Shown one piece after another: positions 1 to 64,000 of a DNA stretch of 64,000 bases (its first letter is position 1; each line of letters starts with the position of its first letter). This DNA comes from a candidate division FCPU426 bacterium (GTDB lineage: Bacteria > Oederibacteriota > Muellerivitia > Muellerivitales > Muellerivitaceae), in the NCBI GenBank assembly GCA_963738405.1, contig CAVTWJ010000009.1, positions 256,001 through 320,000 of the forward strand, written 5' to 3'. A model generated the notes under the pieces. It did no database searches, was not told the DNA's origin, and was given only the letters and a program-made list of their open reading frames with translations. Made by a program: the position numbers and the translations under genes.

Positions 1-609
1 TGCGAAAAGCGGGTCCGTATCTTCCTTCGGCCCCACCGCCTCACCCAGCGGGTTTTGAACCACAAAGAAAACAAAAGCTTTTGTCTTGGGTTTGCGGGCA
101 AGAACCATCAGTTCCCTTAAGTGCTTGGAAGCCCTTTCCGATGGCGCGTCGGGGAAGCGGGCGGTTCCGTCCTTTTCTACCAGGGTCACGCATTTCACCT
201 CCACCCAAGCCGTTTCTCCCGTGGTGGTGTTTGTTCCCCTAAAATCAGAGCGGGTGTGGGCGTTCAGGGGCACCTCGGCCTTTAGCTCGGTGTAGGCCTT
301 CAACTCCGGAACCTTTCCCTTCTCCCAGGCTTCCTTTAACAAGCGGGGGGCGATATTGGCTTCGATGCAAACCCACTTGCCCCTGTAATGGGCGAGCCGG
401 ATGGCATAGCGGGTCTTTCGTTGGGTGGTGCCTGGCGGGCCGTGGTCCACCAGGGCCACCCTCGCCCCCGGATAGAGCAATTCCTTTAAGCGCCCCGAAT
501 TAGTGACATGACAGTATTCCTGCCGTCCCTTGACCTGAATATGGGCCCCGAAGCGGTGAAGCCGTTCCAGGAAAAGCCCTTCCACCAATCGTTTTTCCGG
601 CCAGCGCAT
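1..609 (-). CDS. sfsA: SfsA-family DNA/RNA nuclease (sugar fermentation stimulation protein), 3'-truncated by the window edge
   Basis: Manual minus-strand translation from ATG at 609: MRWPEKRLVEGLFLERLHRF...CHVTNSGRLKELLYPG...RKTRY...RSDF...WVEVKCVTL...ARFPDAPSERASKHLRELM, which are SfsA motifs. Absent from the ORF track because it has no stop in the window. Confidence 0.9.
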   Translation of the reverse strand, partial: MRWPEKRLVEGLFLERLHRFGAHIQVKGRQEYCHVTNSGRLKELLYPGARVALVDHGPPGTTQRKTRYAIRLAHYRGKWVCIEANIAPRLLKEAWEKGKVPELKAYTELKAEVPLNAHTRSDFRGTNTTTGETAWVEVKCVTLVEKDGTARFPDAPSERASKHLRELMVLARKPKTKAFVFFVVQNPLGEAVGPKEDTDPLFA

Positions 610-707
610 GGTGAATCCCTGTCCATTACTTGAAAGTTTGAAAATTACCCGCTTTTCTCCAAGCTGGGGTATCCTTCTGCTAAACTAAATAAGCCTTCAT
701 TTTTATC

Positions 708-1691
708 GTGAAAAGAAAACCAATGCCTACAAAAACCCTCCTGAAAGCCTTTATTGTTCTTTTCTTATCCTTTGGTATCGCGGGCCGGGCCTTTTCAACG
801 ACGACCATTCAGGATTTCGATTCGAACGGCCAAACGGACCTGCAAAGCATCTCGGATTTCCTCAACAGCCAATTCACCAAAAGCATGGGCTTTTATAGCA
901 CCTTGGGATGGAATAATCCCCCGGGAGTCTACGACCTGGTGGCCGGTCCCCATTTTGAGATTGGAGTGGGTGTCGGGGCGGACCTGATCCAGGTGACAAG
1001 CTTGAATAACCTGAACCTTCAGGCACTGGCGGGGTCGGCCAACGTGAACCTGCCGGGGGTCTTGCCCGCTCCCTTTCCCGCCGCTACCCTTCGAGTCGGT
1101 TTGGCGAATGGTTTGGATATCGGGTTAAAGCTTCTTTACCTTCCGGAAATTGATTTGTCCGACATCGGTTTTTCGGGGAACTATACGGGATTCGGGGTCG
1201 ACTTCCGCTACCGCATTCTGGAAGGGGCCCAACTGCCCACCCTGACCGTCGGGGTGAGCTGGGACGAAATGCAGGGAAGCATCGGTTTGAATACCACCGT
1301 CAACCAAAGCTCCAGTTACACCGATTCGGGAACCACCTACAGCGCCTCGGTTTCGGGTACCACCAGCTACGCCCTCAATTGGAACGTCCACAGCTTCGGG
1401 GCCAAAGTGGTATTGGGAAAAGACCTGATGGTGGTTTACCCCTTCATCGGGGTGGGGTTCCAGCGTAATTCGGGAAGCGTGGTTTCCACCATCAATCCCC
1501 AATTAGTTACCAACGTTAATGGCGGCAACGGTGCTATCAATACCGTGGTGGTCTCCAACGGCGCTCCCGTGGTTTTCGAGCCCAAGTACGTGGCCGGGTT
1601 GGATTTTGGCCAGGGCCTCCATTGGGCGCTGGTGGGTGAATCCAACGGCTCGGACATTGGGGTCAGCACCAGTTTCCGAATCCAATTTTGA
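708..1691 (+). CDS. Secreted, probable outer-membrane beta-barrel protein (DUF6588-like)
   Basis: Signal peptide (…GIAGRAFS), alternating amphipathic beta-strands, C-terminal Phe (SFRIQF). True start may be ATG 723. Confidence 0.6.
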   Translation: MKRKPMPTKTLLKAFIVLFLSFGIAGRAFSTTTIQDFDSNGQTDLQSISDFLNSQFTKSMGFYSTLGWNNPPGVYDLVAGPHFEIGVGVGADLIQVTSLNNLNLQALAGSANVNLPGVLPAPFPAATLRVGLANGLDIGLKLLYLPEIDLSDIGFSGNYTGFGVDFRYRILEGAQLPTLTVGVSWDEMQGSIGLNTTVNQSSSYTDSGTTYSASVSGTTSYALNWNVHSFGAKVVLGKDLMVVYPFIGVGFQRNSGSVVSTINPQLVTNVNGGNGAINTVVVSNGAPVVFEPKYVAGLDFGQGLHWALVGESNGSDIGVSTSFRIQF

Positions 1692-1698
1692 GCGTGCC

Positions 1699-1908
1699 AT
1701 GCCCGGCGTAAAGAAAATCAATCCTATCTCCTATGTGGACGCGAAAGAATGCACGGGCTGCGAGGCCTGCGTTGTTTCCGTGCCCAAAGTATTCCGCATG
1801 ACCGTGGACGGCGTCGCCGAGGTGTTCGACCCCCAGGGGGACAAGAAAGAATCGATCCAAGAGGCGATGGATGGTTGTCCCGTTTCCTGCATCCACTGGA
1901 AGAAATAA
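1699..1908 (+). CDS. Ferredoxin, single-cluster Fe-S type
   Basis: CTGCEAC...GCPVSCIHW motif in a 69-aa protein starting at the internal ATG 1699 of ORF 1519..1908. Confidence 0.9.
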   Translation: MPGVKKINPISYVDAKECTGCEACVVSVPKVFRMTVDGVAEVFDPQGDKKESIQEAMDGCPVSCIHWKK

Positions 1909-1918
1909 GGGGTCGCGG

Positions 1919-2377
1919 ATGGAAATGAAATCGGGTTGGATGGAAAAACGCCAGTCCGAACGCGTGGACGCTACTGTTAAGGTGACCTACATCGCCATCC
2001 AAAAGCATGAATTGGTCACGGCCCTGGCCGACCCGGCTTACCGCGAATCCACCGTGGACCACCTGCCTGAGCTTTCCAAGCGATCTGCCACCATGCACGC
2101 TGTCACGAGGGACCTTTCCATTAGCGGCATGTCCCTGGTGGGCCAGGAAAATTTTCCAGAGGATTGCGCCCTGCAGATCCAGCTTTACCTGCCGGGCCAG
2201 CCCATCCCCCTGAATCTTTTGGCCGAGGTGGTGCGGGCCGTCCAGGAATCCAACAGCTCGACCGGGGCCACCTTCCGCGCAGGCCTTAAGATACTCGCCC
2301 TCAATAAGCAGGATGTGGCGAAACTGGATAGGTTTTTGCTTGCGGAAAAGATCCGCCTTCGAAATGCCGGAAAGTAA
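1919..2377 (+). CDS. PilZ-domain protein (c-di-GMP receptor)
   Basis: RQSER (RxxxR) and DLSISG (DxSxxG) motifs. Confidence 0.85.
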   Translation: MEMKSGWMEKRQSERVDATVKVTYIAIQKHELVTALADPAYRESTVDHLPELSKRSATMHAVTRDLSISGMSLVGQENFPEDCALQIQLYLPGQPIPLNLLAEVVRAVQESNSSTGATFRAGLKILALNKQDVAKLDRFLLAEKIRLRNAGK

Positions 2378-3236
2378 ACTCGCCGTCCTCACCAGCCTCA
2401 AGGCCGCTGAATACCACACGCCCGGACACCCCGAGCATCCCAACCGCATTCTCTACAGCATGAACCACCTTCAAAAAATCATCGCGCCCGATTTGTTTAT
2501 AGAACCTTCTCCCATTTCGTTGGCTGATGTGGAGGCGGTGCATGGCAAAGCCCAAGTGAAGCTGGTGCAAAGCGGGCGATCGGCGGACCCGGACACTCCC
2601 GGTGGAAAAGGCGTTTACGATGCCAGCCTGTTATCGGCCGGGGCGGCCTACCAAGCGGCGGGATTAGCTTTAAAGGGCCGAATTCCCTTTTCACTCATGC
2701 GGCCTCCCGGTCATCACGCCACGCCGGAAAAATCGATGGGCTTCTGTTATTTCAATTCCATGGCCATCGCCTTGAACAGGCTCTTGGCCGAAGGAACCAT
2801 CAGAAGGGCCGCGGTTTTGGATCTGGACTGCCACCACGGCAACGGCACCGAGGCCTTTTGCCTGGAGAAGGACCCCTATCTCTTCGTCTCCCTGCACCAG
2901 TACCCCTGCTATCCCGGCACGGGCGTGGAAAGCCGGGACAACTGTCGCAACTACCCGCTGGCCCCCCAGACTCGGGAAGGGGTATTTTTTCACGCGATGG
3001 AAAAAGCCATGGAAGAAGTACGAATTTTCAAACCGGACCTGGTGGGGGTTTCTATGGGTTTCGATACTTACGAGCAGGACCCCCTGACCGATTTCGGCCT
3101 GGTGCAAAAGGATTATTACGCCATGGGAAAAGCCGTGACCGCCATGGGATTTCCCGTTTTCTCTCTATTAGAAGGGGGCTATCATCGGGATATGCCGTTG
3201 CTGATTGAGGAGTATTTAGCGGGTTTAACCGCCTGA
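2364..3236 (+). CDS. Histone deacetylase-family Zn-dependent amidohydrolase
   Basis: HPEHPNR, RPPGHHA, GFCYFN, DLDCHHGNGT, GFD..DPL and LEGGY motifs. Confidence 0.92.
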   Translation: MPESKLAVLTSLKAAEYHTPGHPEHPNRILYSMNHLQKIIAPDLFIEPSPISLADVEAVHGKAQVKLVQSGRSADPDTPGGKGVYDASLLSAGAAYQAAGLALKGRIPFSLMRPPGHHATPEKSMGFCYFNSMAIALNRLLAEGTIRRAAVLDLDCHHGNGTEAFCLEKDPYLFVSLHQYPCYPGTGVESRDNCRNYPLAPQTREGVFFHAMEKAMEEVRIFKPDLVGVSMGFDTYEQDPLTDFGLVQKDYYAMGKAVTAMGFPVFSLLEGGYHRDMPLLIEEYLAGLTA

Positions 3237-3243
3237 AATTTTC

Positions 3244-3333
3244 ACCACCAAGACACCAAGAACTGAGTTAGACAAGTTTTTGAAAATGGTGTAAATCCAA
3301 ATCTTTTTTTGTTTTTCTTGGTGTCTTGGTGGT
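3244..3333. repeat. Intergenic palindrome with perfect 19-bp arms built of CACCAAGA units
   Basis: ACCACCAAGACACCAAGAA (3244-3262) and TTCTTGGTGTCTTGGTGGT (3315-3333). Confidence 0.85.
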
Positions 3334-3354
3334 TAGATTGGTTTGAGGTGTTAT

Positions 3355-4125
3355 TTGCGAAACCCCATCATCACTTTACTTACCGACTTTGGAACCAAAG
3401 ACCCCTATGTGGGCATCATGAAAGGCGTCATTCTCGGCATCTGTCCCCACGCCCATTTGGTGGATTTAAGTCATGAGGTCCCGCCCCAAGCCATTCTTAC
3501 CGGTTCTTTTCTTCTTCAGTCCGCCATCGATTATTTTCCTAAGGGCACGATCCATCTGGCAGTTGTGGACCCGGGCGTGGGAAGCCGTCGAAAGACGGTG
3601 GCCTTTAAGTCGCAGGGACAATATTTCGTGGGGCCGGATAATGGGTTGATTCCCGCGGCCTTGAAGGGCTGGAAAATCGAACAGGCGGTCGAATTAACCA
3701 ATAAAAAATACCAGCTTCCCAATGCCAGTTCTACCTTTCATGGGCGGGATGTCTTCGCCCCCGCGGCGGCCTATTTGGCCAAAGGCGTGCCCATGGTCAA
3801 GCTAGGCAAGAAAACCAATAACTGGGTATGGGGTGAAATCCCTAAGCCCTTCAAAACAGCTAAGGGATGGACGGGTCAGGTGATGTGGATGGATCGTTTC
3901 GGTAATTTGATAACGAACCTTGAGAAAAAGCATTTGCCGCATCCTTTTCGACTAAGGGTTGGAAAGACGGTTATTTTGAGTTTTATTAATCATTACGTTG
4001 AGGCCAAAAAGGGAACGGTGGCAGGTCTCATCGGTTCTTCGGGAAAGTTGGAAATTTCTGTGAACAGCGGGAGCGCCGCCCAGAAACTGGGGGTTGGGAT
4101 TGGGGCTTCAGTGGTGTTTTGTTAA
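3355..4125 (+). CDS. SAM hydroxide adenosyltransferase / SAM-dependent chlorinase-fluorinase family (DUF62)
   Basis: TLLTDFG.KD.YVG, AVVDPGVGS.R, GPDNGL, STFHGRDVFAP and DRFGN motifs; TTG start after GAGGTG. Confidence 0.9.
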   Translation: MRNPIITLLTDFGTKDPYVGIMKGVILGICPHAHLVDLSHEVPPQAILTGSFLLQSAIDYFPKGTIHLAVVDPGVGSRRKTVAFKSQGQYFVGPDNGLIPAALKGWKIEQAVELTNKKYQLPNASSTFHGRDVFAPAAAYLAKGVPMVKLGKKTNNWVWGEIPKPFKTAKGWTGQVMWMDRFGNLITNLEKKHLPHPFRLRVGKTVILSFINHYVEAKKGTVAGLIGSSGKLEISVNSGSAAQKLGVGIGASVVFC

Positions 4126-4161
4126 GAAAATAAATCATTCTAGCCCAACCTGGGGAATTTT

Positions 4162-4911
4162 TTGAAGACTCAATCCAAACAAACCTTTTCAGATGGCGGA
4201 GAATTATTTCACTTTGGCGATGGAAGTGAAAAGACGCGTATTTTCTTTTTGGAACGAGATGATTCTTTTCGAGATAAGGAACTCATTGAATATTTAAAAG
4301 AACTCTTTATCGACAAGGAGTTCTCTGTTTCGATTTTTTACCCGCCCAATGCGGCCTTTAAACGCAAAATCGATCCCGATTTTAAGTTGAGGAATAGGCC
4401 GGGAACGCCCTGGAGATTCCTAATGACACTTTCCTTAATCTTTCAGCCGATATATTGGAAATATTTTATTGATTCCCACATCAAAAGAATGGGAACCATC
4501 GAATATCAGGCTCAAAGTTTTGTTAAAGCCTTTCATTCCTTATCCCCCTTGCCGACTTTCATCCTGGGCCGTTCTAGTGGAGCCAGGATTGCCACCCTGG
4601 TCGCGGATCAGCTTGCGGTGGCAGGGCTCATTTGCATCGGCTATCCATTTAGAAATCCAGATGGCGGGGATGAGCCAGCAAGATACCGTCATTTGGAATC
4701 GCTTAAGACACCTTGTCTTCTCCTTCAGGGAGAAAAAGACCCATATGGCGGGTTGGGACTCAATGAAAAGTACAAGTTATCCGAATCTATTTCTTTAAAA
4801 TTTATGAATGTTGATCACGATTTTATTTTGACGGAGGAAGCCAGGATTGAATTTACAGAAATAGTGGACCGCTTTATTCGTGAAAAATTGCCAAAACCGG
4901 GGGTTGGTTAG
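4162..4911 (+). CDS. Alpha/beta-fold hydrolase (KANL3/Tex30-like)
   Basis: GRSSG nucleophile elbow, IGYPF, LLLQGEKDPYG and DHDF; start uncertain. Confidence 0.7.
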   Translation: MKTQSKQTFSDGGELFHFGDGSEKTRIFFLERDDSFRDKELIEYLKELFIDKEFSVSIFYPPNAAFKRKIDPDFKLRNRPGTPWRFLMTLSLIFQPIYWKYFIDSHIKRMGTIEYQAQSFVKAFHSLSPLPTFILGRSSGARIATLVADQLAVAGLICIGYPFRNPDGGDEPARYRHLESLKTPCLLLQGEKDPYGGLGLNEKYKLSESISLKFMNVDHDFILTEEARIEFTEIVDRFIREKLPKPGVG

Positions 4912-4922
4912 TTTTTCTTCAA

Positions 4923-5726
4923 CTAGTTCTCAACCCACTTATTTTCATCTGGCCCGGCCCAAAGAAGTTTGTGCATCTTCGGGTGGATTTTTCCGTTACT
5001 GGCTAAAGCGTTTTGAGCCAGAAGGTCATAGGGCTTCCCTGAAATATCTGTCACCTTGCCGCCAGCCTCCCTTATCAACAAAACTCCCGCCGCCATGTCC
5101 CATGCCTGGATGCCTCGCTCCCAAAAGCCCTCAAACCGCCCAGCCGCTACATAGGCCAGGTTCATGGCCGCCGAGCCATCCCGCCTAACGCCCTGGCTAT
5201 TCAAGACGAAATTTTTAAAATTCTCGAAGTTATAAAAGGTTTCTTTGACCCCATAGGCAAAGCCGGTGCTTAAGAGGCTTTTCGAGAGGGAAGAGGTGGA
5301 AGAAACCTTGATTCGCTTACCGTTTAGGAAGGCGCCCTTGCCCTTTTCGGCTGTAAAGCATTCGTTATTCATGGCGTCGTAAATGACAGCGGATATCGGT
5401 TCTTTTCCTTTAAGTAAGGCGATGGAAACGCAGAAAAAGGGATAGGCATGGGCGAAATTGGTGGTGCCATCCAAAGGATCAACGATCCAAGTGAATTCCG
5501 AATCGCCTGCAAGTTGGCCGCTTTCCTCGCCCCAGAAATTAAAAGCAGGGAAGCGATTGTGCAAAACTGATTGGATCTTTTTCTCGCAAGCTTTATCCAC
5601 CTGGGTGACCAGGTTCAGGGAATTTTCTTTTTTGATTTCTACTTTCAGGGTTTTGCCGTAAAAACGGCGGTGTATTTTCCCTGCGGCTTTCGCGGCTTCA
5701 ATCGCGGCTTTTAACACGGCGCTCAT
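4923..5726 (-). CDS. suhB: Inositol monophosphatase
   Basis: VTQVD, GEE, WIVDPLDGTTNF, RRDGSAA and WDMAAG motifs. Confidence 0.93.
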   Translation of the reverse strand: MSAVLKAAIEAAKAAGKIHRRFYGKTLKVEIKKENSLNLVTQVDKACEKKIQSVLHNRFPAFNFWGEESGQLAGDSEFTWIVDPLDGTTNFAHAYPFFCVSIALLKGKEPISAVIYDAMNNECFTAEKGKGAFLNGKRIKVSSTSSLSKSLLSTGFAYGVKETFYNFENFKNFVLNSQGVRRDGSAAMNLAYVAAGRFEGFWERGIQAWDMAAGVLLIREAGGKVTDISGKPYDLLAQNALASNGKIHPKMHKLLWAGPDENKWVEN

Positions 5727-5869
5727 TTAGGAATCCTTTCGATTTTTGGCAAGGGGTTGGATTTTAGCAACCTTGTCACGGGCCGTCCATGAGGCCCCTT
5801 GACGGGGAAAAGGACCGTTCCTATTTGTACCGTTAGAAATGGAATTCAAATTGTTTCGGAGGTAGCACC

Positions 5870-6331
5870 ATGGATTTACACCAGCTTTCACGCCGAGCCA
5901 ACAGCGGCAACCGCCCTTGGGTGGATTCTCTCGACCAGCTTTTCGAGAGGGTGTTTCAGGACCGTTTTGACAGCGAATGGAAGGGCCTGGGCCCCCATTG
6001 GGTTCCCGCGGTGGATGTGGAGGAAACCGAGAACGAATATCTTTTCAAGGCGGAAATGCCTGGCTTGAAAAAAGAAGACGTCAAGATTTCCCTGTTGGAC
6101 AACGTTCTGACCCTGACGGGTGAAAAGAAAACCGAGGAAAAAAAGACCGATAAGGAAAAGAAATATCACCGTGTGGAAAGGTCCTACGGGTCTTTCCAAC
6201 GGAGTTTCGCCCTTTCATCGCCGATCCAGGGGGATAAGATTTCTGCCTCCTACAGGGATGGGATACTAGAAATCGTTGTTCCCAAGAGCGAGGAATCCAA
6301 ACCGAAGGAAATTGATATCAAGGTCAATTAA
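5870..6331 (+). CDS. Hsp20/alpha-crystallin small heat-shock protein
   Basis: PAVDVEE, AEMPG, ERSYGSFQRSF, ASYRDGILEI.VPK; GGAGG RBS; possible TTGACG-17-TATTTG promoter at 5799-5827. Confidence 0.95.
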   Translation: MDLHQLSRRANSGNRPWVDSLDQLFERVFQDRFDSEWKGLGPHWVPAVDVEETENEYLFKAEMPGLKKEDVKISLLDNVLTLTGEKKTEEKKTDKEKKYHRVERSYGSFQRSFALSSPIQGDKISASYRDGILEIVVPKSEESKPKEIDIKVN

Positions 6332-6372
6332 TCGGTCTGGTAGCGCCAATTCTTTTGTTAATTTGAGTTTTT

Positions 6373-6404
6373 AAAAAGCCCGGGAGCGGATTCCGGGCTT
6401 TTTT
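6373..6404 (+). terminator. Rho-independent terminator after the Hsp20 gene
   Basis: AAAAAGCCCGGGA-GCGGA-TTCCGGGCTTTTTT. Confidence 0.85.
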
Positions 6405-6488
6405 ATTTTGTGTAGAGCATTAAAGGCAGCCGTCTTTGTTTTCGGGTATAATCATTAGGTTCTGATTTACACCTTCCACCCTCGCATA

Positions 6489-6604
6489 TGAAAGCGGTTT
6501 TCCAAAGGGCGGATGAATCTCAAAATTTGTGAAAGCGCGTGAAAGCCTTAAACAAGCTTTAAACCCGGATGAATCTTTTCTGACGTTCAGGAAAAAGCGC
6601 TTTG
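6489..6604. promoter_or_regulatory. LacI-type operator-like sites upstream of the LacI gene
   Basis: TGAAAGCGGTTTTC (6489), TGAAAGCGCG half-site (6530) and AAAGCGCTTT (6594-6603), matching the AAAnCGnTTT core. Confidence 0.65.
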
Positions 6605-6623
6605 AAAGAAAAACGGAGAATTC

Positions 6624-7652
6624 ATGATCACCAGCACCATCTATGACGTGGCCGCAAAGGCGGGCGTTTCCATTTCCACCGTTTCCCGCGTGTTAAATAA
6701 CAATCCCAACGTTTTGGACGAGACCCGCCAAAAGGTCTTGAAGGTGATCGCCGAGCTTCAATTCAAGCCCAACCCCATCGCCCGGGGCCTGGTGGTCAAG
6801 CAAACCAACCTTATCGAGGTTTTCTTTTCCTGGGCGGGTTATGAATTCGGATTCAACAGCCCCTGGTACGCGAAGATTTTGGACGGCATCAACCAGGTGG
6901 TCCAAGAAAACCAATACGGCATCCTCATCAACACCATCGCCGGGGTCTTCGACCCCGAGGAAGTTTACCGCCGGGTGTTCCACAACGCGGTGGACGGTGT
7001 TTTGATGGTGTCGCCCTACCTGGAAGAAAAACAAGTGGCCCAAATGATGGAAAACAGGGTTCCGGTGGTCTTAATCGGCTATCGCACTTTAAACCCGCAC
7101 CTGGATTTCGTGGATAGCGACAATATGCAGGCCGCGGGACAGGTGGTGGATCATCTGGTAAAACTGGGGCATAAAAAAATCGCCATCATCACGGGGCAGC
7201 AAAAAACTTCCCGCAACGCTTCGGACCGTCTTTCCGGTTTCAAACTGGTCATGCACCGCCATGGTTTGACCGTCCCGGAAGAATATATACACGAAGGCGA
7301 CTTTATGAGGGAATCGGGGGAAGAAGGCATGACCCGGTTGTTGAGCTTGCCCGATAAACCCACGGCCGTTTTCGCGAGCAATGATTTGATGGCCTTGGGC
7401 GCCATCAAGTCCCTGGAAAAAGCCAAGCTGAAAGTAGGAAAAGACATGGCCCTAGTGGGCTTTGACGATATCACCGAAGCCTCCCTTCCACCGGTTTCGT
7501 TAACCACCGTCCGGCAGGATTACCGCACCATCAGCGTGGAGGCGGCCCGCATTCTCCTGCAGAAAATACAGACCCCGGAACATTGGCGCCCCAAGCAAAT
7601 GCTGATTCCGACCGAGCTTGTGGTAAGAACTTCCTGCGGATCGAAAAAATAG
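6624..7652 (+). CDS. LacI-family transcriptional regulator
   Basis: HTH TIYDVAAKAGVSISTVSRVLN, hinge PNPIARGL, sugar-binding domain (FASNDLMALG, GFDD, LTTVRQD). Confidence 0.96.
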   Translation: MITSTIYDVAAKAGVSISTVSRVLNNNPNVLDETRQKVLKVIAELQFKPNPIARGLVVKQTNLIEVFFSWAGYEFGFNSPWYAKILDGINQVVQENQYGILINTIAGVFDPEEVYRRVFHNAVDGVLMVSPYLEEKQVAQMMENRVPVVLIGYRTLNPHLDFVDSDNMQAAGQVVDHLVKLGHKKIAIITGQQKTSRNASDRLSGFKLVMHRHGLTVPEEYIHEGDFMRESGEEGMTRLLSLPDKPTAVFASNDLMALGAIKSLEKAKLKVGKDMALVGFDDITEASLPPVSLTTVRQDYRTISVEAARILLQKIQTPEHWRPKQMLIPTELVVRTSCGSKK

Positions 7653-7761
7653 GCTTTTACCCCGGGAAGCCCCGCAAGACACGAAGATTGCGGGCCCTCA
7701 GGGAGGCTGTTACAATGCGACGGTTGCGCCCAATCCCGTCTAATCCATCTGAGGAAACAAT

Positions 7762-8544
7762 ATGAGACTTTTCTTGCAATTCCTGATCGTCGTCCTAGTT
7801 TTAGCCCTCATTTATTTCGTGGCGCAGGGACTGGGCTTGACCAAGGGTTTCAACAAGAAAAAGGAATCCAAGCGGATTATGGTCATCAACGACTTTGAGG
7901 ACCCGGACATGGACCTGGATTGGGGCACCGGCGGTTACGTGAAAATGGAAAGCTCCACCGAAAACCTGACCCACGGCAAACGCTCGGCCATGGCGACCTT
8001 CCTTCTGGAAGGACAGTTTTACCCCACCCCGACCCCAGGCCCGAACGCGCCGCCCACGGCCACTCCCGCGCCGCCGACCCCCACGCCCAACCCGAAGGTG
8101 AAGATTGTTCCCACCTCCGTACCCAGGGGCAAGGTCAGCCCGACGCCGGTCATTGACACCACCCAGATGACGCCCCCCCCGATTTCGTCCTGGCAGCCCA
8201 CCCTGGCCCTGGACACCGATTCGCCGACCCCATTGAAGGTTTACGACTGGTCCGATTACGACACCCTGAACCTGGACGTCTTTAACCCCCAGGGTCAGCC
8301 CATCACCTGGCACATCAAGGTGGCGGATTCCAAATCCTTCACCCACGAGTCCTGGGGCGTGATGGAACCCAAGAAGGTCGCCAATTTGGCCGTGACCTTC
8401 ACTGACTTCACAAACGAAAGGCTGGATTTGACCAACATGCGCTCCATCCAATTTTGGGTGGATACGACGGGGATGACCCAGGCTCCGGTGGTTTACCTGG
8501 ATTACCTCAGGCTCGAAGGGGCCTTGACCCCCAAGAAAAAATAA
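7762..8544 (+). CDS. Membrane-anchored carbohydrate-binding-module-like protein with Pro/Thr insertion
   Basis: N-terminal TM helix; INDFE...DWSDYDTLNLDVFNP...LDLTNMRSIQFW...VYLDYLRL jelly-roll pattern. Confidence 0.6.
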   Translation: MRLFLQFLIVVLVLALIYFVAQGLGLTKGFNKKKESKRIMVINDFEDPDMDLDWGTGGYVKMESSTENLTHGKRSAMATFLLEGQFYPTPTPGPNAPPTATPAPPTPTPNPKVKIVPTSVPRGKVSPTPVIDTTQMTPPPISSWQPTLALDTDSPTPLKVYDWSDYDTLNLDVFNPQGQPITWHIKVADSKSFTHESWGVMEPKKVANLAVTFTDFTNERLDLTNMRSIQFWVDTTGMTQAPVVYLDYLRLEGALTPKKK

Positions 8545-8562
8545 ATCGCTTCTTTCAAAAAC

Positions 8563-8599
8563 AAAAAAGGGTTCAGGCTTTAGCCTGAACCCTTTTTTT
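8563..8599. terminator. Bidirectional terminator between convergent genes
   Basis: AAAAAAGGGTTCAGGCT-TT-AGCCTGAACCCTTTTTTT. Confidence 0.9.
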
Positions 8600-8622
8600 A
8601 TAGTTGAGCTTGGGAGTGTGTT

Positions 8623-10098
8623 CTATAAGAAGACCGTTCCTGAAATTTCCATGCCGTCCAATATTCCCCCATTGGCCGAATTCTGCAGGTCCGTCTGTTC
8701 CCCCACCCAAAGTCTCAAATCACAGGCCCAATTGGTATCCTCCCAGCCTAAGCCTGTGTTCAATGTCACGAGAAGGTCTTGAAAGTTCGAGACCTGGAAA
8801 TATTGGTCATCCTCGGCGGTCAGGCCAAGCCGGTAAGCCAGATGTTCATTCAGCCACCTTTCCCCCCCGAGGGTGAATTGGAAATAGTTGAAGTCGGTCG
8901 AGATGGTGGTGACCGCGGCGGCGATGGCCGAATGGTCCAGGGTGTAATTCAGGCTCGAAAACTGGATTCCCAGGGTGTAATCGTGGATGGCTTCCACGCC
9001 CACCCCCAAATTCGTCAAGACCTGTTGGCGGTTGATGTTGTCGGTGACGTTGAGGCCCGTGCCAATATCGTCGGTGTTGTTGAAAAAGGAGGAAATGAAC
9101 CCGCCGATTTTAAGGTTTTCACGTCCCGAGAGGGGAAAGGACAAGCGGAAACTGCCCGTGGCATTCATGGATTGGTATTGAGAAGAATGAAAAGAGTTGA
9201 CGTTGGGGTAATCGGTGTTGGTTTGGGAAACGGTCCTCGCGAAATTGGTGTCGTCATAGATCATGAAGTAACTGAAGCGCAGGATCATCTGGTGGGGAAC
9301 CTCGTATCTGAGTTCGGGCCCGAAAAAGTAATAATCCGAAAGGGTATTGTTTTGCTGAAAGCTAAAGGGCCCGCCGCCTGGAAAAACCAAGCTGGTATTG
9401 AGGATGTTGGTCCCGCCCGCGACCTGGGCCTCAAATACCCCTCCAGCCTGCCAAAAGGCATCGTGGGGCCCCCGCTTTTCGGGGAAGGTCGAAAGCAATC
9501 CGGCCCTGATGAAGGTTTGGTTGAGAGCGCTGGAGCCCGATTGGAGCGAATAGGGATTGCCCGTGATCTTTCCATATTGATAGACACCCTGGTCAAAGGC
9601 GTTGTCCGATTCCATGTTGCGGATTTCCAACCCTAGGGCCAAGGGCCCGAGGCTGACCGCCCCCCGCAGGAGGCCCCGGTATTGGGAAGCGGTGAAACTA
9701 TCGAGAAAATTGTTCCCCGTTTGGCCCGTCTGGGAAAGAAAATCCCCGCCCGCCTGGAAGGCCAAGCCGGGTGAGGGAAAGGCCATTAGCCCTGAGTAGT
9801 GGATATCGTTTTCATTGGCCAGCCAGGGGATGGAACCGGTCGTTTGCTGGAAGGAGCCGGGCTGAACCGGCTGGCTGTTTTGCTGTACCCACTGGAAGGC
9901 CGCATCCAAGCGGTCATGGGTGTCCAATAGGACAAGGCCGGCCGGGTTGCCGTCCATGAAAAAGCTCAAGTCGGTGGTTTCGTCCGTCAGGATAGTCGAC
10001 AGGCCGCCGGTGGCTTGAACGCGGGTTTCGGAGGGAAAACAGGGCTGGGTCAGGGCTGACAAAATCAATATTCCCGCAAACCCAAAAAGCCTTTTCAC
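8623..10098 (-). CDS. Hypothetical outer-membrane beta-barrel protein
   Basis: Probable GTG start at 10098 after GGAGGG; signal peptide; 'F.D.NPAGL' N-terminal motif; many amphipathic strands; ends EISGTVFL. Confidence 0.6.
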   Translation of the reverse strand: MKRLFGFAGILILSALTQPCFPSETRVQATGGLSTILTDETTDLSFFMDGNPAGLVLLDTHDRLDAAFQWVQQNSQPVQPGSFQQTTGSIPWLANENDIHYSGLMAFPSPGLAFQAGGDFLSQTGQTGNNFLDSFTASQYRGLLRGAVSLGPLALGLEIRNMESDNAFDQGVYQYGKITGNPYSLQSGSSALNQTFIRAGLLSTFPEKRGPHDAFWQAGGVFEAQVAGGTNILNTSLVFPGGGPFSFQQNNTLSDYYFFGPELRYEVPHQMILRFSYFMIYDDTNFARTVSQTNTDYPNVNSFHSSQYQSMNATGSFRLSFPLSGRENLKIGGFISSFFNNTDDIGTGLNVTDNINRQQVLTNLGVGVEAIHDYTLGIQFSSLNYTLDHSAIAAAVTTISTDFNYFQFTLGGERWLNEHLAYRLGLTAEDDQYFQVSNFQDLLVTLNTGLGWEDTNWACDLRLWVGEQTDLQNSANGGILDGMEISGTVFL

Positions 10099-10230
10099 AA
10101 TACCCTCCACGGCGGGTTTCCCCGCCTCCGTTAGATAGCTTCCAAAACTCCTCAAGTGCCCCCTGGGCGGGTAAAGTATATCCTTGGAAGAGGGCAGGTT
10201 GGGATACGTTTTGGCGTTGAAATACATTAA

Positions 10231-10374
10231 CAGGGCGCTAAAAAGTGTTTTCAGCGCCCTGTCGACAGCCATGGGTTTGAACGAGCCACAAAAAAAAGGT
10301 TTTTATATTCGTGGCTCGTTCCTAAGTATGAAAAAGTCCAAAAAGTCTAATCTGTGGACTTTTTCAACAACCTG
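10231..10374. mobile_element. MITE-like non-autonomous element with IS5-like ends and TTAA target duplication
   Basis: TTAA|CAGGGCGCTAAAAAGT ... ACTTTTTCAACAACCTG|TTAA; three internal hairpins; no ORF. Confidence 0.6.
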
Positions 10375-10519
10375 TTAAAATACTCCTGTCACGGGGTGAA
10401 AGTTTTTAAGTTTGCGGCACTTCACCAAACTTTTCGAGAGGGCGGGTTGAAAAAAATCCAAAGGATGTTTTCGCCTCAGCTCTTTTCTCTTTTGTCCAAT
10501 ACCTCGTCTGAAGGCATGA

Positions 10520-13500
10520 ATGAAAACCAAAGCTGTTAAACCGGTCCGGTTCGGAGACCGGATCGAACTTGAAATTACCTCCCTGGCCTTCGGGGGGGAC
10601 TCGGTAGGGCGGTACCAGGACTTCGCGATTTTTATTCCCGGAGGTCTGCCTGGGGAAAGGGTGACGGCCCAGATCACCCAGGTGAAAGACCAATTCGCCG
10701 TCGGGAAAATCATCGGGTTCACCCGCCGTTCCCCCGACCGGGTGGAGCCGCCCTGCCCCATTTTCGAGGAGTGCGGGGGCTGCCATTGGCAGCACTTTCA
10801 ATATCCCCGTCAGCTTCAGGCCAAGCGGCAGTTCCTGGTCGACTCCCTGGAGCGCATCGGCAAACTCACGAACGTCACGGTCCAACCCTGTCTTCCCTCG
10901 CCCTCTTCCTACCATTACCGCAACAAGGCCATGCCGGTTACTTCCATGCGGGACGGACATTTCGTGGCGGGCATTTTCGAGCCCCGTTCCCACAAGCTGG
11001 TGCCCTACCAAAACTGTCCCATCCAGGCTGACGCCATCAACGAGCTAATCCAACAGGTGTTAAGGAAGATCGACCGCTCCGGCTTGACGCCCTACCAGGA
11101 AAAATCCCACACGGGATTCATGCGGCACCTGGCCGTGCGCAAGGGCGAGAAAACAGGGGAAATCCTTTTGGCCCTGGTCACCCGAACCGAAATTCCCGAA
11201 GAAAGGGTTCAAACGCCCGATGTGTCCTTGGAATCCCTGCCCGAAATTCTTCCCCGTCTGGCAAAGGAACTGATGGCGGAGGTGCCTCACCTGGTGGGTG
11301 TTTTGCAAAACGTCAACCCCTCCAGAACCAACATCGTCTTTGGGTCCACGACCCGCGTCCTGGCGGGCCGGGACCATTACTTCGAAGAGCTCGACCATCT
11401 GAAGCTGAAGGTCTCGCTGCAATCCTTTCTCCAGGTGAACACCCTTCAGGCCGACCTGCTGCACGAGGTGGTGCGGGAGGCCCTAGGGCGCCCGGAAAAC
11501 GGCGGAAAATGGCAGACGGTTCTGGACCTTTACAGCGGTATCGGCACCCTGGCCCTGGCGGTATCCAACGAGTGCGAATATGTGGTGGGCATCGAGGAAG
11601 TGGGCCCCGCGGTGGAGGATGCCAAGGCTAACCTTTTATTAAACCAGCGGGACAACATCGATTTTTTAGAAGGCGACGTCTCGCAGGTCCTGTTGGGATT
11701 GAAAGAAAAGGGGCTGACCCAGGTGGACGCGGTCATCGTGGATCCTCCCCGCAAGGGCGTGCTGCCCGAGGTTTTGGCCCGGGTGGGAGCCTTGCGGCCC
11801 CAGCGGATGGTCTATGTCTCCTGCGATCCTTCCACCCTGGCGAGGGATTTGGCGCTTTTGGCCAAACACGGCTACGAGGCTGAATGGGCGCAGCCACTGG
11901 ATATGTTCCCCCAAACCTACCATGTGGAGACGGTGGTCCGGCTGACCCGCACCGTGCCCAGGGAAACGATCGATGGATATTCCACCGGTGAAAAACTGGA
12001 ACCCTTCCGACTTCCCCGGGAAGCGGACGCCATCCCAAGCACTTCCTTCATCCAGAACAGCGTCAAGTTTTTAGGAAAAGGGATTATGAGCTTAAGCCGG
12101 GCCCTGAGGTCGGGATGGGCCAAGGCGAGTAAAAACATGACCCGGGCGAACCAATGGGCCGGGAAGGTAGTGGAAAAGTTTAATCCTGCGCGCCCCATGG
12201 AAGAACCCGTGAAGTTGATCCAAGAACCCCCATCTCCTCTTCCTGAACCCAAACCCGTTATGGACCATGAGGAGGCCATCCGGCGGTTTTTGTGGGGTTC
12301 TATCCAGGAAGAGCAATTGACCCAGACGGCTCCGCCTCCCGCCATTTCCATAACCCAAGCCCTAGAACCCGATCCCGTTGTGGAGGATTTTTCGGAAACC
12401 GTCCTTGTTAAGTTCGCCACCATTGAGGAAGCCCTGGAATCCGCCATTCAAGATGAGGCGCCCGAACCGGCGCCCGTTTTAACCATCGAACCAGCCGCTG
12501 TTCCTTCGTCAGCGGCGGAAGAACCCAAACCGGCTGTCTCGGAGGATATGTTTTCGAGGATGGTTTTGGATGGAACCCTTGATTCCAACAGGGCCCAAGA
12601 ACCCATTTCTGAAATGGCAGTCCCTGATAAGCCGGTTTTTAAAAGTGAACTGTCTGGGACGAACCTGGAATCGCAATTTTACTTCCCGACCTTCAAGGCC
12701 CTTTACGCCGCGGCCCAATCCTGGTTGCGGGGGGAAGGGGTCATTTGGGCCTTTTCGTCCCGCCGAATTTGGGGCGCCGCGGGAGCCCTTTTCGGGCTCT
12801 TTCTTTTGGTTTTCCTGGCCAAGGCCACCTTGACGCCCCTCGTTTCCCAACCCGCCATTCCCTTGAAAACCCTGTCCCTGGAAATTCCGGATGTGGTGGC
12901 CTTGATGCCCAAGGGAAGTTACTTGCGCTATGAGATGGTCCCTTTCGAGCTCAAGGTCGACTCGATGAACTACAAGCGTTTCCAAGAAAGCCGCGCCTAT
13001 GTGGAAGTCTTGAGAGACGGAAAACCGGTGACGATGGTGGACGGCCAAACCCGGATGGTTTTGGGAAAGGAATCCGAGGGAAGAAAGTTTTTCGGGAACT
13101 GGCCCATTCCCTATAACCCCCCGCCCGGCACCTATTTGGCCCAGGTGACCCTGGTGGATCCCGAAAGATCCAACCCCCGCGTCTTCCAATCGGCCTTCAC
13201 GATTCCGCCCCTCCAGCCTTCCGGACTGGAACCGGGTTACGCGGTCCTGACCATGGAGGGGGGGAAACAACTGATTAAGGGCGCTGTCCCTTCTTTGGAT
13301 GAAAACGGGGCCATGAGCACCGCAAACGCCATCGATTGGGCCAAGTTCATGGGCGCCAATGTTTTTTGCAACTTGGTGGCCGAAACCGCCATTTGGGACC
13401 GGTTTTACCCGGAGGACTTTCCCTTCAATCGGGAAGAAATGGAAAACGGGCGCAAATACTCCAGCGCCGCGCACTCGGCAGGGCTTAAGTACGCGGCCTA

Positions 13501-14707
13501 CATGACCACTTTCAAAGTCGGCGGGGACGGCTGGCAGCAGGCACCCTACGAATTTTCCTTAGGGTATGACCTCAGCACGGATCAGGTGATCCAGACCCGA
13601 TTCATTTCATTGGATGACCCCAAACGGCAGCAGGACATTTTGGATTTCCTCCAGGCCATGAACAAGGACAACACCGTGGATTACGTGGGTTTGGATTACG
13701 TCCGCACGGGTTTCGCGGGTTATGAACTGGTGGATGAGTTCGTGAAAGATCTGACCATGACCCTGCCGGAGGGGTTCGACAAGATGGCCGAGCCCGATCG
13801 CATCCATTGGCTGGCTCGCACTGTGGAGCATAAAGAGGACAAGCAGGTGGTGGCCCTATTCGAGTGGTGGAGGGCCCACAAGGTGGCCACCATCCTGAAA
13901 AAAATATTGGACGAGGCCAAGATGACCAAGCCCGTTTTCACCTTCACCCTGGGCTGGGAAATGGGGCATCAGCACGGACAGGACCCGGCCATGCTGGTGG
14001 ACGCCGGCATCAACTTCAACCACATCATGCTTTATGAGGGGGACCGCAGCACTATCGAGGACATGAAACACCACTGGCCCAATTACCTTTCACGGGAAGG
14101 CGGTATGTACGTTCCAGGCGAGGAGGTCGATTTCAACATGGTCCAGAAAAGCCTGGACCCTCCCGCGCCCGAGGAGCTTTATAACCGGGAGGTGGAAACC
14201 TTCAATCTCTGGTATGGCTTGAACGCCAACCTGGGAATGTTTTGGCACGACCTCTACCGCCTGGTTTGGGGCGTGAGGGGGCCCTATTCCCGAATGGAGT
14301 GGGCGATTTCGGGAGGGAAAGCCTTCACGACCCTCCGGCAGGCCGAGGGACTGCTGCCGGTAGAGGTGAATTTGATCGCGCCTAAGGAAGCTCCGTTGGG
14401 GGTTTCGGTGCCCCTGACAGTGGACATCCATAACCATTCGGACCACATGATCAAAGGGCTTGTCTTGCGCCAGCTGGACGCCACCAAGGATTTTTACAGC
14501 ACCCTCGCCACTGTGGGGCCCTTGGATGTCTCGCCCGGGATGGTCGTGCGGGTGAAAAGTCTTTTTGTGAACCTGCCAAAGGAAGCCCAGCCCGAGAGGG
14601 ACAATCAAAACATGGCGGCCATTTTGTTGGAAACGCCGGATGACTCGATCCACGCTTTTGATTTTGCCTACCTCAAGGGCCAATCGGGACGTAAGTCCAA
14701 ACCCTAG
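10520..14707 (+). CDS. rlmD: 23S rRNA (uracil-5)-methyltransferase RlmD fused to a linker, TM helix and a large extracytoplasmic GH-like domain
   Basis: TRAM domain, CPIFEECGGC Fe-S motif, DLYSGIG, VDPPRKG, YVSCDPSTLARDL and DMFPQTYHVETV in aa 1-~480, followed by ~915 extra residues. Confidence 0.85.
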   Translation: MKTKAVKPVRFGDRIELEITSLAFGGDSVGRYQDFAIFIPGGLPGERVTAQITQVKDQFAVGKIIGFTRRSPDRVEPPCPIFEECGGCHWQHFQYPRQLQAKRQFLVDSLERIGKLTNVTVQPCLPSPSSYHYRNKAMPVTSMRDGHFVAGIFEPRSHKLVPYQNCPIQADAINELIQQVLRKIDRSGLTPYQEKSHTGFMRHLAVRKGEKTGEILLALVTRTEIPEERVQTPDVSLESLPEILPRLAKELMAEVPHLVGVLQNVNPSRTNIVFGSTTRVLAGRDHYFEELDHLKLKVSLQSFLQVNTLQADLLHEVVREALGRPENGGKWQTVLDLYSGIGTLALAVSNECEYVVGIEEVGPAVEDAKANLLLNQRDNIDFLEGDVSQVLLGLKEKGLTQVDAVIVDPPRKGVLPEVLARVGALRPQRMVYVSCDPSTLARDLALLAKHGYEAEWAQPLDMFPQTYHVETVVRLTRTVPRETIDGYSTGEKLEPFRLPREADAIPSTSFIQNSVKFLGKGIMSLSRALRSGWAKASKNMTRANQWAGKVVEKFNPARPMEEPVKLIQEPPSPLPEPKPVMDHEEAIRRFLWGSIQEEQLTQTAPPPAISITQALEPDPVVEDFSETVLVKFATIEEALESAIQDEAPEPAPVLTIEPAAVPSSAAEEPKPAVSEDMFSRMVLDGTLDSNRAQEPISEMAVPDKPVFKSELSGTNLESQFYFPTFKALYAAAQSWLRGEGVIWAFSSRRIWGAAGALFGLFLLVFLAKATLTPLVSQPAIPLKTLSLEIPDVVALMPKGSYLRYEMVPFELKVDSMNYKRFQESRAYVEVLRDGKPVTMVDGQTRMVLGKESEGRKFFGNWPIPYNPPPGTYLAQVTLVDPERSNPRVFQSAFTIPPLQPSGLEPGYAVLTMEGGKQLIKGAVPSLDENGAMSTANAIDWAKFMGANVFCNLVAETAIWDRFYPEDFPFNREEMENGRKYSSAAHSAGLKYAAYMTTFKVGGDGWQQAPYEFSLGYDLSTDQVIQTRFISLDDPKRQQDILDFLQAMNKDNTVDYVGLDYVRTGFAGYELVDEFVKDLTMTLPEGFDKMAEPDRIHWLARTVEHKEDKQVVALFEWWRAHKVATILKKILDEAKMTKPVFTFTLGWEMGHQHGQDPAMLVDAGINFNHIMLYEGDRSTIEDMKHHWPNYLSREGGMYVPGEEVDFNMVQKSLDPPAPEELYNREVETFNLWYGLNANLGMFWHDLYRLVWGVRGPYSRMEWAISGGKAFTTLRQAEGLLPVEVNLIAPKEAPLGVSVPLTVDIHNHSDHMIKGLVLRQLDATKDFYSTLATVGPLDVSPGMVVRVKSLFVNLPKEAQPERDNQNMAAILLETPDDSIHAFDFAYLKGQSGRKSKP

Positions 14708-14926
14708 CGGATGTACCTAATTTCCCGCCGACCCCTTGATGATGAGGGTCATAGTGGCCAAACCCTTTAAAGTTAAAACCCTTCATGAAAGGGTTTTACT
14801 GAGATTGGAAAAGTTCAAGCGTTTTAAAAGTTACATGGCTGTTCCTTGAAAAAAAAACTAACGTCCCTCTCGGCCTTTTAGTAAAATACCCCGGCTTTGC
14901 TCCTTTATCCCCCGCACGAGGTTGAT

Positions 14927-15694
14927 ATGTTTTCCCCGAAACTGAACGCCTTGCTGGGGCTCTTTTTGGTTTTTCTCCTGGCCGGATGCGGAGCGGTTTT
15001 CATCAATCCCGGTTCTTCCCAATCCTCCCTGCGCGAGGGCCTTTCCAACCCCGATCTCAACAAGGTAAAGGTCGCCGTTCCCCACGACCAATCCGTGATT
15101 TGCAATTTCGATGATGGCACCAAAAACACCAATTCCAAACTTTATGGGAAATCGGGCGGAACCTGGTTTGATTTTTCCGAAGGGGGCAATGTCCCGAACG
15201 CGGTTTTTATCGTTCCGGGAGGCGCCAACGGCTCCGCCATGGCCGCCCATATTTTCGGCTCCTTGACGGATAAGGGTGATAAGTCCTATCCCGCCTTCTC
15301 GATTCAGGGCAAATTCACCGCCAGCGGCAACTACGACGCCAGCGCCTTTAACGGAATTCAGTTTTATTACAAATGCCCTGCGGACGACCAGGCCGTCAAA
15401 CGCCGTTTTGTCATCGCCACGGTGCCCACCCTGCCCTCTGAAAACGGCGGAACCTGCGTTTCGGACTGCTACAACCATTTTGGGGCCATGATGTCCCAAA
15501 CCAACGATTGGAAACTCTGTTCCTATAAGTTCACCGAATTGACCCGGGAACAGGGGTGGGGTTCTCCCGTAACCCCCCCCGATTTGATCGACCACCTCAA
15601 GGAATTCGTCTATTTAGAATGGGACCAAAGCGGGGACAACAACGCCGGGACCTACGCGATTGATTATTGGGTGGATGAGGTCGAATTTTTCTAA
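14927..15694 (+). CDS. Lipoprotein with CBM11/CIA30-like carbohydrate-binding domain
   Basis: Lipobox LLAGC; ICNFDDG, YDASAFNGIQFYYK, GGTC..DCYNHF, YWVDEVEFF; RBS GAGG. Confidence 0.75.
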   Translation: MFSPKLNALLGLFLVFLLAGCGAVFINPGSSQSSLREGLSNPDLNKVKVAVPHDQSVICNFDDGTKNTNSKLYGKSGGTWFDFSEGGNVPNAVFIVPGGANGSAMAAHIFGSLTDKGDKSYPAFSIQGKFTASGNYDASAFNGIQFYYKCPADDQAVKRRFVIATVPTLPSENGGTCVSDCYNHFGAMMSQTNDWKLCSYKFTELTREQGWGSPVTPPDLIDHLKEFVYLEWDQSGDNNAGTYAIDYWVDEVEFF

Positions 15695-15703
15695 GATCTT
15701 TGA

Positions 15704-18451
15704 ATGTTGTTTGATCAACTTGAACCCAAGGGATGGATTTTGAAAATCAAGTTTTCAATCTTTTTGGCGGTGTTAACGGGGTGCGGTGTTTTATTGCCGA
15801 CGGGCCGTCTTTGGGCCAACCCTTATGAGGAAGTCACCTCCGATGAGGCGGTTTATCAAAGGGTCAAGCACCTGGAGACCTACGGCCTTTTGGATCCTAC
15901 CGACCAGCAGGTTTTGGATCAGGGAAAAATCGTTACCCGGATGGAACTTGCCTTTTATACCGAAAAGGCCAAGGCCCGCATTGAGGCCCCCATGTTAGGC
16001 CCCGCGCCAGTCCCCGGTGCCCTAACGGTCCCGACACCCGAAATCACCATTCCCTCTAACCTTGAGGTTTTGCCGCCTACGCTTCCGACCGCCACCCCGG
16101 TTTCTGCCGCTCCCACCCCTGCCGTGCCCGAGCCTGTGGTTCCCTCGACTCCCGAAGTTCCCACGGCTATTCCGACCCTGGCGCCCAACTATCCCCCAGC
16201 CGCTAAGGCCGAAATTGAGCAGCTTTTAAAAGAACTCAGTGACTCCACCCAGATTTTAAAAACCCGTTTGGCCTTGGAAGACGAACGCTTGAAAGACCGG
16301 GAAGCGGAATTGGAAAACCTCAAAACCGTTCAGGATGACGTGGATAGCGTCTGGAAAAAAGCCAACAAATCGGTGGGGATTCCTAATTTCAACACCAATA
16401 CCAATACCCGCTTCGAGAATTTGAACATCTCCGGCATCGCCTCGCAAAGCGCCACCAAGATTTTGCAGGAAGCCTGGGTGGGCATGTACACCGATTTAGG
16501 GGGCGTGGGCACCCTTTCCACCGGCTTCGGCATGATCCTTCCCTTCGATAATTACTCGGCTAAGGTTCAGGTGGCGGGCGTAGGAACAGCCCCGGCTTCC
16601 ATCTACCTCGGCAACCCGAGCGCCAACTTCCACCTTTACGGCGACTTGGGCAAGTGGGACACCACCTTCGCGGTGGAATGCTACCAGCCGGACACCACCT
16701 TCGGGCCCTTCAGCCGGGGCATCGCCAATACCGCCATCAAGCGTTTTGAGAACCCTTTTGACATCAAAAACTTCAACGACGACAAGAACGCCAAAAACTG
16801 GGACGACTACATGTCCCAGGTCAGCTATGTCCCCGCCTACTCGGCCAACGCGGGAAACGTGCAATCCGCCAGCGACCGGGTGTTTGACGGCATGTACGCG
16901 ACAGGGCGGCAGGTGCCCTGGCTGGGGCCGGACGGGCGGATGACTTTTATGGTGGGCCGCATGGGGGAAACCCCGACCCAAACCCAGCGGTGGGAAGAGG
17001 GCCTGAAGATCGACCAGCCCTGGGCCGACAGCCTGGTGCGCACGTCGGTGGCTGTAGAATGGATCAATGACAATTTCGGGGTCGTGCAGCCCCTTCAGCC
17101 CCAGTTGGATTTGAAAGATTACGAAGCCGATATCCACTTAAACCTGAACGCGGTGCAGGTGGACTTCGACGGCGGATTCTCTCATTTCTATACCGGCTCC
17201 GAAATAGCGGGGCCCGTTTACCTGAACACGGGCAACGCCATCGTGGACAACAGCGCTATCGAGTCGGGCGCGGGCCAGGCCTCCATCGCCTTTTACCCCT
17301 TCACGCTTTTTGGGTTCGCCATCGGCGACACCTACGCCGATTACCAAAGCAAGGTCACCATGAGCGGGCTTAACTTTTTCCATTACGGACTCTATTTCAA
17401 TCCCAGTGATTTTAACGACGTGTACGGGGCCATCGGGGAAGTGGACAATCTTCAAACCGACCGATACGGCTGGCGTTTCAACTTTGGGTGGAATGGGCGA
17501 AAACAAGAGTTCATGAAAAAGTGGCCGTCTTTCCTGGATGGTATCGTGATCAACTTGGATGTGGCGCAAAAGTCGGAATTCGTTTCCGTTCAAGACCCCA
17601 TGGGCTACAACACCATCGAGCCCTCGCAATTCTTAAGTTTTTACTACCCCGACGACGAGGGTCTTTGGGGCTTGGATATGTGGGGAAACTATTCTCCCAA
17701 CGTCAACCCGATCCGTCAGGACTACATTAACAACATTCAAAGCCTAAGAAACGACGGGGATATCTTGAACGATGACGCAAGGTACCAGTTCCGCATGACC
17801 TCCGAGCGCCTCCCCTTGATTCTTCCTATCTATAACAACGGCGGCACCCTCAGCCTCGCCCCCGCCAACCCGAACCAGGCCCCCGCCACCTACACGAGCG
17901 GCCTTTCCAAGGGCTACAACGAGTACGCTAACCTGCAGGATCTTAAAAGCTACAACTACATCACCCTCACCACCAAGCTCAAGGTGGGGCAATGGTTGAA
18001 TTCAAATCCCCTGGATCTTTCCTTCTTCATGACGATCAACCAGGTTTCCGCCTCCAGTTCCAACGCCTATAGCTACTTGAACCCCAACCTGGCGGGCTCC
18101 GCTACAACAGCCTCCCCGGGCTCCCCCTCTTCCACCTCCCCCTCGGTTTTTTCAGACAATATCCCGAACCTTTTCACCCAGCAGGTGTTTGACGGCGCCA
18201 TCATGATTAATGTGGTTAAAGACCTGGATTTGATGGGCGACATCGGCGTGGAAACCTGGAACTCCAATTACACCTACCCGCTAGTCAATTACCAAACCAA
18301 CGCCTACGGCCTCGGATTCGCATGGGACCTTCCCTGGGGCGGCGGCAAGATGGAATGGCGATATAAACATATCGATTTCGCGGACGCCTACGTGCCCGCC
18401 AATGATTATTCGGGCGACCAGTTTTTCACCAAAATTAAATTCATGTTTTAA
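15704..18451 (+). CDS. SLH-like + Pro-rich + coiled-coil + beta-barrel outer-membrane protein (paralog 1)
   Basis: Signal peptide; ANPYEEV...AVYQRVKHLETYGLL...TRMELA (SLH-like); acidic coiled coil; beta-rich C-terminus ending KIKFMF. Confidence 0.7.
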   Translation: MLFDQLEPKGWILKIKFSIFLAVLTGCGVLLPTGRLWANPYEEVTSDEAVYQRVKHLETYGLLDPTDQQVLDQGKIVTRMELAFYTEKAKARIEAPMLGPAPVPGALTVPTPEITIPSNLEVLPPTLPTATPVSAAPTPAVPEPVVPSTPEVPTAIPTLAPNYPPAAKAEIEQLLKELSDSTQILKTRLALEDERLKDREAELENLKTVQDDVDSVWKKANKSVGIPNFNTNTNTRFENLNISGIASQSATKILQEAWVGMYTDLGGVGTLSTGFGMILPFDNYSAKVQVAGVGTAPASIYLGNPSANFHLYGDLGKWDTTFAVECYQPDTTFGPFSRGIANTAIKRFENPFDIKNFNDDKNAKNWDDYMSQVSYVPAYSANAGNVQSASDRVFDGMYATGRQVPWLGPDGRMTFMVGRMGETPTQTQRWEEGLKIDQPWADSLVRTSVAVEWINDNFGVVQPLQPQLDLKDYEADIHLNLNAVQVDFDGGFSHFYTGSEIAGPVYLNTGNAIVDNSAIESGAGQASIAFYPFTLFGFAIGDTYADYQSKVTMSGLNFFHYGLYFNPSDFNDVYGAIGEVDNLQTDRYGWRFNFGWNGRKQEFMKKWPSFLDGIVINLDVAQKSEFVSVQDPMGYNTIEPSQFLSFYYPDDEGLWGLDMWGNYSPNVNPIRQDYINNIQSLRNDGDILNDDARYQFRMTSERLPLILPIYNNGGTLSLAPANPNQAPATYTSGLSKGYNEYANLQDLKSYNYITLTTKLKVGQWLNSNPLDLSFFMTINQVSASSSNAYSYLNPNLAGSATTASPGSPSSTSPSVFSDNIPNLFTQQVFDGAIMINVVKDLDLMGDIGVETWNSNYTYPLVNYQTNAYGLGFAWDLPWGGGKMEWRYKHIDFADAYVPANDYSGDQFFTKIKFMF

Positions 18452-18456
18452 CGGAA

Positions 18457-20763
18457 TTGAGAACATTGAGACCCAAAGCGCTGTTTAAAAAAACCTTCAC
18501 CGCCGCCTGGCTCCTTTTGGGGCTGGTCCTGCCCGCTTGGGCCGAGCATGGCCGTTTGGCCACGACCCAACGCGACCCTTGGATCAATGCGGCGGCTGAA
18601 AACCTGATTTTGTCCGGTATGGTTGCCGACCCCGGCAAGAATCCCGATCAGATGACCAACCTGGAAATGGCCCAATTGACCGCCAAGGCCTCCCAAATGA
18701 TCATGGCCCAGGCCGACCCAAACCTCCTGCCGATCCCCCTGGACGTCGATCCCGGCCTTCCCGAGCCCACCCTGCCCGCCGCTCCGGCGCCGGCTCCGGT
18801 TTTAAGCGCCGCCGCCATGCCGGATCAGGTGGTTCCCTCCAAAAATCTGCAGCAATTGGTGGAAGAGTTCGCGGAGGAACTGACGGCCATGGGGCTTCAG
18901 GTGGACCAGATTGAGCAGCGCCTGGATGACGCGGAAATCCGAAATGAGGTATTCGCCGCCCTTCAGAAAAAATACCTGACCCAATCAGGAACCGAAGTGG
19001 GCGGGGAATCGCGCGGTTTCATGTATCAGTACCGGGGCTTCGGCACCAACGCCGCCTATCCGGCGATGGACTATAACGCGGCCATCTACATGCAAATGGA
19101 CCTTCGAAGCGTGCCAGTCCCCGACGTTCTTTTTAACGTCAGCTTCCGGTTCTGGCGATCGATCGGTATGTACTACCAGGATCCGATCCAACCCAATTAC
19201 CAGCTGCGCTGGTTCAGCCTCGCTGGCTATGGCGACGCGGCCACCATCACGGGCGGTGATTTTTACAAGAGCTACACGCCCTTCACCCTTTGGAACGCCA
19301 ACACCCCCGTTTATACCCTGATCGAACCGACCTCCTTTAATCGGGTGCGCAACGACCAGGAGGATCTTCTTTACCTCAACCATGGAACGGACTGGAAACT
19401 CCGGGGCTTTCACGGGGCCGTGGGCCAAGCCTGGGGCACCAGTTGGGACTTGAGCAGTTATAACGTAGATACCATGGTGGGGGTCATGCAGGACCCGGGC
19501 GACAACATCGGAGCCATCAGTTTCGGCAATTATTTCGCGGGGAGCCAGGCATCGCTCGGGTTCCTCCAGCAGAATCTTTTTCTGGGAGCTACGGGCCTTC
19601 TGCTTTGGCAGGATTCGGGCAGCGCCAATGTGCCTTATTTCCCAGACTATCCGGATAATTACGCCAAGCAATACCAGGTGGGAAGCGTTTGGTCCAAGGC
19701 GGGCATTCCCTTCGATGAAAACGTCAAGCTGACGGGCGCTTTCGAGAGCGCCTTCAGCCAATATGACGACGATTCCAGCGACGCCAACAAGACTTTCCAT
19801 GATTGGGCCCTTTCGGCGGAAGGCGCCCTGGAAGTCTACGGGCTGAAGCTCTCGGCCAAGTACTTGAACGTGGGTCCCTACTTCTATTCCCCCGGCGCCC
19901 AAGCTAACCGCTATTCCCCCGACTCCGCGGCCCAGGGTTATTTGACCACCAACCTAACCGGATTGGATGACGGCGCCCCCGGGCTTCTCAACCAAAGCCC
20001 CTTCCAGGGTGTGAACCGCCCCTTCTTCGCCCCCTATGACAGAACCGCCGAAAATATTCTTCCCTACGGGGATGCCACTCCCAACCGCCAGGTTTTCAAG
20101 CTGGGTCTTTCCGGAGCCGTGGGGGAGAGGGGCTGGCTCCAACCCAAGGCGTCGGTGGTCATCAACGCCCAAGAAATAGCTCCCAACTATGTTTTAAATG
20201 CCTTGGGCATTGGCTCGATCCCCGTGGATAGCCAAACCAACACCACCGTGGGCCGGACCTTCGGTGGGTGGGAGGGCGCCCTCGCTTTGGATTTCGCAAA
20301 GATGGCGAACCTGCCTGGAAAAACCTACGACGTCCAATTCGACTATAAAAATCAAACCACCGATTTAGGCATCGGCGCGGCTCCCTTTACCTCGAATACG
20401 ATCATCGGCGGCGCGGATTTTAACATTCCCGTCCGGGCCCTTTCTTCCCTCGTTTGGTCGGCGGCCTTTGAGCAGGTTCAAAGCACCGGCAGCGAATACG
20501 TTTTGACCGGCCAAGGCAATCCACCCGATTTGGGCCAATATGTTTTTTACGTGGACCCCTATTCGGCCACCAGCACCATTCCCCAATTCACCTACCAGGC
20601 CTTGAATTTGACCCGGCAAACCTGGGCCTTCGGGGTGAAATATCCCTTGAGCAGCCTCGTGAATATCCGCATGGATTGTTTCTTTACCAGCTACAACTGG
20701 GCCGACCAACCCTGGGACCGTAATGATGAAATTTGGAGATTCACTTATGAAGCCCATTATTAA
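18457..20763 (+). CDS. SLH-like + Pro-rich + coiled-coil + beta-barrel outer-membrane protein (paralog 2)
   Basis: Signal peptide; DPWINAAAENLILSGMV...MTNLEMAQLTAKA; LQQLVEEFAEELTAMG coil; ends RFTYEAHY. Confidence 0.7.
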   Translation: MRTLRPKALFKKTFTAAWLLLGLVLPAWAEHGRLATTQRDPWINAAAENLILSGMVADPGKNPDQMTNLEMAQLTAKASQMIMAQADPNLLPIPLDVDPGLPEPTLPAAPAPAPVLSAAAMPDQVVPSKNLQQLVEEFAEELTAMGLQVDQIEQRLDDAEIRNEVFAALQKKYLTQSGTEVGGESRGFMYQYRGFGTNAAYPAMDYNAAIYMQMDLRSVPVPDVLFNVSFRFWRSIGMYYQDPIQPNYQLRWFSLAGYGDAATITGGDFYKSYTPFTLWNANTPVYTLIEPTSFNRVRNDQEDLLYLNHGTDWKLRGFHGAVGQAWGTSWDLSSYNVDTMVGVMQDPGDNIGAISFGNYFAGSQASLGFLQQNLFLGATGLLLWQDSGSANVPYFPDYPDNYAKQYQVGSVWSKAGIPFDENVKLTGAFESAFSQYDDDSSDANKTFHDWALSAEGALEVYGLKLSAKYLNVGPYFYSPGAQANRYSPDSAAQGYLTTNLTGLDDGAPGLLNQSPFQGVNRPFFAPYDRTAENILPYGDATPNRQVFKLGLSGAVGERGWLQPKASVVINAQEIAPNYVLNALGIGSIPVDSQTNTTVGRTFGGWEGALALDFAKMANLPGKTYDVQFDYKNQTTDLGIGAAPFTSNTIIGGADFNIPVRALSSLVWSAAFEQVQSTGSEYVLTGQGNPPDLGQYVFYVDPYSATSTIPQFTYQALNLTRQTWAFGVKYPLSSLVNIRMDCFFTSYNWADQPWDRNDEIWRFTYEAHY

Positions 20764-23389
20764 TACCCAGCGCCGAATCGGCGCCCTGGTTTTCCTTTTC
20801 GCCCTGGGGTGGGCCTTTTCCGCCCTCGCGTCGGATACTTTGTTTTCTGTGGTGCCCGCTGGCGATGCCACCTATATGAAGCTGGGCCAATTGGAAAAGG
20901 CAGGTCTTCTGAACCCAGGAGATTCCCAGGGACCCTTAACCCGATTTGAAGTGGCCCATCTGATCAACAAGGCCCAAGGAAATATGTACGGCATTGAAGT
21001 GGCGCAGTTAGATGAGATCCCGCCGCCTCCCGATTCGGGGGCTCCCGCTCCTCCGTCTTCTTCTCCGGCACCTGCAGCCGCTCCCGCGAACGCGGCCCCT
21101 GCGCCTGTTGCCGCCGCAGGCGATGACTCCAGCATTCCGCCCCCGCCTGACTCTGGTACCGCCGCTTCCCCGGCCGCTGCCCAACCCGCGCCTGCTCCGG
21201 CTCCCGCCGCCCCAGCTCCCTCGGATGCCACCCTGCTTCCACCCCCGGATATGGGCGCGGCTCCAGCGATACCATCCCTTCCGGACACTGGCACCGCGCC
21301 ACCTCCGCCCCCGGCTCCCGATACCACGGCGCCCGCCGTTGCCGCCCCGGCCGCTCCAGCGCCTGCTGAGGCCACGGCAGTCCCGACCCCTTCAGCGACC
21401 CCGGAAGATCCAATGAAATGGGCCAAGTTGGCTGAGACCCTCAATAGCCTGGAGGACGCCTACCAGTATGAATTGAAAGACATCAAGGCGCCGGTCAATG
21501 ACCTCAACGACAAAACCCAGGCCCTGGAAAACGGCCAATATGACCTTTTGAAAAGGCTCAAAGGCATCGATGAATATCCCACCATCACCTGGCATGGCAT
21601 CGGTAGGGTCTTCGGGGCCGCCCAGCGTTTCACCAGTTCAGACCCGGGCTATACCCCTCCGCAAAACGATAATTTCCAGGGAAGAGGCTATATCGATTTC
21701 GAGCCCGTGGGCGTCATCGGCAAACAGATTCGTTGGGAATTGATCGTGCGTTACGGGACGGCCATGGTGGCCAATGATTCCCAGGCCATAGATAGCTTCC
21801 TACCCCGCCGGGGAACCATGGAACTCAAGACCCCCTGGTTTAGCGCCACCTTTGGGGATTTCGATGAGTCCTACACGCCCCTGACCCTTTGGAACCGTAA
21901 CAACCTAGATTTGCGCTGGGTTCCGGAAATGATGGCGCGGGAAGACGACACCTTGAAGTATGAGAGCTTCATGAACAACGAACCCAATTGGCCTTTTAGG
22001 GGCCTGCGCCTGGGTACGGAAATCGCCTGGCCCGACTCCACCTGGTTTGACCATTTCAACCTCTCCCTTATGGGAGATATTTTGCGAAACGGGTACAACG
22101 ACCTTTCCAGCGGGGGCAACTATTTTGGTCCGGGATTCTTCACCGACTATCTCTTCGCCGGAAAAACCCAATTGGCTACCAAGAGGCTTTTTCTAGGCGG
22201 TAACAGCAGCCTGAAATTTTCCTTTGACGCCTATGGGTTATTGTTATGGGAACCCATCTCAAGCCAAATGCCTGGAAGCCCCTACACGCCTTACGGCCCC
22301 ACCAATTGGGCCCACCAATACCAGATCTTCAGCTTGAAGCCTTCTTTCGAGGTATCCATGGGAGACGGTGTAGTGTTGGGCGGGTCCTGGGAAAGCGCGG
22401 GTTCGCTTTACGAGGATGATTCCCAAAACAGCACATCGAACGTGACCGATTGGGCCTTCATCGCGGGACCTTACTTGAAACTCGACCATTCCATCCTCTC
22501 CTTCAATTACCTGAACATCGGCCCGAATTTCTTCTCCCCCCTGGCCCAGACCCGCCAGGACGGGGTAACCACAGCGTTAAGCTTCAACCCCGCTAGCGGC
22601 CTGCCCACACCGGAGCTTTTTTCAGCCCCGCTCCGAAGCCAGTTTTTCCTTGCCGGGGTGCCCCGGGCCAACGATATCTTTTCATTCTATGACCGCACTG
22701 AAGACAATACCTTCCCCTATGGCTTGGCTACCCCCAATCGCCAAGGCGGGGGCATGGAATTGGACATCAAAACGTTGGAAAAAGACGCTTTTAAGATCAA
22801 TGGCTCGGTTTACTTCGTTCAGGAAATCGGTGGTAACCTTGTCTCGAGCTCCGGTGTGAACGGGTTCGTTGCCGTGGACGCCCCGGTGACCGCGACCATT
22901 CCGGTGCGTAATTTCACCTACGTGAACATTGGGCCTTCCATCAACCTGGGCCCCTTCATCGATGATCCGGAAGATTTGGTGATCGGGACGAACGTACGCT
23001 TTGAACAAACCAACAGCTCCATCGGAACCCTCACCAGCGTTTGGGCCTTGGGCGGGGTAGAAGCGGGCTTGTTTTCTTGGTGGCACACGGCCCTGTCTTT
23101 CGGGGTGGATAACGTGAGCGGATCGGAAGCGGGTTACAACGGAACCACGATGGCCCGGTATTCATACCTATTCAACAACCAGGATTTGGGACTTTACCAG
23201 CCTTTTACCATCAACGGCACCAATAACAGCCTCCGGCTGTCGACGGCCTTTACATTGAATCGGAACTCCAAGCTGTACCTGGATTACGATTACACCTTTG
23301 GCAACGCGGTTCCTTATTTCGGCACGACCCCCAACGGGGGCAACCTGAACAACCAGTTCGCGGAGTTAACTTATGAAATCCTCTTCTAA
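20747..23389 (+). CDS. SLH-like + Pro/Ala-rich + coiled-coil + beta-barrel outer-membrane protein (paralog 3)
   Basis: Signal peptide; FSVVPAGDATYMKLGQLEKAGLL...LTRFEVAHLINKA; coil; shares YTPxTLWN, YLNxGPxFxSPxAQ and PYGxATPNRQ with paralog 2; ends LTYEILF. Confidence 0.72.
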   Translation: MKPIINTQRRIGALVFLFALGWAFSALASDTLFSVVPAGDATYMKLGQLEKAGLLNPGDSQGPLTRFEVAHLINKAQGNMYGIEVAQLDEIPPPPDSGAPAPPSSSPAPAAAPANAAPAPVAAAGDDSSIPPPPDSGTAASPAAAQPAPAPAPAAPAPSDATLLPPPDMGAAPAIPSLPDTGTAPPPPPAPDTTAPAVAAPAAPAPAEATAVPTPSATPEDPMKWAKLAETLNSLEDAYQYELKDIKAPVNDLNDKTQALENGQYDLLKRLKGIDEYPTITWHGIGRVFGAAQRFTSSDPGYTPPQNDNFQGRGYIDFEPVGVIGKQIRWELIVRYGTAMVANDSQAIDSFLPRRGTMELKTPWFSATFGDFDESYTPLTLWNRNNLDLRWVPEMMAREDDTLKYESFMNNEPNWPFRGLRLGTEIAWPDSTWFDHFNLSLMGDILRNGYNDLSSGGNYFGPGFFTDYLFAGKTQLATKRLFLGGNSSLKFSFDAYGLLLWEPISSQMPGSPYTPYGPTNWAHQYQIFSLKPSFEVSMGDGVVLGGSWESAGSLYEDDSQNSTSNVTDWAFIAGPYLKLDHSILSFNYLNIGPNFFSPLAQTRQDGVTTALSFNPASGLPTPELFSAPLRSQFFLAGVPRANDIFSFYDRTEDNTFPYGLATPNRQGGGMELDIKTLEKDAFKINGSVYFVQEIGGNLVSSSGVNGFVAVDAPVTATIPVRNFTYVNIGPSINLGPFIDDPEDLVIGTNVRFEQTNSSIGTLTSVWALGGVEAGLFSWWHTALSFGVDNVSGSEAGYNGTTMARYSYLFNNQDLGLYQPFTINGTNNSLRLSTAFTLNRNSKLYLDYDYTFGNAVPYFGTTPNGGNLNNQFAELTYEILF

Positions 23390-24293
23390 ACGGCGAAAAA
23401 GCCTTTTAGGCAAAAAAAACGCCAGGCCCGTTTTATTAGGCTTGGGGCTTCTTTGGGCTGTGGCCGCGGGATTATTAGTGATCATCGGCTGCCAAAACAG
23501 CATCCCCCCCCTGGGAACCTATGGAGCCCCTGTTTCCCAGGTCAACCGAGACTTGGTGGCCGATTTCAGCTTGAACGGATTAATTCCCTATAACACCCCT
23601 TCCGTCTTGCCCGTCCAATCCATTACTGGGCCTGTACTTGACAGCACCGGCAAACCGGTATTGAGCTACCCGATCAATCCCAACCTCTTTGAAAACAACA
23701 ACCCGCCTACCTACACCATCAAAAACCAGGGCGCGGTGACGCTCCTCAACAATTTCGCGGCCTACCTTAATTTCTTTTCCTGGGGGCTTTACGGCCCCGG
23801 GGCCAATGGGGCCCCTTACGGTTACCGTGTTTACGGCACCGTGACCGACAAGGGGGACGCAGCCTTCCCCGAAATGGACATTTGCGCTTACATGGAATCG
23901 GGCGGCGCCTTCTATGACGCCAGCAACTTTACCGGGGTCGATTTCTATCTTAAGGTCGCCAGCGACGACACCTGCCTGGAACGGCATTTCGAGATACCGG
24001 TTTTCCAAACCACCGCGCCGACGGAAGGGGGAGGATGTCAGGCCGGGCCCCACCTTTGCTCGGACCATTTCTCGGCCGACGTTACCTCGGGCACCGGCGG
24101 ACAGTGGGAATTCTTCAGGTATAACTTCAGCGACTTGAAACAGCTGGTGCCAGGGGCCATTCCCGATCCACCCACCTTGAGTGGAAACAACCTCAAGCAG
24201 ATGATGTGGCTGGTATGGATGGGGGCCCGAAACAACAAGGCGGGCACTTCCACCGTGGACATTTCGGTGGATGACGTGGAATTTTTCAAATAG
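23373..24293 (+). CDS. Lipoprotein with CBM11/CIA30-like domain
   Basis: Lipobox VIIGC; FYDASNFTGVDFYLK, GGGC....CSDHF, ISVDDVEFFK; clear paralog of 14927..15694. Confidence 0.72.
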   Translation: MKSSSKRRKSLLGKKNARPVLLGLGLLWAVAAGLLVIIGCQNSIPPLGTYGAPVSQVNRDLVADFSLNGLIPYNTPSVLPVQSITGPVLDSTGKPVLSYPINPNLFENNNPPTYTIKNQGAVTLLNNFAAYLNFFSWGLYGPGANGAPYGYRVYGTVTDKGDAAFPEMDICAYMESGGAFYDASNFTGVDFYLKVASDDTCLERHFEIPVFQTTAPTEGGGCQAGPHLCSDHFSADVTSGTGGQWEFFRYNFSDLKQLVPGAIPDPPTLSGNNLKQMMWLVWMGARNNKAGTSTVDISVDDVEFFK

Positions 24294-24345
24294 TGATAAA
24301 CTTTTAAAGAAGGGCCCAAGGGCGTTTTGGGCGGGAGGCGTCTCA

Positions 24346-25278
24346 ATGAAAAAACAATGGTTTGGGATAGGACTAGGGGTCTTAGGTGTCGTCTTGGCCG
24401 CCCTTCCTCTATTACTTTCCCAGGGTTGCAATAGTACCAACCCAACACTATCCTCCGTGGTTCCCACCCCTTCGGTTAACGGTATGGTTAGTAATTTCGC
24501 GCAAGGTTCCCTTAACACCTACCCAGCCTTTTCCTCAACCGGCTATTTCAACTACCAAGTCACAGGTGGCGCCCCGGGCTTCCCCAACATGATCGACGGT
24601 AGCAGCACGCCTTATATTTTGGAGCCCAACCCCAATCCCGCCCCCGGCGGAAGCCCCTACGCCATCCACATTTGGGGGGTCCAGACCGATTATTGCCCGC
24701 CTTTTAACCCCAACAATTGCACCAATCCCCAATGCACGGGTTACCCCGCCTACCAAACCTTTTGCTACCTGAAAAACGACCCGGCGAATCCCCTTTACGA
24801 TGTTTCGGGATATACGGGAATCGAATTTTGGATGAATATTCCCCCCAAAGTCGTATCCGGCGGGGTAACGACGGGAGACGCTAATCCCCAGGAACGGTTC
24901 GCTATCGGGGCCGCTCCCGAAGTGCCGACCACCACCGACCAGGGCGGTCTTTGCCCCCCTCCCTTCGGCACCAATTGCTATAACTATTTTTGGTATCAAA
25001 CCAAGCTGGGACCCACGCCAGGTTGGAAGCAATTTCAAATCCCCTTTTCCATGCTGAAGATGGACGCCGGATACGCCTATATCGGAGGCGGCGCCTCTGC
25101 GGCGCAGACCTTGATGCCCGGAAGCGCGGTGGCCTTCAACTACACGGGGCTTAACAAGGGAGGGACCAACTGTAATTTCGAGAAACAGGCGCTTTTCCTT
25201 CTCTGGAAATTTACCGATAACGGTGCTTGTGGTACTACCAACACTGATTACTGGATCGATAACGTCCAGTTCTATTAA
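24346..25278 (+). CDS. Cys-rich lipoprotein with CBM11/CIA30-like domain
   Basis: GGAGG RBS; lipobox LSQGC; YDVSGYTGIEFW, GGLC...NCYNYF, WKQFQIPFS, YWIDNVQFY. Confidence 0.72.
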   Translation: MKKQWFGIGLGVLGVVLAALPLLLSQGCNSTNPTLSSVVPTPSVNGMVSNFAQGSLNTYPAFSSTGYFNYQVTGGAPGFPNMIDGSSTPYILEPNPNPAPGGSPYAIHIWGVQTDYCPPFNPNNCTNPQCTGYPAYQTFCYLKNDPANPLYDVSGYTGIEFWMNIPPKVVSGGVTTGDANPQERFAIGAAPEVPTTTDQGGLCPPPFGTNCYNYFWYQTKLGPTPGWKQFQIPFSMLKMDAGYAYIGGGASAAQTLMPGSAVAFNYTGLNKGGTNCNFEKQALFLLWKFTDNGACGTTNTDYWIDNVQFY

Positions 25279-25295
25279 ACCCAAACAATCACTCG

Positions 25296-25326
25296 GGCGG
25301 TCCCTGTAAAAGGGGCCGCCTTTTTT
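25296..25326 (+). terminator. Terminator ending the barrel/lipoprotein operon
   Basis: GGCGGTCCCT-GTAAA-AGGGGCCGCC-TTTTTT. Confidence 0.85.
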
Positions 25327-25427
25327 GTTTTATCCCCTTTTCGGGCGCCAAACCATTCTTCTTTTTCGCAAAACCCTCGCCTATACTAGCCCCCTTTGAA
25401 ATAAGCCATTCGGGAAGAGGATTTTAA

Positions 25428-27227
25428 GTGTCTCTGGAACATATCCGCAATTTCTGCATCATCGCCCACATCGACCACGGCAAAAGCACCCTGGCCGACC
25501 GGCTTTTGGAATTCACGGGGGCCATCCCGCCCCGTGAAATGCGCGAACAGCTCATGGACCAGATGGATCTGGAACGGGAGCGGGGCATTACCATCAAGGC
25601 CAAGGCGGTGCGTTTTTTCTACAAGGCCAAGAACGGCCAAACCTACGAGATGAACCTGATCGACACGCCCGGCCATGTGGATTTTAATTACGAAGTTTCC
25701 CGAAGCCTCAAGGCCTGCGAGGGAGCGCTCCTCCTGATTGACGCTTCCCAAGGGGTGGAAGCCCAGACGCTGGCTAACGCCTTTTTGGCCATGGACCAGA
25801 AACTCACCATTGTTCCCGTCATCAACAAGATCGACCTGCCCGCCGCCGACGTGGAGCGCTGTAAAAAACAGATGGAAGAATCCCTCGCCATCGAGGGGTC
25901 GGAGGCCATTTTAGCCTCGGCCAAGGAAGGGATCGGCATCGAGGAAATATTGGAGGCGGTGGTAAAGCGTGTTCCCGCCCCCATCGGCAACGCGGAGGAG
26001 CCCTTGAAGGGCCTGATCTTTGATTCGATGTACGACATTTACCGGGGCGTGATGATCTTTGTGCGCATCTTGGAAGGCAAGATCGAGAAAAACACCAAGA
26101 TGAGACTGATGGCCACCGGCAAGGTTTTCGAGGTGGAAGAAGTCGGCGTCTTCAAGCCCAAGATGGAAAAGACGGGCATTCTTTCGGCCGGGGAAGTAGG
26201 CTATATCGCCGCCAATATCAAAGAAGTGCGCGACGCCAAGGTAGGCGAGACCGTGACCGAGGAAGGCCGGCCCACGGCCGAGGCCATGCCGGGTTTTAAA
26301 GATGTTTTGCCCATGGTCTTTTGCGGGCTTTTTCCGGTCGTCTCGGATGATTACGACCATTTAAAGGAAGCCCTCTCCAAACTCAAACTATCCGACGCGG
26401 CGCTCTCTTACGAGCCCGAGACCTCGGTGGCCCTATCCTTCGGTTTCCGATGCGGCTTTTTGGGTCTTCTTCATATGGAAATCGTTCAGGAACGGCTGGA
26501 GCGGGAATACAACCTCAATCTCATCTGCACCGCCCCCAGCGTGGTGTACAAGGTCGTGAAAACCGACCGCACCGAGATCATGATCGACAACCCCACCAAA
26601 CTTCCTGATCTCTCGCAGATTGAGGAAATTTTGGAACCCTATATCGACGGCAAGATCATCGTGCCAGCCGATTACATTGGGGCCGTCATGACCCTTTGCC
26701 AGGAACGGCGAGGAATCCATAAAAATACCCATTTTCTCGATACTACGAGGGCTCAGATCACCTACGAGCTTCCCTTGGCCGAGGTGGTGATGGATTTTTT
26801 CGACAAACTCAAGAGTTGTACCAAGGGTTACGCGTCTTTAGATTATGAGCCCATCGGCTACCGCCCGGGCGATATCGTGAAGGTCGACATCCTCTTGAAC
26901 GCCGAGGTGGTGGACGCCCTTTCCTTCATGGTGCACAAGCAAAAATCGGAAATCCGGGGCCGGGGCATCGCCGAAAAACTGAAAGAAATTATCCCCCAGC
27001 AGCTCTTTGAGGTGCCCATCCAGGCCGCCATTGGGGGCAAGATCATCGCGCGGGAAACGGTTCGGGCCCGCCGCAAGGACGTTTTGGCAAAATGCTACGG
27101 CGGTGACATCACACGAAAGCGCAAGCTGCTGGAAAAGCAGAAGGAAGGCAAAAAGCGAATGAAGAACATCGGGAGCGTGGAGATACCCCAGGAAGCTTTC
27201 ATGGCCGTGTTGAAGGTGGAGGACTAA
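25428..27227 (+). CDS. lepA: Translation elongation factor 4
   Basis: [53 protein letters not shown]. Confidence 0.98.
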
Positions 27228-27248
27228 TAACTCGAAAAAAATCCGTTT

Positions 27249-27340
27249 AACTACATGACACCAAGTCGCCAAGGAAAAAAATTAAAGATTAGGGTTTTGT
27301 TATTTATGGTTTTCTTGGTGTCTTTGTGACTTGGTGGTGA
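27249..27340. repeat. Degenerate CACCAAG-unit palindrome related to 3244..3333
   Basis: …GACACCAAGTCGCCAAGGAAA and TTTCTTGGTGTCTTTGTGACTTGGTGGTGA. Confidence 0.75.
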
Positions 27341-27399
27341 AAAGTTTCTTCTTTGTAGGGATGATTGTTTTTAGGTGAATATCTCGGTGAAAAGGATTT

Positions 27400-28104
27400 G
27401 TGATGGAAAACTTGAATTATTACCTCTACGGTGCGGCCATTTTGCTGACGCTGGTGGAAGCGATTTTTAAATGGATCATGCCCTCAATCCGCAAAAACCC
27501 GCAAATGGCGGGAACGGTTGAGACGGTCGATTCGCTTTGGATCGCCCTGGTGGTGGCCCTGACCCTTAAGGCGGTTTTGGTCCAGCCCTTCACGATCCCC
27601 TCGGGCTCGATGGAAGACACCCTGCTGGTGGGGGATTACATCCTCGTGAAAAAATACGAATATGGCTATTCACTTTGGAACAGCACGCCCCGGTTTCTGG
27701 AGTTCCGCAAGCCCAACCGCCGTGACGTGATGGTTTTCGTATTTCCGGGCGACCACACCAAGGACTACATCAAGCGCTGTATCGGCCTGCCGGGCGATGT
27801 GATTGAGGTGAAAAATAAAGATCTCTATCTCAACGGGGTTAAGCAGGACGAGCCCTACGTCAAGCACATCGACCCCAACACTTACCCCCGAGGTTTCCTG
27901 ACTTATGAGAGGGACAATTACGGGCCCGTGACGGTGGCCCCGGGGCATTATTTCATGATGGGGGACAACCGGGACAACAGCGCTGACTCCAGGGTCTGGG
28001 GCCAGTTGGATGAACAGCTTATCAAAGGCCGGGCCTGGGTCATCTACTGGCATTCGGTCAATTTCCTCCCCACCTTCGACCGAATCTTCAAGGGCATCCA
28101 TTAA
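27400..28104 (+). CDS. lepB: Signal peptidase I
   Basis: IPSGSM (catalytic Ser), YIKRCIGLPGD (catalytic Lys), GDNRDNSADSR. Confidence 0.96.
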   Translation: MMENLNYYLYGAAILLTLVEAIFKWIMPSIRKNPQMAGTVETVDSLWIALVVALTLKAVLVQPFTIPSGSMEDTLLVGDYILVKKYEYGYSLWNSTPRFLEFRKPNRRDVMVFVFPGDHTKDYIKRCIGLPGDVIEVKNKDLYLNGVKQDEPYVKHIDPNTYPRGFLTYERDNYGPVTVAPGHYFMMGDNRDNSADSRVWGQLDEQLIKGRAWVIYWHSVNFLPTFDRIFKGIH

Positions 28105-28137
28105 TAGGGAGCATGTGAAGCGGAGGGAGAGGGCTCT

Positions 28138-29244
28138 TTGAACGCTTATCTGCATATTCCCTTTTGTGTCTCCATCTGCAGTTATTGCGATTTCACATCG
28201 CTTGCGGGGCAGGAATCTCGAATCGGATCTTATGTTTCCGCCTTGGTTCGGGAAATCGCCTCGTCGGATCTGAAGGGTCCTTTAAGCACGGTCTATTTCG
28301 GGGGGGGAACCCCCTCCACCCTTCCAGCGCCTGAACTGGAAAGAATCCTGAAGGCCCTTAAGAATAAGGCCGGGTTCTCGCCGGATGCCGAAATTTCCCT
28401 GGAAGCCAATCCTGAAACGGTGGATCTCTCAAAGCTTTCCGGGTATCGGACGGCGGGGGTGAACCGGATTTCTTACGGGGCCCAAGCCGCGCAAAAAGAC
28501 ATCCTTAAAAAACTAGGCCGGGGTCATGAGTGGCCGAGGGTGGAACAGGCAGTAGCAGAGGCCCGACAAGCGGGTTTTAGTAATCTCAATCTTGATCTCA
28601 TGTTCGGCCTGCCGGACCAAGATTTACCGATGTTCCGGGAATCCCTGGAAAAGGCGTTGGAACTTTCTCCCGAACACCTATCCCTATATTCTCTTCAAGT
28701 TGAAGAGGGAACGCCCCTCTCCCGTTGGGTGAAGGAAGGTATGGCTCTTCCCCAAGAGGGACTGGTGGCGGATCAATACGAGACAGCCCAATGGATGCTA
28801 GGCGTTTCGGGCTATGAGCAATATGAGGTTTCCAATTTCGCCAAGCCGGGTTTTGCCTGCCGCCACAACTGGAACATCTGGCGGGGGGAGGATTACTGGG
28901 GATTCGGGATATCCGCAGTGGGAACGGCCCAAGGCGTCCGGTGGACCCACCGGGAGGACCTTTTGGAATATATTCAAAAAGCCGGCGGGGATTTGCCGGT
29001 TGAAAAGGAAGACTTGGGAGCGGAAACGCTCCTTTTTGAGCGAATTATGCTGGGCCTTCGCACGAAGGAGGGAATCACCGAATCCCAAATCGGTGATTTT
29101 GAGAGATTGAATCAAAAGAAGGTTTTAAACCATTGGGATGAAATGGTGTCGGGCGGCTTGTTGTCCCATTCCCAAGGCCGCTACCAGGCGACTTCCAAGG
29201 GTTTTTTCGTTTTAAATGGAATGCTGGAAAAGCTGGTGTTTTAA
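28138..29244 (+). CDS. hemW: Radical SAM heme chaperone HemW
   Basis: YLHIPFCVSICSYCDF, FGGGTPS, YEVSNFA, HNWNIW; canonical position before hrcA. Confidence 0.9.
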   Translation: MNAYLHIPFCVSICSYCDFTSLAGQESRIGSYVSALVREIASSDLKGPLSTVYFGGGTPSTLPAPELERILKALKNKAGFSPDAEISLEANPETVDLSKLSGYRTAGVNRISYGAQAAQKDILKKLGRGHEWPRVEQAVAEARQAGFSNLNLDLMFGLPDQDLPMFRESLEKALELSPEHLSLYSLQVEEGTPLSRWVKEGMALPQEGLVADQYETAQWMLGVSGYEQYEVSNFAKPGFACRHNWNIWRGEDYWGFGISAVGTAQGVRWTHREDLLEYIQKAGGDLPVEKEDLGAETLLFERIMLGLRTKEGITESQIGDFERLNQKKVLNHWDEMVSGGLLSHSQGRYQATSKGFFVLNGMLEKLVF

Positions 29245-29265
29245 CCCTTCGGAACGCGCGAAAAG

Positions 29266-29323
29266 TTGACTTTCAAAGTCCCCTCCCTATTATTATCTAG
29301 CCCTCAACCAGACTGATTGGAGA
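29266..29323 (+). promoter_or_regulatory. Sigma70-type promoter and degenerate CIRCE before hrcA
   Basis: TTGACT (29266)...TATTAT (29288); CTAGCCCTC-N9-GATTGGAGA (29297-29323) versus consensus TTAGCACTC-N9-GAGTGCTAA. Confidence 0.5.
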
Positions 29324-29330
29324 GTACCCC

Positions 29331-30365
29331 TTGACGACGCCAGGCCTTGAAGACCGGGAAGAAAGCGTTCTGACCTCGGTCATTCATTATTACGTGAACA
29401 CCGCTAAACCGGTCTCGTCCCAGGCCATTGCCGGTCAAATGGGGCTTTCCCCCGCCACCGTGCGCAATGTTCTGATGGATCTGGAAAAAAAAGGCTTCCT
29501 GACCCACCCACATACCTCCGCGGGCCGGGTTCCCTTGAACCCCGCCTACCGGCTTTACGTGGACAAGCTCATGCAGGCCAAGCGGTTGAACCTGGAGGAA
29601 AAGCGCCAGATCGAGCGGCAATACCAGGTGACCCGCACCGAAGTGGAAGCCGTCATCCGCCACACCGCCAAGATTCTCTCGGCCATGACCAACTTGGGGG
29701 GCCTAGCGGCTTTCCATGTGCCGGAAGAAATTTCCCTCGACCACTTCAAGCTGGTGCCAATTGACGCCAAGAAGCTGATGGTCATCCTGGTTTTGGACCA
29801 TGGGCTGGTGAAGGAAGAGCTGGTGCGCCTAGACGCCGCCGTGAGTTTCAAGGAAATATCCCAAATCACCCAGCTTTTGAACTCCCGCTTTGGGGGAAAG
29901 AGCCTGGCGGACCTACGGGCCATGCTGCTCAAGGAAGCCGAGACAGTGAAAAAAACGCGTCTTTCCATCGTTGAATCCACCCTGCGGTTGATTGAAGAGG
30001 CCATGGATTTCGGGAGCAGCCAAGTCCAGCTGGAGGGAGCTTCCCACCTGGGGGAACAGCCCGAATTCAAGGACGCCGAGAAGATGGAACGCCTCTTAAA
30101 GATTGTGGAGCAAAAATCCCTTTTGGCCCGCGTCATGAACCGGTTTCCCGAACCCGGCGGATTGGCCGTCCAAATCGGGTCCGAAATTCCCGAAATTACA
30201 TTGAAGGATTTTTCTCTGGTCCGCATTCCCTTTGCCTGGGAAGGCCGGGTCGTCGGGTCCCTGGGGGTCTTGGGCCCAACAAGGATGGATTACGAGCGGA
30301 TCTTTTCACTCGTCAGCCACTTGGCCCTCACGCTTAAAGAAAATCTCGGACGATTGGAGCCTTAA
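29331..30365 (+). CDS. hrcA: Heat-inducible transcription repressor
   Basis: PVSS, SPATVRN, HPHTSAGRVP...YRLYVD, LGVLGPTRMDY. Confidence 0.95.
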   Translation: MTTPGLEDREESVLTSVIHYYVNTAKPVSSQAIAGQMGLSPATVRNVLMDLEKKGFLTHPHTSAGRVPLNPAYRLYVDKLMQAKRLNLEEKRQIERQYQVTRTEVEAVIRHTAKILSAMTNLGGLAAFHVPEEISLDHFKLVPIDAKKLMVILVLDHGLVKEELVRLDAAVSFKEISQITQLLNSRFGGKSLADLRAMLLKEAETVKKTRLSIVESTLRLIEEAMDFGSSQVQLEGASHLGEQPEFKDAEKMERLLKIVEQKSLLARVMNRFPEPGGLAVQIGSEIPEITLKDFSLVRIPFAWEGRVVGSLGVLGPTRMDYERIFSLVSHLALTLKENLGRLEP

Positions 30366-30368
30366 ACC

Positions 30369-30965
30369 ATGATTCCCCTGAACGCTGACGCGAATGACCC
30401 CGAAGTTGAAATCCTTTCCAGTTCCCCGGAAACCGAGGACGGTGTCGAAAACCCCAAGCCCAAACCCTCTTCCCGTTTGGCGGGGGACATTACGAATAAC
30501 CCCCAGGCGGAAGAATGGAAAAACAAGCACGACGAGGTAAAGGAAAGCTATCTCTGGCTGGCGGCGGACTTTGATAATTACAAAAAGCGCACCTTGAAGG
30601 AACAGGAAGAGAGCCGTAAATTTATCGCAGCCGACGTAATCAAGGAATTCCTGGTGGTGGGGGACAACCTGGAAAGGGCCCTATCCGCCCTTCCCGCTGA
30701 CGACCAGGACAAGGGGCTTTTGAGCCTGAAGCAGGGCGTGGAGCTGACCCTCAAGCAGTTTTTTAGCATGCTGGAGAAATACGGGGTCAAGAAGATGAAA
30801 ACCGTGGGCGAAAAGTTCGACCCCCGGTACCATCAGGTGCTTTTCCAAGAGGTGACGGATAAGGCGCCCGACGAAACAGTTTTGGAAGAACTGCAAAGCG
30901 GTTACCTGGTCCACGAGAGGGTGATCCGGGCGGCCCTGGTGAAGATCGCCAAGAACGTCGGTTGA
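30369..30965 (+). CDS. grpE: Nucleotide exchange factor GrpE
   Basis: ADFDNYKKR, DNLERAL, FDPRYH, GY...RVIRAALV. Confidence 0.95.
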   Translation: MIPLNADANDPEVEILSSSPETEDGVENPKPKPSSRLAGDITNNPQAEEWKNKHDEVKESYLWLAADFDNYKKRTLKEQEESRKFIAADVIKEFLVVGDNLERALSALPADDQDKGLLSLKQGVELTLKQFFSMLEKYGVKKMKTVGEKFDPRYHQVLFQEVTDKAPDETVLEELQSGYLVHERVIRAALVKIAKNVG

Positions 30966-31056
30966 AAGCTGAAAGAAGAAAGGCTGTTGAATTTAAGAAG
31001 AAACCCTAAAAGCCCCAAGGCGGGCGAAAAGGTTTGAATGAAAGAGGAGTAACCAC

Positions 31057-33000
31057 ATGGCAACGAACAAAGTTTTAGGAATCGACTTAGGAACCACCAA
31101 TTCCTGCATGGCGATCATGGAAGGCGGAGAGCCCAAGGTCATCGCCAACGCGGAAGGGGCCCGCACGACCCCCTCGGTGGTGGGCTTTGCCAAATCCGGC
31201 GAGCGTCTGGTGGGCCGGGTGGCCAAGAACCAGGCTATCACCAACCCCACCAACACGGTGTTTTCCATCAAGCGTTTCATGGGCCGCAAACTGCATGACC
31301 CGGAAGTGGAAATGGACCGCAAGCTGGTCCCCTACACGATGAAAGAATCCTCCAACGGCGACGTGAGGGTGAAGATCGACGACAAGGAATTCTCGCCTCC
31401 CGAAATCTCCGCCATGATTTTGCAGAAGCTCAAGGCGGACGCCGAGGCTTACCTGGGCACCGAAATCACGGAGGCGGTCATCACCGTTCCGGCTTATTTC
31501 AACGACGCCCAGCGCCAGGCCACCAAGGATGCGGGCAAGATCGCGGGTCTTGAGGTGCTTCGCATCATCAACGAACCCACGGCCGCGGCTTTGGCCTACG
31601 GCTTGGATAAGGACAAGAAGAACGAAAAGATAGCTGTCTATGACCTGGGCGGGGGAACCTTCGACATCTCCATCCTCGAACTGGGCGACGGGGTTTTCGA
31701 GGTGAAATCCACCAACGGGGACACCCATTTGGGCGGGGACGACTTCGACCAGCGCATCATCCAATGGCTGATCGACGAGTTTAAAAAAGAAACGGGCGTT
31801 GATTTGAAAAACGACCGCATGGCCCTCCAGCGCTTGAAGGAAGCCGCCGAAAAGGCCAAGATCGACTTGTCCACGACGCAAGAAACGGACCTCAACCTGC
31901 CCTTTATCACGGCGGACGCCTCGGGCCCCAAGCACATGAACATAAAGCTGTCGCGTTCCAAGCTGGAACAATTGGTGGGGGATATGGTTGATAAGACCCT
32001 GGAGCCTTGCCGCAAGGCCCTGAAAGACGCCGGGTTGACGGTGGAAGAAATTCACGAGGTGGTGCTGGTGGGCGGCATGACCCGCATGCCCCTGGTCGTC
32101 AAGGTCGTGAAGGACTTCTTCAAAAAGCAGCCCCATAAGGGCGTGAACCCGGATGAGGTGGTGGCGGTCGGCGCCGCCATTCAGGGCGGAGTGCTGAAGG
32201 GCGAAGTGAAGGATGTTCTTCTGTTAGACGTGTCGCCCCTTTCACTGGGCGTGGAAACCTTAGGGTCCATCATGACAAAAGTGATCGAGCGCAATACCAC
32301 CATCCCCGCCAAGAAGAGCCAGGTTTTTTCGACCGCCTCCGACAGCCAAAGCACGGTTTCAATCCATGTGCTCCAAGGCGAGCGGGAAATGGCCGGGGAC
32401 AACCGAACCCTGGGCCGATTCGACCTGGTGGGCATTCCGCCCGCGCCGCGCGGCGTTCCCCAGATCGAGGTGACTTTTAACATTGACGCCAACGGCATCC
32501 TGCATGTTGCCGCCAAGGACCTGGGTACGGGTAAGGAACAGTCCATCCGCATCACGCCCTCTTCCGGCTTGTCGGAAGACGAGATCAAGAAGATGCAGAA
32601 GGACGCCGAACTGCACGCCGAGGAAGACAAGAAAAAGAAAGAAAACATTGAAACCAAGAACCACGCTGACACCCTGGCTTATCAGATCGAGAAGGACTTA
32701 AAGGAGCATGGGGATAAGGTGGACGCTTCCATCAAGAAAGACATTGAGGAGAAGCTGGAAGCCCTGAAAAAGGTTCTGCCGGGCGAAGATCAGGAGGCCC
32801 TCAAGAAGGCCTCGGAAGAACTGGCCCAGGCTTCCATGAAGCTCGGCGAGGCCATCTACAAGACCGCGCAGGAAAAGGCGGCGAAGGATGGAGCGGCGGG
32901 TGCGGCAGGTTCCGGTGACGCGCCAAAATCCGAAAGCGAAAAGGCCAACGATGGGGCAGTGGACGCCGAGTACGAACCGGTCGATAAAGACAAAAAATAA
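31057..33000 (+). CDS. dnaK: Chaperone DnaK
   Basis: [34 protein letters not shown]. Confidence 0.99.
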
Positions 33001-33024
33001 GTTAAAAAAAATAAAAAGATCTTT

Positions 33025-33053
33025 AAAAAGGCGGTCGAAAGACCGCCTTTTTT
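33025..33053 (+). terminator. Terminator after dnaK
   Basis: AAAAAGGCGGTC-GAAA-GACCGCCTTTTTT. Confidence 0.9.
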
Positions 33054-33158
33054 GTTGTAACCGCACTTTGAGTGAAGAATGAAATGCGGATTCTACTCGC
33101 CTGCGGGGATGCTATAATCCCGGACGTTTTCCTCTCCTTACAAAAGGAACGAAGCTTC

Positions 33159-34307
<1,149 letters not shown>

Positions 34308-34375
34308 TTTCGTTTCTAGGAATTTCCAACCTGACAGTGTTCGTTTCCACCAACAAGGTTCAATAAGGAGCTTTC

Positions 34376-35734
34376 ATGCCGATTGTGTACTGGATTGAGG
34401 CCATCGTGGCCCTGGGGTTCATGATTTTTATCCATGAAGGGGGCCATTTCCTGGCTTGCCGGTTTTTCAAGGTCGATGTGGACGAGTTCGCATTAGGATT
34501 CGGGCCCGTTCTTCTCAAACACAAATGGGGCAGTACCCTCTATACCCTTCGCGCTATCCCCTTAGGCGGGTTCTGCAAACCCCGGGGCGGGGACTTGAGC
34601 GGGGAAACGGCCGAGAAAATGTACGAAAAAACACCCGAGCCGGGCGAATTTCTCTTCGCTTCCTGGTGGAAAAGGGTGGTGATCTTTCTGGCCGGACCGG
34701 CCATGAATTTCTTTTCCGCTGTGGCTTTCTTGTTCATCTTGCTTTTGATGGGCATCAAGACTCCCGTCGAGGAACCGGTGTTGGGCTTCATCCAACCCAA
34801 TAGCTTGGCCTCTCTTTGTGGCTTTCAGAAGGGCGACCGCCTGATCAAGGCCGACGGTAAGGACGTGAAAAACCTCTATACCGACCTGGATCCTGTTTAC
34901 GAAAAATTCTCGAAAGACCCCAAATCAACAGCCGTCATCACGGTGGAACGAGCGGGCAAGACCCTCGACCTCACCTTGAAAAACGACTCCAAGGAAGCCA
35001 GCCCCGAATTTGGATTTTTCAATTTCAGCCCGGCGGTCATCGGATCCGTGGCCCTCATGACCCCCGCCCGCAAGGCGGGCCTGCAAGCCAATGACACCAT
35101 CTTGAGCGTGAACGGCCAAAAGGTTTCGGAATGGAACGAGCTGGCCTATGCCATCCACACCGCCACAGTTGATCCCATCAAACTTGAAATTCAGCGGGGC
35201 GATAAGACCCTGCAATTTTCCATCGTGCGCATCGACAGCGGGATGAGCAAAAACAAGGCGATCGGCATCTCCCCCCTGGACGCCACCCAATATGATGTTA
35301 AGAAAGTGGGGGTGGTGGAGGCTTTCACCGGGGCCTGGGGAAGGGCCTTCGGCTTTTCGGCGATGTACCTGGACCTGCTGGGCAAAATGGCTACGGGGCA
35401 TATTTCCCTCAAGGACAACATCGGCGGTCCCATCTCGATCATGAGGGTCATGTACCAGAAGGCCTCGGAAGGATGGGACGAATTCATCAGCATGGTGGCC
35501 ACCATTTCCCTGATCCTTTGCCTGATGAACCTGCTTCCTTTTTTGGGCGTGGTGGACGGCGGCCAGGTGGTGCTTTGCCTGCTGGAAGGGCTATTCCGCA
35601 AACCCGTCTCGGTCAAGTTCCAGGACATCTACCAAAAAATCGGGTTCGCGCTGGTCTTTACCCTGATTCTTTTCGCGGTGGGGAACGACATTTGGGGCTG
35701 GATTTTAGAGCGGGTTCACAGCCAGGTCCCCTGA
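34376..35734 (+). CDS. rseP: RIP metalloprotease RseP with two PDZ domains
   Basis: HEGGH (HExxH), AGPAMN, NLLPF..VDGG; follows dxr. Confidence 0.93.
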   Translation: MPIVYWIEAIVALGFMIFIHEGGHFLACRFFKVDVDEFALGFGPVLLKHKWGSTLYTLRAIPLGGFCKPRGGDLSGETAEKMYEKTPEPGEFLFASWWKRVVIFLAGPAMNFFSAVAFLFILLLMGIKTPVEEPVLGFIQPNSLASLCGFQKGDRLIKADGKDVKNLYTDLDPVYEKFSKDPKSTAVITVERAGKTLDLTLKNDSKEASPEFGFFNFSPAVIGSVALMTPARKAGLQANDTILSVNGQKVSEWNELAYAIHTATVDPIKLEIQRGDKTLQFSIVRIDSGMSKNKAIGISPLDATQYDVKKVGVVEAFTGAWGRAFGFSAMYLDLLGKMATGHISLKDNIGGPISIMRVMYQKASEGWDEFISMVATISLILCLMNLLPFLGVVDGGQVVLCLLEGLFRKPVSVKFQDIYQKIGFALVFTLILFAVGNDIWGWILERVHSQVP

Positions 35735-35786
35735 CGGTTGCGGTCTTTTCTTAGCCTTACTTACAGATTAAGCGGGAGGCGCACTC

Positions 35787-36959
35787 TTGAAACTTCATGA
35801 ATACCAGGCGAAGGAACTTTTCGCCCAATACGGGCTGCCGGTGACGCCCGGAATTTTGGTCAAGCATCTTTCTGAGGTTGATGAATTTCTCAAAAAATAT
35901 CCCGAGGGGCCCTGGGTGGTGAAGGCGCAAATCCACGCGGGCGGCCGGGGCAAGGCCGGGGGCGTTAAGCTGGCCAAGATCGAGAGCGAGCTTCACCAAA
36001 AAACCAGCGATATTCTTGGCATGACCCTTATTTCCCCCCAGACAGGTCCACAGGGAAAACTCGTGAAGAAGGTCTTTTTGACTCCTGCTGTCGATTATTT
36101 GAAGGAACTTTATGTCAGCGTGGTGTTGGACCGTTCCACCCGCACTCCCGTACTATTGGCTTCCGCTGAGGGCGGAACCGAAATTGAGGAACTGGCCGCT
36201 ACCAAGCCCGAGGCCATTCAAAAGGTACCTATTGATCCTGTCGAGGGTCTGCACGGCTACCAGGCCCGCGAATTGCATCTTTCTCTGGGGCTTCCGAAAG
36301 ACAAGATTAACCAGGGCGCGGCCCTCTTTATGAAACTTTCCCGCATGTTTTTGGAACTCGACCTTTCCCTCGTCGAGGTGAATCCCCTGGTGGTCTTGAA
36401 GAACGGAGAACTGCATTGCTTGGACGCCAAGGTGTCCTTTGAAGACAACGGCTTGGCGAGGCACAAGGAATACGCTTCCTGGCGCGATCCGGACGAGGAA
36501 GACGCCCGCGAACTGGAAGCGGCAGGGCACGGCCTTTCTTATATCTCCCTCGACGGCAATATCGGCTGTCTGGTGAACGGCGCCGGGTTGGCCATGGCCA
36601 CTGCGGACGCCATCCAGCATTTCGGCGGGTCGCCTGCGAACTTTTTGGATGTGGGCGGGGGAGCCACCGCCAAGGCCGTCACAGCGGCCTTTAAGATCAT
36701 CCTCTCCGACGAGCGGGTCAAAGCTATTCTGGTCAACATCTTCGGGGGCATTATGAAATGCGACGTCATCGCCCAGGGCATCCTGGAAGCCGCTAAGGAA
36801 GTGGGTCTCAAACTACCTCTGGTCATCCGCCTGGAAGGAACCAACGTGGAACTGGGAAAAAAACTATTGGCCCAATCCGATCTGAAGTACAAGTTCGCGT
36901 CCAGCATGGATGAGGCCGCCAAGGCCGTGGTGGAATCCGTGAAGGAGGCCCATGTATGA
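35787..36959 (+). CDS. sucC: Succinyl-CoA ligase beta subunit
   Basis: [46 protein letters not shown]. Confidence 0.97.
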
Positions 36960-37870
36960 GCGTATATCTCGATAAAAAAGCCAAGGTCATCTGCCAGGGC
37001 ATCACGGGTTCGGCGGGGTTGTTTCATTCCAAGGCCTGCCGTGAATACGGCACCAAGATGGTGGGGGGCGTTACCCCAGGCAAGGGCGGAAGCGAAGTCG
37101 AGGGTTTTAAGGTGTTCGATACCGTCAAGGAAGCCGTCTCCAAAACCGGCGCCAACACCACCATGATTTTTGTTCCGGCGCTTCTTGCCGCCGACGCCAT
37201 TTTGGAGGCCGCCGCCGCCGGCATTACCCTCATTGTCTGCATCACCGAGGGCATCCCGGCCAATGACATGTCCAAGGTGAACCGCCTCTTGAAGCAATAT
37301 CCGGATGCGCGACTCATCGGTCCCAACTGCCCGGGCATCATCACGCCCGGCGCGGCTAAGGTGGGCATCATGCCGGGATATATCCACAAGCCGGGCAAAA
37401 TCGGCATCGTTTCCCGCTCCGGAACCTTGACCTACGAAGCCGTTTGGCAGGTGACCTCCCTTAAATTGGGCCAATCCACCTGCATCGGCATCGGCGGCGA
37501 CCCCATCGTGGGCACCACCCACCTGGACGCGTTGGAAGCCTTCAACGCCGATAAGGCCACCCAGGCCGTCATCATGATCGGCGAAATCGGCGGCACGGCC
37601 GAGGAGGAAGCGGCCCTCTATGTGAAGAAGCACATGAAAAAACCCGTGGCCGCCTTTATCGCGGGCACCACCGCCCCCCCGGGCAAGCGCATGGGCCACG
37701 CGGGCGCCATCGTTTCCGGCGGCAAGGGAACGGCCAAGGAAAAAATCGCGGCCCTGGAAGCTGCGGGCATCGTGGTAGCTCCTACCCCTGGCGAAATCGG
37801 TCAAGCTTTGGTCGAAGCGCTCCAGGGAAAAAAGCGAAAAAAGGCCTCTTCCAAGAAACATAGCAAGTAA
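36956..37870 (+). CDS. sucD: Succinyl-CoA ligase alpha subunit
   Basis: [27 protein letters not shown]. Confidence 0.97.
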
Positions 37871-37873
37871 ACC

Positions 37874-40096
37874 ATGCCTTTCAGGCGTTGGTTTGGAGTC
37901 CTTCCATCCGCCTCACGCTTCGGGTTGGAATTACTTTTTGTTTTTCTGCTGGGCGGGACGGGTCAGTTTTTCATGGCCCAAGAGGGCGAGGGGCTTTCCC
38001 TGGCGCTGGGCCTTTGCTTTTACGCCTTAAGTGTTTTCTTTCTTTTTAAAATCTTTCCCATCCCCCAATCAAACCAGTTCCCTCAAGTTGAAACCCTCAG
38101 CCCTCTTCGTGAGGGGCTTTTGTTTTTCCTTGTCTTAGCCTTGGGGATTTTTTTAAGGGCTTCGGGCGCCGGCCAATATCCGGAGGGGGTCTTCGCCGAC
38201 CGGGCCGAGGTGGCCCTGGGGGCCTTGAGGATTCTTCACGACCATTGGCGGCCTTCCGTGGAGGCCCTCAGCCTGCACGTGCCGGAACTTTGTGTTTATT
38301 ACATGGCGGCCGGATGGTTTAAGCTTTTCGGCGAATCGCCGGAACATTTCGCTTATTTTGACGTTTTTCTTTCCACCGCCGGGATCGCCTTAATCTACAT
38401 TGCCTTTCGTCAGTTGACGGGCCCCCTGACAAGCCTGCTGGCCTTTTTTCTTTTGGCGGTGATGCGTTGGAACTTCGCTTTCGCCCACCAAATCTATTTC
38501 CAAACCCAAACGGTCTTCTTCATGTCCCTTACCCTGGCGCCGCTTCTTTACGCATTGCGTAAGCAAAAGCCGGTTTGGGCCGCCCTGGCGGGAATCTTTC
38601 TGGGGGCGGGACTCTATTCCTACCAGGCCTTCAAGGCCGTGCCGTTGCTGATATTGGTCTTGATGCTTTGGGAACTATTTCGGGAAAAGGAAAGGTTTAG
38701 GAAGAACCGGGAGGTGTGGGCGGTTTTATGGGTGGTTTTTCTTTTGGCGGCGGCGCCGCTTTTAAGCTGGGTTTTGCAAAACGGCGAATTGGGCCGGCGG
38801 GAACCGGAAGTCTCTATCCTCGCCAGGATTCATTCTGAAAAGAGTCTCTGGCCTATCGTTGAGAATATTCGTGATATTGCATTGGTATTCAACCACGCGA
38901 TGTTGGATGGGAACAGCCAATCGAATTTCAGGCATCACCGCATCCTGGATGATGTCACCGGTGTGGTTTTCGTTTTTGGATTTTTTTACGCTTTGCGGCG
39001 GATTAAGGAAAAACCTTTTTTTGCCGCTCTCGCGGGCTTAGGGATTATGTGTCTGCCGGGTTTTTTTTCCATTAGCGGTTCCAACCTGGGACGTCTCTTG
39101 GGGGTCACGCCCTTCGTGGCCTATCTTTGCGCCTTGTTCCTGAGCGGCCTGTGGAGGCAGTGGAGAGCCATCCGGCCCTCTTCTTCTTTAAACCGTGCTG
39201 TGGCGGTATTGGGCCTGCTTTTGCTGGCGGCAGCGGGGTATGAAAATTATTGCGAATTTTTTCAGGTCCAGGCTCATCTGCCCGAGTGCATCAATGACTG
39301 TTCCTGGAGCGAATCCCGGGCGGGGCGGTTCATCGCGGGGCTGCCGCCTGGCACCCAAAGTTTTCTTTCCTCCCGTTTTTACGGACATCCTACTGTTCGG
39401 TTTCTGGCCTATCCTAACGAAGAAGGAATGCATCCACTGGATTTGACCCAGCTTCCTCAGCCCGAGGCCTATCCAAAGGGCTCCGCTTTTTGCTTCGTTT
39501 TGGATGAATTCAAACAGGGAACCATTGAATTTTTAACGGCGCTCTACCCTGGAGGAAGCGTTTCGCAGGATCGGGACGCTCTGGGGAATACCCCGCTTTA
39601 TATTTACCAAGTTCCCGCCCAAGCGCTGGCAAAGCTTCCCAAGGGTTTTCCCCGAATGGAGAAGGGACTTTTAGGACTTTACCGGCACGGTCAGGATGAA
39701 AAAGAAATCCCTTTTTTGAAAAGATGGGACCCGATCCTTGATTTTGGCTACAGGGATATACCCATGACGGGCACCCCCCTCTTTATCCATTGGACCGGAA
39801 AATTCAAGGCGAAGGTTGCCGGGCATTACCGCCTTTGGGGGGCTATCTTCGCCGCCACGGACCAGGGGCGGATCGAGGTGGACCAAAAACAAGGCCAAGG
39901 CTTATCGGCCAATCCCTACTGGGAAGGTTACCTGAAACCGGGGTGGCACTTGTTGGATTTTTATTTTCAGGATGGCGGGTCGCCCGTGGCCGCGGCAAGC
40001 CTGCTTTGGGAACCGCCGGGGCGGGGAAAGTTCGACTTTTTGCCCAATGAGGTTTTGGGGCCTATCCCAAGTTCCCCTTCAGCCAGTGCAAAATAA
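37874..40096 (+). CDS. GT-C fold (GT39/ArnT-like) membrane glycosyltransferase with C-terminal PA14 domain
   Basis: More than 10 TM helices, 'FADRAE' loop after early TMs, LYSYQAFK; C-terminal GLLGLY...RWDP.LDF...IHWTG...GWH...LLWEPPG (PA14 pattern). Confidence 0.7.
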   Translation: MPFRRWFGVLPSASRFGLELLFVFLLGGTGQFFMAQEGEGLSLALGLCFYALSVFFLFKIFPIPQSNQFPQVETLSPLREGLLFFLVLALGIFLRASGAGQYPEGVFADRAEVALGALRILHDHWRPSVEALSLHVPELCVYYMAAGWFKLFGESPEHFAYFDVFLSTAGIALIYIAFRQLTGPLTSLLAFFLLAVMRWNFAFAHQIYFQTQTVFFMSLTLAPLLYALRKQKPVWAALAGIFLGAGLYSYQAFKAVPLLILVLMLWELFREKERFRKNREVWAVLWVVFLLAAAPLLSWVLQNGELGRREPEVSILARIHSEKSLWPIVENIRDIALVFNHAMLDGNSQSNFRHHRILDDVTGVVFVFGFFYALRRIKEKPFFAALAGLGIMCLPGFFSISGSNLGRLLGVTPFVAYLCALFLSGLWRQWRAIRPSSSLNRAVAVLGLLLLAAAGYENYCEFFQVQAHLPECINDCSWSESRAGRFIAGLPPGTQSFLSSRFYGHPTVRFLAYPNEEGMHPLDLTQLPQPEAYPKGSAFCFVLDEFKQGTIEFLTALYPGGSVSQDRDALGNTPLYIYQVPAQALAKLPKGFPRMEKGLLGLYRHGQDEKEIPFLKRWDPILDFGYRDIPMTGTPLFIHWTGKFKAKVAGHYRLWGAIFAATDQGRIEVDQKQGQGLSANPYWEGYLKPGWHLLDFYFQDGGSPVAAASLLWEPPGRGKFDFLPNEVLGPIPSSPSASAK

Positions 40097-40961
40097 AAAT
40101 ATCGGTCTGGGGACCCCAGATCCGGCTGTCGGTCGAGTTGAAAACCGCGAAGGTGCGAAGGCCGCAAGCGTTCGCCAGGTAGGTCACTCCGCTGTCATTG
40201 CCCAGGTAGGCCGAGCATTGGGTCAAAAGACAGGCCAAGTCCTTAAGGGGCAGGGGATTATCCAAAAGGGCGACGCCTTTCATTCCCTCGAAAGCCTTTT
40301 GAATTTTACTCATCCATTCCATTTCCGCCTCGCCCCAAATGACCAGAACCTGTTTCCCCGATTCCTCCACAGCCCTTTGGGCCGCCTTTTGAAAAAAGGA
40401 AAGGGGGGCGTTTTTCGCGGGGCTGCCACTGCCGGGGTGGATCACCAAGGGAGAGAAAAGCCTAAGAGCCTTTAAAAGTTCCTTTCCCTTTTCCAAGTGA
40501 TGGCTTTGAAAGATAAGTTTGGCTTGCGGGTGAGCTTGCCCTGGGATCAGGGGTTTTTGAAGGACGGTTTCGAGCCAATATTCCCCGGCCCACCTGGCGG
40601 AGGCGAGAAAATCCTCAAAAGATTGGGAGGGGAAAATCAACTGCCCATGGGTGGACTTTGATAACTTTTCAATTAGTTTTTGATCTTTCTCTTTGAAGAA
40701 AAGAAAAATCCGATCGAACGAAGATAAAAATTCCGTGTTATTTTTTGAGAGCGGTTCATCCTTATGCAGCGCTTGAAGCAAAGGGTCCAGGGGAATCGTT
40801 TGGCTGACGCCGAACAAATCCGCGCCGAGTGAAAGATAACTTGAAGTACCAGAGACTGTAACTGGTCCAAAACTTTCCAATTGCCTTAAGGCTGGAAGGG
40901 TCAAGAGGCTGTCGCCGAGGCTTCCGGCGGCGAGGACCAATTGGCGGGGATGGATGGCCAT
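40062..40961 (-). CDS. Glycosyltransferase family 9 (heptosyltransferase-like)
   Basis: GSLGDSLLTLPAL, IHPGSGSPAK, YLGNDSGVTYLA...TFAVF...WGP. Confidence 0.88.
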   Translation of the reverse strand: MAIHPRQLVLAAGSLGDSLLTLPALRQLESFGPVTVSGTSSYLSLGADLFGVSQTIPLDPLLQALHKDEPLSKNNTEFLSSFDRIFLFFKEKDQKLIEKLSKSTHGQLIFPSQSFEDFLASARWAGEYWLETVLQKPLIPGQAHPQAKLIFQSHHLEKGKELLKALRLFSPLVIHPGSGSPAKNAPLSFFQKAAQRAVEESGKQVLVIWGEAEMEWMSKIQKAFEGMKGVALLDNPLPLKDLACLLTQCSAYLGNDSGVTYLANACGLRTFAVFNSTDSRIWGPQTDIFILHWLKGNLG

Positions 40962-41034
40962 GCTTTGTATTATAAAGTCCTTAGCACAACAAAAAGCTTC
41001 CAAGTCGAGTTTGGAAATCTGGGAAATGAATCAA

Positions 41035-41073
41035 AAAGCGCTTCCAGGCCGCAAAAAATTGAAAGCGGTTTTT
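41035..41073. promoter_or_regulatory. Two LacI-type operator-like sites before the GH5 gene
   Basis: AAAGCGCTTC (41035) and TGAAAGCGGTTTT (41060), the latter identical over 13 nt to the site at 6489. Confidence 0.6.
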
Positions 41074-41187
41074 AATTTGGTGGTATCTTTCATTGTGTGG
41101 TATTAGTTTCAGGCCTGTAAACAGTTGAAATTCGACCCAGCAGCTGACTTTAAACACTGCCCCAATGAGCGCGGGAAGAGGATTTTC

Positions 41188-42795
41188 TTGAAATACAATT
41201 TATTCTTAAAGGCCTGTGCCTTTTGTCTTTTTGCCTCCGTTTCTTCCCTGAATCTTTTACAAGCCCAGTCCCTTCAACTTCACACCTCGGGAAATAAAAT
41301 CATCGATAGCAACGGATGCCAAATCCGTTTGAAGGGGGTGAATATCGCCAGCATGGAATATTCCAATACGGGTCAGGGACCCTATGGCCAGACCATTCAA
41401 CAGGCGGTCACTGAGGCTCTCTCGGTTTGGGGGGCAAACGTGATCCGTCTGCCGATGAATCAGGACCGCTGGTTCGGCTGCGAGGGCGCCACCTCGGCTT
41501 CCTACCAGGGAATCATCGATCAGATCGTTGGGATTTGCTCATACTATAACGCTTATGTTCTATTGGATCTTCACTGGTCCGGTATTCAAACGGGTGCCAC
41601 CGCGCCATGCGGGGCGGGCTGGGGAACCGACAGCGAAAGTAACAACGGCGGTCAACATCAGCAGTTCATGCCGGATGACAACAGCGTCACTTTCTGGTCC
41701 TCCATGGCTTCCCATTACGCCAACAACCCGACGGTTCTATTTGATCTTTATAACGAACCTTTCGATTATGCCGGTGATGGAGCCTCAGTCTGGCTCAGCG
41801 GAGGAACCTACACTGATCAGGCCGTCACCGGGTCCTCGCCTCAGACCCTGGTGAGCGTGACCTTTCATACCCCTGGAATGCAGCTGCTGCTAAACACGAT
41901 CCGGACGGCCGGAGCCAATAACGTTGTCGTGGCGGGGGGATTGGACTACGCCTATGACCTAACTTCGGTAGGCGGGACTTTGATGGATATGGCCGGGGGC
42001 CATGGGATTATTTATTCATGCCATGTCTATCCCTGGAAGGGAAGCAATCCCTGGTCGCCTTCCGATGGGGATAGCGCCACTGGTTCCACTGCGGCAAACA
42101 ATCCAGTGATGATTGCCGAGTTCGGGCAAAACTCCAGCGTTTCCAACTACATCCCCAACCCGGATACCAATGGAACTTGGGATCAAACTCTTCTCAAATG
42201 GATTAATGGAAATACCGGCAACGTATTGGGCGACGGCAGTAACCCGACCCATTATCAATATTCCGCGACGGCCTGGGATATGAATACCTCCCCCGCGCTG
42301 GTTACGGATTCCAGTTATGACGCTACCACCTATCACGGGGTGCCCGTGAAAAACTGGTTGGCTACACCTATCATTCCCATTTGCCCCGCGACGTCTACTC
42401 CTACCCCGCTTCCCTGTAATTATCCCGGGCCGACCTGCACCTCCACGGTGACTTTCACCCCTACCGTCACCTTCACGCCGACCGCCACTCCCGGCATCGT
42501 GGATGTGGCCTTTCCCAACCCCTGGCCCAATAAAGACAACCCCAACGCGCCGCTCCAGTTCTACTACAACAACAGTCAACAAGAGGGCCAGGTCTCGCTG
42601 AAAATTTACACCCTGGCTTACCGGAAAGTTTTTGAGGATGACGCTTTGGTTACGGCTCCAGGTGGTTACCCTTATGTCGTGGATTGGACGAAACTCCATG
42701 GGGTCTTAGCCAACGGACTTTACTATTTCGCGATTGAAACAACAAATGGTAAAAAGTCGGACCGAAAGATTATGAAGATTCTGATTCTTCGTTAA
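41188..42795 (+). CDS. Secreted GH5 glycoside hydrolase (cellulase-like) with Thr/Pro linker and C-terminal sorting-like domain
   Basis: LHTSGNKIID, ANVIRLP, LDLH, FDLYNEP (acid/base Glu), HVYP, IAEFG (nucleophile); C-terminal FPNP...AYRK...NGLYY...KILILR. Start uncertain (41125-41188). Confidence 0.88.
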   Translation: MKYNLFLKACAFCLFASVSSLNLLQAQSLQLHTSGNKIIDSNGCQIRLKGVNIASMEYSNTGQGPYGQTIQQAVTEALSVWGANVIRLPMNQDRWFGCEGATSASYQGIIDQIVGICSYYNAYVLLDLHWSGIQTGATAPCGAGWGTDSESNNGGQHQQFMPDDNSVTFWSSMASHYANNPTVLFDLYNEPFDYAGDGASVWLSGGTYTDQAVTGSSPQTLVSVTFHTPGMQLLLNTIRTAGANNVVVAGGLDYAYDLTSVGGTLMDMAGGHGIIYSCHVYPWKGSNPWSPSDGDSATGSTAANNPVMIAEFGQNSSVSNYIPNPDTNGTWDQTLLKWINGNTGNVLGDGSNPTHYQYSATAWDMNTSPALVTDSSYDATTYHGVPVKNWLATPIIPICPATSTPTPLPCNYPGPTCTSTVTFTPTVTFTPTATPGIVDVAFPNPWPNKDNPNAPLQFYYNNSQQEGQVSLKIYTLAYRKVFEDDALVTAPGGYPYVVDWTKLHGVLANGLYYFAIETTNGKKSDRKIMKILILR

Positions 42796-42876
42796 CGGCG
42801 CGAGCTCCGAAAATTTTCAGAAAAACGGAATGGGCTTAAGTAGTTGGCGCACCAAACAAAAACATAAAAACAATTT

Positions 42877-42938
42877 AGCCACAGATGCACAAGATGCATT
42901 GGATGAAGGCTAAAAACAAATCCCATTTATCTGTGGCT
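42877..42938. repeat. CACAGATG-unit intergenic palindrome
   Basis: AGCCACAGATGCACAAGATGCATTGGATG ... ATCTGTGGCT. Confidence 0.65.
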
Positions 42939-42998
42939 TAAAAACCCCTTGCGGGGGTTCAGTTTAAAATCCGTCGCAATTTGTAAATAATTTTGGAC

Positions 42999-43011
42999 AA
43001 AGCGCTTTCAT
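42999..43011. promoter_or_regulatory. LacI-type operator-like site before the second GH gene
   Basis: AAAGCGCTTTCAT with a perfect palindromic core AAAGCGCTTT. Confidence 0.6.
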
Positions 43012-43148
43012 GGCGGGTCGATTTCGTGGGATGAGGCGCATTTCCTTGGGTTTTTAACCGCTTTTATGGCATGCTTTCTGCACGTTTAACCTATCAGACC
43101 TAAAGAGCCGAAACCCATTCGGCTCTTTTCATTTTCGAGGGAACCTTA

Positions 43149-46130
43149 ATGGTGTTGAAACTCAAGCGAACCATCCTGTTTCTGGCCGTCTCCTTCGCCC
43201 TGGTTTTGGGCGGGGCGGGGCATTCCATCGCCCAAACCCTTCCGGCTACCATCACGGTGAATGCGGCCTCGACCATCACCTCTTTCGCGCCCTTGAGCAT
43301 GTTCGGCAACAATACCGCCTATTGGGTCAGCCAGACCAATAATTACGCGGTCAGCACCCTGGTGAACCAGTCGGGCGACGATTTTTTGCGTTATCCCGGC
43401 GGGTCCTCCTCTGACACCTACCATTGGAACAACACCGGGTCATTTGACGCCAACAACCATTGGGTCCCCAGCGGCACCACCTATACCTCGGGCTTTGACG
43501 CCAACCAACTCTATGTGGGAACTACCGGTTCCAACGGCAGCGCCGAGTTTCCCTATTCCTACATCACCGATGGAAACACCCTCACGCGCTGGCTTTCCAA
43601 CTCGGATACCAATTTTCCAACCCATCAATGGGCTCAGATTGACTTGACCGGAACCAACAGCACGGTCAATGTCAGCGCGGTCAGCATCATCTGGGGAAAT
43701 CCCTACGCCACTTCCTTTGAGGTTCAATACTGGAACGCGTCCAACACCGTCATCCCCTATCAGGTCAACAGCGAGTCAAGCTGGGTGGATTTCGCGGGGG
43801 GAAACATTACCGGAGCCGCGGGGGGAACCACCTCCATCACCTTCACGACGGCCCACGCCGCCCGCTACATCCGCATCCTGATGACCGCCAGTTCAGCGGG
43901 GGCAGGGGGAGCCTATTCGATCGCCGAGGCCTACGCCCTCAACGGGGCCAGCTTGATTGGAAGCAATACGAATTCGACCTCCCAAAACAAGGTGGTCGTA
44001 TCCAGCGTGGACCCTGCCTCCTCCAAGCGTTACCAAGCCTCTCCCCCAGGCTCGACCGATTTCACTTCTTTCATGAACTACGCGCATTCCTTTTCGCCCG
44101 TGGCCGTGCCCCTCATTACCGTCAACTTCGGGACGGGAACGCCCTCGGAAGCGGCCAGCTGGGTCTATTACGCCAACATGACAGCCCATCCCAATTACCC
44201 CTCCGGTTACGGCATTAAGTATTGGCAAATCGGTAATGAAATGGACGGCATCTGGGAATGCGGGGGACCAATCCGCGCGGACGATTACGCCTACCGTTTC
44301 ACCGAGTATTACAACGCCATGACCGCTGTGGACCCTTCCATTATTATCACGGGCCCTATTTCCGGAGGCCCAGGGGATTCCTCCAATGCCTATGACGGCA
44401 AAACCTTTATCCAAACTTTCCTTTTGGCCCTCAACACCCTCGGGGCGACCGCCGATCTGGGCGCTTTGGATTACCATTGGTACCCCTACTGGCAGGCTTC
44501 TAGCGCGGTGACCGAGCTCTCGATGCCTTCCCAGGTTTCCGCCTTCGCGGTCACCCTCGCCAACTGGGAGACGGCGGCAAGCGTCAGCACAACCCTCCCG
44601 GTCATCATGAGCGAATACAACATCAGCGCGGGTACGCCCCTGATGATGAATCAGCTTTCCACCGGCCTTTGGCTGGTGAATTGGCTGGGCGAGTTCATTC
44701 ATTACTTCGGGCCGGGCGGCCATACCAACCTTTGGGACACCATGAACGGCTCCACCGACACCACCAATAACACCACCGGCGACCAGGGCTATTTGCAGGT
44801 GGAATCGGGAACCTACCAGTACCAACAGCGGGCGAACTATTGGGCCATGCAAATGATGGCCACCGAGTGGGCCATCAACGGCGACTCCAATACCCACGAA
44901 CTGGTCTCGGCAGCCAGCTCCGCGGCGACCCTGGCCTGCTACGCCGATTACCGGCCGGACGGGATCGTGTCCCTAATCGTGGTGAACAAGGATGTCACTA
45001 ACAGCTATGCCACCAACCTCAATGTGGGCCCTTTTGTCCCCAATGCCACCGCCAATAGCTGGACCTTTGACAGCTCCCATTACGCCTGGGAAACCACCAC
45101 CTCCCCCTATCACGCCAGCCCGGACACGGCGCCCACGGCCGGGACGATCACCAATGCCGCTTCCTCTTTCCCCATCACCTTCGGGCCCTATTCCATCAAT
45201 GTCATCCAATTCACCAATTCGGGACTGCCTACTAATACCCAGACCCCCACCAAGACTGCCACTTCTAGCTTCACCGCGACCCCGACCAAAACCCCAACCA
45301 ATACCCCCACTCCCAGTAACACCCCCACTTTCTCGCCGACCCCCACGCCGAGCAACACTCCCACTGTCACTAACTCGCCCACCCCTTCCCCCACCCCCAC
45401 ATGGACTGGAACCCCGACTTCCTCCTTTACACCCACCAACACCGGCATGCCGACGGATACCTCCACCTCCTCCCCGACGGGGACGCCTACCGGGACCCCG
45501 ACTTCCTCCAGCACGCCTACCCCGACCCTCACCGACACTCCGACGGTCACCTCGACTCCTACCAATACCTCTTGCATGGACGGCTTTGGTAATACCTGCA
45601 CCTATACCGCAACATCCACAGCAACCTCCACCTCCACGGCTACCGGCACCCCTACCCCCACTTGGACCCTCACGTCTACCGGCACCCCAACCTGGACGGG
45701 GACGTCCACCTCCACCCCCACTTCCACGGCCACTTCGATTAATACATCCACTGGAACGCCGACTTCCACTGGTACGCCTACCCTTTCCCCGACGCCTACC
45801 CGAACCACCACCCCGACCTCGACGGTGAATGCCACCTCCACCCCGGTTCTCACCGGGATATTCCCCAACCCGGTTTTGGATGGATCACCCATCCGCGTCG
45901 CGTACAACACCGACCTGTCGGCCAGCCAGGTAGAACTAAAAATCTATTCGCTCGCCTTCCGGAAAATTTATGAGGATGACAAACTATCCACCGCTCCCGG
46001 GAGCCAGATCTACACACTCGATATGAACAAGTTAGGCCATATTTCCAACGGGCTTTATTACGTGGTGGTTTACGTTAATTACAGCGGGGCGGTGAACCGG
46101 CAGGTGATGAAGATGCTAATCCTGCGGTAA
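43149..46130 (+). CDS. Secreted clan GH-A glycoside hydrolase (GH44/51/79-like) with inserted F5/8 (CBM32) domain, long Thr/Pro linker and C-terminal sorting-like domain
   Basis: LRYPGGSSSD.YHW, WQIGNE, DYHWY, MSEYN; discoidin TDGN..TRW..QWAQIDL..ARYIRI..YSIAE; C-terminal FPNP..AFRK..NGLYY..KMLILR. Confidence 0.8.
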   Translation: MVLKLKRTILFLAVSFALVLGGAGHSIAQTLPATITVNAASTITSFAPLSMFGNNTAYWVSQTNNYAVSTLVNQSGDDFLRYPGGSSSDTYHWNNTGSFDANNHWVPSGTTYTSGFDANQLYVGTTGSNGSAEFPYSYITDGNTLTRWLSNSDTNFPTHQWAQIDLTGTNSTVNVSAVSIIWGNPYATSFEVQYWNASNTVIPYQVNSESSWVDFAGGNITGAAGGTTSITFTTAHAARYIRILMTASSAGAGGAYSIAEAYALNGASLIGSNTNSTSQNKVVVSSVDPASSKRYQASPPGSTDFTSFMNYAHSFSPVAVPLITVNFGTGTPSEAASWVYYANMTAHPNYPSGYGIKYWQIGNEMDGIWECGGPIRADDYAYRFTEYYNAMTAVDPSIIITGPISGGPGDSSNAYDGKTFIQTFLLALNTLGATADLGALDYHWYPYWQASSAVTELSMPSQVSAFAVTLANWETAASVSTTLPVIMSEYNISAGTPLMMNQLSTGLWLVNWLGEFIHYFGPGGHTNLWDTMNGSTDTTNNTTGDQGYLQVESGTYQYQQRANYWAMQMMATEWAINGDSNTHELVSAASSAATLACYADYRPDGIVSLIVVNKDVTNSYATNLNVGPFVPNATANSWTFDSSHYAWETTTSPYHASPDTAPTAGTITNAASSFPITFGPYSINVIQFTNSGLPTNTQTPTKTATSSFTATPTKTPTNTPTPSNTPTFSPTPTPSNTPTVTNSPTPSPTPTWTGTPTSSFTPTNTGMPTDTSTSSPTGTPTGTPTSSSTPTPTLTDTPTVTSTPTNTSCMDGFGNTCTYTATSTATSTSTATGTPTPTWTLTSTGTPTWTGTSTSTPTSTATSINTSTGTPTSTGTPTLSPTPTRTTTPTSTVNATSTPVLTGIFPNPVLDGSPIRVAYNTDLSASQVELKIYSLAFRKIYEDDKLSTAPGSQIYTLDMNKLGHISNGLYYVVVYVNYSGAVNRQVMKMLILR

Positions 46131-46266
46131 AGTCTTACCCAAAACCTTCTTTTCCTTAAAAACGACACTCTCCCCGGCTCCACCCGTCTAATCCAAGCTT
46201 CCTTAGCCCTCGAAAATGGTAAGCTTTGAGGGAATACCTCATTTTTATCCGATATCAAAGGTCTCC

Positions 46267-49200
46267 ATGCCGACCCGCGCGTCCAACCGACATTTTCTTC
46301 GAGCCGCACTTTCGGGGTTTGCCCTTGGGGCTGCCCTTCTGCCCGCAATCCTCCCGGCCCAAACGGCGCCGGTCACCCTCACCCTCAACGCCGCATCCAC
46401 CCTCACCTCCTTTTACCCCATCAGCATCTTCGGCAATAACACCGCCTATTGGATCCACAAGTCGGACAATATGAACACCCAGCCCCTGGTTCAGGCGGCC
46501 GGAAACTTCTTTTTGCGGTATCCGGGCGGCTCCTCCTCGGATGATTACCATTGGAATGGGACCGGAACCTTCAACCCTGGAACCACCCCCGGTTCCAGCT
46601 ATTGGACGCCCGATAACACCACCTATACGCCCGGGTTCGTGGGATACGAAACCTACCGGGGAACCACCTCTTCCTATGGAACACCTTCCCAGGTGACGGA
46701 CGGAAATACCTCCACCGCCTGGGTTTCCAACGCCGATACCAATCTTCCCAATCACCAGTGGGTGGAACTCGATTTGACTGGCAGCGCGGGCGCTGGTTTT
46801 CCCGCGAACGCCGTTACCCAAATAAATGCCGTGACTATCATTTGGGGCACGCCTTCCGCGGCGACGTTTCAAGTTCAATATTGGAATGGTCAGAATTGGT
46901 ATCCTGAACCCTATATGCGCTCCCCCGAATATGGGGCGTCTGGTTGGGCGACCGTTTCAGCCGGGACATTAACCGGGAGTGGGGATGGAACCACCCAGGG
47001 TGTTACCTTCAACACCGTTTCAGCTGAAAATGTACGTATTCTTTTAACTTCCAGCACCGCGGGGGCGGGCGGGGCCTATTCCATCGCCGAACTTTACGTC
47101 AATGGGCCCTCGGGCCAGGTGAGCAAAAACACCGCCGCCAACACGAACAATTCGCCCAACCAGACCTGGGTGGTGGCTTCCTCCACCGACCCTTCCGGTA
47201 CCTTCAACAACAGCCCCGACTTCAATTTCGAGGATTATATGTCTTATGTTCACTCCTTCTCCCCAACCGCCATCCCCCTCATCACCGTCAACTTCGGCAC
47301 CGGCACCGCCCAGGAAGCCGCGGCCTGGGTGCATTACGCCAATGGGGTGAAGGGCTACGGCATCAAGTACTGGCAAATCGGCAACGAAACCGAGGGGGCC
47401 TGGGAAACGGGCGGGCCCATCAACACCCAGGATTACGTGAAGCGGTATATCGAGTATTTCGACGCGATGAGGGCGGAAGATTCCTCCATCATCATCACCG
47501 GTCCCGTCTCGGGGAGCTTTCTCGATTCCTCGAACAATTATGATTACAACAGCGCGGTCCAGGACTTCATCGCCATGGCCGCCGCCGCCGGGGTCAGCCT
47601 CCACGGAAACGCCAATTACTATGTGGACGCGATTGATTACCACTGGTATCCCAACTATGGCTCCTACCCGGCCGCCCAAGCTTTGACCAGCACGGGCTCG
47701 CTGGATTCCTATCCCGTTTCCATCAATAACTGGCTGACCACGGCCGGGGTGAATACCAACATTCCGGTCCTCATGAGTGAGTTCAACTCGGACCCCTCCG
47801 ATTACAATTTTCAGGTGGGTTTAGGGGATGGTCTTTGGGTGGCGGACGCCTTGGGCCATTTCATTAAAGCCTTCGGGCCGAGGGGTTTTTGCAACCTGTG
47901 GGACGTGTTGAACGGCGGTTCCGGAACCACCAACGCCTCGGGCGGGGACCTGGGCTACCTCAACGTGGCCAACGACGGCCACCAGTACCAGCCGCGCGCC
48001 ACCTATTGGGCCATGAAGATGATGACCAACGATTGGGCCATCCCGGGCGACGCCAACAGCCACCAACTGGTTCAAACCTCCACCAACAGCGAGCCCAATA
48101 CCCTCTTGGCCGCCTATTCGGATTACCGGCCTGACGGCGTGCTGTCCCTGGCGGTCGTGAACAAGGACCCGGTGACGGTGTTTGACGCGGTGGTGAGCGT
48201 GGGGCCTTTTGCGGCCAACAACACGGCCAACGGCTGGACCTTTAATTCCACCAACTATCAATGGGTCAATACAGGCGCGACCCCCTATCATGCCTCGCCT
48301 GATACGGCCCCTACCGCCTTCACCGCCTCAGGGTCGGGCGGCGCCTTCCCGGTGACCTTCCAGCCCTATTCGATCACGGTCTTGCAGTTCACCAACTCCG
48401 GGCTGCCCACCAATACCCCCACCGTGACCTTCACGGTCACCTCCACCCCGACCTCCACCCCCACGCCCAACTATGGGCCCCTGACATTGGTTGATAATTT
48501 CGAGGACCTGACACGGGACGGAGTCGCGCCCGCCCGAACCGACCTTTGGAACGGCACCTGGACGATCTCCGCGGCGGCCAACAGCGGCATCACGGTGCAA
48601 TATGGTGTTTCCCCTGGCGCGGCGGGCACGAACCACGCAGTCAGCCTCCACGGCAACATCGGGACGGCGGGCGGAAACGGCTGGTCCAATTACACGGGGC
48701 CCCTCAGCCAGTGGCCCCTCACGGCTTACAATTTGAGTGGTTCAGGGATCGTCGGTCTGGAGTTTTGGTTCTACGGCGATGGGGCCACCTACCGGGTCAC
48801 CGTGCCCAGCCAGGCTGTGACCGATTACGATTATTACGGCTACCAGATCACCCCGAAGGCGGGGCAATGGACCTTTTACCAGATTCCCTTTTCGATGATG
48901 GCAAGACAGGGATGGGGAGCGCAGACGGGCCTCCCGGCTAATTTTCCCGGCACCGACGCCACTGAAATCCAATTCTCAACCCAAGCCACGGGGGCTTTCA
49001 GCTATCAGATTGACGAGATCGGCTTTTACTCCGCCTCGGGGTTTTCTCCCACCCTGACCCCCACGGCGACTTGGACCAAAACCGCCACCCCGTCCGGAAC
49101 CCCTACCCCCACCATCACCCTCTCCCCCACGCCCACCCAAACGCCTATTTTTACCAACACCGATACCGCCACGCCTTCCTCAACCCCAACCCTTACGCCC

Positions 49201-49599
49201 ATTCCCACATTGACCCCGACCCCTACGCCCACCCCCACGGCTTCTCCCACTTTTACTTCCACCCCAACCTATACCCTTTCCCCCACCATCACCCTGACTC
49301 CAACCGCGACGATCACAAACTTTTATGTTGTTTATCCCAACCCTAGCGACGGGCAAACGCCCTTGAAAGCGGCCTACTCCACCACCCAACCCACGGATCA
49401 GATACGGGCCAAACTTTATTCAGTGGCTTACCGCAAAATTTATGAAAACGATGGCCTGGACCCTTCCCAGGGCGTCCATGTGGCGGTTTTGGATGTGAGC
49501 GGGGCCAAGTTATCCAACGGGCTCTATTACCTGGTGCTGGAATGGAAATCGGGCAGCCAAATCACCCGTCAAATCATGAAAGTCCTTATTCTTAGGTAG
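46267..49599 (+). CDS. Paralogous clan GH-A hydrolase with inserted F5/8 domain, extra CBM11/CIA30-like domain, Thr/Pro linkers and C-terminal sorting-like domain
   Basis: Same motifs as 43149 (LRYPGGSSSDDYHW, WQIGNE, MSEFN); LVDNFED...GLEFWFYGDG...WTFYQIPFS...IDEIGFY; ends KVLILR. Confidence 0.8.
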   Translation: MPTRASNRHFLRAALSGFALGAALLPAILPAQTAPVTLTLNAASTLTSFYPISIFGNNTAYWIHKSDNMNTQPLVQAAGNFFLRYPGGSSSDDYHWNGTGTFNPGTTPGSSYWTPDNTTYTPGFVGYETYRGTTSSYGTPSQVTDGNTSTAWVSNADTNLPNHQWVELDLTGSAGAGFPANAVTQINAVTIIWGTPSAATFQVQYWNGQNWYPEPYMRSPEYGASGWATVSAGTLTGSGDGTTQGVTFNTVSAENVRILLTSSTAGAGGAYSIAELYVNGPSGQVSKNTAANTNNSPNQTWVVASSTDPSGTFNNSPDFNFEDYMSYVHSFSPTAIPLITVNFGTGTAQEAAAWVHYANGVKGYGIKYWQIGNETEGAWETGGPINTQDYVKRYIEYFDAMRAEDSSIIITGPVSGSFLDSSNNYDYNSAVQDFIAMAAAAGVSLHGNANYYVDAIDYHWYPNYGSYPAAQALTSTGSLDSYPVSINNWLTTAGVNTNIPVLMSEFNSDPSDYNFQVGLGDGLWVADALGHFIKAFGPRGFCNLWDVLNGGSGTTNASGGDLGYLNVANDGHQYQPRATYWAMKMMTNDWAIPGDANSHQLVQTSTNSEPNTLLAAYSDYRPDGVLSLAVVNKDPVTVFDAVVSVGPFAANNTANGWTFNSTNYQWVNTGATPYHASPDTAPTAFTASGSGGAFPVTFQPYSITVLQFTNSGLPTNTPTVTFTVTSTPTSTPTPNYGPLTLVDNFEDLTRDGVAPARTDLWNGTWTISAAANSGITVQYGVSPGAAGTNHAVSLHGNIGTAGGNGWSNYTGPLSQWPLTAYNLSGSGIVGLEFWFYGDGATYRVTVPSQAVTDYDYYGYQITPKAGQWTFYQIPFSMMARQGWGAQTGLPANFPGTDATEIQFSTQATGAFSYQIDEIGFYSASGFSPTLTPTATWTKTATPSGTPTPTITLSPTPTQTPIFTNTDTATPSSTPTLTPIPTLTPTPTPTPTASPTFTSTPTYTLSPTITLTPTATITNFYVVYPNPSDGQTPLKAAYSTTQPTDQIRAKLYSVAYRKIYENDGLDPSQGVHVAVLDVSGAKLSNGLYYLVLEWKSGSQITRQIMKVLILR

Positions 49600-49671
49600 G
49601 TTCCGCCGCCTGGCGCTTCTTGAAACCAATTCTCAACAAGTTTAAGATGCCTTCCTGAAAGGGGAGTTCCC

Positions 49672-50772
49672 ATGTCCGAACAGTTCCACGAAATCAAGCG
49701 CCGCAAAACCCGCCCCGTGATGGTGGGCAAGGTCCAAGTCGGGGGAGACGCCCCCATTACCATCCAATCCATGACCAATACCCATACCTATGATGTTCAG
49801 GAAACCATGGACCAGATCAAACGCCTGGAAGACGCGGGCTGCGAGATTATTCGGGTGACGGTCGAGAGCCAGCAATCCCTAAAAGTTTTGGACAAGATCA
49901 AGGCCAAAATGCGGGTTCCCCTGGTGGCCGACATCCATTTCGCCTATGGCATCGCCCTGGGCGCGGTGGACGCTGGGGCGGATAAAATACGCATTAACCC
50001 CGGCAATATCGGAGGGATGGATCGTTTGGCCCAGGTGGTAGAAAAATGCAAAAAGCACCATGTGGCTATGAGGGTCGGGGTGAATTCCGGCTCTTTAGAA
50101 AAGGACCTACTGGAAAAGCACGGGCATCCCACGCCCGCAGCCATCGTGGAATCGGCCATGCGCCATATTCATTTCATCGAGTCCCTGGGCTACCACGACA
50201 TGATCATCTCCGTTAAAAGCTCCCACGTGCCCACCATGATCGAGTCTTACCGCTTGCTGGCCAAGGAATGCGATTATCCGTTCCACGTCGGAGTTACCGA
50301 GGCTGGCACCAAGATGCAGGGCATTACCAAAAGCGCCGCCGGAATCGGGGCGGTTTTGGCCGATGGTCTGGGCGACACCATAAGAGTTTCACTCACTGCC
50401 GACCCGGTCGAGGAAGTGAAGGTTGCCACCCATTTGCTACGCTCCATGGGCTTCCGCAAGGAAGGCGTGGATATCGTGGCCTGCCCCACCTGCGGGCGCT
50501 GTCACGTGGATTTGGAATCGATGGTAGACGCGGTAGAAACCGCCACCCTCACCATGAAGACCCCCATGCGGGTGGCCATCATGGGCTGCGTGGTGAACGG
50601 CTTGGGCGAGGGCGCCGAGGCGGACCTTGGCATTTGCTCCGAGAAGGGCCACGGAGTCATCATCGAAAAGGGCGAGATCAAAACCCGTCTGAAGGAAGAG
50701 GAGCTGGTGCCCCACTTGATCGGCGAGATCAAGAAAAGGGCCGCGGAGATGGAAAAAGCCAAGACTTCCTAA
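49672..50772 (+). CDS. ispG: (E)-4-hydroxy-3-methylbut-2-enyl-diphosphate synthase
   Basis: IQSMTNT, VADIHF, RINPGNIG, HVGVTEAG, CPTCGRC, MGCVVNG. Confidence 0.98.
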   Translation: MSEQFHEIKRRKTRPVMVGKVQVGGDAPITIQSMTNTHTYDVQETMDQIKRLEDAGCEIIRVTVESQQSLKVLDKIKAKMRVPLVADIHFAYGIALGAVDAGADKIRINPGNIGGMDRLAQVVEKCKKHHVAMRVGVNSGSLEKDLLEKHGHPTPAAIVESAMRHIHFIESLGYHDMIISVKSSHVPTMIESYRLLAKECDYPFHVGVTEAGTKMQGITKSAAGIGAVLADGLGDTIRVSLTADPVEEVKVATHLLRSMGFRKEGVDIVACPTCGRCHVDLESMVDAVETATLTMKTPMRVAIMGCVVNGLGEGAEADLGICSEKGHGVIIEKGEIKTRLKEEELVPHLIGEIKKRAAEMEKAKTS

Positions 50773-50803
50773 ATACAGTTTTTCCGGTTATATTGCTTCC
50801 ACA

Positions 50804-50833
50804 AAAGGGGCGGGCCGATAGGCTCGCCCCTTT
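50804..50833 (+). terminator. Hairpin / probable terminator between ispG and proS
   Basis: AAAGGGGCGGGCC-GATA-GGCTCGCCCCTTT. Confidence 0.6.
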
Positions 50834-50869
50834 CGTTATCCGAGCCCTTATTTCAACTGAGGTTTTTTC

Positions 50870-52600
50870 ATGCGAGTGTCCCAGGCCCTGATCCCCACTG
50901 TCAAAGAAACGCCCGGCGAGGCGGAAATCCCCTCCCACAAGCTGATGCTTCGCGCGGGGCTGATGCGAAAAGTCGCCTCCGGCGTCTATGAGTACCTGCC
51001 CTTAGGGTTCAAGTCCATCTTCAAGGTTTCCAATATCATCCGCGAGGAAATGGCCCGGGCCGGGGCGCAGGAAGTGCTGATGCCCATCATGACTCCCGCC
51101 GAATTGTGGCAGGAAACCGGCCGTTGGCAGAAATACGGCAAGGAACTGATGCGTATTAAGGACCGTCACGAGCGGGATTTCGCCCTGGGCCCCACGCATG
51201 AGGAAGTTATCACCGACCTGGTGCGCCGGGAACTGAAGAGCTACAAGCAATTGCCCCAGAACCTTTTTCAGATCGCCACCAAGTTTCGCGACGAGGTGAG
51301 GCCCCGTTTCGGCGTGATGCGTTCCCGCGAATTTTTGATGAAAGACGGATACTCTTTCGACGTGGATGACGCCGCTTCCGATGTCACCTATTGGAAGATG
51401 TACGAAGCCTACAAGCGTATCTTCAAACGATGCGGGTTGGAATTTACCCCCGTCGAGGCTGATTCGGGCTTGATCGGCGGAAGCTTTACCCACGAGTTTA
51501 TGGTTTTGGCCGATAGCGGGGAAGCCGCCATCGCTTGGTGCCCCGCCTGTTCCTATTCAGCCAACATGGAAAAGGCCACAGGCGTACCTTCGCACTCTCC
51601 TGTTGCCCAAGCTACCCCCGAGGCAGCTGTGGCGGTCGATACCCCCGGCAAGTACACGGTAGAAGATGTCGGCGCGCTGCTCAAGCTGCCACCTTCCCAA
51701 TTCATCAAGACCCTCATCTTCCTCGCCGATGGCAAGCCCGTGGCGGTGCTGGTGCGGGGTGATCATGACGTAAACGAAATTAAGGTGAAGAACGCCTTGG
51801 GGGCCACCGAACTTATATTGGCCCCCGCCGAGAAGGTGATGGAAGTCACCGGAGCCCCTGTGGGATTCGCCGGCCCGGTGGGATTGAAGGGCGTCAAGAT
51901 TTTGGCAGATAACGCATTGAAAGATGGGCACGACTACGTAACCGGGGCCTTGGTCAAGGACAAGCATTTGATCCATGTGGAAATCGCGAGGGATTGCGCC
52001 CCACCCTGGTACAACGACTTTCGGTCGATCTCCGAGGGCGACGGCTGCCCCAAGTGCGGGAAACCCCTGAAGATTGTGCGGGGTATTGAAGTAGGACAGA
52101 CCTTCAAGCTGGGCACCAAATATTCCAAGTCCATGCATTGCGTGTACTTGGATGAGAAGATGCAGGAAAAGGAAGCGGTCATGGGCTGCTACGGCATCGG
52201 CGTGACCCGAACCGTGGGGGCCGCCATTGAACAGCACAACGACGCGGAGGGCATTCTCTGGCCCATTTCTATCGCGCCTTACCAGGTTCATCTGCTTTGC
52301 TTGAACCCCGCAGAGGCCGATGTGGCCAAGGCGGCGGACCAATGTTACGAAGACTTAATGAAGGCGGGTTACGAGGTTCTTTATGATGACCGCCCAGACG
52401 CCACCGCTGGGTTCAAATTTAAGGACGCCGATCTGCTGGGTATGCCCCTGTCCGTCCGAGTTGGTTCCCGGGGTCTCAAGGAAGGTTTGATCGAGGTGAA
52501 ACGCCGCCGGGAAAAAGAGCCCGTCAAGGTACCCGTCGCGCAGGTGTTGGAGAAGGTGAAAGAATTCGCCGCTGAAGAATGGAAACTCTGCACGCCTTAA
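50870..52600 (+). CDS. proS: Proline--tRNA ligase (bacterial type with editing domain)
   Basis: GPTHEE, KFRDEVRPRFG.MR.REF.MKD.YSF, GIEVG, MGCYGIG; INS domain present. Confidence 0.98.
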   Translation: MRVSQALIPTVKETPGEAEIPSHKLMLRAGLMRKVASGVYEYLPLGFKSIFKVSNIIREEMARAGAQEVLMPIMTPAELWQETGRWQKYGKELMRIKDRHERDFALGPTHEEVITDLVRRELKSYKQLPQNLFQIATKFRDEVRPRFGVMRSREFLMKDGYSFDVDDAASDVTYWKMYEAYKRIFKRCGLEFTPVEADSGLIGGSFTHEFMVLADSGEAAIAWCPACSYSANMEKATGVPSHSPVAQATPEAAVAVDTPGKYTVEDVGALLKLPPSQFIKTLIFLADGKPVAVLVRGDHDVNEIKVKNALGATELILAPAEKVMEVTGAPVGFAGPVGLKGVKILADNALKDGHDYVTGALVKDKHLIHVEIARDCAPPWYNDFRSISEGDGCPKCGKPLKIVRGIEVGQTFKLGTKYSKSMHCVYLDEKMQEKEAVMGCYGIGVTRTVGAAIEQHNDAEGILWPISIAPYQVHLLCLNPAEADVAKAADQCYEDLMKAGYEVLYDDRPDATAGFKFKDADLLGMPLSVRVGSRGLKEGLIEVKRRREKEPVKVPVAQVLEKVKEFAAEEWKLCTP

Positions 52601-52638
52601 ACCGGCATTTTGATGACAATTCAAGTTAAGGAAAGTTC

Positions 52639-53793
52639 TTGAAGATCGCCCTGGTGACCGACACCTATTTCCCCCGCATTAACGGAGTTTCCACCTCCAC
52701 CCAAATTTTTGCCGATGAATTTACCAAGTTGGGACACGAGGTTCATATCTACGGCCCGGCCTTTCCCAACCATGTGGATGAGGGCCTGCCCTATAAGGTG
52801 CACCGCTTCCCCTCCTGGTACCTCTTCTTTGACCCAGAGGACCGGCTTCCCCGACCCAACGCCGATAAGAAACTGATCCAGCAGTTCATCGACTCGAAAT
52901 TCGACATCGTCCATACCCAAACCCCCTTCAGCTTAGGGCAGCCGGCCGTCCAATGGGCCCGCCAGTCGGGAGCCAAAGTGGTGCATACCTACCATACCCT
53001 CTTCGCGGCTTACGCCGAGCATTACCTTTGGTTTTTGCCCAAGTGGCTCAGCGTCTGGTACGCCAAATACGCCAGCCGTACCTATTGTGATTCCTGCGAT
53101 CTCATCATTACGCCCTCCAGCGAAATGAAAAATGTGCTCTCCAGCTATAACGTGGCGAAGCCGATTGAGGTGATTCCCACCGGCATCCGGCTGGATCGGT
53201 TTGTAGGGAAGGATGAATACCGTTACCGCGAGGCCCAGGGCTACAAGAAGGAAGACAAGGTGCTTTTGTTTATGGGCCGGGTGGCCGAGGAAAAGAATAT
53301 CGACTTCCTGCTAGAGGTTTTTGAGGAATTGGTACCGAAAGTTCCTAATGTAAGGTTTCTCATCGCCGGGGAAGGGGCCGCCAAAAAGAGACTGGAAAAG
53401 ATGGTCGAGGAAAAGCACCTCACGAGCCTTGTGAATTTTGCCGGATACCTAACCAAGAATGACTGGCGGGATTGTTATGCGGGCGCCGACTTGTTTGTTT
53501 TCGCCTCTGTCACCGAGACCCAGGGGCTGGTGATCAGCGAGGCCATGGCGGGCGGCACCCCCGTGGTGGCGGTGGGAGAGATGGGGGTCAAGGACGTGAT
53601 GGCTTCCGGCAAGGGCGGCATTATGACCCGGTTAGACAAGAAGGAATTCTACGACGCGGTTTACCGCATGCTCACCGACGAGGCTTTTTATAAGTCCAAG
53701 GAATCGGAAACCATTGCTGAGGCCGAGAATTGGTCCTCGACCGCCATGGCGAAAAGAATGATTGAGGCCTACGAACGGATATTGAAGGTCTGA
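52639..53793 (+). CDS. GT4 glycosyltransferase (diacylglycerol glucosyltransferase-like)
   Basis: TDTYFPRINGVSTS, HTYHT, GRVAEEKNI, FASVTETQGLVISEAMA. Confidence 0.9.
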   Translation: MKIALVTDTYFPRINGVSTSTQIFADEFTKLGHEVHIYGPAFPNHVDEGLPYKVHRFPSWYLFFDPEDRLPRPNADKKLIQQFIDSKFDIVHTQTPFSLGQPAVQWARQSGAKVVHTYHTLFAAYAEHYLWFLPKWLSVWYAKYASRTYCDSCDLIITPSSEMKNVLSSYNVAKPIEVIPTGIRLDRFVGKDEYRYREAQGYKKEDKVLLFMGRVAEEKNIDFLLEVFEELVPKVPNVRFLIAGEGAAKKRLEKMVEEKHLTSLVNFAGYLTKNDWRDCYAGADLFVFASVTETQGLVISEAMAGGTPVVAVGEMGVKDVMASGKGGIMTRLDKKEFYDAVYRMLTDEAFYKSKESETIAEAENWSSTAMAKRMIEAYERILKV

Positions 53794-53829
53794 GGTTTTG
53801 TTCCTTATTGCTTGGAACCCTTTCACCCA

Positions 53830-54666
53830 CCCGTTAACATGATTCGAAATATGAAATATTCCACTCTATTCACAGCGCTATTTGTCCTTTTACTAAATAT
53901 CCATTTAACGGTCCGGGCGGATGCGGAACTCTGGTCTTTTCTTCCCGGAACCCCTTTGTTTTCACCCCTGATCGCCGACCCAAGGGAACCCCAAACGGGC
54001 GTGATTGGCTACCTCTCCCAAAGCCGTTATGAGGGGGAAGTGGGGTCTTTTGTTGAGTTTTTGCGGTACTCCCCACCCGATGAAAGCCAATGGGGCTGGG
54101 GCATTTTCGGGTCGGGTTACATCCTATTAGACGAAGATGGGGCTACCTTTCCCATGCGGGATGGGGACTGGTACGCGGGGATGTACCTGAGTGAGAAGTC
54201 AGGCAATTTTTCAAGCCGATTTGAGTTTGAACATGAAAGTTCCCATCTAGGAGATTCCCTCCAGGGGATTCAGGACCCTATCTTTGTCAGCCGGGAAAAT
54301 TTCAACCTGACCCTTTCCTATATGGAAGCGGGGTTCTACCGCCTCTACGGTAAGACGGGTTTTTGGGAAAACATGGCCCCCACGGGTGACGCCTTCTTTG
54401 GCTCCTTCGGCGGGGAGCTTTATTCCCCCTCCCTCACCGAGGGCACCGACCTAAGGTTTTATACGAGTTTGGATTTCACCTACAAGGGCGAGACCGGGGA
54501 CCCGTTTAACAAGAATTGGGAACTGGGCTTGCGGGCCGCTATTGACGCCAAGGGGATCCGGGCGGTTCGGGCGGCGCTGATCTATTACGACGGCTATTCG
54601 GAATTCGGGCAGTTTTATCAAACCACCGACACCCATTGGGGCCTGGGGGTGTTCTTTGATCTCTGA
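53830..54666 (+). CDS. DUF1207-like outer-membrane protein
   Basis: Signal peptide; LFSPLIADPREP, HESSHLGD, YYDGYSEFGQFY; ends GVFFDL. Start approximate (ORF 53812; internal ATGs near 53839/53851). Confidence 0.7.
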   Translation, partial: PVNMIRNMKYSTLFTALFVLLLNIHLTVRADAELWSFLPGTPLFSPLIADPREPQTGVIGYLSQSRYEGEVGSFVEFLRYSPPDESQWGWGIFGSGYILLDEDGATFPMRDGDWYAGMYLSEKSGNFSSRFEFEHESSHLGDSLQGIQDPIFVSRENFNLTLSYMEAGFYRLYGKTGFWENMAPTGDAFFGSFGGELYSPSLTEGTDLRFYTSLDFTYKGETGDPFNKNWELGLRAAIDAKGIRAVRAALIYYDGYSEFGQFYQTTDTHWGLGVFFDL

Positions 54667-54683
54667 AAAAGAAAACAGGCAAC

Positions 54684-54782
54684 TTAGCCATGGATGCATG
54701 GGATACATGGGATTTTTGCGGCATAAAATTAAAAGGCTGTTTTTTTCTTTTAATCCGCGTGAATCCTATTCATCTGTGGTCA
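54684..54782. repeat. CACAGATG/CATGGAT-unit intergenic palindrome
   Basis: TTAGCCATGGATGCATGGGATACATGGGATT ... AATCCGCGTGAATCCTATTCATCTGTGGTCA. Confidence 0.65.
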
Positions 54783-54805
54783 ATGAAAGGTTTGATTTTG
54801 GGGTT

Positions 54806-55636
54806 TTGAACAGCGCTAAAGGTATTCTTTTAGCTGTGGTGATATTGGCGCCTATGGCAGCGTGGTCGGAAGATGTGAAAACTTCCCAACTCAACTTTCT
54901 CCCAGCCGAAACCCTCTTCCATAATCTCATCGGCGACCCAAGGGAACCGCAAAACAGCCTCATCGCGCAAATAGACCAGACCCGGTTCGAGGGCTCCATC
55001 GGCAAATTCATTGAGCTGCTTCAATGGATTCCTGGCGACGGCTCCCAATGGGGGTGGGGCATTGAGGGAGACAGTTTTATTGAGCTAGATTCATTGGGCG
55101 ACGGGGTTTTCCCCGAAAGGGTGAGCGACTGGTATCTGGGTACCTACTTCAGTGAGAAGACGGGCGACCTTTCGCACCGGCTGGAATATCTCCATGTGAG
55201 TTCCCATCTGGGCGATTCGCTATTTGATCAATACACCCGGTTCATCTACACCTGTGAAAGTTTCCGATACACGATGTCCTATTATCCCCTCGCGGACCGC
55301 GTCCGCGTTTACGGCGGGTTGGGTTATTATCCGCACATGGCGCCCGACGATAACCGCCTCTTCGCCCATCTGGGCGCCGAATTTTACACCGCTCCCGGAC
55401 CCTTTCTTTTCGGCACATTCTCGCAGGGTTATTTCACTTACGATCTGAAGATCAAGGGCGAGGCGGGGGGTGTGGCCAACCAGCAATTTGAGCTGGGCCT
55501 GCAATGGAGGGGTAAGGTTGATTCCAACCCGGTGATTCGGATGGCGTTGATGTATTTCAATGGGAACAGCGAATACGGCCAGTTTTACTTGATGCCCGAT
55601 AACCATTGGTCGCTGGGAATCTTCTTCGACCCTTAA
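54806..55636 (+). CDS. DUF1207-like outer-membrane protein (tandem paralog)
   Basis: LFHNLIGDPREP, HVSSHLGD, YFNGNSEYGQFY, GIFFDP; likely TTG start downstream of the palindrome. Confidence 0.7.
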   Translation: MNSAKGILLAVVILAPMAAWSEDVKTSQLNFLPAETLFHNLIGDPREPQNSLIAQIDQTRFEGSIGKFIELLQWIPGDGSQWGWGIEGDSFIELDSLGDGVFPERVSDWYLGTYFSEKTGDLSHRLEYLHVSSHLGDSLFDQYTRFIYTCESFRYTMSYYPLADRVRVYGGLGYYPHMAPDDNRLFAHLGAEFYTAPGPFLFGTFSQGYFTYDLKIKGEAGGVANQQFELGLQWRGKVDSNPVIRMALMYFNGNSEYGQFYLMPDNHWSLGIFFDP

Positions 55637-55843
55637 AAAGTTTTTCCAAATTGAAAGAAAAAAATAAATCTTTAACATTGAGAAAAATTATTTTTTTAGC
55701 CAATTGATTTTCGCCAAGCCCTTCTTTTTCTGATTTAAGAACCCTTTTCCAATATTCTTGACATCCTTCCTACAGGTTGTATATTTCGATTGAACAGGCC
55801 CCAACCCCACGATATCTCCCCTGAATTTAACGCTGGAGGCAGG

Positions 55844-58800
55844 ATGACCCCCGTCAGCAGTTCCTTGTCCAGCGAAACCCAAACTTCCACCTCGCCCTTT
55901 TATGACCTTCTGCAGCAAATCCCCCTTCAATGTTTCGAGAAGGACAGGCTATTAGAATCCGAGCTGATCGGAGTCCAGGTTTACCCGGAAAAGGCCCTAC
56001 TGATCCTGCGCATCAAAATGCCCGCAGCCATACCCGGTGCCACCTACGCGATGCTGAGCCAATACCTCAAAGAAGGCATGCCGGGGGTTCAAAGGGTGGT
56101 TTTGGACGTTCATTACGCCTCTACCGAAGTATCCCTAGTGGATTACCTGGGCGCCCATGAGAAAGACCTGATGTTCTGCCTGACCGAGGAAGCGGACGTG
56201 GCGGAGGGGTGGTTTACCCATTACCGAATGGAACCCCAAGATAACCGCCTCTCCTTTCAGGTTCCCCATGAGCTGGCGCGCCAACAGCTAGACCGCAAGC
56301 AATGCATGAAAGTTCTTTCCGATCTCTTGCAACAGCGCTGCGGTTTTAAAGGCGCGGTGGAGCTTTCCATCAACCCCGATATCCTTCCCCAAGCCGTGGC
56401 CCCGGCCGAGGAAGCACCTTCCGAATACAAGGTTCCCGAACCTCAGAGTGTTTTGATCTTGGGCCGCAAAATTTCCGAGGCTGCCCAATCCATGACGGTG
56501 AGTGACGAACAAAAGGGCTATGTGGTGCAGGGAGAGATCATATCCTTCGACCAGCGGCAGACCCGCACGGGCCGCCACATGATCAAGATGACGGTCACCG
56601 ATTATTCCGACTCCATGGACGTGATCCTGTTCCACGAGAACGACGGCAAGTTCAAGGGCGGCATTAAAGAAAGGGACTGGGTAAAGGTGCGGGGCGACTT
56701 GCGTTTCGACAGCCGGGACCCGAACGAGATGTTGTTAAATGTCCGCGACATCGTGAAGATTCCGGCGCCTGAAACCCGCATGGACCGAGCCGCTGAGAAG
56801 CGCGTGGAGCTTCACTGCCATACCCAAATGAGCCGTATGGACGGACTTTCCAAGATCGACCGCCTCATTGAGACCGCCGCCAAGTGGGGTCACAAGGCCA
56901 TCGCCATCACTGACCACGGCGTGGTGCAGGCCTACCCGGAAGCCAGCGCGGTGGCGAAGAAGAACAAGATCAAATTGATTTTGGGCATGGAAGGCTACCT
57001 GGTCGATGAGTTCAAACGCGAAAAGGGCATGCCCATCTACCACATCATTCTTCTGGTGAAGAACCGGGTGGGACTGAAAAACCTATATAAATTGGTGTCT
57101 GAAAGCCACTTAAGAAACTTCTATAAAAGGCCCCTGATTCCCCGGGAACTTTTGAAACAGCATCGGGAAGGGCTGGTGTTGGGATCGGCCTGTGAACAAG
57201 GCGAGGTTTGGCAGACCCTGCTTCACGGGGGAAGGCCCCTGGAAGAAGTGGCCGACTTTTACGACTATGTCGAGATTCAGCCCTGCGCTAATAACGAGTT
57301 CATGATCCAAGACGGCATCGTAAAAAGCCTAGAAGAGCTTCAGGCCCATACACGAACCCTTTTTGATGTGGGGAAAAAGCTGGGCAAACCGGTGGTGGCC
57401 ACGGGCGATTCGCATTTCATTGAGCCTCGGGATGACGTGTACCGCAAGATCATTCATGCCGGCATGGGCTACGGTCTGGAACGCCAAGCGCCGCTTTATT
57501 TCAAGACCACCGACGAATTGAAAAAAGATTTTGAATATTTTGGCGAGGAAACCGCCCACGAGCTGGTAGTGACCAACCCAGGCAAGATCGCCGACATGAT
57601 TGAAGAAGTAGAGCCCCTGCCCACCCAGACTCTATCCCCCATGTGGGAGGGCGCGGACGAGTTGTTGCGGGAAACTTCCACAAAAGAAGCTCATCGCTTA
57701 TATGGGGAAACCCTCCCGGCCTTTATTGAACAGCGCCTCAAAAAAGAACTCGACGCCATCATCAACAACAAATTCTCCACCCTCTATGTGATCGCCATGA
57801 AGCTGGTGAAAAAATCCCTCTCTGACGGCTATATCGTGGGAAGCCGGGGAAGCGTGGGATCCTCCTTCGTGGCTTTCTTGAGCGGCATCACCGAGGTGAA
57901 TCCGCTTCCGCCCCACTACCGCTGCGAGGCCTGCCAGGTGAACGAGTTTCCCGCCAACCCCGTCTCCATGGCGGGCGTGGACATGGTGGTCAAGGACTGC
58001 CCCCAATGCGCCAAGCCCATGGTTCGGGACGGTTTTTCCATCGCCTTCGAGGTCTTCATGGGTTTCAAGGGCGACAAGATGCCCGATATTGACCTGAACT
58101 TTTCCGGCGAGTACCAGCATGTGGCGCACAAGTATGTGGAAGAACTGTTCGGCAAGGAACACTGCTTCCGTGCGGGCACCATCTCGGCGGTGCAGGATAA
58201 GATCGCCTTCGGCTTCGTGAAAAAATTCGTGGAGCAGGCGGGCCGTACCACAAGAAACGCAGAACTGAACCGGCTGGTAAAGGGTTGTTCGGGCGTTTCA
58301 AAAACCACGGGTCAGCATCCCGGTGGGATCATCATCCTTCCCAAAGATATGGAAATCACCGACGTCTGCCCTGTGCAATACCCAGCGGATAATAAAGATG
58401 GCGATATCATCACCACGCATTTTGATTTCAGCTCCATGCACGACTGCTTGGTGAAGCTCGACATTCTCGGTCATGACAATCCCACCAGCCTGAAGCGCCT
58501 AGAAAATATGACAGGTATTTCGGCCCTGGGGATTCCCTTAAACGATGAAAAGACCATGAGTCTTTTCTCCGGCGTAAAGGCCCTTGGATTGAAAGAGAAA
58601 ATCGAGAAAGACTTAGGAACTCTTGGTGTTCCCGAATTCGGCACCAACTTTGCCATGGACATGTTGCGGGACACCCGCCCCACCCGCTTTGAGCATCTGG
58701 TGAGGCTTTCGGGACTTGCCCACGGAACGGATGTCTGGCTGGGCAACGCCCAAGACCTCATCAAAAAGGGAACGGCCACGCTTTCGACGGTCATTTCCAC

Positions 58801-59509
58801 CCGCGACGACATGTTGAACGACCTCATGGCCCGTGGCATGGACTCCGCCCTAGCCTTCAAGGTGATGGAAGACGTACGCAAGGGCAAGGGGTTGAAGCCT
58901 GAGTACGAGCAGACCATGATGTCGGTCAAGACGCCCGGCTGGTACATCGACAGCTGTAAGAAGATTAAATACATCTTCCCCAAGGCCCATGCGGTGGCCT
59001 ACTGCATCATGAGTTTCCGCATCGCTTGGTTTAAGGCCCACCAACCCCTGGCCTTTTACGCCGATTATTTCACCAACAAGGCATTTGGCTTTGACGCTAC
59101 CGTGGCCTGCGACGGCCTGGGACGGGTGCGTGACCGCATCAAGCTGATCCGTTCTATCGAGAAACCCTCCAACAAGGAACTGGACGAGGCATCGGTTTTG
59201 GAAGTGGTGGAAGAAACCTATGCACGGGGCTTCCGGTTCCTGCCCGTGGACCTTTATAAGTCCGACGCGCGCCAGTTCTTAATTCATGAAAGCCAAGGTG
59301 AAAAGATGCTCCGCCCCCCCTTGATCGGGCTTCCGGGGTTGGGAGATACGGCGGCCGATTGGATCGTGTTAGAAAGGGAGAAGGGTCCCTTTACCTCCAT
59401 TGAGGAAATTCAAGAACGCTGCGGGGTCAATAAAAACGTGTTGGAAATCCTGAAAGGCCATGGATGCCTGAAGGATATGCCTGATTCTAAACAGGTTTCT
59501 CTTTTTTAG
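55844..59509 (+). CDS. polC: DNA polymerase III PolC-type alpha subunit lacking the DEDDh exonuclease domain
   Basis: N-terminal domain, OB fold, PHP (RVELHCHTQMS, TDH, GMEGY, TGDSH), VGSRGSVGSS, NPLPPHYRC Zn finger, PDIDLNFSG, TTGQHPGG, KLDILGHD; TTGACA...TATATT promoter at 55758-55785. Confidence 0.95.
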   Translation: MTPVSSSLSSETQTSTSPFYDLLQQIPLQCFEKDRLLESELIGVQVYPEKALLILRIKMPAAIPGATYAMLSQYLKEGMPGVQRVVLDVHYASTEVSLVDYLGAHEKDLMFCLTEEADVAEGWFTHYRMEPQDNRLSFQVPHELARQQLDRKQCMKVLSDLLQQRCGFKGAVELSINPDILPQAVAPAEEAPSEYKVPEPQSVLILGRKISEAAQSMTVSDEQKGYVVQGEIISFDQRQTRTGRHMIKMTVTDYSDSMDVILFHENDGKFKGGIKERDWVKVRGDLRFDSRDPNEMLLNVRDIVKIPAPETRMDRAAEKRVELHCHTQMSRMDGLSKIDRLIETAAKWGHKAIAITDHGVVQAYPEASAVAKKNKIKLILGMEGYLVDEFKREKGMPIYHIILLVKNRVGLKNLYKLVSESHLRNFYKRPLIPRELLKQHREGLVLGSACEQGEVWQTLLHGGRPLEEVADFYDYVEIQPCANNEFMIQDGIVKSLEELQAHTRTLFDVGKKLGKPVVATGDSHFIEPRDDVYRKIIHAGMGYGLERQAPLYFKTTDELKKDFEYFGEETAHELVVTNPGKIADMIEEVEPLPTQTLSPMWEGADELLRETSTKEAHRLYGETLPAFIEQRLKKELDAIINNKFSTLYVIAMKLVKKSLSDGYIVGSRGSVGSSFVAFLSGITEVNPLPPHYRCEACQVNEFPANPVSMAGVDMVVKDCPQCAKPMVRDGFSIAFEVFMGFKGDKMPDIDLNFSGEYQHVAHKYVEELFGKEHCFRAGTISAVQDKIAFGFVKKFVEQAGRTTRNAELNRLVKGCSGVSKTTGQHPGGIIILPKDMEITDVCPVQYPADNKDGDIITTHFDFSSMHDCLVKLDILGHDNPTSLKRLENMTGISALGIPLNDEKTMSLFSGVKALGLKEKIEKDLGTLGVPEFGTNFAMDMLRDTRPTRFEHLVRLSGLAHGTDVWLGNAQDLIKKGTATLSTVISTRDDMLNDLMARGMDSALAFKVMEDVRKGKGLKPEYEQTMMSVKTPGWYIDSCKKIKYIFPKAHAVAYCIMSFRIAWFKAHQPLAFYADYFTNKAFGFDATVACDGLGRVRDRIKLIRSIEKPSNKELDEASVLEVVEETYARGFRFLPVDLYKSDARQFLIHESQGEKMLRPPLIGLPGLGDTAADWIVLEREKGPFTSIEEIQERCGVNKNVLEILKGHGCLKDMPDSKQVSLF

Positions 59510-59634
59510 CGGGTTCCTTACCTAGTTTCCCCATCCTTCCTCAAGAGGGGCGGCCTTCCAGGGCCCTTTCTCCTTGCGAAAACCCCTTGATTTTGATAAA
59601 ACAACTACGCAATTTTAAGGCTGACCCCCAAGAA

Positions 59635-59663
59635 GTGGGCCCTTTAACGGCCTGCTTTTTTTT
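59635..59663 (+). promoter_or_regulatory. rimP-leader-like attenuator hairpin
   Basis: GTGGGCC-CTTTAAC-GGCCTGC-TTTTTTTT upstream of rimP-nusA-infB. Confidence 0.6.
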
Positions 59664-59743
59664 CTTATTTTCTAGGGAAATGACTCGAAATTGCGCACCC
59701 AAACGGCCGAAAGGCCGTTCGTCGTTTATGGGCGAGGTGATCC

Positions 59744-60217
59744 ATGGGGTTTCCAGACCCGGTTCAATTAAGGCAGCTTCGAGAGATCGCCGAAGCGGTG
59801 GTGAAAGACAATTTTCTGGAGCTTTTCGACCTGGGCGTTAGGTCCCAGGCGGGAAAAACCCTGCTTTCAGTGGTTTTAGACAAGCCGGCGGGCCGGGTGA
59901 GTTTGCAGGAATGCGTGGCGGTGAGCGGGGAGCTGGAAAAGCGCCTCGACGAGCTGGATGTGATGTCGGGAGCCTATCTTCTGGAGGTGTCGTCGCCCGG
60001 CATGGATAGGCCGTTAAGGCATGGCGCCGATTACGCCCGTTTTGAGGGCCGATTGGCGAAGGTGACGCTGAACCAGCCCCTGGAGGGGTTGGTGAGTTTT
60101 GAAGGCCGAATCGGTGATTTGAGTCCGGAGGGTGTTTTGATCCGGATGGGCAAGGAAAGAACCCTTCGGGTTCCCCTTTCCCAGATTAAGGCCGCGCGGC
60201 TGGTGGTGGAGCTTTAA
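59744..60217 (+). CDS. rimP: Ribosome maturation factor RimP
   Basis: ECVAVS..L..LD, YLLEVSSPG.DRPL; precedes nusA. Confidence 0.95.
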   Translation: MGFPDPVQLRQLREIAEAVVKDNFLELFDLGVRSQAGKTLLSVVLDKPAGRVSLQECVAVSGELEKRLDELDVMSGAYLLEVSSPGMDRPLRHGADYARFEGRLAKVTLNQPLEGLVSFEGRIGDLSPEGVLIRMGKERTLRVPLSQIKAARLVVEL

Positions 60218-60219
60218 AA

Positions 60220-60278
60220 GTTTGAGTTGTTAGTTTTAGGTTCTTAAGAGTTAGAACTTCAAACTAAGCACTCAAAAC
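60220..60278. repeat. Heptamer-periodic palindrome between rimP and nusA
   Basis: GTTTGAGTTGTTAGTTTTAGGTTCT ... AGAACTTCAAACTAAGCACTCAAAAC. Confidence 0.65.
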
Positions 60279-60304
60279 ACAAATCTACATTGAGGGGTTT
60301 CGAA

Positions 60305-61633
60305 ATGGGTAACGAGCTGGCCTTGGTGATGAGCCAAATCGAACATACCAAGCGCATCGACAAGAAGCATCTCGTCGAGGCGATCCAAGCGGCTTTGTCC
60401 TCGGCCGCCAAGAAAATTTTCGGCGTGGGCCAGGAAGTGGAAGTGGAGTTCGACGAAACCAATTATGAGTTCCGCGCTTTTTACCTAAAGGAAGTGGTTC
60501 AAAAAGTCGAGGATCCGGGCACCCAGATCACCCTGGAAGAGGCGCGCAAGTTCGACAAAGAAATCGAGCTGGAAGGTGTGTTAAAAATCCGCATCCCGCC
60601 CGAACAGTTCGGCCGCATCGCAGCCCAAACCGCCAAACAAGTCATCGTCCAGCGTGTGCAAGATGCCGAGCGTCAAAGCGTGTACGACCAGTTCAAGGAA
60701 AAAGAAGGCGACCTCATCACTGGAAGCGTGCTCCGCTATGAGGGACGCAACGTCATCATCTCGCTCGGCGACACCGAGGCCCTGATGCCCGCCAAGGAAC
60801 AAGTTCCCCGTGAGCGTTATTCCACCGGCGAGCGCATGAAGTTCCTGGTGCTGGAAGTAAGAAAAACCATCAAGGGGCCGGCCATCATTGTGTCCCGCGC
60901 CCATCCCAATCTGGTCCGCAAACTCTTTGAGTTGGAAGTGCCCGAAATTTACGACGGCTCGGTCAAAATTGAGAGCGTGGCCCGCGAGGCGGGCGCCCGC
61001 ACCAAAATATCCGTGCGCGTCGTGGGCGACGACCGCATCGATCCCGTGGGCGCCTGCGTGGGCGTCAAGGGAATCCGCGTGCAAAATATCGTGGATGAGA
61101 TCCGCGGCGAGAAGGTCGACATTGTTCCTTGGGACGAGGAGCCCAGCACCTATTTAGCCAAGGCCCTGTCGCCCGCCCGTATCGCCCGCATTGTCCTCCA
61201 CGCCGACGCCGAGGTTCCCTCGGCCGAGGTGATTGTGCCCAACGACCAGCTGTCGCTCGCCATAGGCAAGAAGGGCCAGAACGCCCGCTTGGCCGCGCGC
61301 TTGACCGGCATCAAAATCGATATCAAAAACGAGGAACAGCACGCTCAGGAAGAAAGAGCCCGCATGGACGCCCACTTCCAGGAAGTATCCCAAGAAACGG
61401 CCGACGAAATTGCCGAGGCCAAGGTGGAAGCTCCTTCCGCAGAAGCGGCCGGAATGACCCAGGAAGAGAAATCATCCGCTCCCCCGGATGAGATCGACGA
61501 GGGTTCGGTGGAAGGTGCGGTTCCGCCCGACGCGCCCGCGCTGGCCAAGGATTTGGACGGACTTCCCGTGATTCCGCCTTCGCCTGAGGTTTCTCAAACG
61601 GTAGAACCCAGCGCCGAAATGGAGGGAATGTAA
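60305..61633 (+). CDS. nusA: Transcription termination/antitermination factor NusA
   Basis: [43 protein letters not shown]; acidic disordered tail. Confidence 0.97.
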
Positions 61634-61639
61634 CCCCTC

Positions 61640-63901
61640 ATGGCTAAACGCATATTTGAATTCGCCAAAGAATTAGGCCTTCCTAGCAAGGAAGTCCTGG
61701 ACCGCTGCAAGAAACTGGGCTTTAACGTGCCCAGCCAGCTGACCCTGGTGGATGAGAAGATCCAGTCCGAAATCCGCAGGGATTTAGGTCTGGCGGATTT
61801 GATGGCGGCGGCCCCCGCGGCAGTCGCTCCTGCCCCGGCCTCCAAAACGCCCTCGGCGGCGCCAGGGGCGGTTCGCTCCACCACGAAAACCACTTCTCCC
61901 AGTTCCATGTCGCTCGCGGCGACCGCCACTTATCCGACGCTGGCTCCCTCCAAGGCCCCCGGCGCCAAGCCGGGAGCCCCGATGTACCGGCCCTCCCAGC
62001 CTGCGGCCAAACGAATCGGCCCCCGGCCCCATACCAAAGGCGGCCATGGCCTGGCCGCTGGCAGGCCCAAAACCGCCGCGGCCCTGGCGGCCAAGGCCGA
62101 ACCGGTGGAAGAGAAGTCGACCACCGATGAAAACGGCGAGCCTAAGATTCTGACCAAAATCAAAATCACCGAAGGGATCTCGGTCGCCGAACTGGCCCAG
62201 AAACTCAATGTGAAGGCCGGGGTGCTGATTAAGGAACTGCTCGACCTCAAGATTCTCGCCACCATCAACCAGCGCCTGGACATGACCGTCGCCGAGACTC
62301 TGGCTTCCGCCCACGACGCGGAAGTGGAAGTGGTTCCTCTGTTTGGGGCCGAAATGTTTGAGGAAGCGCCGGATGACCCGAAAGACCTGATGCCCCGTTC
62401 CCCGGTGGTCACCATCATGGGCCATGTGGACCATGGAAAAACCCTGCTGTTGGACGCCATCCGCAAGACCAAGGTGGCCGAGGGCGAAGCGGGCGGTATT
62501 ACCCAGCACATCGGCGCCTATCAAGTGAAACAAGACAAGGGAACCATCACCTTTTTGGATACCCCGGGCCACGAAGCCTTCACCCTCATGCGCGCCCGCG
62601 GCGCCAAGGCCACGGACATCGTGGTATTGGTGGTAGCGGCGGATGACGGCGTCATGCCCCAAACGCTGGAAGCCATTGACCACGCCAAAGAAGCCAAAGT
62701 GCCCATCCTGGTGGCCCTGAACAAGATCGATAAACCCGAAGCCAACCCCGACCGGGTGAAGACCCAATTGGCCGAGCGCGGTCTGCAGCCCGAGGAATGG
62801 GGCGGCAGCACTATTTTTGTGGAAGTCTCCGCCAAGAAACGCCTGAACCTCGAGAAGCTGCTTGAAATGATCCTGCTTCAAGCCGAAGTTCTGGAACTCA
62901 AAGCCAACCCGAACCGCGCCGCCAAGGGCGTGGTGCTGGAAGCCCGTCTGGACAAGGGCCGGGGGCCTGTGGCCACCCTGCTGGTGGAAAAGGGAACCCT
63001 TAAAATCGGCGACAACCTTTTGGCCGGAAACACTTACGGCCGGGTGAAGGCCATGCACGACGATTTGGGAAAACCCTCCAAGGCCGCCGGGCCCACCATG
63101 CCGGTGGAAATTCTGGGCCTCACCGACGTGCCCCGCGCGGGCGACGTTTTTTACGTGGTCACCGACCCCAAGATGGCGCGCGAGATTTCCTCCCGCCGCA
63201 CCGAGGCCCAGAAGGATAACCGCTTGGTGGGCGCCATGAAGCACATCACCCTCGACAACCTCTTTGAGCAGATCAAGGAAGGGCAGATCAAGGAACTCAA
63301 AGTTATCGTCAAGGGCGACGTGCAGGGATCGGTGGAGGCCCTGACCTCCTCCCTCGAGAAACTCTCGACCGAAAAGGTGGCCCTCCGGGTCATCCGATCC
63401 GGCACGGGCAATATCGTCAACTCGGACATTCTTCTGGCTTCCGCCTCCAACGCCATTATCGTGGGATTCAACGTGAAGGCCGATGGCAGCGCAAAGGAAA
63501 CGGCCGAGAAGGAAGATGTGGACGTCCGCACCTACAAAATCATCTACGACGCGGTGGAAGACGTGCGCAAAGCCATGGAAGGCTTGCTGGAACCCACCTA
63601 CCGCCAGGTGGCCTTGGGGCGCGCCGAAGTGCGTCAAGTGTTCAACACGCCCAAGGGCCCCATCGCGGGCTGCATGGTCACCAACGGCAAGATCACCAAC
63701 AAGGCCAAAATCAAGGTTCTGCGCGCTGAAACCCAAATTTTCGAGGGCGCGATCGGATCGCTCAAGCGGTTCAAGGACGACGTCAAGGAAGTCAACAACA
63801 GCTTTGAATGCGGTATCGGCATTGACGGTTTCGAGGATGTGCAGGTAGGCGACCAGCTGGAAGCCTATATCCTGGAAGCGGTCGCGGCCAAACTGGAATA
63901 A
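61640..63901 (+). CDS. infB: Translation initiation factor IF-2
   Basis: [46 protein letters not shown]. Confidence 0.98.
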
Positions 63902-64000
63902 CCCTCGGGACGGCCGATGTCGAATCATCCTGTTTTCCACCTCTCTTTACACACTCCCATCTCCAACTGGCATCCTCAGCCTCATGGCTTTATGATTTGG

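Follow-up and report, generated by a model that had tools for sequence, protein, structure and literature searches.

A stalked, duplicated relative of the Cytophaga hutchinsonii chu_1276-chu_1280 cluster as a candidate glycan capture and uptake system in an uncultured phylum

The outer-membrane cluster chu_1276-chu_1280, described as an 'atypical PUL', is required by Cytophaga hutchinsonii for growth on cellulose and has been reported for three related Bacteroidota only (PMC12016534). The cellulose-binding domain of CHU_1279 was assigned to CBM11, and the chu_1279 and chu_1276 mutants grew poorly on 0.1% glucose; the evidence for transport by CHU_1276/1277 is indirect, namely growth defects and a title concerning glucose uptake (PMC12016534). 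Two further systems are relevant for the wall-facing part of the proteins described here: OmpM1 of Veillonella parvula, which is both a tether and a general porin (PMC10628300), and SpaA of Paenibacillus alvei, whose SLH repeats carry the motifs TRAE, TVEE and TRAQ (PMC6081394).

We analysed a window of 64,000 nucleotides (the whole stretch of DNA presented above) and found an operon of six ORFs in the order lipoprotein-barrel-barrel-barrel-lipoprotein-lipoprotein (LP1-B1-B2-B3-LP2-LP3). The six co-oriented genes, the single terminator and every motif quoted in the initial annotation were recovered in the window. LP1 and B1 are separated by 9 bases and B1 and B2 by 5 bases, and the later genes overlap. 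The features are as follows:

10520..14707, + strand: RlmD fusion, the conserved upstream neighbour; RlmD joined by a linker and a hydrophobic helix to a 635-aa domain
14927..15694, + strand: LP1, 255 aa; lipoprotein with Cys21, predicted CBM11/CIA30-like beta-sandwich at residues about 49-255, conserved Cys pair
15704..18451, + strand: B1, 915 aa; signal peptide and SLH-like domain (15809-15997), a Pro-rich spacer leading to a coiled coil that starts near 16205, then a CHU_1276-subfamily beta-barrel predicted by homology
18457..20763, + strand: B2, 768 aa; signal peptide and SLH-like domain (18544-18726), a spacer leading to a coiled coil that starts near 18838, then a CHU_1277-subfamily barrel, 22-stranded in the model, with two long conserved loops
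20723..23389, + strand: B3, 888 aa; SLH-like domain (20828-20998), a long spacer rich in Pro/Ala and a coiled coil that starts near 21431, then a second CHU_1277-subfamily barrel, sister of B2
23373..24293, + strand: LP2, 306 aa; lipoprotein with Cys40, LP1 paralogue (34% over 163 aa)
24271..25278, + strand: LP3, 335 aa; lipoprotein with Cys53, LP1 paralogue (23% over 284 columns)
25295..25321, + strand: intrinsic-terminator-like hairpin, 11 pairs (8 G-C) and a T tail, 3' of LP3 and 5' of lepA

The hairpin was the strongest among 31 terminator-like sites in positions 12000-28000; since that count is near the shuffle mean of 25.4, the terminator call relies on hairpin strength and position only. 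On inspection of the sequence, B3 probably starts at the ATG at 20747 and LP3 at the ATG at 24346, both downstream of the ORF starts. The Pfam search found no glycoside hydrolase (GH) among the six genes. The extra domain fused to RlmD was present in 23 out of 23 loci where rlmD was visible, and its profile matched nothing in PDB or Pfam; a resemblance to GHL10-type glycoside-hydrolase barrels is reported as a lead only.

The system had been put forward as undescribed, a view that we abandon, as its barrels are homologues of CHU_1276 and CHU_1277 of the published atypical PUL. The comparison with C. hutchinsonii that had been suggested recovered this homology for B2 and B3, which matched the CHU_1277 family in profile-profile searches (99.85% over 469 columns and 99.71% over 503 columns, respectively). 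A profile made from 15 B2 sequences alone matched 26 out of 26 CHU_1277-family proteins, and B2 aligned with a 606-aa protein of locus L104 (21.7% over 471). The identity of the CHU_1277 family was anchored on this locus, by the CHU_1279 fingerprint and the gene order: a 375-aa protein of L104 agrees with CHU_1279 at 10 out of 10 published residues (offset 0), and its gene follows genes of 747, 606 and 380 aa and precedes a GH9 gene, as in the chu_1276-1280 layout. The fingerprint was found in four of the five loci of the L104 search (10, 8, 8 and 5 of 10 residues); in another set of 21 Cytophagales loci the best score was 5 of 10 and none was accepted. B1 matched the barrels that come first in loci from the phylum's other families (99.6%, 723 columns, profile-profile), which in turn matched the CHU_1276 family (99.9%, 566 columns). 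Through these intermediates, the sequence comparisons place B1 in the CHU_1276 family; the direct comparison is weak (36% over 470 colinear columns). This homology rules out an orphan family.

The claim that the three barrels are paralogs stood for B2 and B3, which are close (BLAST E 7e-34); B1 is a distant paralogue only, with an alignment to B3 limited to the SLH (E 5e-4). A tree of 54 B-type barrels (334 columns) recovered a B2 clade (1.0) and a B3 clade (1.0) as sisters (0.83), with core and accessory copies interleaved. As the tree was midpoint-rooted and its deeper nodes were unresolved, no donor or direction is claimed.

The predicted architecture was largely borne out. The C-terminal residues of B1, B2 and B3 were F, Y and F, a heptad pattern was seen in all three proteins, and Pro-rich spacers were present (23, 14 and 43 Pro, respectively, within residues 90-240). 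The barrel fold was obtained in the B2 model (pLDDT 89.5), with 22 strands and a 54-residue helical stretch leading into strand 1; N-terminal to strand 1 the model has helices and no plug, and Pfam gave no plug match in B1-B3. Pfam and NCBIfam searches with the six proteins returned nothing beyond a Pro-rich artefact and, within the coiled coil of B2, a faint match to NCBIfam por_somb (E 0.077). When the B2 model was used for fold searches, only generic barrels (6-14% identity) and no specific solved relative were retrieved: the best VIA match, level with porins, was BT1763, a SusC barrel (Z 14.1, 382 aligned), and OmpM 8bym (Z 13.3, 260 aligned, rmsd 7.0) was tied with unrelated barrels. The two longest conserved B2 loops would presumably narrow the pore; conserved loop residues of B2 include Q482, P536, G538 and R544. 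Modelled together, the B1 barrel and LP1 scored 0.00, which gives no answer on their contact.

The SLH-like segment pointed out in the initial annotation proved to be OmpM-type by profile: a profile of 41 segments matched the OmpM1 SLH at E 5e-13 and the Sap SLH at E 0.009, while Pfam SLH matched 0 out of 41. The arginine of the proposed TR.E motif occurs in B1 (TRLE) and B3 (TR[FY][ED]) but not in B2 (TNLE), where Asn takes the position of the TRAE arginine in 52 out of 52 barrel-2 copies. SpaA likewise has three SLH domains, two with arginine-bearing motifs and one without, although SpaA, an S-layer protein of a monoderm, carries its repeats within a single chain and here they are on three separate outer-membrane proteins. 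The unequal motifs favour a heterotrimer without proving it. With OmpM1 (PDB 8bys, 8bym, 8bz2; PMC10628300) and the SlpA/SomB-type tethers the barrel proteins share one SLH, a coiled coil and a C-terminal barrel. However, OmpM1 forms homotrimers and its general-porin barrel has 16 strands, against 22 strands in the B2 model, and the proteins here have unequal SLH motifs, a Pro-rich spacer and dedicated CBM-like lipoproteins and have lost the GYPDG-type SLH loop. We saw no specific kinship of the B1-B3 barrels to the OmpM barrel, and barrel descent together with the lipoproteins led us to reject an ordinary OmpM paralogue array.

All three lipoproteins carry the lipobox Cys and the three motifs described for them, of which YD.S.[FY].G[IV].F occurred in 5 out of 13,526 ORFs of the genome, every one of this lipoprotein family. 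The CBM11-like fold was found in the LP1 model (pLDDT 83.9), a beta-sandwich whose best structural match was the Clostridium thermocellum CBM11 (PDB 1v0a, 6r31, 6r3m), both in VIA (Z 16.9, rmsd 2.9, 161 aligned) and in Foldseek (top, E 3e-8). LP1 differs from it by an extra Cys pair and a lipid anchor, at 16-17% identity, and the next fold was CIA30, which does not bind sugar (Z 15.2). LP2 and LP3 would share the CBM11-like fold by paralogy to LP1. Pfam CBM_11 matched 0 out of 32 lipoproteins at E 0.1, a PDB sequence search with LP1 returned nothing and the lipoprotein profile matched no PDB chain at E 1; the same profile did match a domain in the window, the CBM of the secreted glycanase encoded at 46216-49599 (38 bits). 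Profile-profile comparison gave 34% against the CHU_1278 family and 3% against the CHU_1279 family, that is, a weak and no sequence match, respectively.

Compared with chu_1276-1280, the operon has homologues of both barrels, again with the CHU_1276-type ahead of the CHU_1277-type, and after them lipoproteins of predicted CBM11-like fold, no SusC/SusD, and glycanases beside many of its loci. It differs in the SLH, Pro spacer and coiled-coil stalk on each barrel, in the duplicated CHU_1277-type gene, in three single-CBM lipoproteins, one of them upstream, where Cytophaga has two lipoproteins of two domains each, which resemble these little or not at all in sequence, in lacking a GH9 gene, and in its phylum. 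Judged by sequence, the operon is thus a distant relative of the Cytophaga cluster with a third channel gene and wall-anchoring stalks, a stalked, duplicated form of a known, poorly understood system. In the openly available literature no paper on SLH-bearing CHU_1276/1277 homologues was found, and the passages of PMC7031533 covered do not mention 'outer membrane', 'porin' or 'SLH'. SusC/SusD of the Bacteroidota (TBDT and SGBP-A) has a barrel with as many strands, lipoproteins that bind glycan at the surface (here predicted) and PUL-like loci comparable to the accessory ones; in contrast, this operon has no plug and no SusD fold, LP1 is a beta-sandwich, and no sequence relationship was found. 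SusD had 0 matches in the genome (90.7% complete), and the absent plug and absent SusD led us to reject a diverged SusCD.

The genes were conserved together, as the initial annotation expected, with the B1-B2-B3 order in 51 out of 54 related loci and LP1-B1-B2-B3 in 41; LP1, immediately 5' of B1, is the most conserved lipoprotein. A strong barrel match was found in 65 out of 99 genomes of the phylum, and a match in 30 out of 30 other genomes of the same family. The strong count excludes 11 weak matches because, in the four genomes checked (E about 1e-10), these were other barrel proteins without the SLH motif. The same barrel family was present in Cytophagales (42 out of 251), and look-alike clusters elsewhere were commonest in Fibrobacterota. 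In other families 25 out of 27 loci had only two barrels; therefore, three different chains are not required.

The window copy sits among housekeeping genes. The extra copies adjoin glycanases, and these neighbours support the proposed glycan role. The core copy lies between rlmD and lepA-lepB-hemN-hrcA in 28 out of 54 loci and has no annotated GH as a neighbour there. The non-core loci of the family had a Pfam GH neighbour in 15 out of 26 cases, and 4 more had a CBM, esterase, sugar-binding or sugar-kinase gene; in other families a GH neighbour was found in 11 out of 15 loci scanned. The second copy in this genome lies among GH44, LacI regulator and xylose isomerase/xylulokinase-like genes. 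The glucanases at 41-49 kb may feed the system, as the initial annotation proposed: a homologue was located 16-27 kb downstream in 4 out of 5 relatives, but behind a dozen housekeeping genes. Among the 65 genomes whose barrel match was strong, 56 had GH9, against 8 out of 34 without such a match, although these genomes are kin and not independent. At the thresholds used, two of the 65 genomes (G015, 99% complete, and G033) kept the barrels without GH9 or GH5, and all 5 genomes of family f5 had GH9 and no barrel match.

We consider it probable that the operon encodes an outer-membrane complex for capture and uptake of plant-glycan oligosaccharides, of the same descent as chu_1276-chu_1279. Secreted and surface glycanases, which are found in the genome, would cut the polymer into oligomers, a coupling that we infer. 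LP1-3 would bind the glycan at the surface in a cleft like that of CBM11 and so keep it at the pores; the LP1 fold comes from the model, and binding, location and barrel contact are extrapolated from CHU_1279. One CHU_1276-type and two CHU_1277-type barrels would then pass the oligosaccharide by diffusion through loop-narrowed pores without a TonB plug, with homology taken from sequence, strand number and missing plug from the B2 model, and transport presumed. The three coiled coils would bundle and join three single SLH domains into one wall-binding trimer, and the chance that this is a B1-B2-B3 heterotrimer seems slightly below even. The window would hold the core copy of the family and the extra copies would be substrate-specific loci. 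The proposed substrates are of the beta-glucan, xyloglucan and xylan type. The importer reading is weakened by the housekeeping setting of the core copy, by the genomes with barrels and no GH9/GH5 or the reverse, by the poor lipoprotein matches to CHU_1278 and CHU_1279, and by the weak direct B1-CHU_1276 comparison and the absent Pfam SLH and CBM_11 matches.

That same housekeeping setting, the presence of barrels throughout the family and the retention of the core copy in G015 would also suit a core copy acting chiefly as an OmpM-like tether and general porin, as OmpM1 does, with glycan uptake left to accessory copies and the lipoproteins serving as adhesins. Apart from the six barrels, no protein of the genome has the SLH-like motif, Pfam SLH matched nothing across the genome and no Pal passed the cut-off, although six OmpA-domain matches offer other possible wall anchors. 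We regard this explanation as unlikely: the barrels are of CHU_1276/1277 descent and not recognisably OmpM, the core copy retains three CBM-like lipoproteins, its B2 and B3 interleave with accessory ones on the tree, the barrel pairs of L120 and of Cytophagales lack an SLH, and several two-barrel loci score below the SLH-profile threshold. A single pyruvyltransferase match, inside a polysaccharide gene cluster, is a candidate CsaB at most.

Even less probably, the barrels would act as a scaffold at the surface, serving to anchor, display or export CBM lipoproteins and glycanases on the substrate and not to import sugar. The genome does contain 36 ORFs with a T9SS-like C-terminal domain (our own motif) and two PorV matches, but the poor growth of the Cytophaga mutants on glucose speaks for uptake, several accessory loci have genes for ABC sugar-binding proteins and sugar catabolism as neighbours, and the two conserved B2 loops would narrow the pore. 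Twenty-two strands is the size of TonB-dependent barrels, and the genome has 4 TonB, 5 ExbB/MotA and 7 plug matches, yet import driven by TonB/ExbBD, through the stalk or through a separate plug protein, is the least plausible explanation and very improbable, as the B2 model, for all its likeness to BT1763, has no plug, TonB and plug matches occur at neither barrel locus of the genome, and the Cytophagales proteins lack the stalk entirely.

Returning to the uptake complex, we tentatively propose, as a reading that may well prove wrong, that the Cytophaga-type SusCD-free importer combines one CHU_1276-type with two CHU_1277-type barrels, each 22-stranded, in an asymmetric trimer; duplication here would give each position its own chain, and a grafted OmpM stalk would rebuild across chains the unequal three-groove SLH anchor that in S-layer proteins is formed by a single chain. 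No paper was found that treats OmpM, SLH and heterotrimer together. If the heterotrimer is real, it would be, to our knowledge, the first heterotrimeric outer-membrane channel serving as both envelope tether and glycan importer. Should the lineage be a Gracilicute, an OmpM-type stalk occurring together with OmpA-domain proteins and TonB systems would, in addition, make the published OmpM/Pal divide less sharp.

The system may bear on how cellulolytic bacteria that lack cellulosomes and SusCD bring cellulose products across the outer membrane, and the same barrel family is now placed in an uncultured phylum, in Cytophagales and in look-alike clusters. The added stalks suggest how such sugar importers may be assembled: coiled coils and single SLH domains imply a trimer, which gives a stoichiometry, along with the conserved loop residues, to test in C. 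hutchinsonii, where the asymmetric-trimer reading, if true, predicts CHU_1276:CHU_1277 = 1:2 in a cultivable organism.

The six ORFs of the operon were found at the annotated positions on a single strand; the first two gaps measure 9 and 5 bases, and the later neighbours overlap. Barrel types are named after the Cytophaga hutchinsonii barrels CHU_1276 and CHU_1277.

14927–15694, LP1, putative CBM11-like lipoprotein
15704–18451, B1, SLH, coiled coil and predicted barrel, CHU_1276-type
18457–20763, B2, SLH, coiled coil and barrel, CHU_1277-type
20723–23389, B3, SLH, coiled coil and barrel, CHU_1277-type
23373–24293, LP2, putative CBM11-like lipoprotein
24271–25278, LP3, putative CBM11-like lipoprotein
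25295–25321, terminator-like hairpin of 11 pairs, closing the operon

Every lipoprotein motif quoted in the initial annotation, and a lipobox, was present in all three lipoproteins; the first motif occurred in 5 of the 13,526 ORFs of the genome, every one a member of the LP family. None of the six operon proteins matched Pfam at E 0.1. The proposed paralogy was clear for LP1–3 and held for B2 and B3 (E 7e-34), but B1 is far more distant.

The B2 structure was predicted with AlphaFold2 from a 141-sequence alignment (pLDDT 89.5, pTM 0.80). The model contains the annotated barrel, with 22 long strands by our own count from the DSSP list. Ahead of it come a pair of short helices, a disordered Pro-rich spacer and a 54-residue helical stretch; long loops follow strands 5 and 13, and a plug domain is absent. 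Among 54 barrels that span several phyla, 13 residues are conserved at a level of 85% or more, and 11 of these sit in or at the two long loops, which may fold into the pore. Fold searches with this model returned generic barrels only. Full-length homology (100%, 738 columns) identifies B3 as a barrel, and B1 is predicted to be one from its homology to the CHU_1276-type family. The LP1 model (pLDDT 83.9) is a beta-sandwich with C. thermocellum CBM11 as top matches (E 3e-8; Z 16.9), in agreement with the CBM11-like assignment, followed by the CIA30 fold (Z 15.2).

When the full library was searched with a profile of B2 orthologues, the matches extended to a family of ~570-aa proteins. One Cytophagales member lies downstream of a 709-aa barrel gene and upstream of a lipoprotein, a layout resembling the chu_1276–chu_1280 'atypical PUL' of C. 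hutchinsonii, as given in the accessible part of PMC12016534. CHU_1279 has 375 aa, and a 375-aa protein of locus L104 carried all ten of its published residues (Q48, W89, F92, F180, E204, E212, Y253, F256, F343, Q375; PMC12016534) at offset 0; two orthologues of this protein scored 8, and the remaining ORFs of the 26 loci at most 5 with free offset. By position around it, the 747-, 606- and 380-aa genes upstream and the GH9 gene downstream were assigned to CHU_1276, CHU_1277, CHU_1278 and CHU_1280, respectively. A B2 profile (15 sequences) matched 26 of 26 CHU_1277-family proteins, and profile-profile comparison with that family gave 99.85% for B2 (469 columns) and 99.71% for B3 (503 columns). 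B1 matched the CHU_1276 family weakly when compared directly (36%, 470 colinear columns). A bridging profile was built from 20 first barrels of the phylum's other families, including neither B1 nor CHU_1276 members. It matched B1 at 99.6% and CHU_1276 proteins at 99.9%, and ranked both B1 copies top among the genome's ORFs. In profile comparisons LP1–3 matched CHU_1278 weakly and showed no sequence match to CHU_1279. The closest fold of the CHU_1279 cellulose-binding domain is CBM11 (6R3M; PMC12016534), and 6R3M was among the top three matches of the LP1 model. CHU_1279, a protein of the outer membrane, binds cellulose and is required for growth on it, as are chu_1276 and chu_1277; chu_1279 and chu_1276 mutants also grow poorly on 0.1% glucose (PMC12016534).

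The system is not undescribed, as had been supposed: by barrel homology it descends from the C. hutchinsonii PUL, and it would work like it. It shares the barrels and the CBM-like fold with that PUL, but has no hydrolase in this operon and no clear CHU_1278/1279 orthologues. It is not SusCD, and SusD had no match in the genome. Our literature search found neither a chimera of stalk and CHU-type barrel nor a third barrel in the papers it reached; the original CHU_1276/1277 papers and the supplements of a bioRxiv tether survey (10.1101/2021.05.31.446380) may bear on the point. The accessible part of the OMPdb paper (PMC9581022) names no such family.

The annotated SLH motif was borne out by a profile of 41 N-terminal segments, which matched OmpM1 of V. 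parvula in its SLH domain (E 5e-13) and gave a weak match to Sap SLH (E 0.009); Pfam SLH matched 0 of the 41 segments. Only six genome proteins carry the motif, B1–B3 and a second triad. A housekeeping tether-porin is an unlikely reading of the operon; its barrels have the stalk in common with OmpM, but no recognisable barrel kinship. SLH domains act in threes, and OmpM1 brings three together by a triple coiled coil (accessible text of PMC10628300); B1, B2 and B3 have one per chain. At the position of the TRAE arginine, the 47 B1 sequences have R (40) or K (7), all 48 B3 sequences have R and all 52 B2 sequences have N. SpaA likewise has two grooves with Arg and a non-functional one without (accessible text of PMC6081394), though within one chain. 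A B2 homotrimer would contain no such arginine. Coiled-coil indels were found in 0 of 52 rows (B2), 3 of 48 (B3) and 1 of 48 (B1), while spacers vary widely. By our own reading of the consensus, B2 and B3 share one register and B1 exceeds them by roughly a heptad; each coiled coil retains its own polar core residues. The arginine pattern and coiled-coil conservation favour, but do not show, a fixed B1–B2–B3 hetero-assembly. Two-barrel loci would require 1:2 mixes or homotrimers.

Of the phylum's 99 genomes, 76 matched the barrel profile, 65 of them with an E-value no higher than 1e-30; four of the 11 weaker matches were examined and are other barrel proteins. The expected co-localisation is conserved: B1–B2–B3 occurred in 51 of 54 retrieved loci of the family and order, the other three ending at contig edges. 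LP1 preceded the barrels in 41 loci, and the complete six-gene pattern was found in 19. The 27 loci of other families comprised 25 with two barrels (CHU_1276-type then CHU_1277-type), one with three and one fragment, and most have the stalk. One barrel pair inside the phylum (L120 6742–10494, genome G332) lacks SLH and long stalk, as in Cytophagales. In the tree, B2 and B3 each formed a clade (support 1.0), and the two clades are sisters (0.83); core and accessory copies intermingle, and deeper nodes are unresolved.

A second three-barrel lineage (L032 6610–14026, genome G029) has one CHU_1276-type and two CHU_1277-type barrels, with lipoproteins upstream; its two B copies group outside B2/B3 in the tree and possibly reflect an independent duplication. 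Loci L171–L174, from families without the barrel cassette, encode 650–790-aa proteins that begin with Ig-like domains and end in a barrel of weak similarity to the operon's barrel family; three of these proteins are encoded between a FecR-like gene and a HIT gene. A further clade of the barrel family (P0145–P0186, support 1.0) comprises 635–710-aa proteins with a short coiled coil and no SLH, whose atlas look-alikes point to Fibrobacterota.

In 28 of the 54 loci the operon occupies the core position, between an RlmD fusion and lepA. This fusion (10520–14707), present in 23/23 loci showing rlmD, joins RlmD, via a long linker and a hydrophobic helix, to a conserved domain of 635 aa (45–87% identity among relatives) and is an RNA methyltransferase whose added domain is probably periplasmic. 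The domain resembles GHL10-type glycoside hydrolases (atlas 0.87), as a lead only; unnamed clusters in Spirochaetota and Elusimicrobiota are nearer to it. Elsewhere in the window, a LacI gene (6624–7652) is followed by a 260-aa anchored protein (7762–8544), and a 549-aa beta-rich probable outer-membrane protein lies at 8623–10272 (minus strand), both single-copy in the genome and without Pfam match. Two tandem DUF1207 genes (53812–55636), probable outer-membrane proteins, lie upstream of a PolC-type polymerase gene.

Among the 26 non-core loci, 15 had a Pfam GH neighbour (GH44, GH2, GH31, GH29, GH5, GH42-like), four another carbohydrate gene and four none among the chosen neighbours, and three were unscanned fragments; several loci are orthologous, hence these counts are not independent. 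One accessory copy lies in the genome of the window:

C2:92664–100654 (L001 7936–19687) and C2:103811–109000, second LP1-B1-B2-B3 cassette in a PUL-like region

This region has genes for a GH44 lipoprotein, LacI, galactokinase, xylose isomerase and xylulokinase, a further LP-family lipoprotein and a sugar-binding-like protein; the copy at C2:92664–100654 sits between the GH44 gene and the LacI, galactokinase and xylose genes. In the other families, GH genes were found at 11 of 15 loci with scanned neighbours. GH9 was present in 56 of 65 genomes with barrels versus 8 of 34 without; exceptions are family f5 (GH9 in 5/5, no barrel) and two genomes, G015 and G033, with barrels and neither GH9 nor GH5. 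As to the suggested supply by the window's glycanases, in four of five relatives the core locus is followed, 16–27 kb downstream, by a homologue of the one at 46 kb, the fifth contig ending first, which is conserved gene order and not proof of coupling. The CBM11, GH5, GH9 and GH44 content would fit the Goldbacteria/FCPU426 lineage, as presented in the accessible part of PMC7031533. The GH5 and two arabinofuranosidase-like proteins at 41125–49599 each end in a T9SS-type C-terminal domain; our own motif for it occurred in 36 genome ORFs and PorV had two matches, which suggests T9SS-like secretion in the lineage.

By sequence inspection, the Cytophagales barrel pairs of L098 and L100 lie among polysaccharide-synthesis genes (sugar-nucleotide dehydrogenase-like, epimerase-like, acyltransferase-like), not glycanases, and an export role is possible for some family members. 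For the operon itself, a display or export scaffold appears improbable, less so only than an energised importer, which we regard as very improbable.

We consider it probable that the operon encodes a glycan capture-and-uptake complex, kin to the C. hutchinsonii PUL. The missing plug is the sole ground on which its uptake would be TonB-independent, and outside the operon the genome has 4 TonB, 5 ExbB/MotA and 7 plug matches. LP1–3 would capture glycan, oligosaccharides would diffuse through loop-narrowed pores, and the stalks of a putative B1–B2–B3 heterotrimer would anchor the complex to the wall.
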